A stretch of DNA of 64,000 nt, taken from Heterodontus francisci (lineage: Eukaryota). Of the stretch, positions 1-64,000 are shown piece after piece. Within the stretch, counting starts at the first letter, position 1, and each line of letters opens with the position of its first letter. The position numbers and the translations under genes were made by a program. Where the stretch lies: assembly GCF_036365525.1 (NCBI RefSeq), contig NC_090398.1:65270369-65334368 (forward strand), given 5' to 3'. The notes below the pieces were generated by a model. It searched no databases. It had not been told where the DNA came from and worked only from the letters and a program-made list of their open reading frames with translations.

Positions 1-334
1 ACGACCTCCCCTTCACAAAACCATGCTGTCTCTCGCTAATAAGTTTGTTTGCTTCCAACTGGGATTAAATACTGTCCCGAAGAATCCTTTCCAATAGTTT
101 CCCTACCACTGACGTCAGCCTCACCGGACTAGAATTTCCTGGATTATCCTTGCCACCCTTCTTAAACAAAGGAACAACATTGGCTATTCTCCAGTCCTCT
201 GGGACCTCACCTGTAGCCAATGAGGATGCAAATATTTCTGTCAAGGCCCCAGCAATTTCTTCCCTTGCATCCCTCAGAATTCTAGGGTAGACCCCTTCAG
301 TCCCTGGGGACCTATCTAACTTAATGCTGTGCAA
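1..334 (-). mobile_element. CR1-type LINE ORF2 fragment
   Basis: ORF 65..334 (SPGxxGVYPRILRDAREEIAGAL...DWRIANVVPLFKKG) closely matches the ORF2 of the CR1 at 24123-26165 in this window. Confidence 0.9.
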
Positions 335-621
335 GTATTAAAATGCAAAACAAATAATCTAATCGTGATCAAATACAGTTATGTATTTATTGAACATCTT
401 TCTTCCAACTCCTTGAGTACATAAAATTAAAGATCCCAACTCGAGGAACCAAAATAAGTTTTTGTTGATAACTTAAAAATACACACAGTATTTATCTTTT
501 CTGTCAGAAATATCAGCCTGTCTCTTCTGAGACTTTCAAACAACTTCTTGACTCCCTCCTGATTTTTACGCAGTCTTCTCATGAGATTATCCATTTTCTC
601 TCCACAAAGAAAGACTTGCTC

Positions 622-775
622 TTTTCCAGCACCTTTCACAATCTCAGGACGTCCCAAACCACATTCCACCCAATGAAGATCTTTGTGAATTGTCGTCACT
701 GTTGTACAGTAGGAAACACAGCAGCCATTGCCCACAGCAAGTTCCCACAAACAGCACTTTGATAATAACCAGATA
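622..775. mobile_element. Probable SINE remnant (shark-type dispersed repeat)
   Basis: TCAGGACGTCCCAAA...GTCACTGTTGTACAGTAGGAAAC...CACAGCAAG resembles a common chondrichthyan SINE segment; recalled from memory, not searched. Confidence 0.35.
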
Positions 776-802
776 GAACAGAAACAAATTGTGTCAAACC
801 AT

Positions 803-1114
803 AGTTTAGTTTAGTTTAGAGATACAGCACCGAAACAGGCCCTTCGGCCCACCTAGTCTGTGCCGACCATCAACCACCCATTTATAATAATCCCATATCC
901 CGACCACCTACCGAGAGAAGGGGCAATTTATAATGGCCAATTAAACAAACAACCTGCATGTCTTTGGCCTGTGGGAAGAAACCGGAGCACCCGGAGGAAA
1001 CCCAAGCAGACACAGGGAGAACTTGCAAACTCCACACAGACAGTACCCAGAATTGAACCCGGGTCGCTGGAGCTGTGAGGCTGCGGAGCTAACCACAGCG
1101 CCACTGTGCCGCCC
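803..1114 (-). mobile_element. tRNA-derived V-SINE (HE1-like)
   Basis: Minus strand: GGGCGGCACAGTGGCGCTGTGGTTAG (A box), GGTTCAATTC (B box), V-domain core GGGTTTCCTCCGGGTGCTCCGGTTTC, CR1-like 3' tail (GGGCCGAAGGGCCTGTTTC) and (CTAAA)n end. Confidence 0.85.
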
Positions 1115-1197
1115 AAATAAATTAAAATAGATTAAAAAGAAAACTAATAGCCTACTCCAATGAGGCACCCAATCAGCAGTGAGGTGAACACTGGATT

Positions 1198-1716
1198 TAG
1201 TAGTCTCAGTTACAGACATAACAGGTCAGTCTTCCCATTCACAGAGATAGCAAGTAAGTAGTCTCAGTTACAGACAGAGCAAGTAAGTAGTCTCAGTTGC
1301 AGACAGAGCAAGTAAGTAGTCTCAGTTACAGACATAACAGGTCAGTCGTCCCATTCACAGAGATAGCAAGTAAGTAGTCTCAGTTACAGACAGAGCAAGT
1401 AAGTAGTCTCAGTTTCAGACATAGCAAGTAAGTAGTCTCAGATACAGACAGAGCAAGTAAGTAGTCTCAGTTACAGATTTAGCAAGTAAGTAGTCTCAGT
1501 TACAGACAGAGCAAGTAAGTAGTCTCAGTTTCAGACATTGCAAGTAAGTAGTCTCAGTTACAGATGGAGCAAGTAAGTAGTCTCAGTTACAGCCAAAGCA
1601 AGTAAGTAGTCTCAGTTACGGACACAGCAAGTCAGTAGCCTCAGATACAGAGATAGCAAGTAAGTAGTCTCAGTCACAGACAGAGCAAGTAAGTAGTCTC
1701 AGTTACAGACACAGCA
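1198..1716. repeat. 29-bp minisatellite, ~18 units
   Basis: Unit AGCAAGTAAGTAGTCTCAGTTACAGACAG (period 29, e.g. 1249 and 1278); two variant units contain ACAGGTCAGTCxTCCCATTC. Confidence 0.95.
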
Positions 1717-1732
1717 AAAAAAACAAAAGGTC

Positions 1733-3642
1733 TTATAAATGGTCATGTAAAAAAAGAATAGAGTCAACAGTGGAAGGCTGAAGGACAGTCCTCCACTGGT
1801 TGATTGTCCTTCCAGCTACGCTGAAGTTCCTCTCCCTGATGCTACAGCTCGCCGGAATGCAAAGTATACTTCTAGCCAGCCTGGTCAATTTGGGGTATGT
1901 AACACTGTGTTCTTTCCACCAGCCCATCAGATCACGTTGGTTTTCCATCGCCTACACAGCAGGTCTCTGTGCTGTGTACTGCTGCACTTCATCATTTGTG
2001 TCTATCTCTTCATGAACATTCTCCCATTCTGCAAATGCTGTCACTGCTTTTTTGGCAGCTGTAGTTTCATTATCAACCATTGTCGTTTCCTTCACCGGGA
2101 CTTCTGTTTTAATGTTATTGATAAGTCTGCGCACTTCAGAATAAACTTCTTCCCTATCATGGCTGGATAACATTCGTAGCTGATTAAATTTAGGCCAGAG
2201 AAATGTTGCTATCATGTGCTCGTCATTTATTTTAACTTTCTTCAGAAGCCACTGTCTGTTCCGTTCCCTGACAACTGCTTGCATTGGAGTATCTGAAGAA
2301 TGTGGCATACAGAGACGTTTAAGTTTCTAAAACCACGGAATTACCAGGTTCAATGTAGGATATTGGTCTCCCTCGAGTTCCCTCTGAGCTTCATAAAATG
2401 GTCGGAGGAAATCCACCAAAAACTGCAAGACATCAGGGGTGATATTTTACAGCCTGGAGCTTTCCCCACGCTGTTCCAGTTTCTCGAGTAGCTCATGATA
2501 AATATCCTGCATTGAATTCAGTGTCAGATACACAGTACTGTACCTCATTTCTTCCATTGGATTTAAAGTTTTAGACAACTGTGCAGCAAGACCAGACTAT
2601 TTAATATATTTCACCAAGTCTTTGGCATGATGTATAGTTTCTACAACATCCAAAGCTTCAGAAGCTAATTCCTTTGGATCAAGTGAATGTTGAAGGACCG
2701 TGTTATATACATGGCCCTGACAATCCAGACGTTGATGTGGTCTAAGAGAAAACACTATGTTCGTGCCTTGATCTGTCACCCATACTAGTTTATGTAAATT
2801 TGCTGGGTCGAATCCAAATGTATTCACGAGCAGATTTAAAATCTCCTGCCTGATGTTTCCGCCAGTTTTGACGTCCTCCAGTGGAAACATTGCTGTTGTT
2901 AAAACTTTGACATTAAGTTTAAAATCTGCTGTGATGTCATGACAAGTTATAGACATATAATGGATTTTATTGTAGTCGCCCTTCCACATGTCAGTTGTCA
3001 TTCCCATATTCACATCCTTCAGTATGTCAGCAATCTGAGAAATTAGTTCTTTTCTCTTTTCTTTGACCACATCACGACACCTTCTTGAAACTGTACTTGG
3101 ATTTGGTAACACACTTGATGCTGATACTTGACCATATGTTGCACCCACATTGATAAGCTCTTGTGCTAGCTCAACAAACCCTTCACCAGAGACAGTTTGG
3201 AAAGATCGAATATCTTTGCAACAGAAACTCACGCATTTGCCTATAATTTCTGATTTCTTGTGAGTGGGTAAGTTTTTTTTTCTCTTGTCCGTACAAAGTA
3301 AGTTAAGTCTGACCGCCTTGGCCCTGCTGTGGTTCGAGTACATCCTTTTACAGTGTGCCGCTGCAAAGATGAATTTCCTGTCTTTTTGCTGTGATTTTTT
3401 AGTAGAAGTTTGCAAGATTTACATTGTACAAATCCACTTGAACTTTTACTATTGCGGAAAACAACAACATTGAAATGTTCCCACACAGAAGATTTACGTT
3501 TTCCGGCTACAGGACTTTCCACTGCTAAACATTCTCCAGTAGACAGCATTTGTTTTACATCCGTAGTGTACAGTAATGTAAAATCACCTTTGGACACATG
3601 TAGTCGGGTCTAGTCGTGTTTGGGTCAGGCAGCCAGGCTTCA
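1733..3642 (-). mobile_element. Defective hAT DNA transposon (Ac group, Hermes/hobo-like transposase), frameshifted
   Basis: ORF pieces 3241..3597 (BED finger SSVWEHF...CKSC...LQRH), 2597..3415 (GMTTDMW, VTDQGTNI, CxxH), 1952..2308 and 1733..1948 (WW...YPKL..LA..IL.IPAS...ERNFS dimerisation domain); terminus-like sequence at 3594-3642. Confidence 0.9.
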
Positions 3643-3839
3643 TGTCATATTTCTACTTCCAAGTCCTATTGTTGAAGGGAAAACAAGCAGACACTGTTTA
3701 AAATGTGTCCTTAAACTTCTCACCTAGTCTTTAAAAACCCGCCGCATCGTTATAGTGCAGCCATTTTTTTCTGCTGTTCACTGTCCAATCACAATGAACA
3801 GAGAGACTATGGATCTGAACCAGGAACATTCATTACAGT

Positions 3840-5070
3840 TGGGAGACAGAAAGCAGCAATGATTTTCAATAGAGCCTTCTTCTCATTCTGTCTCTCTCAC
3901 CCTGTCCAGACACTGCCTGAGAAATACCTCTCTCTTTCCCCCAACTCACTCCATGTCCCAGGACCAGTACCTGCTAAAGGCCTGCTAACAGACCCGAACC
4001 CGACAGGACTTGACGACATGTGTCGGGTTTGGGTCGGTCACTCTTCTGGGTCGAGCTCTTGGGCTCGGGTCGGACAAACACAGTATTAATTGGACTTGAA
4101 AGGTTGTTTAAAAAGATGAAGATTGGAGCCGCGAAGCCAGTGATTGTTTGGTCATGAGTTAAACTGAAACCCATGGAGTTGTGTCCAGCCAGGTTGTGCC
4201 AAACTGTACCAGTATCTGTATTGCTTAAACTAAACACAGCAATTGCCAGAAGGCTCAGTAAATATCAATATAAATTACCTAGACTCCTGCTTTACAGGTT
4301 GAAATAATTGCTGCAAGTTTATCCAGTGAGCAGCTGAAATGCAAAGAGTGATTAATTATTACAAAATGATGATAAAATATACAGTATTTGTATTAAAACA
4401 TATAACCTGTTCACTGTCAGGACTCTAGTCTACAGACACACACAGTACCTGACCGAACAACAGCGGACCCGAGCCCGACCCGACCATCCCTTCACTTCCC
4501 TTCCTGACACTCAACCTGCAAGACGCTACACCGCATGCGTGATGATGGCAAAGTGACGGCACCGGCTCACTGCGCAGACTCAGTTCCGACCCGGACTCCC
4601 AGCTCCGGTCAGTTTTTTTAAATTTCAATACTGACCAGCAGAGACTGACCGAGTGTGTTCGACCCGACCCGAACTGGACCCGAGCCCGAAAGCCGGAGCC
4701 GCAAGCTGGGCCCGAGCCGAGGCGGACACATGTGCTCGGGTCCCGATCGGGTTGGATTCGGGTATCCAGGCCTCTGGTGCACATTCCACACAGTCCCCGA
4801 CTCCCGCTGAACTTCCCCGCTATTCAATGTTAATCTCTGAACACATCTGCAGACTCGCTCCCAAACCTGATGTTGCTGCAGGAAGCAGATGTTGTTTGTT
4901 CACTTACCCCGGGACCCGGATGTCTCCATTCGCAGCTGATTTAAACAATCTTCCGCTCACTCACTGAATGACGCTCAGAGACAGTGTTGGGGGAAGGGGA
5001 GCGGATGCGCTTTTCCCATCATTATGACGTCATCAGTGGGCGGAGCTACACCGCGCGTACGCAGATCGCT
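3840..5070 (-). promoter_or_regulatory. Copy 1 of a CpG promoter/first-exon module, interrupted by a hAT MITE at 3975-4776
   Basis: TGACGTCA, GC box and CGGAAG at ~4950-5045; donor G|GTGAGA at 3900; homologous to 18500-18870, 42850-43280, 55790-56087 and 59550-59990. Confidence 0.55.
3975..4776. mobile_element. Non-autonomous hAT element (MITE-like) with a nested second hAT end
   Basis: Imperfect TIRs TAAAGGCCTG ... CAGGCCTCTG, many ACCCGA/TCGGGT subterminal repeats, right flank GTGCACAT (nTnnnnAn); uninterrupted paralogous site near 18545-18566; inner end CAGGACTCTA at 4418-4427. Confidence 0.75.
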
Positions 5071-6299
5071 GCAACAGAATTCAATGGGAACTTTCCCCAT
5101 TCCACCCTCATCAATGTGTGAACAATGAAACTGAACAAGGGGTGAGGGTGGAGGGAGGGTGGGGAGGGGTGGAGGGAATCTATAACCTCGAAAGCCAGGA
5201 GCTGATCCCATTTAGATGTTCAAATTGCCGTCTCTCCCTGCAGGGTGTTTGTTATTATTGAGACCCTCCTCTCAAAACAATCGGACAGAAACATTGGAGG
5301 AAGGAGGGAGTCGTTGTGTTTGCTGGGACCTTGTAGAATTCATTTCAGCCAGCAATGGTTTGTCTAACCGGAGTGAAACCAACGGTCAATGTGAGTAATA
5401 CCGAATGGCGATCTTCATCGTTTCATTCTAAACAAGAGACACGGAGCTGCCGCGATTACACCGGGCACACAAACACAGTGACAATGGAGCCCGTCCCAGA
5501 GTTTCATCTCCCGGTTGTTAAATGTCCTCATGTGCACAGTCTTTGCTGTGAATTTTCAGGGCTCAGTTGCCGATGTCTCGGGCTCTGTCCCTTAAACACA
5601 CGGAACCATGAGATCCTCACACTCCATTTTGAAAGATTTATGGACAGGAATTTTTCCAGCCTTTGATCCAGTCGATCATAACCTGCTGTTCAAACATAGT
5701 ATTGTTCAAACAATTAATGTGAAATTCTGTTCACTATCGGGCCTTGAACTCGGTTTGAGCAGACCAACCACTGAAAGATTCAGCATCTTTCCAGATATAG
5801 CAGCCAGAGCTGGATAAAGGGACTCAGGGTTTAATCTTGCACACACACAACAGAAGGAGTGACAGTCACACAGGAATGGGAACTGGTCTCGTTTCTGTCG
5901 CCTACTCACCCAGCAGGTAGAGTTAGAAACTGATTAAACATCCAACACACTGCAATTCTGTCCTGGAGAAATACAGAGGCTCTTCCATTCCATCCTTCCC
6001 TCCCGTACACTCGGCAGATTGACAGCACAAGGCCTTTCAGGTATCATTTCCGTGACCAAGAGTTTCACTCCGTTGATATTAAACAGAGACTATCAGATGT
6101 TTATCCTTCATCCTGGAAATACTCGGACTCACTCTTGCACTTCTACCACAATGTTTTGGACAATTGAGGAGCCGCCCCTGCACCCGCTCTCCTGCCTCAT
6201 TCAGACAACCTTCCAGTCTCAGCCTCACACACCTTACCAATAATTTGCTTTTGATCAATATGACTCAAAGATTGTTTGCAGCGCCAATCACTTAAATAA

Positions 6300-7340
6300 T
6301 AATGGCAGTGATTTGTACAAATATCCCATATCCTCGACATCACCATAATTCCAACCAGACAGAATAGTGAGAGTACAGGTAGAAAAACAAAACATGTTTC
6401 TAAAAGAGTATAAGAAAATATTAATGAGTAGCAACCAAGAGAAACAAAAATAATTTATAAGTAAAGAAAAATGTAAAATGATAGTGCAAGAAATTGCGGA
6501 GCTTTTCGGGATAAAGAAATGAAATCTCCTTGTGTTGGAAAAGGTAATGAATGAGAGCGTTATATGTCTGTTCACAAAAGCAAGGATGAAGTTAATGTCT
6601 CGGTAGAGGAGAGGTACAGAGGTATTGGGTAGAATGAAAATAGACAGAAAGGAGGTTCTCAACAGATTGGTATCACTTTAAGTTAATGAGTCCAGATAGA
6701 AAGCATCTCAGATTGCTGAGGGAGATAACAGAAGTCCTGACGACAATGTTTGGATATTGAAGTAGTTCCAGTCGACTGAAACAGTGCAAATGTTACACTC
6801 CTGTTCCAGAAATGGGAAGGAAAAAGCTGGTGACTGCAGACCAATTAATTTTATCATCAGTGGTCGAAAACAATTGGAGACAAGTGTCAAGGATCAAATG
6901 AACTTCAACTTGAAGAATGATGAGTTAATAAGGGACAAGCAGTACCGATTTACTAAGGACAAATCATGTGCAAATAACCTGATTGAGTTCTTGGGGTTGA
7001 CTTTGCTGAAGATAGTGCTGTAGATATTGGATATCTGATTTTTGAAAGGCATTCGATCAAGTAGTCCATAACAGAGTTACACAGAAATTAGAAGTTCATG
7101 TTAAATATTGATACTGGTATGCTGAGATGGTAGTTGGCTAAAGGATCGGAGACAGAGTGTAGTAGTGAACTGATGTTTTTTTAATGTGAAGAAGTATGCA
7201 GCAGGGTGACACAGAAATCTTTATTAACAACATTGCTTTTATAGAGACCATAATTTGGAAGTTTGAGGAGGACAAAATACATAGCAATGTATGTGAATAG
7301 TAAAGAGCTGTAAGTTTCAGGTAGATGTTACCTGTACAGA
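6300..7340 (+). mobile_element. Highly degraded CR1 ORF2 remnant
   Basis: ORF 6784..7023 resembles the CR1 RT N-terminus (GDCRPI...KQYRFTKDKSCANNLIEF); copies in the paralogous blocks. Confidence 0.65.
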
Positions 7341-7774
7341 GGTGAGACAGAGAATACCCAACCCGTCTCACCTTGAGATTCTTGGCCAAGATGGACCTAC
7401 AAGGTTCTGTGATCAAGTCAGAGAGTTTATTTGGCTTAACTAAGATGCACAAAGTTAATCCGTAACAACAACAATAAGTATACAGTAACACTCAGGACTG
7501 GTTCTTGCTTCTGAGCTTGCTGGGACATGGACTTCTCTCCTTCTTCTTCTCTTGCTGTGTTGACCATAGTGTATCTTCTCCTTCTAAGTGTGCCAACAAT
7601 GTTCTGTTCACACCTTGCTAAGTGAACCGATGACATCCCATATCACCCTTTATTTTACGCTTCTCGGTGTACTGGGATCTGACCATATTAGGTTCTGAAT
7701 TGTTGCGGGTATCCTAATTGGTTCAATCTACACACTTTACAGATGCTTCCTGTGTCTTTCACTTTTAGCAAGGA

Positions 7775-8200
7775 TCCTTGTGTTCCCAGGTTCTAGTCTC
7801 TCTCATAAGGGGAAACATCCTCTCAGTATCCACCCGGCCAAGTGCTCTCAAGATCTTATGCATTTCAATAAGATCACTTCTCATTCTTCTTAATTCTAAT
7901 GGCTACAGGCCAACCTGTCCAGCCATTTCCCAGAAAATAACTCCTTCATCCGAGCAATCAGTCGAGTGAATCTTCTCTGAACTGCTTCCAATGCAATTTA
8001 TTTGTTTTCATCAGTAAGGAGACCAAAACTGTACACATTATTACGGATGCAGTCTCACCAATACCCTGGACAACTGTAGCAAATCTTCCTAACTTTAATA
8101 GTCCAATCTCCTTGCAATAACTGACATCATTCCATTTGCCTTCCTAAACTCATGCTGTACGTGCCAACCAACTTTTTTGTGATTCATGTACCAGGATACC
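7775..8200 (-). mobile_element. CR1 ORF2 3' fragment
   Basis: Minus-strand RMRSDLIE.HKILR.LGRVD-type coding remnant; paralog at ~52695-53125. Confidence 0.7.
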
Positions 8201-8424
8201 CAACTCTGTCGCGTTGTTTTACTGTATGTTTCTGTTCCGTGTTGATTCAGTGCGTCATGAATTAAACGGTTGCATTTGATAATGTATTCGTGAAGGCCGA
8301 TTCAAACCGAGTTGGAAGACAGATGGGGGATCTCAGCCGATATAAATGAAGCTACAAAAAGTCAGATTTCATAATTCTTCCGGCCAAATTAGTTTCTTTT
8401 AATCTTTGCCTTGATTGCTAATCG

Positions 8425-9062
<638 letters not shown>

Positions 9063-9105
9063 ACTCACCCTGCCCCGAACTGAGTTTGGCATCAAATAAC
9101 ACAAC

Positions 9106-9146
9106 GGCTCTTTTAACAGCCACCAAACCGGCAAAACAAAGAGCTG
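9106..9146 (+). terminator. Histone 3' stem-loop (one stem mismatch) plus HDE
   Basis: GGCTCT-TTTA-ACAGCC at 9106-9121, followed by ACCA and purine-rich AAAGAGCTG. Confidence 0.9.
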
Positions 9147-9295
9147 CGATCACCTGTTGTCAGAGAACTGTGGTCTGGAGCAGGTCATTTTATTAGAGAG
9201 CCGATCATTGTGTAAAAGCTTTCGTTTGTATAAACGGTAGATATGCTAAAATGACTGACAAATATTGCAAGAGGCGAGCAGTTAAATGCCCGAAT

Positions 9296-9670
9296 CCAGT
9301 ACTGAGAAGGCTGAGGGAAGATCTGATTAAAATGTACAACATTTTGGCGGGACTGGAGAGAGTGGAGGTGAAGAGTCTTAGCAGAGAGGTCAGTGACTAT
9401 GGGGCATATGTTTAAAGAGATAGGTATAAAAATTAGAGGGAAAACGAGAATTTTATTTTCACCCAGAGGGTGATGGGCGTCTGGAACTCACTGCCTGAAA
9501 TGATAGTTGAGGCAGAGACCACCAACTCATTCAAAAGGAATCTGGATATGCATCTCAAGTGCTGTAATCTGCAGGGCGACGAACTGAATGCTGGAAGGTG
9601 GGATTAGAATAGGTGGGTCGTATTTCGGCCGGCACCAACAAGATGGGGCAAGTGCCCTCTTTCTATGCCA
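9296..9670 (+). mobile_element. CR1 3'-end fragment between H3 and H2A
   Basis: AGGCTGAGGGAAGATCTGATT...TTTTTCACCCAGAGGGTG...TGGAACTCACTGCC; paralog at ~37460-37825. Confidence 0.8.
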
Positions 9671-9742
9671 ATACAAAGCAGCGCTAGCATTATAAAATTG
9701 CCTTCTCAGACAGCAAGCAGCCCTTTAACAGATAAAGTGGGT

Positions 9743-9758
9743 GGCTCTGAAAAGAGAC
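9743..9758 (-). terminator. H2A 3' stem-loop, mutated at G2
   Basis: Minus strand GTCTCT-TTTC-AGAGCC-ACCCA. Confidence 0.85.
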
Positions 9759-9805
9759 TTTGGGTTCGCAGATTTAAGTCAGGCAGCTTCACTTGCTCTT
9801 GGTGC

Positions 9806-10177
9806 TCAAGCGATGGATTTCTTGGGCAGCAGCACAGCCTGGATATTAGGCAGCACCCCGCCCTGAGCGATGGGCACCCCTCCCAGCAGCCTGTCGAGCT
9901 CCTCGTCGTTGCGGACGGCCAGCTGGAGGTGTCTGGGGATGATGCGGGTCTTCTTGTTGTCCTGCGCCGCGTTGCCGGCCAGCTCGAGGATTTCAGCTGT
10001 CAGATACTCGAGCACAGCAGCCAGATGGACCGGGGGTCCGGCACCCACACGCTCAGCATAGTTCCCCTTTTTAAGGAACCTGTGAACACGGCCCACCGGG
10101 AACTGCAGTCCAGCCCGGGAGGAGCGAGACTTGGCCTTGGACCGAGCTTTACGACCGGTCTTCCCTCTTCCAGACAT
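9806..10177 (-). pseudogene. H2A: Histone H2A, divergent and C-terminally truncated (probable pseudogene)
   Basis: MSGRGK... ORF with several radical changes ([17 protein letters not shown]); a 1-bp deletion gives TGA after PKKSIA, whereas the paralog at 37295-37332 retains [12 protein letters not shown]. Confidence 0.85.
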
Positions 10178-11114
10178 TTCCACAATCTGACAAACACTTT
10201 CAGGAAGAATGCTGAGAACCGCCCACAATCGTCCCATTTATACCTTCGGGAGGAATGGTGTCGGGGGCACTGGGGATTGGTCACTCTGCACTGGGTGTCA
10301 TTGTGCTCGTCATGTGACCAATCAGAGAACTGCTTAATTCACCAATCCGGAGACGCCAAGGAGATGAGGGCGGAAAATAACGGCGCGAAATTGTCAGACT
10401 GCAAACGATTTCTCAAATTTGAAAAGCCCGCCAATATATTTGTAAAACACCGAGTGGCTACAATATAGATCATCACATTTTTAGGTAACTTGGTTTTACC
10501 GCAAATATTTTTTATTCATATTGTATTTTTCTGCATTTGATAACAAGTTACAGATTCGCTTTCACATTCCGCCATCTATTCGGGTTTACTCTCTATCCTT
10601 TTTGAAACATTGTATAACCAGCGGACAGAAAGCCTCTTTCACAGCATTCTGTAACCATTTCAGCTCAATGTTCCTAATGATACCGCATCACTGACTATAG
10701 ATTGATCCCTATTGGTGAGAGACAACAGCGGAGTGTATAATCTTAGTGTCAGGTGTCAAAGAGTGAGACTGAGGTTCCCACACCACCGGGGTTTCTCGAT
10801 AATGTGCTGATTACTTATTGAGGACAAATTTGATCTCGGGATATGAGTGACTGAGAAATGATGCCTGTGCGTTACATCAGATTTTATTGTCGAAATACAG
10901 CAGAGGGGCCGAATATGAACGCGTCCGTGAACAAACCTCACAAATGGTCAGTAATTAATGATCGGGACATTATTAAGTAGAGACAGGAAGATCGCACGGG
11001 CAGTGAAACTGCATTAACCAGAATCTGTGGGATTAAAACAGAGATCACAAAGGCAGTTAGAAAATACTTGCTAAAAATATCAAAACAAATTGATATTATA
11101 GAGATAATGTTGTA

Positions 11115-11295
11115 GCTTTTTGAGAGACGTTGTGGGTGGCTCTTAAAGTTCGAAACTGGCATTTTATACACATCCCCAGAGCTCTATGTTAATGAAGGAT
11201 GGGGTGAAAACCATGTTCGTAATTGGCTGGTTTACAATGAAGTCAATTCTTGAGATTCTGTATTTATCTGATTGGGTATCTAAAGTAACCAATCA
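11115..11295 (-). pseudogene. Histone gene relic: promoter fused to half a stem-loop, coding region deleted
   Basis: Minus strand: CCAAT boxes, CTTCATTAACATA, TGTATAAAAT, then ~13 nt later TTTAAGAGCCACCCA and AAAAAGCT; paralog at 36070-36252 (+). Confidence 0.55.
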
Positions 11296-11336
11296 AATTT
11301 AGTGTTCGGCGAAGCCAAAACATTCGCCGCAGTCAT

Positions 11337-11880
11337 CTCAGTCCATTGCTCTTGCCTGTCACCTATCCACCGATATCCCTGACTTTCTCAATCCCTCTGT
11401 TACTGTCTCTTCAACTGTTTCAGTTTTGTTGGCACCAGCCCGTCACCTTTTTCATTCTGCATGGATCATTCCTCCGCACTTCAGCTTACTCACAGAAGAC
11501 AAGGTGGCCGAGTGATTAAAACGATGAACTGCTAATCTGTTGCACTCTGCATGCGTGGGTTTCAATTCCATACTCCTTGTTTCTGAATGTTTAAAATAAG
11601 AGCACCGGCTTCGTGTTCCATTCGAGTGTGCTGCTTCTTTTTAAAGAAGGCATACGGATGTGTAAAATAAACACAGTGACGGTGTTGTAGTGGAGTATTG
11701 CATCCAGTTCTGGTTATTTGAGGGTACAGAGGAGATTTATCAGAATGTGTGAAGTCGGTAGAGATGGGTTTGTTCTGCATTGAATCAACAACATTGAAAC
11801 AGTTGAAGAGACAGTAGCAGAGGGAGTCAGAAAGTCGGGGATATTGGTGGATAGGTGACAGGCAAGATCAGTGGACGAGC
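11337..11880. repeat. ~95-bp inverted repeats (11337-11430 and 11787-11880) enclosing the tRNA-Ser relic
   Basis: TCTTGCCTGTCACCTATCCACC...CTGTCTCTTCAACTGTTTCA versus its reverse complement; same structure at ~35485-36028. Confidence 0.85.
11498..11579 (+). tRNA. tRNA-Ser(GCT) pseudogene
   Basis: 82 nt collinear with vertebrate tRNA-Ser-GCT (GACxAGGTGGCCGAGTG...CTGCTAATC...GCGTGGGTTxxAAT); D-loop GG and T-loop are mutated. Confidence 0.85.
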
Positions 11881-11999
11881 TTACTGAAGGGAGATTTACA
11901 ACAAGTGTGAAACATCATGACAAGTGAGACAAGGATAAACAGTTCCCATTAGCTCATTGTACAAGGACATAGTGACAGAAATTGCGGATTTTGGGCAGG

Positions 12000-12235
12000 A
12001 GATTTGGGGCGAACACGGAGTGAGTGGTTTTGCACTCACTTCCCACAAGGGTGTTGGAAGTAGAGACAGTCAATTACTTCAAGAGATTATTGACACAGCA
12101 GTTGAAGGAATTAAACTTGCAGTGCGACAGGGATCGAGCGGTGGAGTGAGTGTGACTGGATTGCACTCTGGAGAGCTGTCATGGACTCAATGGGCCAAAT
12201 AGCCCCCTTCTGTGCTGTAAATAACTCTATGTTTA
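12000..12235 (+). mobile_element. CR1 3'-end remnant
   Basis: Ends ...ATGGGCCAAATAGCCCCCTTCTGTGCTGTAAATAACTCTATG, a CR1-type tail. Confidence 0.6.
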
Positions 12236-12774
12236 CTATTAGTTTCAGACTGAAAACTGATCAGTTTAAAGGCTATTTCAAATCTAAAGTTATTCAAAAA
12301 AAAAGATAAATTTCCGGGAGACGTACATGGATGATGAGAATCATTTTATAAATTGCATTGACTTGTTGAGTTTTAAAACTGTTTTTTTTTTTTGTATTTT
12401 GTCTGTGTTTAGCTTGCACTCTGTCCCCGTCAGTTCCTGGTCTGTGAGTGTGAGTTTACCTTATATTATTTCATTCTCTGTTATCTGAGTGTGGGTTCAA
12501 TCTTTACCCAGAGCACCGTTTGTGAACTGAACTTTACCTATCTCCCTTTTTATTATTATTTAACAAAGATCTGCACACTCTTGTTTCTGACTGTGAACTC
12601 ATTTATTAGTTTAAAGGACATGTCTTCTTTAACATAAATTTCATTGAAAGAAAATTGAAGTTCAGCATTGTGGGAGATGCACATGGATGATGAGAGTCTT
12701 TTGTAAGTTTTAATTTGGAAATCACATTGATCATTTTTAAGTTATAAAATGAAGCTTCATGATACCAGAATTGA

Positions 12775-12847
12775 GGTCTGACCCGCAGTAGAGAACTCAG
12801 GTCAACTGCTTGGAAAGCAGATATTCTCAGCACTATACCACCATCAC
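12775..12847 (-). tRNA. Degenerate tRNA-Gly(TCC) pseudogene
   Basis: Minus strand GTGATGGTGGTATAGTGCTGAGAATATCTGCTTTCCAAGCAGTTGACCTGAGTTC; 3' end decayed. Confidence 0.7.
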
Positions 12848-13339
12848 TATGTGAGTTTAACGTATGTAAATGAGTACATTATTCTGTATCATTTATTTTC
12901 TGTTATGTGACTATGTCTGGTTCCAGTTCATCATGTCAGCTTCTGGTACTCTGTATGAGGTGGGATTAATGTGGTGTATGTCAGTTTCTGGTACAGCCTG
13001 TGAGTGTGAATATATTTCTGTATCCATCAGTCTCTCAAACTGAATGTGAGTGTGGATTAATTCATTTATCATCCGTCTCCACAACTGACAGTGAGAATGT
13101 GATTCATTCAGTATCTCTCTGTTTCTGGTATTGTTTGTGAATGTGTTGCTTATTCTGTGTTTTTCTGTGACTGGTAGAGTTTGTGAGTGTGGCATTCATT
13201 CTGTACCTGTTAGGAAATATTATTGAATGGCATTGTGGACTCAGTGTTTTTTAGGCACTCCTACACTATGTGATTCAGATTTGTACTGTGTCCGTCTGTT
13301 TCACGTCATGTAATTGAGTGTGGGATGCATTATATAGCT

Positions 13340-13581
13340 NNNNNNNNNNNNNNNNNNNNNNNNNNNNNNNNNNNNNNNNNNNNNNNNNNNNNNNNNNNNN
13401 NNNNNNNNNNNNNNNNNNNNNNNNNNNNNNNNNNNNNNNNNNNNNNNNNNNNNNNNNNNNNNNNNNNNNNNNNNNNNNNNNNNNNNNNNNNNNNNNNNNN
13501 NNNNNNNNNNNNNNNNNNNNNNNNNNNNNNNNNNNNNNNNNNNNNNNNNNNNNNNNNNNNNNNNNNNNNNNNNNNNNNNNN
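13340..13581. other. Assembly gap (242 N)
   Basis: Run of N. Confidence 1.
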
Positions 13582-14737
13582 CAGTAAAGGGTTATTGGGA
13601 CGGCCGGGAAAGTGAAGTTAAACAGAATCAGATCAGCCATGATCATATTAAATGGCAGAGTAGAGTGGGGAGGCCAAATGGCCTACTCTTGGTCATATTT
13701 GTTATGTTCTTAAGCTCTTCTCTTACTTGACATGATTGTGGGCCACATTCTGTATCTTTAAATCCCTGGTCCTGTGTGTCAATGTAGGTTCATTCTGAAT
13801 TTGGCAGTCTCTGGTACAGAATGTGTGTTTGGAATTAATTCCTTATGTATCTGTCTCTGGGGGAGTGTGCAAGTGTGAGATTAATTCTGTATCAGCCAGC
13901 ATCCGTACTGTGTATGCATGTTGGACTCATTCAGTATATGTAAGTAAGGGGTACTGTGTCTGTATATGTGATTCATTTTCCATCCAATAGGCTCTGGTAC
14001 CCTGTTTCAGTGTCGGATTCAATTTGCATCTATGTGTCTCTGTGTTGTATGTGTCTCTGTGATCCTACTGTATCCTGTACTTAATATGTACCTCAAGCAT
14101 TCTGTTGGCTACTGTTTCATATTTTTGTGTATCAATATTTGTCCCTTGTGTTTAATTTAAAATATGGATTAACTATTTCATCGCGGCCTGTTTTATTCAA
14201 TTCTTGTACATGAGTTGTGAATTGGTATCCAATTCATAGCTCTTCCAAATTAACTGTGAGTGTTAATCTTTCAATCTGATACATGACCTGGTATGTACAG
14301 TCAAATTTCTCTGTATTGTAAAAAAATTGAATGAATACTGTATGTTTCTGTCTGACCCATAGTGAAATGTTTGGAATTGTTTGTAATGTGTAACTCAGTT
14401 AAAATTGTGGGGGACATATTGGGACTTATTTTCCAGCTTTCAATCAGGTAAATTTTGCCTGTTCTAGTTAAGATATCTTATTTGAAATATAGTCAAATTG
14501 ACAGAGTGTATTTAAATCTGATAATGAGTGTGTTTTTAGACTGGGTTTGATGTATCTACCAGTCAGCTGCAGTGAAAGAGAAACAACTTCAATCTCTCCT
14601 GCTCTGCTTGACTGTTGGACTGAAAATGTGTCTCTTGATCTTGGGATCAGTGTGGGTCTGACTACTTCTTTTGTCTGTTGCAGTAGAAAAGATCAGCTGG
14701 CTGTGTCACTGTGCTTTGTGAGTGACACTGTATCTAC

Positions 14738-14821
14738 CTACTGTGTGTTGGAACAAGCTGGCTGCTCTTTTCCTTGTGTCCAGGAGTCAGGGCTTTCATT
14801 CTGGTTCCTTCAAATGTTTGC
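14738..14821 (-). other. Candidate 84-nt exon of an unidentified gene (copy A)
   Basis: TTCTTCCTGCAG|GCAAAC...ACACAGTAG|GTAGAT; homologous 84-nt segments at 43736-43819 and 58776-58859. Confidence 0.5.
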
Positions 14822-14869
14822 CTGCAGGAAGAAAAAGTAATTCTTAGACTTGAAGAAAGGTCAGTGACA

Positions 14870-17800
14870 AGAATCACAGAATCATTACAGTGCAGAAGGA
14901 GGCCATTTGGCCCATCGTGTTTGCATCGGTTCTCTGAAAGAGCAACTCCCTCAATTCCATTCCCCTGCCTTCTCTATATGACCCTGCAAATTCTTCCCTT
15001 TCATACAACTGTCTAATTCCCTTTTGAATACTTCAGTCAAACCTGCCTCCACCAAATTCTCAGGCAGTGCATTCCAGACCCTAACCACTCGCTGCATGAA
15101 AACGTTTTTCCTCATGTACCTTTTGCTACTCTTATCAAATACTTTAAATTTTTGCCCTCTCGTTCTCGATCCTCTCATGAGTAGGAATTGTTACTCTCTA
15201 TCTACTCTACCCAGACCCCTCATGATTTTGAATACCTCTATCAGATCACCTCTCAGTCTTCCCTTCCCCAAGTCAAACAGTCCTAACTTCTCCAATCTAT
15301 CTTCATAACTGAAATTTCTCATCCCTGGAACCATACTTGCAAAGTTTCTCTGTACTCTCTCTGATGCCCTCAGGACTTTCCTCATGTGAGGTGCCCAGAA
15401 TTGGACATAACACTCCAGCTGAAGCTCAATTGGTGTCTTACAGAAGTTCAACATAACTTCCTTGCTCTTGTACTTTATTCCACTATGAATGAAGCCTCGG
15501 ATGCTGTATGTTTTATTAAACACATTCTTAACCTGTCCTGACACTTTCAATGATTTATGCACAGACACACCTCAGTCCCTTTGCTCCTGCACCCCCTTTA
15601 GAATTGTACCTTTGATTCTATATAACTCCTCCATGTTCTTACTACCAAAATGAATCACCTCACATTTCTTTGCATTGAACTTCATCTGCCACCGGTCTGT
15701 CCATTCCACCAACTTGTCTATGTCCTTTTGAAGTTCTGCACTATCCACCTCACATTTCACAATGCTTCCAAGTTTCGTATCATCTGCAATCTTTGAAATT
15801 GTGCACCAAGGTCTCGGAGATTAACCTATATCAGGAAAAGCAAGGGTCCAAACACTGATCCCTGGGAAACTCCATCACAAGCTTCTTCCAGCCAAAAAAC
15901 ATCCATTAACCACTGATCTTTGTTTCCTGTCACTCGGGCAATTTCGTATCTCGTTGCGACCGTCCATTTTATTGCACGAACTACATGTTTGCTCACAAGT
16001 CTGTTGTGTGGCACTGTATCAAACGCCTTTTGAAAGTCCATGTACACCACATCAACAGCATTGCCCTCATCAACCGTCTTTGTTACCTCCTCAAAAGACT
16101 TCAGCAAATTGCTTAAATATGATTTTCCCTGAAGAAATCCCTGCTGCTTTTCCTTAATTAACTCACATTTGGCGTCATAGAGTTCTACAGCACATAAATA
16201 GGACCTTCGGCCCATCACGTACATGCCGGCCATCAAGTACCTAAGTATTCTAATCCCATTTTCCAGCACTTGGCCAGTATCCCTGTATGCTATGGCAGTT
16301 CAAATTTCATCCAAATACTTCTTTAATGTTGTGAGGGTTTCTGCCTCTACCATCTCTTCAGACAGTGTGATCTACATTTCAACCATCTTCTGGGTGAAAA
16401 TATTTTTCCTCAAAGCCCCTCTAAACCTCCTGTTCCTTACCTTAAATCTATGTCCCCTGATTATTGACATCTCTGCTCAGGGGGAAAAAATCTATCCTAT
16501 CTATGCTCCTCTTAATTTTGGTTCCCTCAATCAGGTCCCTCCTCAGCCTTTTCTGCTTTAATAGTCCCTGTGACTATTGATTTTGCCCCTAATAATTTTT
16601 TCTCGACCTTTTCCCAACACTGAATTTAAACTAACAGGCCTGTAGTTGATTGGTTTATATTTGCACCCTTTTTTGAACAAGCGTGTAACCTTTGCAATTC
16701 GGTAGTCCTTTAGTACCACCCCCGAGTCTAAGGAAGAGTGAAAAATTATGGCCAGATCCTCTGTGATTTCCACCCTCACTTCCCTCAGTTTCCTTAGATG
16801 CATCTCATCTGGCTCTGGTGCTTTATCCACTTTAGGTACAGACAGACTATCTAATATTTCTTCTTTATCAATTTTAAAACCCTTTCATATCTGACTTATC
16901 TGCTCTTTCAACATGACCAAGGAAGAAGATGCAGCCCAGCCAAAGACAGATGCAAAGTATTCCTTTAATGCCTCATCTATGCCCTCTGCCTCCATGTGTA
17001 AATCCACGTTCTGGTCCCTAATCGGCCGCACTCCACCTTTTCCCACCTTTTTACTATTTATATGCTTATAGAAAACGTTGGGATTTCCTTTAATGCTCGC
17101 TGGCAATCTCATTTCATGTTCTCTCATTGCTTCTCCTATTTTTTTTTTCCCTTCCCCTCTAGACCTTCTATATTCAGCCTGGTTCATACTAATATTTCCT
17201 ACCTTGCATCTCTGAGAAGCACACTTTTTCTTCTTTATCTTAATCTCTACTTCTTTTGCCATCCAATGAGTTCTGGATTTGTTTGTTTTAATTTTCCGCT
17301 TCAAGGGAACATTCATCGACTGTGCCTGAACTATCTCTTCTTTGAAGGTAACCCAATGTTCATCTACCTGTTTTACTGCCAGCTTTTGACTCCAATTTAT
17401 TCACCCCAGCTCCATCCTTACCCCGTTGAAGTTGACTTTCCCCCAGTTAATTATTCCTACCTTGGACTGCTCTTTGTCCTTTTCCATAGTCAACATAAAC
17501 CGTATGATACAATGATCACTATCCCTTAAATGTACTCCTCATGATACTTGATCCACTTGGTCCACCTCATTCCGAAGAACCAGGTCCAACAGTGCCTCCT
17601 TTATCGTTGGACTAGCAACATACTGTTGTAGAAAATTTTCCTGAACATACTCTCGGAAATCTTGCCCCACACTGCCCTTTACACTACTATTATCCCAGTC
17701 TATGTTTGGATAATTAAACTCTCCCATTATAACTACCCTACAATTTTTGCACCGTGCTGTAATTTCCTTGCAAATTTGTTTTTCCATGTCCTACCCACTA

Positions 17801-18290
17801 GCTGGTGGCCTATAGACAACACCGAGCAATATATCTGCAGCTTTTTTGTTCCTTCGCTCGAGCTAAATTGATTCTGTCCTCGACCCCTCTGGGACATCCT
17901 TTTTCTCCAGCACTGAAATACTCTCCTTAATCAAAACTGACACCCCTCCCCCTTTATTCCCGTTCATGTTTTCCCTGAACACCTTGTATCCAGGAATATT
18001 TAACACCCAGTCCTGTCCTTCTTTGAGCGAGGTCTCTGTTGGAGCCTATTTTTCATCTTATTTCCACATGACAATCTCCGCCTGTACCTCACCAGTCTTA
18101 TTAACCACACTCCGTGTGTTCACATACATGTACCCTGAGACAGACTGCATTACTTTCTCCCTTATTCTGACCCCACCTGATAGCCTTTTATTCCCTACTG
18201 TTGTGTTATCAGTCTCGCCCAGTGTTCTGTACATCTCGGTATCCCTCTCTAATACCTGAGGCTGGTTCCCACACCCCTGACAATTAAATG
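14870..18290 (-). mobile_element. Old CR1 LINE ORF2 (endonuclease + RT) with many frameshifts and a nested CR1 3' fragment at ~16175-16557
   Basis: ORF fragments 18058, 17539, 16885, 16558, 15826, 15572, 15191 and 14951 are collinear with CR1 ORF2; (TTCTGTGA)-type tail at ~14870. Confidence 0.92.
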
Positions 18291-18499
18291 ACATAATACA
18301 AAAGTGATCAATGCAATCTTTTCAATAATCATCATTATGAACAATCGGAAACGGAAAACCAGCAACTTAAACAGTGTCTGTCTCCTGCAGCACTCTGCTT
18401 CTGCTTCCCACCTGTTTGCAGCGGTTGTGCAACGGTTTGTCACATTCAGAAACAAGCTATGCCCCTCACCGCTCCATGAAGCGGACTTCCCGATGAAGT

Positions 18500-18870
18500 A
18501 GTGACGTCTCCCTTCCCCCCTGCTCACTCCATGTTCCGAGACCAGTTTCTGCTCCACAGTGCACATTGCAAACAGACCCCGTCTCCAGCTGAACTTCCCC
18601 GCTGTTCAATGCTAATCTCTGAGCACATCGACACAAGCTCCCAAACCTGGTGTTGCTGCAGCAAGCAGATGCTGTTTGTTCACTGACCCCAGGAACCAGA
18701 TGTTTCCTTTCGCCGCTGATCTAAACAATCTTCCGCTCAATCGGTGAATGGAGCTCACAGGCAGAGCTGGGGGAGGGCTGCGCATGCCGTCTTCGCCTCA
18801 TGATGACGTCATAGTGGGCTGCGTTACATCGCGCGTGCGCAGATCTCTGCAACAATTCAGCTTCAAAATT
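18500..18870 (-). promoter_or_regulatory. Copy 2 of the CpG promoter/first-exon module (no MITE)
   Basis: TGCGCATGC, TGACGTCA, CGCGCG and CGGAAG motifs; homologous to 4777-5070. Confidence 0.55.
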
Positions 18871-18883
18871 CAATGGGAACTTT

Positions 18884-19008
18884 GGTCACTGACCCGAAAC
18901 GTTAACTCTGCTTCTCTTTCCACAAATGCTGCCAGACCTACTGAGTGGTTCCAGCATTTCTTGTTTTCATTTCAGATTTCCAGCATCTGCAGTATTTTGC
19001 TTTTATTT
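18884..19008 (+). mobile_element. Penelope-like element terminal fragment
   Basis: GACCCGAAACGTTAACTCTG...CAGCATCTGCAGTATTTTGCTTTT; paralog at 33187-33312; family assignment from recall. Confidence 0.6.
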
Positions 19009-21265
19009 GAGGGAACTTAGCCCATTTCACACACATCAATGTCTGAACAATGAAACTGAACATGGGATCTGGGTGGAGGGAGGGTGGGGAGGGGTGGAGG
19101 GAATCTATAACCTAGAAAGCCGGGAGCTGATCCCATTTAGATGTTCAAATTGCCGTCTGTCCCTGCAGGGTGGTTGTTATTATTGAGACCCTCCTCTCAA
19201 AAAAATCGGACAGAAACATGGGAGGAAGGAGGGAGTCAGTGTGTTTGGTGGGACCTTGTAGAATTAATTTCAGTCAGCAAAGGTTTCTCTAACCGGAGTG
19301 AAACACGCGGTCAATGTGAGTAATACCGAATGGCGATCTTCATCGTTTCATTCCAAACAAGAGAGACACGGAGCTGCCGCGATTATACCGGACACACAAA
19401 CACAGTGACAATAGAGCCCAACTGAGAGTTTCAGCTCCCGGTTGTTAAATGTCTTCATGTACACAGTCTTTGCTGTGAATCTCTGGGGTTAGTTGCCGAT
19501 GCAAAGCCCTGCATCCCTGAAACACTCGGAAGCAGGAGATCCTCACAGTCCATTTTGAAAGATTTATGGACAGGAATTTATCCAAACTTTGGCTGAGTCG
19601 ATCATAACCTGCTGTTCAATCATAGTATTATTCAAAGAATTAATGAGACATTCTGTTCACTACTCGGGTCCTGAACTCGGTTTGAGCAGATCAAAAAGTG
19701 AAAGGTTCAGCATTTTTCCAGATATAACAGACAGAGCTGGATAGAGGGACTCAGGGTTAATCCTGCACACACAGGGCAGTTTGTGTGACAGTCACACAGG
19801 GACGGGAAATGGTCTCGATTCCGTTGCCTACTCACCCAACAAGGACAGTTCGGGACTGACTAAACATCCAACTCACTATAATTCAGTATTGGAGAAAGAC
19901 AGAGGCTTGTCCACTTCATCTTTCCTTACTGTATCTGGGACATCATGTAAGGGAAAGTGTTCCAATGCCTCTCACTCTCAGACAGCAACTGACATGTGTT
20001 CAGACAGTCAGTGTTAGTCTTTCACTTACCATGAATAGGCGCCTCTCCAAGAACCTGTAAATCCAATATCCCGAAGCAGCTGTTCTACTCAGAACTTGGT
20101 CATGGTAGGAGAACCCCAGGAGGACAGTGGAAACACTTCAGAATTGTCCTCAAATCATCCCTCATTTGGGAAGACATTGTAATCTTCAGCGATATTTGTC
20201 AGGAACATGCAAAGGCGAACTCGACGCAGCGAAGGCAGCGAAGGCAGCACCCACACCTCCGATGCAGTGATTTACCTGACCCTTCCAGCACCACCTGTCC
20301 CCGATGTGACAGAGTCTGCAGATCATGCATTGGACTTATCAGCCATTTCATAACCCATCAAACTGGAGTGGAAAGAAGTCATCCCTGATAGTGAGGGACT
20401 GTCTGAGGTGGAAGAGAATAAATAGGCCAATATAATGATCAGTAATAATAATGAACTGGATAGGGAGGAGATCGAGAGTAGGGAGATAGAATAAGGAGGG
20501 GAAGTGGCCTGTGACGTTTATATAATGGAACACATTGACAGAGATCCTGTCCTATTTGGGTAAAGACTTATTCAAGATAGAAAAATGTAAACTACTCTCT
20601 CGCTGACATAGTGTACCAGAGACAACCTCTCTATTATTTCCAAACTCAAAACTGGACCAGATTATGAACAAATACGGTATTTCACACTGAACCACTTTTA
20701 CCTGTTGGACTCTCTGCAGATTCGCAGGACAAGGCCATTCAGATATATTTTCAGTCACTAAGAGATTCATTCTGATGACATGAAGCAGAGACTAGCAAAT
20801 GTTTAACTTTCATCCCTCAAACACTCGAACTCACTTTTAGATTTCTACGAGATCCGTTTGGCCAGGTTAGGAGCCGCCCACTCACTCCTTCCTCCGCTTT
20901 ATTCCGACCATCTTCCAGTCTCACTGTCACACACGTTAACATTAATTTGCTTTTGAACAATATAATTCAAAGGTTGTTTGCAGCGCCAATCATTGAAATA
21001 ATGATGACAGTGATTTGTACAAAACATCCCATATCCACCCTATCACCATGATTGCAACCAGACAGAATAGCGAGAGTGCAGGTGGGAAGCGAAACCAGTT
21101 TAGAAGAGACAGTATGAGAAAATATTAAAGGGTAAAACCAAAGGAAATCAAAAATCATTTATAAACAAACAAAAATTCAAATGACAGTGCAAAAAATTGT
21201 GCTTTGTTTATGGGTAAAGAAAGAAACGCTCATGTGATGGGAAAGGTAATGAAATGGTGTAATAA

Positions 21266-21470
21266 TATAAAAGCAAAATACTGCAGATGCTGGAAATCTG
21301 AAGTAAAAAAAAGAAATGCTGGAACCACTCAGCAGGTCTGGCAGCATCTGTGGAAAGAGAAGCAGAGTTAACGTTCCGATGAAGGGTCACTGACCCGAAA
21401 CATTTACTCTGCTTCTCTTTCCACAGATGCTGCAAGACCTGCTGAGTGGTTCCAGCATTTCTTGTTTTTG
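21266..21470. mobile_element. Penelope-like terminal fragments as an inverted pair
   Basis: Palindromic pair of the same ~100-bp motif; absent from the right palindrome arm (~30965). Confidence 0.65.
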
Positions 21471-22469
21471 TTCATGAAATGGTGTGTTATATGCATGTAC
21501 ACAAAAGAAAGGGGTGAAGTTAATATCCCGATATAGGAGGGGTGCAGAGTTATTGGATAGGATGAAAATGTTCTGGATAGGTTGACATCTCTTTAAGTTA
21601 ATAAGTCCAGAAAGGAAGTATCCCATATTACTGAGGGACATACCAGAAGCTCTGAGAAAAATCCTTGAATATGGAAGATGTGCCAGGTGACAGAAGGATT
21701 CCACTCCTGTTCTGGAAAGGAGAAATAAAAATCTGGTAACAAAGACCATTATTTTTGACATCAGTGGTGAATTAATAAAGGACAACCAGTACGGATTTGC
21801 TGAGGGCAAATCATGTGCAACTAACATGATTGAATTCTTGTGGTTGAAGTTACTGAAGGTAGTACAGTAATTATTGGATATATGCTCTTCCAAAGGCATT
21901 CGATCAAGTAGTGAATAACAGACTTACATGGAGAATAGAAATTCATGTAAAAAATTGACACTGGCATCCTGAGATGGTAGTTGGTTAAAGGATAGGAGTT
22001 CATTGCAGCAGCTTTTTCGGGAGCAGAGTGTGAGCGAGTGAGCAGCTGGGAAGGACAGTTTGAAAGTAAATTTAATTTCCTTTTGTTTTTCGGCGGAGGA
22101 CAGGGGGCTGCTGGGTAAGTAAAACACTATATATTTGGGCGGTTTAAAATAACTTTCCTTTCATTGCAGCAGCTTTTTCGGGAGCAGAGTGTGAGCGAGT
22201 GAGCAGCTGGGAAGGTCAGTTCGAAAGTAAATTTAATTTCCTTTTGTTTTTCGGCGGAGGCCAGGGGGCTGCTGGGTAAGTAAAACACTATATATTTGGG
22301 CGATTTCTGAACCCGAGACACCACACTTGTCGTGTCTCCCACCCGCCCTCCTCCTCTAACCAAAAAAAAAGGACTCGGTGGGGTGTTTATAAGGTAAGAC
22401 TTTTTCGATTTCTCTGGTAAAAACTTTTCGTTCCTTTTTCATTTAACTAAGTTAAGCTTAAGATTAAAA

Positions 22470-23417
22470 ATGGCAGGAGATCTCAGACCCGTGTCATGCT
22501 CCTCTTGCTCAATGTGGGAGCTCAGGGACATGGCTGATGTCCCTGACTCCTTCACGTGCAGGAAGTGTGTCCAACTGCAGCTCTTGTTAGACCGCATGAC
22601 GGCTCTCGAGCTGCGGATGGACTCACTTTGGAGCATGCGCGATGCTGAGGAGGTCGTGGATAGCACGTTTAGTGAATTGGTCACACCGCAGATTAGGATT
22701 GCTGAGGGAGAAAGGGAATGGGTGACCAAAAGGCAGAGAAAGAGCAGGAAGGCAGCGCAGGAGTCCCCTGCGGTCATCTCCCTCCAAAACAAGTATACCG
22801 TTTTGGATACTGTTGAGGGAGATGGCTTACCAGGGGAAGGCAGCAGTAGCCAGGTCCATGGCACCGTGGCTGGCTCTGCTGTTCAGAAGGGCGGGAAAAA
22901 GAGTGGAAGGGCTATAGTCGTAGGGGATTCGATTGTAAGGGGAGTAGATAGGCGGTTCTGTGGTCGAAAACGAGGCTCCCGAATGGTATGTTGCCTCCCA
23001 GGTGCACGGGTCAGGGATGTCTCAGATCGGCTGCAGAACATTCTAAAGGGGGAGGGTGAACAGCCAGTTGTCATTGTGCACATAGGCACTAATGATATAG
23101 GTAAAAAACGGGATGATGTCCTACAAGCAGAGTTTAGGGAGTTAGGAGCCAAGTTAAAAAGTAGGACCTCAGAGGTAGTAATCTCAGGATTACTACCAGT
23201 GCCACGTGATAGTCAGAGTAAAAATGAAAGAATTTTCAGGATGAATGCGTGGCTTGAGAGATGGTGCAGGAAGGAGGGGTTCAGATTTTTGGGACATTGG
23301 GACCGGTTCTGGGGGAGGTGGGACTATTACAAATTGGACGGTCTACACCTGGGCCGGACTGGAACCAATGTCCTTGGAGGTGCTTTTGCTAACGCTGTTG
23401 GAGAGGGTTTAAACTAA
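22470..23417 (+). CDS. CR1 ORF1 protein (Cys zinc finger, coiled coil, SGNH esterase-like domain)
   Basis: 315 aa; CxxC...CxxC, then GDSIVRG, HIGTND and DGLH blocks; TAATG stop/start overlap with ORF2. Confidence 0.92.
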   Translation: MAGDLRPVSCSSCSMWELRDMADVPDSFTCRKCVQLQLLLDRMTALELRMDSLWSMRDAEEVVDSTFSELVTPQIRIAEGEREWVTKRQRKSRKAAQESPAVISLQNKYTVLDTVEGDGLPGEGSSSQVHGTVAGSAVQKGGKKSGRAIVVGDSIVRGVDRRFCGRKRGSRMVCCLPGARVRDVSDRLQNILKGEGEQPVVIVHIGTNDIGKKRDDVLQAEFRELGAKLKSRTSEVVISGLLPVPRDSQSKNERIFRMNAWLERWCRKEGFRFLGHWDRFWGRWDYYKLDGLHLGRTGTNVLGGAFANAVGEGLN

Positions 23418-26372
23418 TGTGGCAGGGGGATGGGAACCAATTGAGGTCAGTTGACAGTAAGGAGGTAGTAACAAAAGCCTGTAAGGAACTAGATAATGAA
23501 GTCAGTGTGACTAAGGGGAAGAGCAGGCAGGGAGCAGATGATGAATATAAAGGGACTGGTGGTCTGAGGTGCATTTGTTTTAATGCAAGAAGTGTAGTAG
23601 GTAAGGCAGATGAACTTAGGACTTGGATTAGTACCTGGGAGTATGATGTTATTGCTATTACTGAGACTTGGTTGAGGGAAGGGCATGATTGGCAACTAAA
23701 TATCCCAGGATATCGATGCTTCAGGCGGGATAGAGAGGGAGGTAAAAGGGGTGGAGGAGTTGCATTACTGGTCAAAGAGGATATCACAGCTGTGCTGAAG
23801 GAGGGCACTATGGAGGACTCGAGCAGTGAGGCAATATGGACAGAACTCAGAAATAGGAAGAGTGCGGTAACAATGTTGGGGCTGCACTTCAGGCCTCCCA
23901 ACAGCGAGCGTGAGATAGAGGTACAAATATGTAAACAGATTATGGAAAGATGTAGGAGCAACAGGGTGGTGGTGATAGGAGATTTTAATTTTCCCAACAT
24001 TGACTGGGATTCGCTTAGTGTTAGAGGTCCATATGGAGCAGAATTTGTAAGGAGCATCCAGGAGGGTTTTCTAGAGCAGTATGTAAATATCTCCAACTCG
24101 GGAAGGGGCCATACTGGACCTGGTGTTGGGGAATGAGCCCGGCCAGGTTGCTGAAGTTTCAGTAGGGGACTACTTTGGGAATAGTGATCACAATTCCGTA
24201 AGCTTTAAAATACTCATGGACAAAGACGAGAGTGGTCCTAAAGGAAGAATGCTAAATTGGGGGAAGGCCAACTATACCAAAATTCGGCAGGAGCTGGGAA
24301 ATGTAGATTGGGAGCAGCTGTTTGAAGGTAAATCCACATGTGATATGTGGGAGGCTTTTAAAGAGAGGTTGATTAGCGTGGAGGAGAGACATGTTCCTGT
24401 GAAAATGAGGGATAGAAATGGAAAGATTAGGGAACCATGGATGACAGGTGAAATTGTGAGACTAGCTAAGAGGAAAAAGGAAGCATACATAAGGTCTAGG
24501 CGGCTGATGAAAGACGAAGCTTTGAAAGAATATCGGGAATGTAGGACCAATCTGAAACGAGGAATTAAGAGGGCTAAAAGGGGTCATGAAATATCTTTAG
24601 CAAACAGGGTTAAGGAAAATCCCAAAGCCTTTTATTCATATATAAGGAGAAAGAGGGTAACTAGAGAAAGGATTGGCCCACTAAAGGACAAAGGAGGAAT
24701 GTTATGCTTGGACTCAGAGAAAATGGGTGAGATTCTAAACGAGTACTTTGCATCGGTATTCACCGAGGAGAGGGACATGACGGATGTTGAGGTTAGGAAC
24801 AGATGTTTGATTACTCTAGGTCAAGTCGGCATAAGGAGGGAGGAAGTGTTGGGTATTCTAAAGGGCATTAAGGTGGACAAGTCCCCAGGTCCGGATGGGA
24901 TCTATCCCAGGTTACTGAGGGAAGCGAGAGAGGAAATAGCTGGGGCCTTAACAGATATCTTTGCAGCATCCTTAAACACGGGTGAGGTCCCGGAGGACTG
25001 GAGAATTGCTAATGTTGTCCCCTTGTTTAAGAAGGGTAGCAGGGATAATCCAGGTAATTATAGACCAGTGAGCCTGACGTCAGTGGCAGGGAAGCTGCTG
25101 GAGAAGATACTGAGGGATAGGATCTATTCCCATTTGGAAGAAAATGGGCTCATCAGTGATAGGCAACATGGTTTTGTGCAGGGAAGGTCATGTCTTACCA
25201 ACTTAATAGAATTCTTTGAGGAAGTGACAAAGTTGATTGATGAGGGAAGGGCTGTCGATGTCATATACATGGACTTCAGTAAGGCGTTTGATAAGGTTCC
25301 CCATGGCAGGCTGATGGAGAAAGTGAAGGCGCTTGGGGTCCAAGGTGTACTAGCTAGATGGATAAAGAACTGGCTGGGCAACAGGAGACAGAGAGTAGCA
25401 GTAGAAGGGAGTTTCTCAAAATGGAGACGTGTGACCAGTGGTGTTCCACAGGGATCCGTGCTGGGACCACTGTTGTTTGTGATATACATTAATGATTTGG
25501 AGGAAAGTATAGGTGGACTGATTAGCAAGTTTGCAGACGACACTAAAATTGGTGGAGTAGCAGATAGTGAAGGGGACTGTCAGAGAATACAGCAGAATAT
25601 AGATAGATTGGAGAGTTGGGCAGAGAAATGGCAGATGGAGTTCAATCAGGGCAAATGCGAGGTGATGCATTTTGGAAGATCCAATTCAAGTGTGAACTAT
25701 ACAGTAAATGGAAAAGTCCTGGGGAAAATTGATGTGCAGAGAGATTTGGGTGTTCAGGTCCACTGTTCCCTGAAGGTGGCAACGCAGGTAAATAGAGTGG
25801 TCAAGAAGGCATACGACATGCTTTCCTTCATCGGACGGGGCATTGAGTACAAGAGTTGGCAGGTCATGTTACAGTTGTATAGGACTTTGGTTCGGCCACA
25901 TTTGGAATACTGCGTACAGTTCTGGTCGCCACATTATCAAAAGGATGTGGATGCTTTGGAGAGGGTGCAGAGGAGGTTCACCAGGATGTTGCCTGGTATG
26001 GAGGGCGCTAGCTATGAAGAGAGGTTGAGTAGATTAGGATTATTTTCATTAGAAAGACGGAGGTTGAGGGGGGACCTGATTGAGGTGTACAAAATCATGA
26101 GAGGTATAGACAGGGTGGATAGCAAGAGGCTTTTTCCCAGAGTGGGGGTTTCAATTACTAGATGACACGAGTTCAAAGTGAAAGGGGAAAAGTTTAGGGG
26201 GGATATGCGTGGAAAGTTCTTTACGCAGAGGGTGGTGGGCACCTGGAATGCATTGCCAGCGGAGGTGGTAGATGCGGGCACGATGGAGTCTTTTAAGATG
26301 TATCTAGACAGATACATGAATGGGCAGGAAGAAAAGAGATACAGAACCTTAGAAAATAGGCGACATGTTTAG
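23417..26372 (+). pseudogene. CR1 ORF2 (APE endonuclease + reverse transcriptase), disrupted
   Basis: NARS, ITETWL, GDFNFP, SDH; RT motifs QHGF, GVPQGSVLGP, FADD; +1 frameshift at ~24090 and premature TGA at 26163-26165. Confidence 0.93.
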
Positions 26373-26448
26373 AGAGAGGATCTGGATCTGCGCAGGCTTG
26401 GAGGGCCGAAGGGCCTGTTCCTGTGCTGTAATTATCTTTGTTCTTTGT

Positions 26449-26688
26449 TATTCTGTGACCTTGTCTTATTTACACCTTCTCCTTTGTTATCTCTTGCCCC
26501 ACCCCCACTTTACTTGCTAATAACCTTTTGCAACTCTAATATTTGCTCGTTCTGAAGTAGGGTCACTGACCTGAAACGTTAACTCTGCTTCTATCTGCAA
26601 AGATGCTGCCAGACCTGCTGAGTATTTCCAGCATTTCTTGTTTTTATTTCAGATTTCCTGCATCCGCAGTATTTTGCTTTTATTTTAG
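26449..26688 (+). mobile_element. Penelope-like terminal fragment (longest copy) with hammerhead-like core
   Basis: GTT-CTGAAGTA-GGGTCACTGACCT-GAAACGTTAAC at 26549-26583; paralog at 30196-30443 (-). Confidence 0.65.
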
Positions 26689-27989
26689 AGTTCAGTAGTG
26701 AACTGATCCTTTCTGCTGACTGGGCAGAACTATGCAGTGGGGTGACGCAGAAAACTGTACGAAGAACATTACTTCGATAGGGCCGACAATGTCGAAGTTT
26801 GAGGATGACAGAATACATAGCAATGTATGCAAATAGTAAAGAGCTGTATGTTTCAGGTAGATGTTACCTGAGCAGAGGTGAGACAGAGAATACCCAACGC
26901 ATCTCACCTTTAGATTCCTGACCAAGATAGACCTACAAGGTACAAACTCAAGTTATGTGACCAAGTCAGAGAGTTTATTAGGCTTAACTAAGATGTACAA
27001 AGTTAATATTTAACAATGGTAATAGATATGCAGCAACACACAACACCCGTTCTTGTTTCTGTGCTTGCTGCGGCACGGACGTCTCTCCTTCTTCATCCCT
27101 TGCTGTGTTTTCTTGACTGCACTCTATCTTCTCCTTTTAAGTACCAACGATCTTCTGTTGAACCCTGTCCAAGTGTGATGACGATGTCCTGTAAAACCCT
27201 TTCTTTTATCCTTTTTGTGGTGCAAGGATGTTACCATATTAGTTTTGAATTGTTCTAAGTGTCCTAATTGGTCCAGGTTGACATCATTGTTTGACACTAG
27301 TTAGTTAATAGTTGAATCTACACACATTACAGATGCTTCCCGATTCTTTCTATTTTAGCAAAGATCCTAAAGGTTACATTCCTGCTGATCCCAGACATTT
27401 TTTCTTTAATTCTGCCTTTATCTCTTCTCTCTCCCTGCAAGGAGTGCTGGTGTCTCTCCCATTGTTCTCACACAAAGGTTTAAACAAAGGATAGCCTTGA
27501 AAACAAATTTCATAATAAAGCAAGCAACAGATCAAACAGACTTCAATAAATTGATGTACAAAGCATATCATTAATCCTATTATTTTAGTTGTTCTTATTT
27601 GTCACAAACGTAAAATATTTCACGGTCCATTGCCCCCACATTGTGGATCCCCCTCCAGCTACATGACTTGCCTTTTTTTTCCTATGGCTACGTGCATCTT
27701 CCACACTGACACCACTCTCAACATGACATTTTGACGTAGTTCAGTGAAGATGACCGTCAGGCTTTACAATCCTACATTGACATTGCAGTTCTTGTATAAA
27801 TGTAAGCCATGAAAATACTCTAAACTTTACACAGCGGTGAGCAGTGTTCAGGTGATACAGAAAATCTGGTGCGTTGGGCAGAGACAATCAGTTGATCTAT
27901 CAAAGTCTCTTGATGTTATGCTCCTATCGATACTACTTACAACACAACTGTTCTTTTGTTATTGAAAAGCTTGGATAGATGGCTCTGGA

Positions 27990-28330
27990 TTGTGTTATCT
28001 AAGTAAGTGGTTGTTCTCCTTACAGAAATGTGGATTGAGGGGATATCTGATGCAGGTGTAGGTAAGTTAGACAAGGATAACCCGTTCCCATTAGTTGATG
28101 GTACAAGGACCAGGAGACACAGATTGATGGTTTTGGGAAAGAGATGCAGGGAAATTTGAGGAAGCACTTTTTGCTTCACCTGCGACATTGCAACTGCAAT
28201 GTCTGTCCACAAGTGTGGTGGAAGCAGAGACAATCAATGATTTCAATAGGAAATTGGAGAAACACTTGAAGGAAACAAACTTGCTGCAGGGCGACGCTGA
28301 TCAAGCAGGAGAATGAATCTGATTGGATGA
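27990..28330 (+). mobile_element. CR1 3' fragment
   Basis: Degenerate ...GACAAGGATAACCCGTTCCCATTAG...ACAAGGACCAGGAGACACAGATT...GTGGTGGAAGCAGAGACAATC. Confidence 0.6.
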
Positions 28331-28423
28331 TGAGAATATTTTATCAACTTCAATTCTGTCAAGGCTTTGAAACTTTTTCGTTTGTAAAATACTGCAACAT
28401 AAAGTAAACATGCAATTTAAGAT

Positions 28424-28495
28424 TGCGATGGCCGAGAATCCAAAGCAGGCCAACTGCTTGGAAGGCAGCTGTGCTCACCACTATAGCACCATCGC
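28424..28495 (-). tRNA. tRNA-Gly(TCC) pseudogene
   Basis: 72 nt GCGATGGTGCTATAGTGGTGAGCACAGCTGCCTTCCAAGCAGTTGG...CCATCGCA; acceptor and anticodon stems pair, T-arm/B box destroyed. Confidence 0.85.
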
Positions 28496-28577
28496 TTACA
28501 GCACAGTTTCTTTCCGGCGTTTTGATTAATAGAATGCTGTACAATGATTTCAACTTGTAACTGAGCAATCCGTTCAT

Positions 28578-28740
28578 GTTAATAAAAATACAATACTGTG
28601 AATGCTGGAAATCTGAAATAAAAACAGACAGTGCTGCAAATATTCTGATCAAAGGTCACTCACCTGAAACGTTAACTCTGCTTCTCTCCACACAGATGCT
28701 GCCAGACCTGCTGAGTATTTCCAGCATTTCTTGTTTTCAA
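28578..28740. mobile_element. Penelope-like terminal fragments, inverted pair
   Basis: Same motif family as 21266-21470. Confidence 0.6.
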
Positions 28741-29074
28741 CTTCTATTCTGTAATGGCTTTGACATTTTTTTCCTTTGTAAAATACTGCAACATAAACTT
28801 GACCTGCGATTGGACATGGCGGTGACCAAGCACAACAGCTCCTTGCAGATCTCCACAATATACCAAAATAAAGCACCAAGCACATCGGCTCTTTTAAGAT
28901 CCACTGACAGCCTCTCTGAAAGAATCGATTTACTGCAGTTATTTGAATACCAACTGCTCACATTTCAGCTGAAGGTAACTTCGAGATCTCCGACAGGAAC
29001 GTTCATGGATCGGTTCGATCATTGCGTCACTTTTTAATTCCCTGCCTTAAAATAACTACCGGCCAACGATCTGT

Positions 29075-29705
29075 ATTGTACCTGTCAGTTCATGGCATGT
29101 GAATGTTGATTTTACTCTGCACCTGTCAATTCCTGGTATGTGAATGTTGATTTTGCTCTGCACCTGTCAGTTCCTGGTATGTGAATGTTGATTTTGCTCT
29201 GCACCTGTCAGTTACTGGTATGTGAATGTTGAATTTACTCTGTACCTGTCAGTTCCTGGGATGTGAATGTTGATTTTACTCCGTACCTGTCAGTTCCTGG
29301 TATGTGAATGTTGATTTTACTCTGCACCTGTCAATTCCTGGTATGTGAATGTTGATTTTGCTCTGCACCTGTCAGTTCCTGGTATGTGAATGTTGATTTT
29401 CCTCTGTACCTGTCAATTCCTGGTATGTGAATGCTGATTTTACTCTGTACCTGTCAGTTCCTGGTATGTGAATGTTGATTTTATACTGCACCTGTCAATT
29501 CCTGGTATGTGAATGTTGCTTTTACTCTGTACCTGTCAATTCCTGGTATGTGAATGCTGATTTTACTCTGTACCTGTCAGTTTCTGGTCTGTGAATGTTG
29601 ATTTTACTCTGTACCTGTCAGTTTCTGGTGCATGAACGTTGATTTTACTCTGTATCTGTCAGTTCCTGGTTTGTGAAGGTTGATTTTACTCTGTATCTGT
29701 CAGTT
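29075..29705. repeat. 41-bp minisatellite, ~15 homogeneous units
   Basis: Unit CTGTACCTGTCAGTTCCTGGTATGTGAATGTTGATTTTACT (period 41, e.g. 29101 and 29142). Confidence 0.95.
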
Positions 29706-32700
29706 TGTGCAATGAGAGGGGCCAATAGAAGATCGTTAGCACTTAGAAGGAGAAGGTAGAACACAGTCAAGAAAACACAGCAAAGGAAGAAGAAGGAGAG
29801 AGGTCCGTGCCGCAGCAAGCACAGAAACAAGAATGGGTGTTGTGTTTTACTGAATATCTATTGCCTTGTTAAATATTAACTTTGTGCATCTTAGTTAAAC
29901 CTAATAAACTCTCTGACTTGGTCACATAACTTGAGTTTGTACCTTGTAGGTCTATCTTGGTCAGGAATCTAAAGGTGCGACGGCTTGGGTATTCTCTGTC
30001 TCATTTCTGTTCAGGTGACATCTACCTGAAACTTACAGCTCTTTACCATTTGCATACATTGCTATGTATTTTGTCCTCCTCAAACTTCGACATTGTGGGC
30101 CCGATAAAAACATTGTTCTTCGAACAGTTTTCTGCGTCACTCCACTGCATAGTTCCGCCCCAGTAAGCAAAAAGTATCAGTTCACGACTAAACTCTAAAA
30201 TAAAAGCAAAATACTGCGGATGCTGGAAATCTGAAATAAAAACAAGAAATGCTGGAAATACTCAGCAGGTCTGGCAGCATCTGTGGAGAGAGAAGCAGAG
30301 TTAACATTTCAGGTCGGTGACCTGACTTCAGAACGAGCAAATATTAGAATTGTAAAAGGTTATAAGCAAGTAAAGGGGGGGGGGGGGGTGTGGGGCAAGA
30401 GATAACAAAAGAGAAGGTGTAAATAGGACAAGGTCACAGAATAGCCTCCTATCCTTTAACCAACTACCATCTCAGGATCCCAGTGTCAATTTTAACATGC
30501 ATTTCTATTCTCCATGTAAGTCTGTTATTCACTACTTGATTGAATGCCTTTGGAAGAGCATATATCCAATAATTACTGTACTACCTTCAGTAACTTCAAC
30601 CACAAGAACTCAATGATGTTAGTCGCACATGATTTGTCCTGAGCAAATCCGTCCTGGTTGTCCTTTATTAATTCACCACTGTTGTCAAAAATAATGGTCT
30701 TTGTTACCAGATATTTCCTTCTCCTTTCCAGAACAGGAGTGTAATCCATCAGTCACCTGGCACACCTTCCATATTCAAAGATTTTGCTCATAGCTTCTGG
30801 TATCTCACTCAGTAATATGGGATACTTCCTTTCTGGACTTATTAACTTAAAGAGATGTCAACCTATCCAGAACTTTTTCATCCTATCCAATAACTCTGCA
30901 GCCCTCCTCTCCCGTGATATTAACTTAACCCTTTTCTTTTGTGAAAATACATGTAACACACCATTTCATTACCTTTTCCTTCACATGAGCGTTTCTTTCT
31001 TTATCCATAAACAAAGCCCAATTTTTTGCACTGTCATTTGAATTTTTGTTTCTTGATAAATGATTATTGATTTCCTTTTTGTTTCCCCATTAATATTTTC
31101 TCATACTGTCTCTTATAAACTTGTTTCCCTTCCCAACTGCACTCTCACTATTCCGCCCGGTTGGAATCATGGTGATCGGGTGGATATGGGATATTTTGTA
31201 CAATTCACTGCCATTATTATTTCAATGATTGGCGCTGCAAACAACCTTTGAATTATCTTGATCAAAAGCAAATTAATGGTACTTTGTGTGACACTGAGAC
31301 TGGAAGAGGTTCGGAAGAAAGCGGAGGAAGGGGTGAGGGGGCGGCTCCTAAACTGGCCAAACGGATCTCGTAGAAGTGTCAAAGTGAATCCGAGTGTTTG
31401 AGGAATGAAAGTTACAGTCTCTGCTTAATGTCATCAGAATGAATCTCTTAGTGACTGAAAATATATCTGAATGGCCTTGTCCTGCGAATCTGCAGAGAGT
31501 CCAACAGGGAAATGTGGGTCAGTGAGAAATATAGTATTTGTTTACAATCTGGCCCTGCTTTGAGTTTGGAAATAATAGAGAGGTTGTCTCTGGTACAAAA
31601 TGTCAGCGAGAGAGTAGTTTACATTTTTCTATCTTGAATAAGTCTTTACCCAAATAGGACAGGATCTCTGTCAATGTGTTACATTATATAAACGTCACAG
31701 GCCACTTCCCCTCCCTATTCTATCTCCCTGTTCTCGATCTCCTCCCTATCCAGTTCATTATTATTGCTGATCATTATATTGGCCTATTTATTCTCTTTCA
31801 TCTCAGACAGTCCCTCGGGATCAAGGATGACTTTTTTCCACTCCAGTTTGATGTGTTCTGAAATGGCTGTTAAGTCCAATGCATGATCTGCAGACTCTGT
31901 CTCATCAGGGACAGGTGGTGCTGGAAGGGTCAGGTAAATGACTGCTTTGGCGGTGTGGGTGCTGCCTTCGCTGCGTCGAGTTCGCCTTTGCATGCTCCTG
32001 ACAAATATCCCTGAAGAGTACAATGTCTTCCCAAATGAGGGATGATTTGAGGACATCTTGATGTGTTTCCACTGTCCACCTGGGGTTCTCCTACCACGAC
32101 CAAGTTCTGAGTAGAGTAGCTGCTTCGGGATATTGGATTTACAGGTTCTTGGAGAGTCGCCTATTCATGGTAAGTGAAAGACTAACACTGACTGTCTCAA
32201 CACATGTCAGTTGTTGTCTGCGAGTGCGAGGCACTGGAACACTTTCCCTTACATAATGTCCCAGATACAGTAAGGAAAGATGGAGTGGACAAGCCTCTGT
32301 CATTCTCCAGCACTGAATTGCAGTGAGTTGGATGTTTAGTCAGTCCCGAACTGTCCTTGTTGGGTGACTAGGCAACGGAATCGAGATCAGTTCCCGTCCC
32401 TGTGTGACTGTCACTCAAACTGCCCTGTGTGTGTAGGATTAACCCTGAGTCCCTCTATCGAGCTCTGTCTGCTATATCTGGAAAAATGCTGAACCTTTCA
32501 CTTGTTGGTCTGCTCAAACTGAGTTCAAGGCCTGAGTAGTGAACAGAATGTCTCATTAATTCCTTAAATAATACTATGATTGAACAGCAGGTTATGATCG
32601 ACTCAGCCAAAGTTTGTAAAAATTCCTGTCAATAAATCTTCCAAAAGGGAGTGTGAGGATCTCCTGGTTCCGAGTGTCTAAGGGATACAGGACTAGGAAT

Positions 32701-34164
32701 CAGCAACTAACCCCAGAGATTCACAGTAAAGACTGTGTAAATGAAGACATTTAACAACCGGGAGCTGAAACTCTGGGACGGGCTCTATTGTCACTGTGTT
32801 TGTGTATCCGGTATAATCGCGGCAGGTCCGTGTCTCTTGTTTAGAATGAAACGATGAAGATCGCCATTCTGTATTACACACATTGACCGCGGGTTTCACT
32901 CCAGTTAGACAAACCTTTGCTGACTGAAATTAATTATTCAAGGTCCCACCAAACACACCGGCTCCCTCCTTCCTCCCATGTTTCTGTCGGATTGTTTTGA
33001 GAGGAGAGTTTGAATAATAACAAACACCCTCCAGGGAGAGGCGGCAATTTGAACATCTAAATGGGATCAGCTCCCGGCTTTCTAGGTTATAGATTCCCTC
33101 CACCCCTCCCCACACTCCCTCCACCCTAACCCCATGTTCAGTTTCATTGTTCAGACATTGATGAGGGTGAAATGGGCAAAGGTCCCTTAAATAAAAGCAA
33201 AATATTGCGGATGCTGGAAATCTGAAATAAAAACAAGAAATGCTGGAATCACTCAGCAGGTCTGGCAGCATCTGTGGAAAGAGAAGCAGAGTTAACGTTT
33301 CAGATCAGTGAACAAATTTCCCATTGAGTTTTGAAGCTGAATTGCTGCAGAGATCTGCGCACGCGCGATATAACCCAACCCACTATGACGTCATCATGAG
33401 GCGAAGACGGCATGCGCACCCCTCCCCCAGCTGTGTCTGTGAGCGCCATTCACCGAGTGAGCGGAAGATTGTTTAGTCATGTCAAGCAGGAGAAGATCTT
33501 AAGAACATAACAAAGATGACCAAGAGTAGGTTATTTGGCCTCTCCACCCTACTCTGCCATTTAATATGATCATGGCTGATGTGATTGTGCTTTACTTGAC
33601 TTTCCTGGCTGTCCCAAAAACGCTTTACTGCCTTGCAGATCAAAACTCTATCTATCACAGCCATGGACTAACAGTTATATAATGCACCCCACACTCAATT
33701 ACATGACGTGAAACAGATGCACACAGTACAAATCTGATTCACATCGAGTAGGAGTGCCTAAAAAACACTGAGTCCACAATGCCATTCAATAATATTTCCT
33801 AACAGGTACAGAATGAATGCCACACTCACAAACTCTACCAGTCACAGAAAAACACAGAATAAGCAACACATTCACAAACAATACCAGAGACACAGAGATA
33901 CTGAATGAATCACATTCTCACTGTCAGTTGCGGAGACGGATGATAAATGAACTAATCCACACTCACATTCAGTTTGAGAGACTGATGGATACAGAAGTAT
34001 ATTCACACTCACAGGCAGTACCAGAAACTGACATACAGCACATGAATCCTACCTCATACAGAGTACCAGAGGCTGACATGATGAACTGGAACCAGACATA
34101 GTCGCATAACAGAAAATAAATGTTGCAGAATAATGTACTCATTTACATACGTCAAACTCACATA

Positions 34165-34237
34165 GTGATGATGGTATAGTGCTGAGAATATCTGCTTTCC
34201 AAGCAGTTGACATGAGTTCTCTACTGCAGGTCAGACC
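34165..34237 (+). tRNA. Degenerate tRNA-Gly(TCC) pseudogene (paralog of 12775-12847)
   Basis: GTGATGATGGTATAGTGCTGAGAATATCTGCTTTCCAAGCAGTTGAC. Confidence 0.65.
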
Positions 34238-35072
34238 TCAATTCTGGTATCATGAAGCTTCATTTTATAACTTAAAAATGATCAATGTGATTTCCAAATT
34301 AAAACTTACAAAAGACTCTCATCATCCATGTGCATCTCCCACAATGCTGAACTTCAATTTTCCTTCAGCGAAATTTTTGTTGAAGAAGACATGTCCTTTA
34401 AACTAATAAATGAGTTCACAGTCAGAAACAAGAGTGTGCAGATCTTTGTTAAATAATAATAAAAAGGGAGATAGGGAAAGTTCAATTCACACACGGTGCT
34501 CTGGGTAAAGATTGAACCCACATTCAGATAACAGAGAATGAAATAATATGAGGTAAACTCACACTCACAGACCAGGAACTGACGGGGACAGAGTACAAGC
34601 TACACACAGACAAAATATTTTAAAAAAAACAGTTTTAAAACCGAACAAGTCAATGCAATTTATAAAATGATTCTCATCATCCATGTACGTCTCCCGTAAA
34701 TTTATCATTTTTTGAATAAATATAGATTTAAAATAGCCTCTAAACTGATCAGTTTTCAGTCAGAAACTAATAGTAAACATAAAGTTATTTACAGCACCGA
34801 AGGAGGCTATTTGGCCCATTGAGTCCATGACAGCTCTCCAGGGTGCAATCCAATCACACTCACTCCACCGCTCGATCCCTGTAGCTCTGCAAGTTTAATT
34901 CCTTCAAATGCTGTGTCAATAATCTCTTGATTAATTGATTGTCTCTACTTCCAGCACCCTTGTGGGAAGTGAGTTCCAGATCATCACCACTCACTCCGTG
35001 TTCACCCGACATCTCCTGCCCAAAATCCTAAATTTCTGTCACTATGTCCTTGTCCAATGAGCTAATGGGAAG

Positions 35073-35424
35073 TGATTATGATTCGATTAGAGATACAGCA
35101 CTGAAACAGGCCCTTCGGCCCACTGAGTCTGTGCCGACCATCAACCACCCATTTATACTAATCCTACACTAATCCCATATTCCCACCAAACATCCCCACC
35201 TGTCCCTATATTTCCCGACCACCGACCTATACCAGTGACAATTTATAATGGCCAATTTACCTATCAACCTGCAAGTCTTTTGGCTTGTGGGAGGAAACCG
35301 GAGCACACGGAGAAAACCCACGCAGACACAGGGAGAACTTGCAAACTCCACACAGGCAGTACCCGGAATCGAACCCGGGTCCCTGGAGCTGTGAGGCTGC
35401 GGTGCTAACCACTGCGCCACTGTG
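35073..35424 (-). mobile_element. V-SINE (HE1-like), inserted after the duplication
   Basis: Same family as 803-1114; paralogous site at ~11938-11945 is empty. Confidence 0.88.
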
Positions 35425-35784
35425 TTTTTCCTTGTCTCACTTGTCATGATGTTTCACACTTGATGTAAATGTCCCTTCAGTTAGCTCGTCCACTGATCTT
35501 GCCTGTCACCTTTCCACCAATATGCCTGAATTTCTGACTCCCTCTACTACTGTCTCTTCAACTGTTTCAATGTTGTTGATTCAATGCAGAACAAACCCAT
35601 CTCTATCGACTTCACACATTCTGATGAATCTACTCTGTACCCTGAAATAACCAGACCTGGATGCAATCCTCCACGACAACACTGTCACTGTGTTTACTTT
35701 ACACATCCGTATTTCTTGCTTTGAAAGAAGCAGCGAACTCGAATGGAACACGAAGCCGGTGCTCTTATTTTAAACATTCAGAAA

Positions 35785-35866
35785 CAAGGAGTATGGAATT
35801 CAAACCCACGCATGCAGAGCACAACAGATTAGCAGTTCATCGTTTTAATCACTCAGCCACCTTGTC
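35785..35866 (-). tRNA. tRNA-Ser(GCT) pseudogene (paralog of 11498-11579)
   Basis: 82-nt reverse-complement copy. Confidence 0.85.
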
Positions 35867-36069
35867 TTCTGTGAGTAAGCTGAAGTGTGGAGGAATGATC
35901 CGTGCAGAATGAAAAAGGTGACGGGCTGGTGCCAGCAAAACTGAAACAGTTGAAGAGAGAGTAGCAGAGGGAGTGAGAAAGTCAGGGATATCGGTGGATA
36001 GGTGACAGGCAAGACCAATGGACTGAGCTGACTGCTGTGAAATGTTGTGGATTCGCAGAACACTAAATT

Positions 36070-36252
36070 TGATTGGTTACTTTAGATACCCAATCAGATA
36101 AATACAGAATCTCAAGAATTGACTTCATTGTAAACCAGCCAATTACGAACATGGTTTTCACCCCATCCTTCATTAACATAGAGCTCTGGGGATCTGTATA
36201 AACTGCGAGTTCCGAATTTAAGAGCCACCGACAACGTCTCTCAAAAAGCTAC
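36070..36252 (+). pseudogene. Histone gene relic, second copy (promoter + half stem-loop + HDE-like)
   Basis: CCAAT at 36090 and 36139, CTTCATTAACATA 36168-36180, TGTATAAA 36195-36202, TTTAAGAGCCACC from 36217. Confidence 0.55.
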
Positions 36253-37139
36253 AACATTATCTCTATAATATCAATTTGTTTTGATATTTTTAGCAAGTGA
36301 CTTGTATTTTCTAACTGCCTTTGTGATCTCTGTTTTAATCCCACAGATTCTGGTTAATACAGTTTCACTGCCCGTGCGATCTTCCTGTCTCTACTTAATA
36401 ATGTCCCGATCATTAATTACTGACCATTTGTGAGCTTTGTTAATGGACGCGTTCATATTCGGCACCTTTGCTGTATTTCGATAATAAAATCTGATTTAAC
36501 GCGCAGGCATCATTTCTCAGTCACTCATATCCCGAGATCAAGTTTGTCCTCAATAAGTAATCAGTACATTATCTAGAAACCCCGGTGGTGTGGGAACCCT
36601 CAGTCTCACTCTTTGACACCTGACACGAAGATTATACACTCCGCTGTTGTCTCTCACCAATAGGGATCAATCTATAGTCAGTGATGCGGTATCATTAGGA
36701 ACATTGAGCTGAAATGGTTACAGAATGCTGTGAAAGAGGCTTTCTGTCCGCTGGTTATAGAATGTTTCAAAAAGGATAGAGAGTGAACCCGAATAGATGG
36801 CGGAATGTGAAAGTGAATCTGGACATTGTTACCACATGTGGAATAATACAATATCAAAAAGATTTTAAAATATTTGCGGTAAAACCAAGTTACCTAAAAA
36901 TGTGATGATCTATATTGAAGCCGCTCTGTGTTTTACAAATATATTGGCGGGATTTTCAAATTTGAAAAATCGTTTGCAGTCTGACAATTTCGCGCCGTTA
37001 TTATCCGCCCTCATCTCCTTGGCGTCTCTGGATTGGTGAATTCAGCCGCTCTCTGATTGGTCTCATGAAGAGTACAATGACACCCATACAGAGTGACCAA
37101 TCACCAGTGCCCCCGACTCCATTCATCTCGAAGGTATAA

Positions 37140-37412
<273 letters not shown>

Positions 37413-37999
37413 TGAGAAGGCAATCTTATAATGCTAGCGCTGCTTTGTATTGGACTACAACGAGGGCACTTGCCCCATCGTGTATGCCCCGGCCGAAAAA
37501 CGGCCCATCTATTCTCATCCCACCTTCCAGCATTCAGACCGTCGCCCTGCAGATTACAGCACTTAAGATGCATATCCAGATTCCTTTTGAATGAGTTGGG
37601 GGTCTCTGCCTCAACTACCCTTTCAGGCAGTGAGTTCCAGACCACCATCACCCTCTGGGTGAAAATAAAATTCTCGTTTTCCCAGATATTTTTCTACCTA
37701 TCACTTTAAACATATGCCGCACAGTCACTGAACTCTCTGCTAAGACTCTTCACCTCCACTCTCTCCAGGCCCGCCAAAATGTTGCACATTTCAATCAGAT
37801 CTCCCCTCAGTCTTCTCAGTACTGGATTCGGGCATTTAGCTGCTCGCCTCTGGCGATATTTGCCAGGGATTTTAGCAAATCTACCGTTTATGCAAACGAA
37901 AGCTTTTACACAATGATCGGCTCTCTAACAAAATGATCTGCTCGAAACCACAGTTCTCTGACAACAGGAGATCGCAGCTCTTTGTTTTGCCGATTTGGT

Positions 38000-38015
38000 G
38001 GCTGTGAAAAGAGCC
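38000..38015 (-). terminator. H3 stem-loop with the same stem mismatch as 9106-9121
   Basis: Minus strand GGCTCT-TTTC-ACAGCC. Confidence 0.88.
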
Positions 38016-38058
38016 GTTGTGTTATTTGATGCCAAACTCAGATCAGGGCAGGGTGAGT

Positions 38059-38526
<468 letters not shown>

Positions 38527-39127
38527 CTATTTAAGATAGTAGAGGGACCGCCCTTGTGTTGTGATTTGATGCAGCCCCGTCCATCAGTCAAGTTTGAAAT
38601 CAGCTCCGGGAAGTCAAAGGGCGGCCGGAAATGCTGTGCACTGATTGGTTGAACTGTAACTGAAACTGAAATTTTATCAATTTCAAAAAGGCCGCCAATT
38701 TCAGATGAGCAAACAAGGCAAAGATTAAAAAACATCTAATTTGGCGGGAACAATTATAAAATCTCACTCCTTGTACCTTTATTTCTTTCTTCCTAGATCC
38801 CCCTCTGTGTTTTACAGCACAGTTTGAATCGTTTTCTCTGGCGGGAATAAAGCGCCAGTCATTACTTACTATAACGGCAGTAAATTCCGCTTCGTGCCGG
38901 CAGTTCAGACCCTCAGGAATAAATTATCAAATGCAAACGTTTAATTCATGTCGCGTTCGATAAATAATGAAGAGAAAAAGACAGTGAAATGTATGTGACA
39001 TGTAAATTTACTGAGAGAATGTAATGATGTATAAACGCCGTTGTTGATAAAGATAAACAATATACAGATAACTTGATCTTATTAATTCAAGTTGCCATGT
39101 CACTGCTCTCTCGATGAGTCTTTGGGT

Positions 39128-39143
39128 GGCTCTTAGAAGAGCC
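39128..39143 (-). terminator. H4 3' stem-loop
   Basis: Minus strand GGCTCT-TCTA-AGAGCC-ACCCA. Confidence 0.9.
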
Positions 39144-39172
39144 TTTGTGTTTGGTACAAAGGGTGGATTTGT

Positions 39173-39493
<321 letters not shown>

Positions 39494-40181
39494 TCACTCA
39501 ACTCGTTGCTGAATGAGAAACGAGCTGTTTCTGCTGCCTTTTTTATGCAGCTCGCCCGGACCTGACTGAAAAACGGGCAGAGAGTGAGAGGCGGGGCAGG
39601 GAGGAAACTGAGTGACAGACAGAGCAGTGAAATGTCTTTCATCCTCCAGCTCCGCCTCCCACTTGCTTCAACCGCCAATTCAAAAACAAAACTCTCAACA
39701 ATAGAGCTCAGCACAAAACTTCCAGACTCGGCCTTTATAGTCAAAGATAACAGAAACCCGGAGCTGTTAAATAAGTATCTATAACAATTAAAAGTTGATC
39801 ATCTACCCGCCTAAGCACAGTGCTTCCGATCACAAGTCAACCCGTTTCCACACACCTCCCGTCCCAGACGGATTGAGTATTTTGCTAACACCTTACCCCA
39901 GCTGAATTAGAGAAACTCATGTATTGGGGTTTGAGTTGTGACGCGGGAATTCTCGCCAGTATTCCTGTGTTAGACCCTCTCACTCTGAATTAGTGAAAGG
40001 AGCATGAACTGAGACTGTACCGAACATATCCCCAGTTACAGTGAGGCCGGGACATCCCTCTGTTTTGTTACAGAGAGTGGGGGAAGGGCTGAGTGTAGTG
40101 TATGTCAGCGAGTCACCAGGGATCCTGCATTTACTTCCCATCATTTCTATGTGAAATGTGCACACGGCGGCGGGACAGGGA

Positions 40182-40895
40182 TCATTTGATAGGGGGATCA
40201 GCTCTTTCCTGAGAGATGTGAGTGGCTCTGAAAAGAGCCTTTGGGTTCAGATGTCTGCAAGTTTCCCGTGCAGTTTCACTTCTTTCCAGGGGCTGCTTTC
40301 TGAGCCTTTGCTGCTTTCGGCTTGGTCTTGCCCCTTGATGATTGAACTTTCTTGAGCACCTTTCCGCACTCTTGGGTTTTTTGGCCTTCTTCACAGGAGA
40401 CTTTTTCGGAAGCGCTGCTTTCTTCGCTGGGGATTTCTTTGCTACTAGTTTCTTGACTGGTAATTTATTGGCTGCTGATTTCTTTGCTGTCACTTTCTTG
40501 CCAGCTGTTTTCTTCACGAAAGTTTTTTTGCCTGCTCCTGACTTCACTTTCTTTCCCACATTTCCCTTGGTTCCCTGCTTAGGGATTCTGAAGGAGCCGG
40601 AGGCGCCCGTTCCACTGCTCAGCACCAGGGAGCCTTTGTTCACATTCCTCCTGATACTTTGCTTGATTTGGGTCCTGTACTTCCCCACATCCACACCGCT
40701 CCGACCCAGAGCATTCTTTATGGCGGGCAGTGAGGTCCCCTTGCGATCGGAGCAATCCGCCACAATCTTGAGGATCTTCTCGCTCAACGTGGGACCGGCT
40801 GACTTGTTCCGGGCAGCCGCTTTCTTCTTCTTGGGAGTCTTGACTTCAGCGGCGGCGGCTGGAGGAGCCGTTTCGGCGCCTGCTGTATCGGTCAT
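40182..40895 (-). pseudogene. H1: Histone H1-like with a C-terminal frameshift
   Basis: MTDTAGAETAPPAAAAEVKTPKKK, globular domain ending GTGASGSFRI, K-rich tail; a 7-bp deletion at ~40367 bypasses the ancestral TGA (40276-40278); stem-loop at 40224-40239 lies inside the extended ORF. Confidence 0.88.
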
Positions 40896-41449
40896 GTCCG
40901 GGACTCTGCACAAATTCTCTCTGTCAGTCAGAACTGGGTCAGAAATGAAGCCGGTGGTGGCAGCACAGAGCAACTTAAAGGCAGTGAGCGGACGGGGGCG
41001 GAGACAACCTGCTGTTTCTCTCTGGTCCTAAACTCTCCAATTCCACTGAAATTCGGGTACTGCAGAGTCCCAGACTAGATCCTTCCTGTCTCTGACATCA
41101 GAATGCTTGCTGTCGAAAAGTTTGTACTTGAAGTAAAGACTCCATTTTTGACTGAAACCCGTTTTATTGCTGCACTGATGGCGCTCTCTCCCCCGATCGC
41201 TGACATGTTCTCCACTTTTGGACTGAAATCTTGAAATCAACAAAGAAACTTAACTGAATTCCCACTTTGGGGATGAGAAGGGGAGAAATGTGCTTCTTTG
41301 ACTGGAAAATCTTTTTATTTTACACAAGAGGGACTCGGACTCGGACCCACAAACACAGTGACATTAGAATAACCCGTCAGCACCTTTAAACACTCTCTCC
41401 TACACAATATTCACATCTACACATTTTCATGTCGAACTGTTCGCTAAAT

Positions 41450-42510
41450 GTAGAGTTCCCAGGACAGGTTTTGATCTCTCTGCTGAGGTCAATAGACCCT
41501 TCAGCTCCACTCTATCCAGGCCGTTCAACATTTTATACATTTCAATCAGATCTCCCGTCAGCCTTCTCTGTTCCAAGGAGAACAACCACAGTCTTTCCAA
41601 TCTTTCCTCATAGCTGCATTTTTCAGTCCCAGCAACATCCTCGTAAATCTCCTCTGTCCCCTCTCTGGTGCAGTTACATCCTTTCTGTAATGAGGTGACC
41701 AGAACTGCACACAGGACTCAAGTTGTGGCCTAACCAATGATGATAAAGTTCCAGCATAACCTTCCTCCTCATATATTCTATACCTCGGCTAATAAAGGCA
41801 TGGATTCCATATGTCTTCTTAACCATATTACCGCACTGCCCTGTCACCTTCAGGGATCTGTGGACATTTATTCCAAGGTCCCTCACCTCCTCTGCACCTC
41901 TCAGTATTTTCTCATTAATCGTGTATTCCTTTGCATTGTTTGACCTCCCCAAGTGCATCACGTCACACTTCTCCGGGTTGAATTCTATGCACCACTTTTC
42001 TGCCCTTCTGATCTGACCATAAACATCTTCCTCCAGTCCACAGCAATCCTCCTCTCTATCTACCACACGGCCAATATTGGTGTCGTCTGTAAACTTCTTG
42101 ATCGTGTCCCTCAACATTTATGTCCAACCTGTTCATATAGATCATCAAAAAAACAGGGGACCCATTACTGAGCCCTGGGGAAAACCACTGGAAACAGCCC
42201 TCCAGTCTCAAAAGCAGCCGTCAACAATTACTCTGCGTTTCCTTCCACTGAGGCAATTTTGCATCCACCTTGCTGCATTTCCCTGTATCCCATTAAATTT
42301 TATTTTATAAAGAGTCTGCATTTTGGGGCCCTGTCAAAAGCTAAAATTCATGTAGAATCCATCAACTGCTCTACCCTGATCTATCATCCTTTTAAAAATT
42401 CAATTCAGTTGGTATGTGCCTTTCTAAGTGACAGTTTATCTTGTCTCAGAATAGATTTCAATAATTTACCCACTGCTGAGGTTAGACTGACTGGCCTGTA
42501 ATTATTGAGT
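41450..42510 (-). mobile_element. CR1 ORF2 (RT) fragment
   Basis: ORF 41674..42117 (KFTDDT, EKW.IEFNPEKC.VMHLGRSN); paralog at ~60510-61560 (+). Confidence 0.88.
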
Positions 42511-42849
42511 TTTAGGCTGAACTGTAAGATTCGTTTTATCTCGAAAGATCCGCCTGGGGAAACAGACGCTACAATCTGATTAAATTGATCTCTGACTGCA
42601 ACTATCAGATATTAACTCCTGCCCCATTCCGGCAAACACATCGACTCCCTCGGAGGATCACTTTGAGAATTCGAGCTAATGAACAGCAAACATAGTGCAG
42701 AGAATGATCTCAAGTTGAGCTTGGTAAAGGGGTCATCTCCCAGCTGGAATCCTTCTCTAATCTTGCCCACAGTCCCGGTTCCATTGCTCAAAATCAGATA
42801 AAACTGAACTGGAGAAAGTTCCGATTGATTTTTGTTTTTCAAGCTGTTG

Positions 42850-43280
42850 CCGAATGAAGCGCATGCGCGGTACAGCCCCGCCTCCACCGGTGATTGTGAA
42901 TGAGCGAACGAGCGCATGCGCGCTCCCCTATTCCAGCAAATCTGTTGAACGCCATTTACTCAGTGAGCGGGAAGAGTTTGTTTTTAACAGAGGGAATGGA
43001 GATATTGCAGCCTAGGGGTAAGGCAGTAAACAGCAATCTGCTTCCAGCAGCACATTGCTTTGGGATCCTGTCCGCAGTCTGGACCAGAGATCTCCATTGA
43101 CTCCGAGGCAAGTTCAGGGGGCGTCGCGGGCTGTTTGTGAGAGGCAGTGTGGAGGATGAACTGATCCCGGAACATGGAGTGAGCGGCGGAATGGAGAGGC
43201 CTTTCTCGGCCTGTGTGTGCACTAGGTAAGTGAGACAGAACGTGAATAAGCTGCTGTTGAAAATCTTTGCTGTTTCCCGC
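42850..43280 (+). promoter_or_regulatory. CpG promoter + first exon of an unidentified gene
   Basis: GCGCATGCGC twice (NRF1-type), GC box, GCGGGAAG; strong donor AG|GTAAGT at 43226; paralog at 59550-59990 (-). Confidence 0.6.
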
Positions 43281-43349
43281 CTCAGTTCTGTAATACATGT
43301 TCGTGGTTTAACTCCTGTTTCACGCTGTTTACTGTGAGTGTACCTTTCA

Positions 43350-43455
43350 AGAGTTCACCTGCCTCGGCTCAACTATCACCAGTAACCTGTCTGTAGATGC
43401 AGAAATCAACAAGCGCATGGGTAAGGCTTCCACTGCAATGTCCAGACTGGCCAAA
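43350..43455 (+). mobile_element. RTE-clade LINE RT fragment
   Basis: Translates as EFTCLGSTITSNLSVDAEINKRMGKASTAMSRLAK, the RTE/BovB-type FxYLGS...EIxxRIxKA motif. Confidence 0.75.
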
Positions 43456-43735
43456 CCTGATCTGCACAAACATCACTCAGGTAATCGCAATCTTGGAAGA
43501 GTGCAGATGTTGCCTTGTTTCTGGATGTCACTAAATTGTTGTAAATCGGTTAAAACACCTGGTCAGCAGATGCTGAGATCTGCAGTGAAATCAGACACTG
43601 ACATTCTTTGTATTTCTGGTGAGTATTTGTGGTTAGTAATAATGATTATTAATTTAAATGTTACATTAATCTCTTTTCTAGCTTCCACCTCAACTGATCT
43701 TCTGTTACAAGATATATTGTTCTTCCTTTCTGTCG

Positions 43736-43819
43736 GCAAATACTTCCAGGGAACAGAATGAATGTGATGATTCCCAGGCACAAGGAAATGTGCAGTCAGC
43801 TCCTTGCAACACAGAGTAG
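43736..43819 (+). other. Candidate 84-nt exon (copy B; acceptor AG mutated to CG, alternative AG at 43681)
   Basis: Homologous to 14738-14821 and 58776-58859; unspliced read-through gives the 92-aa ORF 43758..44036. Confidence 0.45.
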
Positions 43820-44114
43820 GTTTGTTATCACTCCCAGAGGCCATCAGTTAATTCCAGATTCACATGGAGCAGAAATAGTCAAACTCTCACTGATCTCAAG
43901 TTCAGAGACACATTTTCAATCCAGCAATCAAACAAAGCAGAAGAGACAGACATTGTTTCGAATCCATTCCAATTCTGTACTGCTGCAAGTTAGGTGCCTC
44001 AATCTCAATTCAAAAGCAAACCCACGATCAAATTGAAAGACACTATATCAATCTCACAAGAGGGACACATCCTGGAGACAGTAAGATAGAGAGTAAATCT
44101 CACCCTCACATACC

Positions 44115-44622
44115 TGAAACTGTGTGCAGTTCTGGTCACCTAATTACAGAAAGGATGTAACTGGACTGGAGTGTGTACAGAGGAGATTTATTTGGATGTT
44201 GCCAGGGCTGGAAAAATGCAGCTGTGTGGAAAGATTGGATAGGCTGCGGTTTTTCTCTTTGGAACAATGAAGGCTGAGGGGAGATCTGATTGAAATCTAT
44301 AGAATTTTGAGGGACCTGGACTGTGTGGAGGTGAAGGGTCTATTCACATTAACAGAGAGGTCAGTGATGAAGGCCAGAGATTTAAAGTGATTGGTAGAAA
44401 AATTAGAGGGGAGATGAGGGAAAGAAAATCACCCAGAGGGTGTTGGGGGTCTGGAACTCACTGCCTGAAAGGAAAGTTGAGGCAGGAACCCTCAACTAAT
44501 TCAGAAGTACTCTGGCTAGGCACCTCAAATGCATTCAACTGCAGGGTTCCAGACCAAATCCTGGAAGGTTGGATTAGAATAAGTGGCCTCTATCCGTGCC
44601 TTAGACTTTCTATGATTCTATG
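44115..44622 (+). mobile_element. CR1 3' fragment
   Basis: TGTGTGCAGTTCTGGTCACC...AGGCTGAGGGGAGATCTGATT..., ending TTCTATGATTCTATG. Confidence 0.8.
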
Positions 44623-47600
44623 GAACTGATGATTAAAAGAAAATAAACACATTCCTATACTGTAAACAGACAGACACAGAGTGAAATTCACATTTACAAA
44701 TTATTAAAGAGTTAAAGTAAAGATTAAAACCTCCAGCCACAGAAGGGAGACTGACAGCTCCAGAGAAGAAAATAAAACCACTCACATGCAAGAGACTGTC
44801 AGATAGAGTATAACACCAGAGTCACCTAACAGTGACAGACAGTTACCACGTAAAACACATGGACACATACCAGAGACTAAGAGGGACAAAGGAAAATCAA
44901 TTCTCCAATAAGAGAAATTGAATGAGAGGAATAACACACATACATGTGTAGTAGACATTGATAGCTGCAGAACAAAAGAAAATGTGCACACACACCTATC
45001 AGGAACTGTAAGCTGCAGATTAAAACACACAGACCAAAAATAGAAAGGTTCAGAGAAAAGCCCCATATCACAGACTCGAGTTTGAAAGATACAGAATAAA
45101 CCCACACTGTTATATATTAACTTTACAGGTGCAGCTTAACAGTGACACTCACATACCAGAAACGAACTGGTGCAAAGTAAAACTCACTCAAGTAACAGAA
45201 ACTGACAGGTAAAGATCAAAAACCATAATTATATACAGAAAATGGCAGGTATAGAATAAAATAACAATCACATATTGGAAGTTGGCAGGTGGGGGGGGGG
45301 GGGGGCGGGGCGGGAACACCTTCATGTTCCATAAACTGACAGGTACAGAATAAAATAAATATTCATATACTATCAATGGACAGGTGCAGATTTAACCCCT
45401 CATTCAATTAACAGAAGCTGAAAGGTGCTCACTCAAATTCCAAAAGTGAAAGTAACAGAATAAACCCACATTCACACACCAGATACTGACAGGAACAGAA
45501 CCCACATTCCATTCACAGAAACAGATAGGGACAGAACAAAGGCCACAATCACATACCAGAAACTGACAGGGAAAGATAAAAACCTTCACAAATTTCAGAA
45601 AGTAACAGGTGCAGGATAACTGCCTCCCTCACATATGAGAAACTGACAGTGACAGGTTGATACCCAGACTCTCATACTAGAAAATAACAGGTAAAGATTA
45701 AAATCTACATATACATATCAGAAAATAGCAAATGCAGTATAAAAGCCACACTCAACGAGCAGAGACTGACAGACACAGAGTGAAATCCACAGTGAATTCC
45801 AAGAAATTTACTGTTAGAGAGTGAAAATCTCTCATCCATAACTGACAGACACAAAGAAAACCCAACACTTGCACTTCACAATCTGACAGATGCAGAATAA
45901 AACACACACATAATTAAGAAGATTTATAAACCAGATACTGACAGAGACAGACTAAAACTCAATGTCACATAACATAAACTGACAGATGCAGAATAAATTC
46001 TGCAGTCACAGACCAGAGAATGAAATGTACAAAGTAAACCTCACAGACACATGTCAGAAATTGCCATGTACAGATTAAAAATCACACAAACATTCTGGAG
46101 AATGTAGACATGTGGTGTACAATCCAGACTCTAAAGCCAGACTGAAAATCGTACTTGTATACCAGAACATGACATAGACAGGTTAAAAACCATAAGTGCA
46201 CATTAGAAATTTAAATGCACAGGTTAAAACTTAAATTTACAAACCAGACAATCAAAGATAAAGAGTGAACACCACTCATATACAAGAAAGTGTTCGATTA
46301 ACAGTCAAACCCACATTCACATGCAATAAACTGAGGGGCACAAGTTCAAGAAACACAAACAAACATCAGAAACTGAAAGATACAGAATAAGATGTTTCTC
46401 ACATAAAACAAAGTGACAGATACAGATAAACCCACACTCAAAATCAGAAACTGACAGAGATAAACTGTAGACTAGGGATTGAGAGAGAAAGAGTGAAACT
46501 TACACCCGTGTCCAAGAAACTGAATAATACAGCAAAAGAAGTGAAAAAAAACACTCACGCACGATAAAAGAATAAAACTGCACTAACACACCAGAAACTG
46601 ACAGGCATGAAGCAAACCCCCGTGCCACCCCCACCCCCTCCCCCCGCACCCAATACAGAAAAACACAACAGAAACTGACAGCCATGAAATAAAAGCTACA
46701 CACACATACCAGAAAGTGACAAGTACAGTTCCATACTAAAAAATACAAGGAAACAAGATAAAAACCAACACTCACGATTCTGAGTTAGACTGAGGTAGAG
46801 CAAAATCTTGATGCACATACCAGAGACTGACTGGTACAGATATAAAACTCAATCAATAAGAAAGTGTGAGGTGCAGAGTAAACCCCACAAATGGGGATCA
46901 GAATGAAACTGGTACAGAGTAAAATTCAAACCAACTTTTCAGAAACAGACAGGTAACAAGAAGAAAGAAAGACACAACCTCAAAGACCAGAGTATGAGGG
47001 TTACAGAGTAAAACCCATGCTCGTTAATCAGGAATTGCCATGTGCAGAATTAAAAACCTCGCATTCACACTAGAAACTTACAGGTACAAAGGAAATCCCA
47101 CACTCACACTTCAGAGACTGACAAATATTCAGAAAAAATACCGTTTTAACATAGACTGACAGGAACAGAATTAAGCACACCATCAAGATAAACAAATGGC
47201 AGATTCAGCATAAATCACAAATTCCCATTGCAGGGATTGACATGCACAGAGTAAAATGAACACCTATTCCGCAGAAATTAACAATCACCCTTTAAAAGTA
47301 CAGTCACAGAATAGAAACTGTCCGTTCAAGGTCGAAGCAGATTCACAGAACAAATTGAAATATACAATGTGAACCTCCTACTCAAACACCAGAAGCTAAT
47401 AGGTACACAGTAAAACTGATAATGACATACCAGACACAGACAGACAGAAAAAAGCCAATATCACGTAGCAGAATCTGACAAGTACAGAATAAAATGTATA
47501 GTAGCATATCAGATATTGACAGGAAAAGCACTACCATAAAGCAACAAGTACAGAATAATGGCCATACTGACAAGTGTGATATTGATAGGTACAGGGAAAA

Positions 47601-47959
47601 CTTTACACTCACCAGAGACATGCAGAAACAGAATAAAACCCACATACAGATAAAGTAACTCAGAGGTACATAGTAAAATCCACATTCACATGCCAGAAAC
47701 AGACAGGGAAAGTAAAACATATCCTCACAAATCATGCACAGACAAGTACAGAGTAATAGCGGCATTCACATTACAGAGACTGACAGATGCAGGGTAAAAT
47801 CCACAATCAATTACCACAAACAAAAAGGTACAGAATAAAACAGATATTTGCTTTGCAGTAAATGACAACATGCTGGGTAAAATCCACATTCCCATATCAG
47901 AAATGAAACGGTGAAGAGTGATCCCACATTCACTCACCAGAATAAAGAAGGTACAGTGT

Positions 47960-48170
47960 AAATGAAAGCAGAAAATGCTGGAAATACTCTGCAAGTCTGG
48001 CAGCACCTGTGGAGAGAGGGAGACAGTTAAAATTTCAGAACAATGATGAACGGCTATTGACCTGAAAGGTTAACTCTGTTTCTGTCTCCACAGATGTTGG
48101 CAGGCCTGCTGAGTGTTTTACATCATTTTCTGTTTTTTAATTTCCAGCATTCACAGTATTTTGCTTTGTA
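47960..48170. mobile_element. Penelope-like terminal fragments, inverted pair
   Basis: Same motif family, more diverged. Confidence 0.55.
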
Positions 48171-48649
48171 TTATGTTCAATGTAAAGAGCTTTCTGCTAC
48201 TCCAGAAATTTACAAGTACAAAACAATGCTCATTCTCACATAACAGATAGTGAGACATTCAAACCAAAACCACTGTTCACTTCAGCAGAAACTGACAGGT
48301 ACATTACAAAACCAACACTTACATACCAGAAGCTGATAGATGCATAATAAAACCCACACTCACATCAGAAGTTGGCAGGTACAGTGGAAACCCTATATGT
48401 GTTTATCAGATACAGAGAAAAACCCACAGTCACATTCCACATTCTGAGATAAAGAATAAATCCCTCCCTCTCATACTATACAAAGAGGGACAGATAGTTG
48501 GACAGATCTAGATGTGTAAGAGTTTCTTCATTGTTTTTTAAATATAAACAAACAGATCCTGTCTTTCAGACTGACAGATGGAGAATGACTTCCACACTCA
48601 TACTGTACCAGTGATGAACAGACACAGAACGAATGTTATTCATATACAC

Positions 48650-49285
48650 ACCTTTATGATTATTTGTAGTGTATGTTTATGGGATGTGAGCATCTCCAGG
48701 AAGGCCAGTAATAGTTGTCCATCCCTCATTGCCATTTAGAAGATGGTGTCTTGTGGCCTTCTTGCTCCCTCCAGTATTTGTAGTGTAGGTACACCCAAAG
48801 TGGTGTTAGGCAGGGAGTTGCAGAATTTGGACTGAGTGATGATGCAGGAGTGGTGTTATTTTTCCAAGCCAGGATGACATATGAACTGGTGATGTAATTG
48901 CAGGTTGTCATGTTCTCATACGTTTCCTGCCCATGTTCTACTTTGTAGCAGATGTCGTGGGTTTGGCAGGTGCTGTTTCATGGTGCTTCCTCTGGTTGAT
49001 GCAGTACGTCTTGTAGATGGTACACACTGTGCACTGGTGGTGGAGGGAGTAAATGGTTAAGCTGGTGAATGGTAAGCCAATCAAGCCTACTGCTTTGTCC
49101 TGGATGGTATAGGGTTTCTTGAGTATTGTTAGAGGTGCATACATCCAGGCAAGTGGGGAGTAATCCATCAGACTTCTGACTTGTGGCTTGTCAGTGGTGG
49201 AAAGTCTTTAAGGAGTTTGGACGTGAGTTACTAACCACAGAGTTTCCGGCTTTTGAGCAGCTCTGGAAGCCATAGTGGTAATATG
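48650..49285 (-). mobile_element. LINE 3' fragment (CR1/L2-group)
   Basis: ORF 48938..49168 MDYSPLAW...TIQDKAVGLIG...SLHHQ resembles a LINE ORF2 C-terminus. Confidence 0.6.
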
Positions 49286-51237
49286 GCAGGAAAAGTGTAA
49301 ATCCTGCAGTCATTTCCCATAAAGTAACATGCACAGAATAATGGGCATATGAAACAAGATAATGACAGGCCGAGGACACAAGCCACAATCACTAATCATA
49401 GGCTTGTGGATACAGAATAAAACCCACAATCACATACCAGTAACTGAGAGATGCATCGTAAAATCCACATTCATGTGTCAGGAACAGAAAGGGAAAGTAA
49501 AAACACTTGCTGACAAATCTGACGCAGACAGACACAGAGTAATAGCAACATTCACATTCCAGAGACTGACAGATATAGAGCAAAAGCTCCAATCAATTAC
49601 AAGAAACAAACAGGTACAGAATAAAATACTTACTTGCTTTGTAGTAACTGACAGATACAGAATAAAATCCACATTCACATATCAGAAACTGACAGGTGAA
49701 GAGTAAAAGACACAGTAACATGTCACAAACTGACAGATACATGGTGATCTCACATTCACTTGTCAGAATATAAAAGGTAAAGAATAAAATTATTTCTTCC
49801 AGACCAGAAACTGAGAGGCACAGAATAAAGGAGCGCCTTTTATTGCAGTAACTGACCAGAACAGAGGAAAATCCATATTCACATGTCAGAAACTGACAGG
49901 AACAGAAAGAACACACACTCACATACCAGAAATTGGCACACAGAATAAAATTCACACGCGCATTTCAGAAATTAACTTTACAGATGAAAATCCACAATCA
50001 TACAGCAGAAAGTGAGATGTACAATTAAACCCAGCTTCTGACACGTGAGGCTAACACACACAGAGTAAAAACAATGCTCATGTCACGTACCAGAAACAGG
50101 CAGATGCAGATCACAACCCACACTCACATATCAGATACTGGCAGTTACCGTGTAAAATAACTCTTAATGATCACTGACAGGGATATGATACACTCCACAT
50201 TCATTCATCAGAAAATTACAGATACAGATAATAAACAGTACTTACATAAAACAGATTGGCAGGAACAGGTTAAAACATACCATCATATATAGATGTCTGA
50301 TAGGTACAGAATACAGTCGAGGCCTCCAAACCAGAGACTGACATGTCGAGTGAAAACTAGACTCACCTGTCATCAATTAACATGTGCAGTGTGAAGCTAT
50401 ACAAACATATTACTGACTAACAAGTACAGAGGCAAAATCAAACAACCTTCCATAGCAGAAACTGACAGGTACAGATTAAACTCCAAATTCACATATCGGA
50501 CACTAACAAAGAGAAAGGCCCAGACTTCCATAAGTTTAGTTTCAATAATTAATAAGTACATTATTTAGAAACCCCGGTTGTGTCGGAACCCTCAGTCTCA
50601 CTCTTTAACACCTCACACTGAAAATCCACACTCCTCTTTTGTCTCCCACGAATCGGGACCAATTTATAATGCGAGATGCGTTTTTTCTAACATTGATCTG
50701 AAATGTATCCGGTTACAGAATGTTGTGAATGAGACTTTTTGCCTGCCGGTTACAGACTGTTTTAAAACAGGACAGAGAATGAAGCCGAATAGATGTCGGA
50801 TTGGAAAAGCGAAACTGGAACTTGTGAGAAAATGTGAAATAATACAATATGGGGGATATTTTTACATCCCTGTCGTAAGGCTATATGATCTATTAACGTG
50901 ATCTGTAGTGAAGCCGCTCCTTGTTTTACAAATCTGTTGGCGGGCTTTTCAAATTTGAAAAAGAAGCTGTTTGGAGTCTGCCAATCCTGAGCGGTTATTT
51001 TCCGCCCTATTAACGTGATGCCTCCGGATTGGTGAACTAAGCAACTATCTGATTGGTAACATGAACAACACAATGAGAAGCTGCACAGAGTGACCAATCA
51101 CCAGTGTCCTCACTATCATTCATCCAGAAGGGATAAGTGGACGGATTTGATCATTCTTCCTGAACTGTTTTGTAATGTAGTTTTTACAGATTTTTATGAT
51201 GAAAGATTTTTTTTTGGAGGGGGCGGGTGGGGTGTTA

Positions 51238-51520
51238 ATGTTTGGAAGAGGGGAAAACCGGTGGTAACCCTCAGTCCAAAGCCAAGTCTCACTCCTCTCA
51301 GTCTGGACTGCAGTTCCCGGTTGTTCGTGTTCACTGGCTCCCGAGAAATAGGGAACGATGCTGAGCGTGTGGGTGCCGGAGCCCCGGTCTATCTGGCTGC
51401 TGTGCTCGAGTATCTGACAGATGGAATCGTCGAACTAGCCGGCAACGCGGCCCGGGACAACAAGAAGACGCGCATCATCCCCAGACACCTCCAGCTGGCC
51501 CAAAGGCTCTTTTCAGAGCC
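51238..51520 (+). pseudogene. H2A: H2A pseudogene (5' frameshifts, 3' deletion up to the stem-loop)
   Basis: [20 protein letters not shown]...IIPRHLQLA joined directly to CAAAGGCTCTTTTCAGAGCC (stem-loop 51505-51520). Confidence 0.93.
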
Positions 51521-51777
51521 ACCCACTTTATCTGTGAAAGGGCTGGTTCCTGTCTGAGAGACACATTTGTGTTGCTATGATTCGGGATTTAGCCGCTTGC
51601 CTCTGGAGATATTTGTCAGGCATTTTAACAATTCCAGCGTTTCTGCACAAATAAAGCTTTTGTTTAGTCCTAAACTGCTCGCCCCTCCAGTAAAATGATC
51701 TGTGCACATTGGTTTCGCTGCTCTAGACCACATTTCTCTGCTGCAGAGATCGCAGCTCTTTGTTTTGCCGGTTTGGT

Positions 51778-51793
51778 GGCTCTTAAAAGAGCC
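51778..51793 (-). terminator. H3 3' stem-loop (perfect) with HDE
   Basis: Minus strand GGCTCT-TTTA-AGAGCC-ACCA...AAAGAGCTG. Confidence 0.92.
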
Positions 51794-51836
51794 GTTGTGT
51801 TATTTGATGCCAAACTCAGTTCGGGGCAGGGTGAGT

Positions 51837-52304
<468 letters not shown>

Positions 52305-55300
52305 CTATTTAAGACAGTAGAGGGATCGCCCTAGTGTTGTGATTGGATGCAGCCCCGTCCATCAGTCAAGTTTGAAACCAGCTCTGGGAAATAAAAGGGC
52401 GGCGGGAAATGCTGCGCCCTGATTGGTTGAACTGTAACTGAAATGTAATCGAACTCAAAAAGCCCGCCAATTTCAGATAGCAAAACAAGGCAAAGATTTA
52501 AAAAAAAACCTAATTTGGCGGGAACAATTATGAAATCTGACTCCTTGCAGCTTCATTTATTTCGTCCGAGATCCCACACTGTCTTCCAACTCGGTTTGAC
52601 TCGGCCCTCACGAATACATTATCACTTGCAGCCGTTTCATTCATGACGCGCTGAATCAACATGGAAAAGATACATACAGTAAAACAACGCGACAGAGTTG
52701 GGTATCCTGGTACATGAATCACAAAATGTTAGTATGCACGGACAACATGAGTTTAGGAAGAGAAATGGAATGATGTCAGTTATTGCAAGGGTAATGGACT
52801 ATTAAAGTAAGGAAGATTTGCTACAGTTATCCAGGTTATTGGTGAGACTGTATCTGTAATACTGTGTACAGTTTTGGTCTCCTTCCTGATGAAAGCACAG
52901 AAATTGCATTTGAAGCAGTTCAGAGAAGGTTCACTCGACTGATCGCTGGGATGAAGGGGTTATCTTCTGGGAAATGGTTGGACCGGTTGGCCTGTATCCA
53001 TTGGAGTTAAGGAGAATGAGAAGTGATCTTATTGAAATCCATAAGATTTTGAGAGCACTTGGCAGGGTGGATACTGAGAGGATGTTTCCCCTTATGAGAG
53101 AGACTCGAACCAGGAATACAAGGATCCTTGCTAAAAGTGAAAGACACAGGAAGCATCTGTAAAGTGTGTAGATTAAACCAATGAGGATAATCGGAACAAT
53201 TCGGAACCTAATATGGTAAAATAAAGGGTGATAGGGGATATCATCGATACACTTAGCAAGGGGTGAACAGAACATTGTTGGCACACTTAGAAGGAGAAGA
53301 TAGACTATGGTCAACACAGCAAGAGAAGAAGAAGGAGAGAAGTCTATGTCCAAGCAAGCTCAGAAGCAAGAACCAGTACTGAGTGTTACTGTATACTTAC
53401 TGTTGTTGCTAAGGATTGACTTTGTGCATCTTAGTTAAGCCTAATAAACTCTCTGACTTGATCACAGAACTTGACTCTGTACCTTGTTGGTCCATCTTGG
53501 TCCAGAATCTCAAGGTGAGACGGGTTGGATATTCTCTGTCTCACCTCTGTTCAGGTAACATCTACCTGAAACTTACAGCTCTTTACTATTCACATACATT
53601 TCTTTGTATTTTGTCCTCCTCAAACTTCCAAATCATGGTCCTTTGAAAGCAATGTTGTCAATAAAGGTTTCTGTGTCACCGACTGCATACTTCTTCACAT
53701 TAAAAACACATCAGTTCACTACGACACTCTGTCTCCTAACCTTTAGCCAACTACCATCTCAGCATACCAGTATCAATTTTTAACATGAACTTCTATTTTC
53801 TGTGTAACTCTGTTATGTACTACTTGATCGAATGCCTTTTAAAAAGCAGATATCCAATATCGATCCAACTACCTTCAGCAAAGTCAACCCCAAGAATTCA
53901 ATCAGGTTAGTCGCACATGATTTGTCCTTAGTAAATCGGTATTGCATGTCGCTTATTAACTCATCATTCTTCAAGTTGAAGTTCATTTGATCCTTGACAC
54001 TTGTCTCCAATTGTTTTCGACCACTGATGGACTGTCGTCACCAGCTTTTTCCTTCCCATTTCTAGAACAGGAGTGTAACATTTGCACTGTTTCAGGCAAC
54101 TGGAACTACTTCAATATCCAAATATTATCGTCAGGATTTCTGTTATCTCCCTCAGCAATCTGGGATGCTTTCTATCTGGACTATCTATTGAGAACCTCCT
54201 TTCTGTCTATTTTCATTCTATCCAACATCTCTGTACCCCTTCTCTACCGGGACATTAACTTCATCCTTGCTTTTGTGAACAGACATATAACGCTCTCATT
54301 CATGACCTTTTCCAACACAAGGAGATTTCCGTTCTTTATCCCTAAAAGCTCCGCAATTTCTTGCACTATCATTTTGCATTTTTGTATATTTATCAATAAT
54401 TTTTATTCTCTCTGCTGTTACTCATTAATATTTTCTTATAATCTCTTGCAAACATTTTTCTTTTTTTCCCTGCACTCTCACTATTCAGCCTGGTTGGATT
54501 CATGGTGATGTCGAGGATATGGGATATTTGTATAAATCACTGCCATTATTATTTAAGTGATTGGCGCTGCAAACAATCTTTGAGTCATATTGATCAAAAG
54601 CAAATTATTGGTAACGTGTGTGACGCTGAGATTGGAAGGTTGTCTGAATAAGGCAGGGGAGCGGGTGCAGGGGCGGCTCCTCATTTGGCTAAAACAATCT
54701 GGTAGAAGTGTAAGGGTGAGTCCGAGTATTTCCAAGATGAAGGATAAACATCTGATAGTCTCTGTTTAATATCATCGGAGTGAAACTCTTGGTCACGGAA
54801 ATGATACCTGAAAGGCCTTGTGCTGTCAATCTGCCGAGTGTATGGGAGGGAAGGATGGAGTGGAAGAGCCTCTGTATTTCTCCAGTACTGAATTGTAGTG
54901 GGTTGGATGTTTTATCAGTCTCTAACTCTGCCTGTTGAGTGAGTAGGCGACAGAAACGATACCAGTTCCCATCCCTGTGTGACTGTCACTCCTTCTGTTG
55001 TGTGTGTGCAAGATTAAACCCTGTGTCCCTCTATCCAGCTCTGGCTGCTATATCTGGAAAGATGCTGAGTCTTTCAGTAGTTGATCTGCTCAAACCGAGT
55101 TCAAGGCCTGAGTGGTGAACAGAATTTCACATTAATTGTGTGAATAATACGATGATTGAACAGCAGGTTATGATCGACTGGACCAAAGGCTGGAAAAATT
55201 CCTGTCCATAAATCTTTCAACAGGGAGTTCGATGATCTGCTGGTTCCGAGTGTTTCAGGGAAACAGGAGTAGAAATCGGCAGCTGAGCCCTGAAAATTCA

Positions 55301-55789
55301 CAGCAAAGACTGTGTACATGAGGACATTTAACAACCGGGAGCTGAAACTCTGGGACGGGCTCTATTGTCACTGTGTTTGTGTGTCCGGTATAATCGCGGC
55401 AGCTCCGTGTCTCTCTTGTTTAGAATGAAACAATGAAGATTGCCATTCGGTATTACTCACATTGACCGCGGGTTTCACTCCGGTTAGACAAACCTTTGCT
55501 GGCTGAAATGAATTCTACAAGGTCCCAGCAAACACACCGACTTCCTCCTTCCTCCCATGTTTCTGTCGGATTGTTTTGAGAGGAGGGTCTCAATAATAAC
55601 AAACACCCTGCAGGGAGAGACGGCAATTTGAACATCTAAATAGGATCAACTCCCTGCTTTCTGGGTTATAGATTCCCTCCACCCCACCCCACTCTCCCTC
55701 CACCAATCCCCACCCTTCCTCCACCCTAACCCCATGTTCAGTTTCATTGTTCACACATTGATGAGGGTGAAATGGGGAAAGTTCCCATT

Positions 55790-56087
55790 TATTTTCGTTG
55801 CAGAGAGCTGCGCACGCGCGGTATAGCCCCGCCCACTGGAGACGTCATCATGAGGAGAAGAGCGCATGCTCCCCCAACACTGGTTCTGAGCGTCATTCAG
55901 TGAGTGAGTGGAAGATTGTTTAGATCAGCTGCGAATGGAGTCATCCGGGTCCCGGGGTAAGTGAACAAACAACATCTGCTTCCAACAGCAACACCAGGTT
56001 TGGGAGCGAGTCTGCAGATGTGTTCAGAGATTAACATTGAATAGCGGGGAAGTTCAGCAGGAGTCGGGGACTGTGTGGAATGTACAC
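55790..56087 (+). promoter_or_regulatory. Copy of the CpG promoter/first-exon module
   Basis: Inverted paralog of 4777-5070. Confidence 0.55.
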
Positions 56088-56740
56088 TAGAGCCCTGGAT
56101 CCCCGAGTCCAAACCGAGCGGGACCCGAGCACATGTGTCCGCCTCGGCTCGGGCCCAGCTTGCGGCTCCGGCATTCGGGCTCGGGTCCAGTTCGGGTCGG
56201 GTCGGACACACTCGGTCAGTCTCTGCTGGTCAGTATTGAAATTAAAAAAAACTGACCGGAGCTGGGAGTCCGGGTCGGAATTGAGTCTGCGCAGTGAGCC
56301 GGTGCCGGCACTGTTATCACGCATGCGCTGCACCTTTTTTTGGTTGGGTGTCAGGAAGGGTTGGGTCGGGTCCGCTGTTGTTCGGTCGGGTTCTTGGTGT
56401 GTGTGTAGACAGGAGTCCTGACAGTGAACAGTTTATATTTTTTTATATAAATACTGTATATTTTATAATCATTTTACGATAATTATTCATTCAGGACCTT
56501 CCTGCTCTCTGCATTTCAGCTGCTCACTGGATAAATTTGCCGCAAGTATTTCAACCTGTAAAGCAGTAGTTTACATAATGTATAATGATATTTACTGAGC
56601 CTTCGGGCAATCGCTGTGTTTAGTTAAGCAATACAGATACTGGTAAAGTGTGGAAACAACTCCATGGGTTTCTATTTAACTCATGACCAAACAATCACTG
56701 ACATTGTGCTCCAATCATCATCTTTTAAACAATCTTTCAA
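56088..56740. mobile_element. hAT MITE end (paralog of 4096-4776)
   Basis: ATGTACAC target followed by TAGAGCCCTG terminus and CCCGA/TCGGG repeats. Confidence 0.75.
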
Positions 56741-57051
56741 CCAGCTGAAACAGATTGTTTATCTGACAGTGCCACAAAAACTTACAAAGATGTCAAAAGA
56801 TAGATGGACACTCTGAAAGCTTTGGAGGTTTGAGATTCATCCATGACATCAAATAATCTAGGCTAAGAATATTTTTCTTTAAAAAAAGTGATAGGTCACT
56901 TCATGCAAAATTGTATTAAATGTCAATGCTGGAAATTGTTCAACATGCTTTGTCAATGTTAACATATATGTTTTGTTTTGATTTGTCGGCTATTCGAGGT
57001 GTTGGCTATTATGTGTATGCTGATCAACCAGAAGTCTTCAATCAAACATTA

Positions 57052-58412
57052 ATGTAGATCTGCAGTACTGTAGACTAATGATCAGACAGCACTGGGAATA
57101 TGCAGTACTGTAGACTAATGATCAGACAGCACCGGGAATCTGCAGTACTGTCGACTAATGATCAGACAGCACCGGGAATCTGCAGTACTGTAGAGCAATG
57201 ATCAGACAGCACCGTGAATCTGCAGTACTGTAGACTAATGATCAGACAGCACTGGGAATATGCAGTACTGTAGACTAATGATCAGACAGCACCTGGAATC
57301 TGCAGTACTGTAGACTAATGATCAGACAGCACCGGGAATCTGCAGTACTGTAGACTAATGATCAGACAGCACCTGGAATCTGCAGTACTGTAGACTAATG
57401 ATCAGACAGCACCGGGAATCTGCAGTACTGTAGACCAATGATCAGACAGCACTGGGAATCTGCAGCACTGTAAACTAATGATCAGGCAGCACTGGGAATC
57501 TGCAGTACTGTAGACTAGTGATCAGACAGCACCGGGAATCTGCAGAACTGTAGACTAGTGATCAGACAGCACCGGGAATCTGCAGAACTGTAGACTAATG
57601 ATCAGGCAGCACCGGGAATCTGCAGTACTGTAAACTAATGATCAGGCAGCACCGGGAATCTGCAGTACTGTAGACTAGTGATCAGACAGCACTGGGAATA
57701 TGCAGTACTGTAGACTAATGATCAGACAGCACCTGGAATCTGCAGTACTGTAGACTAATGATCAGACAGCACCGGGAATCTGCAGTACTGTAGACCAATG
57801 ATCAGACAGCACTGGGAATCTGCAGCACTGTAAACTAATGATCAGGCAGCACTGGGAATCTGCAGTACTGTAGACTAGTGATCAGACAGCACCGGGAATC
57901 TGCAGAACTGTAGACTAGTGATCAGACAGCACCGGGAATCTGCAGAACTGTAGACTAATGATCAGGCAGCACCGGGAATCTGCAGTACTGTAAACTAATG
58001 ATCAGGCAGCACCGGGAATCTGCAGTACTGTAGACTAGTGATCAGACAGCACTGGGAATATGCAGTACTGTAGACTAATGATCAGACAGCACCTGGAATC
58101 TGCAGTACTGTAGACTAATGATCAGACAGCACCGGGAATCTGCAGTACTGTAGACCAATGATCAGACAGCACTGGGAATCTGCAGCACTGTAAACTAATG
58201 ATCAGGCAGCACTGGGAATCTGCAGTACTGTAGACTAGTGATCAGACAGCACCGGGAATCTGCAGAACTGTAGACTAATGATCAGGCAGCACCGGGAATC
58301 TGCAGTACTGTAAACTAATGATCAGGCAGCACTGGGAATCTGCAGTACTGCAGACTAGTGATCAAACAGCACCGGGAATCTGCAGCACTGTAGACTAATG
58401 ATCAGACAGCAC
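57052..58412. repeat. 40-bp minisatellite, ~34 units, with a 360-bp higher-order repeat
   Basis: Unit TGCAGTACTGTAGACTAATGATCAGACAGCACCGGGAATC; the variant pattern recurs at 57361, 57721 and 58081. Confidence 0.97.
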
Positions 58413-58775
58413 CTCTTTACCCTCTCTCGTGCAGTTACATCATTTCTGTAATGAGGTGACCAGAACTGCACACCGTTTCAGGTATGTGAGGGTGAGATTC
58501 ACTCTCTATCTTACTGTCTCCAGGATGTGTCCCTCTTGTGAGATTGATATAGTGTCTTTCAATTTGATCGTGGGTGTGCTTTTGAATTGAGATTGATGCA
58601 CCTAACTTGCAGCAGTACAGAATTGGAATGCATTGGACACAATGTCTGTATCTTCTGCTTTGTTTGATTGCTGGATTGAAAATGTGTCTCTGAACTTGGG
58701 ATCAGTGAGGGTTTGACTAGTTCTGCTCCATGTGACTCTGGAATTAACTGATGGCCTCTGGGAGTGATAGCATAC

Positions 58776-58859
58776 CAACTCTGTGTTGCAAGGAGCTGAC
58801 TGCACATTTCCTTGTGCCTGGGAATCTTCACTTTCATTCTGTTCCCTTGAAGTATTTGC
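58776..58859 (-). other. Candidate 84-nt exon (copy C)
   Basis: TTCTTCCTTTCTGAAG|GCAAAT...CAGAGTTG|GTATGC; read-through ORF 58559..58837 (92 aa). Confidence 0.5.
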
Positions 58860-59159
58860 CTTCAGAAAGGAAGAACAACATATCTTGGAACTGAAGATCG
58901 GTTGAGGTGGAAGCTAGAAAAGAGATTAATGTAACATTTGAATCCATAATCATTATTACTAACCACAAATACTCACCAGAAATACAAAGAATGTCAGTGT
59001 CTGATTTCACTGCAGATCTCAGCATCTGCTGACCAGGTGTTTTGGCCGATTTACAACAATTTAGTGACATCCAGAAACAAGGCAACATCTGCACTGCTCC
59101 AAGATTGGGATAACCTGAGGGATGTTTGTACAGATCAGGTTTCTATTTCCATCTGACAT

Positions 59160-59480
59160 TATAACATAAGAACCTAAGAAGTAGGAGCAGGAGTAGGCCA
59201 TTCAGCCTCTCCAGTCTGATCCGCCATTCAATGAGATCATGGCTGATCTGATCCTGGATTCAGCTCCATTATCCTACCTGCTCCCCGAACAAATTACTCC
59301 CATGGAGATCAAAAGTTGAACTCATCCTTGAATATATTTAACAACCCAGCCTCCAGTGCTCTCTGAGGTAGAGAATTCCAAAGATGATTGACGCTTTGAG
59401 AGAAGAAATTCCTCCTTACCACCGTCTAAAATGGGAGACTCCTTATTCTGAAACTGTGCAGCCTGGATCTTGATTCAACT
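59160..59480 (-). mobile_element. CR1 3' end fragment
   Basis: ACATAAGAACCTAAGAAGTAGGAGCAGGAGTAGGCCATTCAGCC tail; not present in the 43.3-kb paralog. Confidence 0.8.
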
Positions 59481-59549
59481 ATTCACTGTACACTCACAGT
59501 AAACAGCGTGAAACAGGAGTTAAACCACGAACATGCATCACAGAACTGA

Positions 59550-59990
59550 GGCGAGAAACAGCAAAGATTTTCAACAGCAGCTTATTCACGTTCTGTCTCA
59601 CTTACCCAGTGCACAAACACAGGCCGAGAAAGGCCTCTCCATTCCGCCGCTGACTCCATGTTGCAGAATCAGTTCATCCTCCACATTGCCTCTCACAAAC
59701 AGCCCGCGACTCCCCCTGAACTTGCTCCGGAGTCAATGGCGATCTCTGATCCAGACTGCGGACAGGGTCCCAAAGCAATGTGCTGCTGGAAGCAGATTGT
59801 TGTTTGCTGCCTTACCCCGAGGCCGTAATATCTCCATTCCCTCTGTTAAAAACTAACTCTTTCCGCTCACTGAGTAAATGGCGTTCAACGGATTTGCTGG
59901 CGGAGGGGAGCGCGCATTGCGCTCGTTCGCTCATTCACAATCACTGGTGGGGGCGGTGCTGTACCGCGCATGCGCCTCATTCAGCAATGG
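59550..59990 (-). promoter_or_regulatory. CpG promoter + first exon of the unidentified gene (paralog of 42850-43280)
   Basis: GCGCATGCGC, GC box, CGGAA; donor G|GTAAGT at 59605. Confidence 0.6.
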
Positions 59991-60509
59991 TTTGAAAAAC
60001 AAAAAACAATCGGAACTTTCTCCAGTTCAGTTTTATCTGATTTTGAGCAATGGAACCGGGACTGTGGGCAAGATTAGAGAAGGTTTCCAGCTGGGAGATT
60101 ACCCTTTTACCAAGCTCAACTTGAGATCATTCTCTGCAAAAAGTTTGCTGTTCATTCGCTCGAATTCTCAAAGTGATCCTCCGAGGGAGTCGATGTGTTT
60201 GCAGGAATGGCGCAGGAGTCAATTTCTGACAGTTACAGTCACAGATCAATTTAATCAGATTGAAACTGTCTGTCGCTGAGAGTCATTGCGAAGGGTTTGA
60301 GCTGAAAGATTACAGAGAGTTCAACAGGGCAGAGAAAGTTACACTTGGGACATTGTATGCCTCACTCTCTGACACTTTCCCGGACTGTGAGATTAATAAT
60401 GTGTCTTCCTCTGGCACCATATCAGTGAGAGATGAGATTGTAGCGTCTGTTTCCCCAGGCGGATCTTTCGAGATAAAAACGAATCTGACATTTCAGTCGA
60501 CAGCACAAT

Positions 60510-61560
60510 AATTACAGGCGACTCAGTCTAACCTCAGTTGTGGGAAAATTATTGAAATCTATTCTGAGAGAAAAGATAAACTGTCACTTAGAAAGGCACA
60601 TACAAACTGAATTGAATTTTAAAAAGGATTATAGATGAGGGTAGTGCAGTTGATGGATTCTACATGAATTTTAGCTTTTGACAAGTTCCCAAAATACAGA
60701 ATCTTTAAAAAATAAAATCTCATGGGATCCAGGGAAATGCAGCAAGGTGGATGCAAAATTGGCTCAGTGGCAGGAATTGTTGAAGGCTGCTTTTGAGACT
60801 GGAGGGCTGTTTCCAGTGGTTTTCCCCAGGGCTCAGTAATGGGTCCCCTGTTTTGTTGATGATCTATACAAACAATTTGGACATAAATGTTGAGGGACAC
60901 GATCAAGACGTTTGCAGACGACACCAATATTGGCCGTGTGGTTGATAGCGAGGAGGATTGCTGTGGACCGGAGGAAGATGTTTGTGGTCAGGTCAGAAGG
61001 GCAGAAAAGTGGCAAATTGAGTTCAATCCGGAGAAGTGTGACGTGATGCCCTTGGGGAGGTCAAACAATGCAAAGGAATACACGATTAATGGGAAAATAC
61101 TGAGAGGAGCAGAGGAGGTGAGGGACCTTCTAGTAAATGTCCACGGATCCCTGAAGGTAACAGAGTAGGGCGGTAATATGGTTAAGAAGACATATGGAAT
61201 CCTTTCCTTTATTGGCCGAGTTATAGAATATAAGAGGAGGAAGGGTATGCTGGAACTTTATCATCATTGGTTAGGCCAGAACTTGAGTTCTGTGTGCAGT
61301 TCTGGTCACGTCATTACAGAAAGGATGTAACTGCACTCGAGAGAGTACAGAGGAGATTTACAAGCATGTTGACGGGACTGAAAAATGCAGCTCTGAGGAA
61401 AGATTGAATAGACTGTGGTTGTTCTCCTTGGAACAGAGTAGGCTGACGGGAGATCTGATTGAAATGTATAAAATGCTGAAGGGCCTGGATAGAGTGGAGC
61501 TGAAGGGTCTATTTACCTCAGCATTGAGATCAAAACCTGTCCTGGGAACTCTACATTTTT
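60510..61560 (+). mobile_element. CR1 ORF2 (RT) fragment
   Basis: ORF 60887..61168 (FADDT...EKWQIEFNPEKC). Confidence 0.88.
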
Positions 61561-62001
61561 CGAACAGTTCGGCATGGGAATGTGTAGATGTGAATATTGT
61601 GTAAGAGAGAGTGTATTAAAGGGGCAGGCGGGTTAGTCTAATGTCACTGTGTTTGTGGGTCAGGACTCATCGCCGGATTTCCGAGTCCCCCTTGTGTCAA
61701 GTAACAAGATTTTCCAGTCAAAGAAGCACATTGCTCCCCTTCTCATTCCCAAAGTGGGAATTCAGTGTAGTTTCTTTGTTGATTTCAAGATTTCAGTCAA
61801 AATGTAGAGAACACGTCAGCTATCGGGGGAGAGAGCGCCATCAGTGCAGCAATAAAACGGGTTTCAGTCAAAAATGGAGTCTTTACTTCAAGTGCAAACC
61901 TTTCGACAGCAAGCATTCTGATGTCAGAGATAGGAAGGATCTAGTCTGGGACTCTGCAGTACCCGAATTTCAGTGGAATTGGAGAGTTTAGGGCCAGAGA
62001 G

Positions 62002-62080
62002 AAACACAGAGAGGCAGCAGGAGCCGGGAGCTGACAGCAGGTTGTCTCCGCCTCCGTCCGCTCACTGCCTTTAAGTTGCT
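62002..62080 (+). promoter_or_regulatory. H1 promoter with H1 box
   Basis: AAACACA at 62002-62008, GC-rich element and TATA-like CTTTAAG; the H1 box is removed by a deletion in the paralog (~41013). Confidence 0.65.
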
Positions 62081-62153
62081 CAGTGCCGCCACCACCAGCT
62101 TCATTTCTGACCCAGTTCCTACTGACAGAGAGAATTTGTGCAGAGTCCTGGAC

Positions 62154-62936
62154 ATGACCGAGACAGCAGCCGGCGAAACGGCTCCTCCAGCCGCCGCCGC
62201 TGAAGTCAAGACTCCCAAGAAGAAGAAATCGGCTCCCCGGAACAATTCAGCCGGTCCCACGTTGAGCGAGAAGATCCTCAAGATTGTGGCGGATTGCTCC
62301 GATCGCAGGGGGACCTCACTGCCCTCCATAAAGAAGCCTCTGGGTAGGAGCGGTGTGGATGTGGGGAGGTTCAGGACCCAAATCAAGCAAAGTATCAGGA
62401 GGAATGTGAACAAAGGCTCCCTGGTGCAGAACAGCGGTACGGGCGCCTCCGGCTCCTTGAGAATCCCTAAGCAGGGAACCAAGGGAAATGTGGGAAAGAA
62501 AGTGAAGTCAGGAGCAGCCAAAAAACCTTCAGTGAAGAAAACAGCTGGCAAGAAAGTGACAGCAAAGAAATCAGCAGCCAAGAAATTACCAGTCAAGAAA
62601 CTAGCAGACAAGAAATCGGCAGCGAAGAAAGCAGCAGGCAAGAAAGTGACCAGCAAGAAGGCGGCAACGCCAAAGAAATCCCCAGCGAAGAAAGCAGCGC
62701 TTCCGAAAAAGCCTCCTGTGAAGAAGGCCAAAAAACCAAGAGTGCCACGGGCGGAAAGGCACTCAAGAAAGTTCAATCATCAAGCGGCAAGACCAAACCG
62801 AAAGCAGCAAAGGCTCAGAAAGCAGCCCCTGGAAAGAAGTGAAACTGCACGGGAAACTTGTAGACATCTGAACCCAAGGGCTCTTTTCAGAGCCACCCAC
62901 ATCTCTCAGGAAAGAGCTGATCCCCCGATCAAATGA
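62154..62936 (+). pseudogene. H1: Histone H1-like with a C-terminal frameshift
   Basis: MTETAAGETAPPAAAAEVKTPKKK...; a 1-bp deletion at ~62736 bypasses the ancestral TGA (62840-62842); stem-loop at 62879-62894 lies inside the extended ORF. Confidence 0.88.
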
Positions 62937-63540
62937 TCCCTGTCCCGCCGCCGTGTGCACATTTCACATCGAAATGATGGGAAGTAAATGCAGGATCCCT
63001 GGTGACTCACTGACATACACTACACTCAGCCCTTCCCCCACTCTCTGTAACTAAACAGAGGGATGTCCCGGCCTCACTGTAACTGGGGATATGTTCGGTA
63101 CAGTCTCAGTTCATGCTCGTTTCACTAATTCAGAGTGTGAGGGTCTAACACAGGAAACTGGCGAGAAATCCCGCGTCACAACTCAAACCCCAATACATGA
63201 GTTTCTCTAATTCAGCTGGGGTAAGGTGTTAGTAAAATACTCAATCCGTCTGGGAGGGGAGGTGTGTGGAAACGGGTTGACTTGTGATCGGAAGCACTGT
63301 ACTGAGGCGGATATATGATCAACTTTTAATTGTTATAGATCCTTATTTAAAAGCTCCGGGTTTCTGTTATCTTTGACTAGAAAGGCCGCGTCTGGAAGTT
63401 TTGTGCTGAGCTCTGTTGTTGAGCAATGTTTTTTTTTTGAATTGGCGGTTCGAGCAAGTGGGAGGCGGAGCTGGAGGATGAAAGACATTTCTCAGCTCTG
63501 TCTGTCACTCAGTTTCCTCTCCGCCCCGCCTCTGTCCCTT

Positions 63541-63573
63541 TTTCAGTCAGGTCCGGGCGGGCTGTATAAAAAA
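63541..63573 (+). promoter_or_regulatory. H4 promoter site II-like element and TATA
   Basis: TTTCAGTCAGGTCCG (HiNF-P-type GGTCCG) followed by GTATAAAAA. Confidence 0.7.
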
Positions 63574-63627
63574 GGCAGCAGAAACAGCTCGTTTCTCATT
63601 CAGCAGTGATTTGACTGAAGAAGCGTC

Positions 63628-63985
<358 letters not shown>

Positions 63986-64000
63986 ACCCAAAGACTCACA

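Follow-up and report, generated by a model that had tools for sequence, protein, structure and literature searches.

Replication-dependent histone genes are usually treated as intronless, with one compact S-phase promoter, and the exceptions known to us add exons at the 3' end. What, then, is the multi-copy and apparently spliced sequence that accompanies the histone genes in the 64-kb stretch of Heterodontus francisci DNA analyzed here (the window)? A preliminary description of this stretch had read a CpG-rich module and an 84-nt segment as the first two exons of a lineage-specific gene family co-amplified with the histones, offering an orphan peptide, a lncRNA or the 5' part of C2H2 zinc-finger genes as its possible nature. 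The explanation we favor, to which we assign a probability of roughly 0.7, is that the module belongs to a spliced unit providing a distal second promoter and untranslated leader exons for shark H2B, the window copies being orphaned leaders, which we read as such because H2B has been deleted from their unit.

Six CpG-rich modules in the window

Six homologous CpG-rich modules are indeed present where they had been placed. Copy B has its CpG-rich promoter at 42820..43040 (+), with NRF1-type sites at 42859 and 42912 and a GC-box-like site, and lies head-to-head with H1. Copy C, with promoter and exon 1 at 59605..60014 (−) and 92–93% identity to copy B, continues with an exon 2 at 58977..59114 (−; coordinates projected from copy B, 96% match) and an exon 3 at 58776..58859 (−) with AG and GT intact, and its downstream homology stops at 58412. 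Copy D (promoter and exon 1 at 18500..18880, −) has a rearranged donor region and a LINE downstream; its exon 3 is the 84-nt segment at 14738..14821 (−), and a search for its exon 2 found none. Copy F (33318..33476, +) is a truncated D-type promoter fused to a D-type downstream spacer. Copy A (promoter and exon 1 at 3900..5090, −) is split by an inserted repeat at ~4000–4780 that occurs a second time at an unrelated locus, and its exon 3, of a 71-nt type, lies ~3.5 kb left of the window. Copy E (55782..56740, +) is an A-type promoter truncated before the donor, positions 4096–9296 matching 56740–51579. The donors at 3900 (GTGAGA) and at 43226 and 59605 (GTAAGT) occupy one homologous alignment column, as proposed. 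The exon at 14738 is real as well, but its partner is the module at 18500–18870 and not the one at 3840–5070.

The set of NRF1-type, CRE, GC-box and ETS-like motifs attributed to the module is present, but not every motif occurs in every copy: among the six window modules, the perfect NRF1-type 10-mer is confined to 42859, 42912 and 59966, the CRE to 5025, 18804 and 33386, and the ETS-like site to the 42850 copy. Two promoter words gave 114 and 46 exact matches within the arrays versus 0 and 2 for the reversed controls, which rules out chance for the repetition of the module. Genome-wide, exact matches of the two words numbered 114 and 50, one representing a dispersed module and 4 of the 50, on contigs C11, C12 and C34, being rejected as chance; two motif matches beside zinc-finger genes on C34 were dismissed as chance 17-mers. 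At copy B, RNA-contig cover starts at ~42981–43047 and is near zero at 42500–42763. Variability at the CpG sites of its promoter among 35 copies was not higher than at other sites (0.33 versus 0.27), and the window promoter still resembles an unmethylated CpG island in its behavior.

Exons and splicing in RNA contigs

Evidence for splicing was drawn from contigs of five coded runs (X1–X5) from two studies, whose RNA status is taken from their splice junctions, the run records carrying no RNA label. Three of the five runs, covering both studies, contributed: contigs of X3 and X4 contain the joins 43225>43481 (GT..AG) and 43618>43736, and a single X2 contig spans exon 1 and exon 2 with the intron absent. 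The proposal of multi-copy 5' exons that are truly spliced and co-amplified with the histones holds. The three 84-nt segments lie at 14738–14821, 43736–43819 and 58776–58859, each followed by GT and two of them preceded by an acceptor AG, as reported, that of the 43736 copy reading CG. The segment is a spliced exon, but the third rather than the second, since a 138-nt exon precedes it. Accordingly, the junction that had been anticipated, 43225>43682/43736, resolves into two joins, 43225 to 43481 and then 43618 to 43736, with the acceptor at 43682 used in a paralogue.

Exon 1 of copy B extends over 43034..43225 (+; 5' end approximate), with its donor GTAAGT at 43226 joined to 43481; this donor 6-mer is intact in 35/35 copies of the B/C type. 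Exon 2 (43481..43618, +; 138 nt), joined at both ends in the contigs, is an optional exon, whose acceptor AG is found in 29 of 30 copies and whose donor GT in all 30. Exon 3 (43682..43819, +) consists of the 84-nt core at 43736–43819 and an extension to the alternative acceptor at 43682, 54 nt upstream, and ends at a donor GT at 43820 that is present in 62 of 63 copies across six subfamilies. That this donor is invariant in six subfamilies in which 40% of the columns are so is suggestive only. In a loose end of X2, a paralogue uses a different, second donor of exon 1, joined to the acceptor at 43682; the 30-nt junction word has 0 matches in the genome, its exon part 36. Another loose end, in X1 and X2, shows a direct join of exon 1 to exon 3, this exon 1 being that of one single copy at C45:8.72 Mb.

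After exon 3, two fates were seen, read-through of the donor or contigs stopping at 43819–43820. The main B-like contig of X3 continues past the exon-3 donor at a depth of 95, versus 81 for the spliced contig; B-type read-through reaches a depth of 8 in X1 and X2, and the summed depth past exon 3 in X1, X2 and X5 drops from 600–1600 to 8–43. That many molecules leave at the exon-3 donor is thereby only hinted at, contig depth being a poor measure. X1 and X2 include exon-3 contigs identical to the window copy; this core sequence is common to 29 loci, so that the locus of origin is not singled out.

Between subfamilies, the exons are not better conserved than the introns (65–81% versus 75–79%), and the splice sites of exons 1 and 2 shift or disappear. 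Within the B/C type, the splice dinucleotides are not clearly better preserved than other GT and AG dinucleotides (11/26 and 13/22 intact). Exons no better conserved than introns, together with the turnover of all splice sites except the exon-3 donor, speak against strong selection.

Copy number and histone repeat context

Histone repeat units contain at least 160 copies of the module. For two exon types, the search gave 40 or more close matches each (40 scored out of 521 and 1526 first candidates, respectively), and among the matches listed most lie on C45 at 8.7–14.2 and 17.2–19.3 Mb, with the remainder on C21, C28 and small contigs. The histone repeat unit in a 160-kb stretch of C45 is a palindrome, each half of which carries three to four module genes, and the dispersed B-type copies examined are head-to-head with H1. 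The window had suggested two clearly diverged subfamilies; the 63 distinct exon-3 copies now fall into six, 65–88% alike. Repeated insertion of a solo LTR or other mobile element into histone clusters would account for the high copy number and for the layout of promoter plus donor, but the copies have in common kilobases of flanking sequence, old LINE fragments and a position relative to H1 and H2A, which argues that they spread with the histone repeat unit and not as single insertions; we regard a mobile element as highly improbable.

Two local peculiarities were noted in passing. At C45:10330300–10334700 (L127–L128), a TC-rich repeat of 4.3 kb stands behind one tandem leader copy in place of the 41-bp repeat described below, and 10 kb or more of the window's unit recurs with 99% identity on another large contig (C21:85.91–86.03 Mb), representing a recent duplication or an assembly duplication.

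A probable connection to H2B in other arrays and other sharks

In the C45 array at 8.7–14.2 Mb, the modules are followed, 10–17 kb downstream and on their own strand, by H2B and then H2A. H2B was encountered downstream on the module strand in all five multi-tile stretches scanned there, the sixth stretch being a single tile without H2B. These H2B-bearing repeats contain one to four leader units in tandem between H1 and H2B, oriented toward H2B. A pyrimidine tract lies just upstream of the H2B TATA box; its two AGs precede the ATG by 80 and 75 nt, and at least one acceptor AG is kept in six of six H2B-bearing copies.

This acceptor had been predicted from the sequence before the protein model XP_067878434.1 came into view. 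The model has 39 extra N-terminal residues, the first 12 of which have their only matching place in a SINE that interrupts exon 3 in the array's first copy, and one GT-AG join, C45:8722561>8706022 (a 16,538-nt intron, to the first AG), reproduces 165 of its 165 residues; its donor sits within the SINE in exon 3, unlike the family's usual donor. Two further H. francisci H2B models enter at the second AG, coming from unplaced upstream sequence. The SINE itself (L117 7510–7610, −; C45:8.7226 Mb) carries a target-site duplication inside exon 3 and provides both the ATG and the donor of XP_067878434.1; the SINE-in-exon-3 sequence was found in contigs of both organisms.

We scored 18 long N-terminal extensions of shark H2B models against exon 3, using a frameshift-tolerant profile, shuffles and an antisense control. 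Three of the 18 matched, namely Mustelus asterias XP_078057554.1 and XP_078060343.1 (z 21 and 27) and Stegostoma tigrinum XP_059498003.1 (z 12), with 38–63 bits versus at most 21 bits for the antisense control; the other 15 long extensions tested gave no exon-3 match. Plain protein alignment agrees for the Mustelus extensions. Starts or frames of the exon-3-derived extensions differ among all three species, a pattern consistent with an untranslated leader whose upstream ATG happens to be in frame in some cases. Moreover, several Mustelus H2B models that differ in their upstream sequence converge at a common position ahead of the ATG, and isoform labels are attached to many shark H2B models. 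The joining of exon 3 to the H2B acceptor stands at the annotation level only, in automated gene models, those of Mustelus and Stegostoma being covered here as proteins; the two stretches compared with RNA contigs contain no H2B, and no contig with such a join was seen. With exon-3 homologues fronting H2B models in two other shark orders, the family is co-amplified with the histones, as described, but is not lineage-specific in the narrow sense.

Loss of H2B from the window's repeat type

Downstream of the window's copies, H2B was found neither in the window nor in its flanks (104 kb around) nor in the 160-kb stretch of C45. That the preliminary description recognized no downstream coding exon in the window is explained by the deletion of H2B from the window's unit. 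For copy B, the deletion whose junction lies at 50526..50542 (+) has taken away the H2B acceptor together with promoter and coding sequence; the alignment to an H2B-bearing homologue skips from 10595 to 14444, a 3.8-kb piece, the H2B ATG of the homologue lying at 13690. The first histone sequence downstream of copy B is a broken H2A with a stem-loop (51237..51545, +; Rfam Histone3 at 51500–51545), and several other histone genes of the window are altered or broken. Downstream of copies D and F, H2B remnants persist at 11135..11245 (−), where promoter and second acceptor AG (ending at 11184) are kept, and at 36120..36229 (+) with the same deletion; in both, the missing sequence starts just past the TATA box and reaches halfway into the stem-loop. 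Of ten copies from H2B-less units, none retains the first AG and six have lost both, these counts going back to one shared deletion and hence not being independent. The H2B-less repeat type keeps H1, H4, H3 and H2A (window 11135–11168, −, and 36197–36229, +; L042, L048, L059, L213 and L216–L219) and comprises the sampled C45 array at 17–20 Mb plus dispersed units on C21 and C28.

Between exon 3 of copy B and the deletion junction lies a decayed 41-bp minisatellite with LINE and SINE insertions (44620..50526, +; period 41 by autocorrelation, ~70 unit matches), which is collinear with the H2B-bearing type at 78–87%. Contigs of X3 and X4 of up to 1.5 kb cover this repeat, and continuous contigs reach 50400. 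A search for a conserved fourth exon within the repeat spacer revealed no conserved acceptor outside transposon fragments. The repeat units are enriched in donor-like words (16 versus 3.9 expected) and in AATAAA (25 versus 5.8 expected). The 41-bp repeat may represent the leader intron in H2B-bearing units that is read through in the window's type. As orphaned leaders, the window copies are likely to yield only spliced non-coding RNA, partly running into the ~6 kb of decayed repeat.

These features can also be read in another way, namely that exons 1–3, with the 41-bp repeat as last exon, constitute an independent family of spliced lncRNAs in the histone spacer, and that the joins to H2B reflect occasional read-through splicing without a role. 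The dominance of exon-3 donor read-through in X3, the contigs spanning the repeat and its enrichment in donor-like and AATAAA words would suit such a family, as would its persistence and expression in H2B-less units and the presence of up to four tandem copies for each H2B. Set against this are the models from three shark orders that join exon 3 to H2B, the decay of the acceptor where H2B is lost, and the lack of conserved structure and of any Rfam match for the family (see below). We therefore consider the independent lncRNA family unlikely, albeit the most serious competitor of the leader interpretation. The lncRNA option in the preliminary description suits the window's own copies, but the family as a whole is better explained as an H2B leader.

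Coding potential

A protein-coding role was looked for at several levels. The ATG frame is, as stated, the only one open in all three 84-nt segments, but its ATG is not conserved family-wide, being present in 0/6 and 1/3 copies in two of the six subfamilies. In the window, the ATG frame corresponds to a 92-codon ORF (43758..44036, +) that is open in the B/C copies without purifying selection and that we do not consider a gene. The dN/dS check gave an omega of 2.2 in B/C and of 1.6–1.7 across subfamilies, read from point estimates and shuffles rather than from fixed-omega likelihood runs; 6 of 53 variants are synonymous, 12.9 being expected. Across the family, ORF length ranges from 1 to 105 codons (33–105 in subfamily Y, 21 in D), and spliced forms containing exon 2 have five ATGs upstream of the 92-codon ORF.

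The frame starting at the first base of exon 3 gave an omega of 0.44–0.58, with P = 0.001 in the first set. With 41 (B/C) and 32 (Y) copies, P rose to 0.03 and 0.13; the frame has no ATG and, in 37 of 41 B/C copies, is closed by a stop at codon 28, the signal continues past this stop, and the codon-position counts are flat (23/25/27). We rejected this purifying signal, which faded with more copies, as weak and not credible.

Protein searches with the 92-residue ORF found no homologue in a collection that includes this genome's annotated proteins, and the 85-residue alternative frame matched nothing among longer proteins. The sole match among 1.84 billion representatives was to a Cys/His-rich repeat protein, unnamed and 1352 residues long, whose ends look like a signal and an anchor; it is the sum of 21-residue pieces at ~45% and was judged to be chance. 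A Pfam search returned nothing, Rfam and ARAGORN returned histone stem-loops only, plus one weak tRNA-like match, and consensus folding revealed no conserved structure (SCI 0.13–0.32, z below 0.2).

A family of short peptide genes, in the ATG frame or the exon-first-base frame, possibly fast-evolving or serving as an N-terminal H2B extension, could draw on the 92-codon frame being open in 21 of 21 B/C copies without an indel (P = 0.09 for no stop), on exon lengths of 138, 54 and 84 that are all multiples of three, on the initial omega of the first-base frame and on the Mustelus extension, which is in the ATG frame and resembles the peptide. It conflicts with an omega above 1 in the ATG frame, with the missing ATG in eight of nine copies of two subfamilies, with early stops in other subfamilies and a 71-nt exon in one, with the fading of the ATG-less first-base signal, with the Stegostoma extension in another frame and with the missing homologue among the genome's annotated proteins. 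We consider a peptide family very unlikely, and the orphan-peptide option, burdened by dN/dS values of 1.6–2.2, subfamilies lacking the ATG and the want of a protein homologue, fails.

The idea of 5' exons of C2H2 zinc-finger genes fares no better. Zinc-finger genes typically have CpG/NRF1 promoters and short leader exons, and clusters of such genes lie on the same contig C45 at 0.4–2.9 Mb. However, the zinc-finger linker motif is absent from the window, from 20 copies with ~8 kb downstream and from 160 kb plus 104 kb of continuous sequence, and neither the 20 zinc-finger loci compared nor the 10 kb upstream of 20 showed homology to the module or exons. With no zinc-finger motif or homology near the module, the probability of this option is practically negligible.

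A possible mechanism and its relation to known systems

On the leader interpretation, the CpG-island/NRF1-type promoter would drive an H2B mRNA, bypassing the TATA/CCAAT histone promoter; the 41-bp repeat spacer would be removed as an intron of 10–17 kb, and short upstream ORFs may damp H2B translation. The whole histone repeat would have multiplied after the leader arose, and one derived repeat type would have lost H2B before dispersing to C21, C28 and a portion of C45. Promoters in these H2B-less units would still fire, with spliced non-coding RNA as the product, some of which would extend into the repeat. A more far-reaching version, which we put forward tentatively and hold to be possible rather than probable, is that the leader family is conserved in at least three shark orders and serves a replication-independent supply of H2B (some isoforms being N-terminally extended) in long-lived non-dividing or germ cells, the freed leaders constituting a new lncRNA family.

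If the leader interpretation is true, a repeat-borne distal promoter with spliced leaders, apparently common to three shark orders, would represent another uncoupling of a core histone from S phase, and the H2B-less units would exemplify the origin of lncRNA genes from a leader deprived of its coding exon. If the joins to H2B are mere leakage, we are dealing with an ordinary multi-copy lncRNA.

Replacement histone genes such as H3.3 are solitary and have 5'-UTR introns, a housekeeping-type promoter and non-coding first exons. The shark unit resembles them in the housekeeping-type promoter and the non-coding first exons ahead of the histone ORF; whereas H3.3-type genes are solitary variants, the shark leader would be added to tandem, stem-loop-bearing H2B genes that retain their own promoter. 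Human replication-dependent histone genes (HIST1H2BC, H2BD, H2BK and others) give rise to spliced polyadenylated mRNAs, and polyadenylated replication-independent histone variants are mentioned as well (PMC5100578). Here, too, canonical cluster H2B genes are concerned, and the spliced mRNAs may supply histone outside S phase; in the human type, however, splicing starts from a donor at the stop codon or beyond it, in transcripts from the gene's own promoter, whereas in the shark 5' exons from a separate CpG promoter 10–17 kb away would enter upstream of the H2B TATA box, unlike the 3' splicing in human (PMC5100578). At newt histone loci, satellite DNA is transcribed by read-through from histone promoters (Diaz and Gall, as cited in PMC11602149 and PMC5615363). 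The likeness consists in a transcribed tandem repeat between histone genes; newt transcripts, as portrayed there, run out into the satellite, whereas in the shark a dedicated promoter and spliced exons would run through the repeat toward a histone gene (PMC11602149, PMC5615363).

The NCBI models XP_067878434.1, XP_078057554.1, XP_078060343.1 and XP_059498003.1 have the same exon ahead of H2B; they are automated and named just histone H2B-like. We found no description of a distal spliced leader for shark H2B in the literature covered, subscription journals being mostly outside its scope. A preprint (10.1101/2025.06.08.657570) mentions, in its accessible part, histone-tRNA co-clustering and not the leader family.

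Other elements in and around the window

Some further observations concern the histone genes and repeats themselves. At C45:8.70–14.08 Mb (L118, L121, L123, L130, L133, L135), H2B and H2A are arranged head-to-tail on one strand; the usual H2A/H2B arrangement is a divergent pair. A conserved acceptor-like site is located ~160 nt past the H2B stop (L135 ~5550, +; window ~11024, −) and, together with shark H2B models whose C-terminus is extended (P0080, P0124), hints at 3' splicing of the human type. Young, homogeneous minisatellites of 41, 40 and 29 bp were seen in the window at 29077–29705, 57058–58413 and 1199–1717, and also at C45:18128408–18130250, the young 41-bp array being a fresh relative of the decayed minisatellite that follows the leader. 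Broken DNA-transposase-like ORFs, which we take to be hAT-like, lie immediately downstream of copy A (window 1952–3549, −), and a 609-codon version is found at C45 ~18.087 Mb. A near full-length LINE occupies 22470–26165 (+), its frames presumably being ORF1-like, endonuclease-like and reverse-transcriptase-like. The weak tRNA-like Rfam match (28424–28495, −; 32.9 bits) adjoins a SINE-like repeat.
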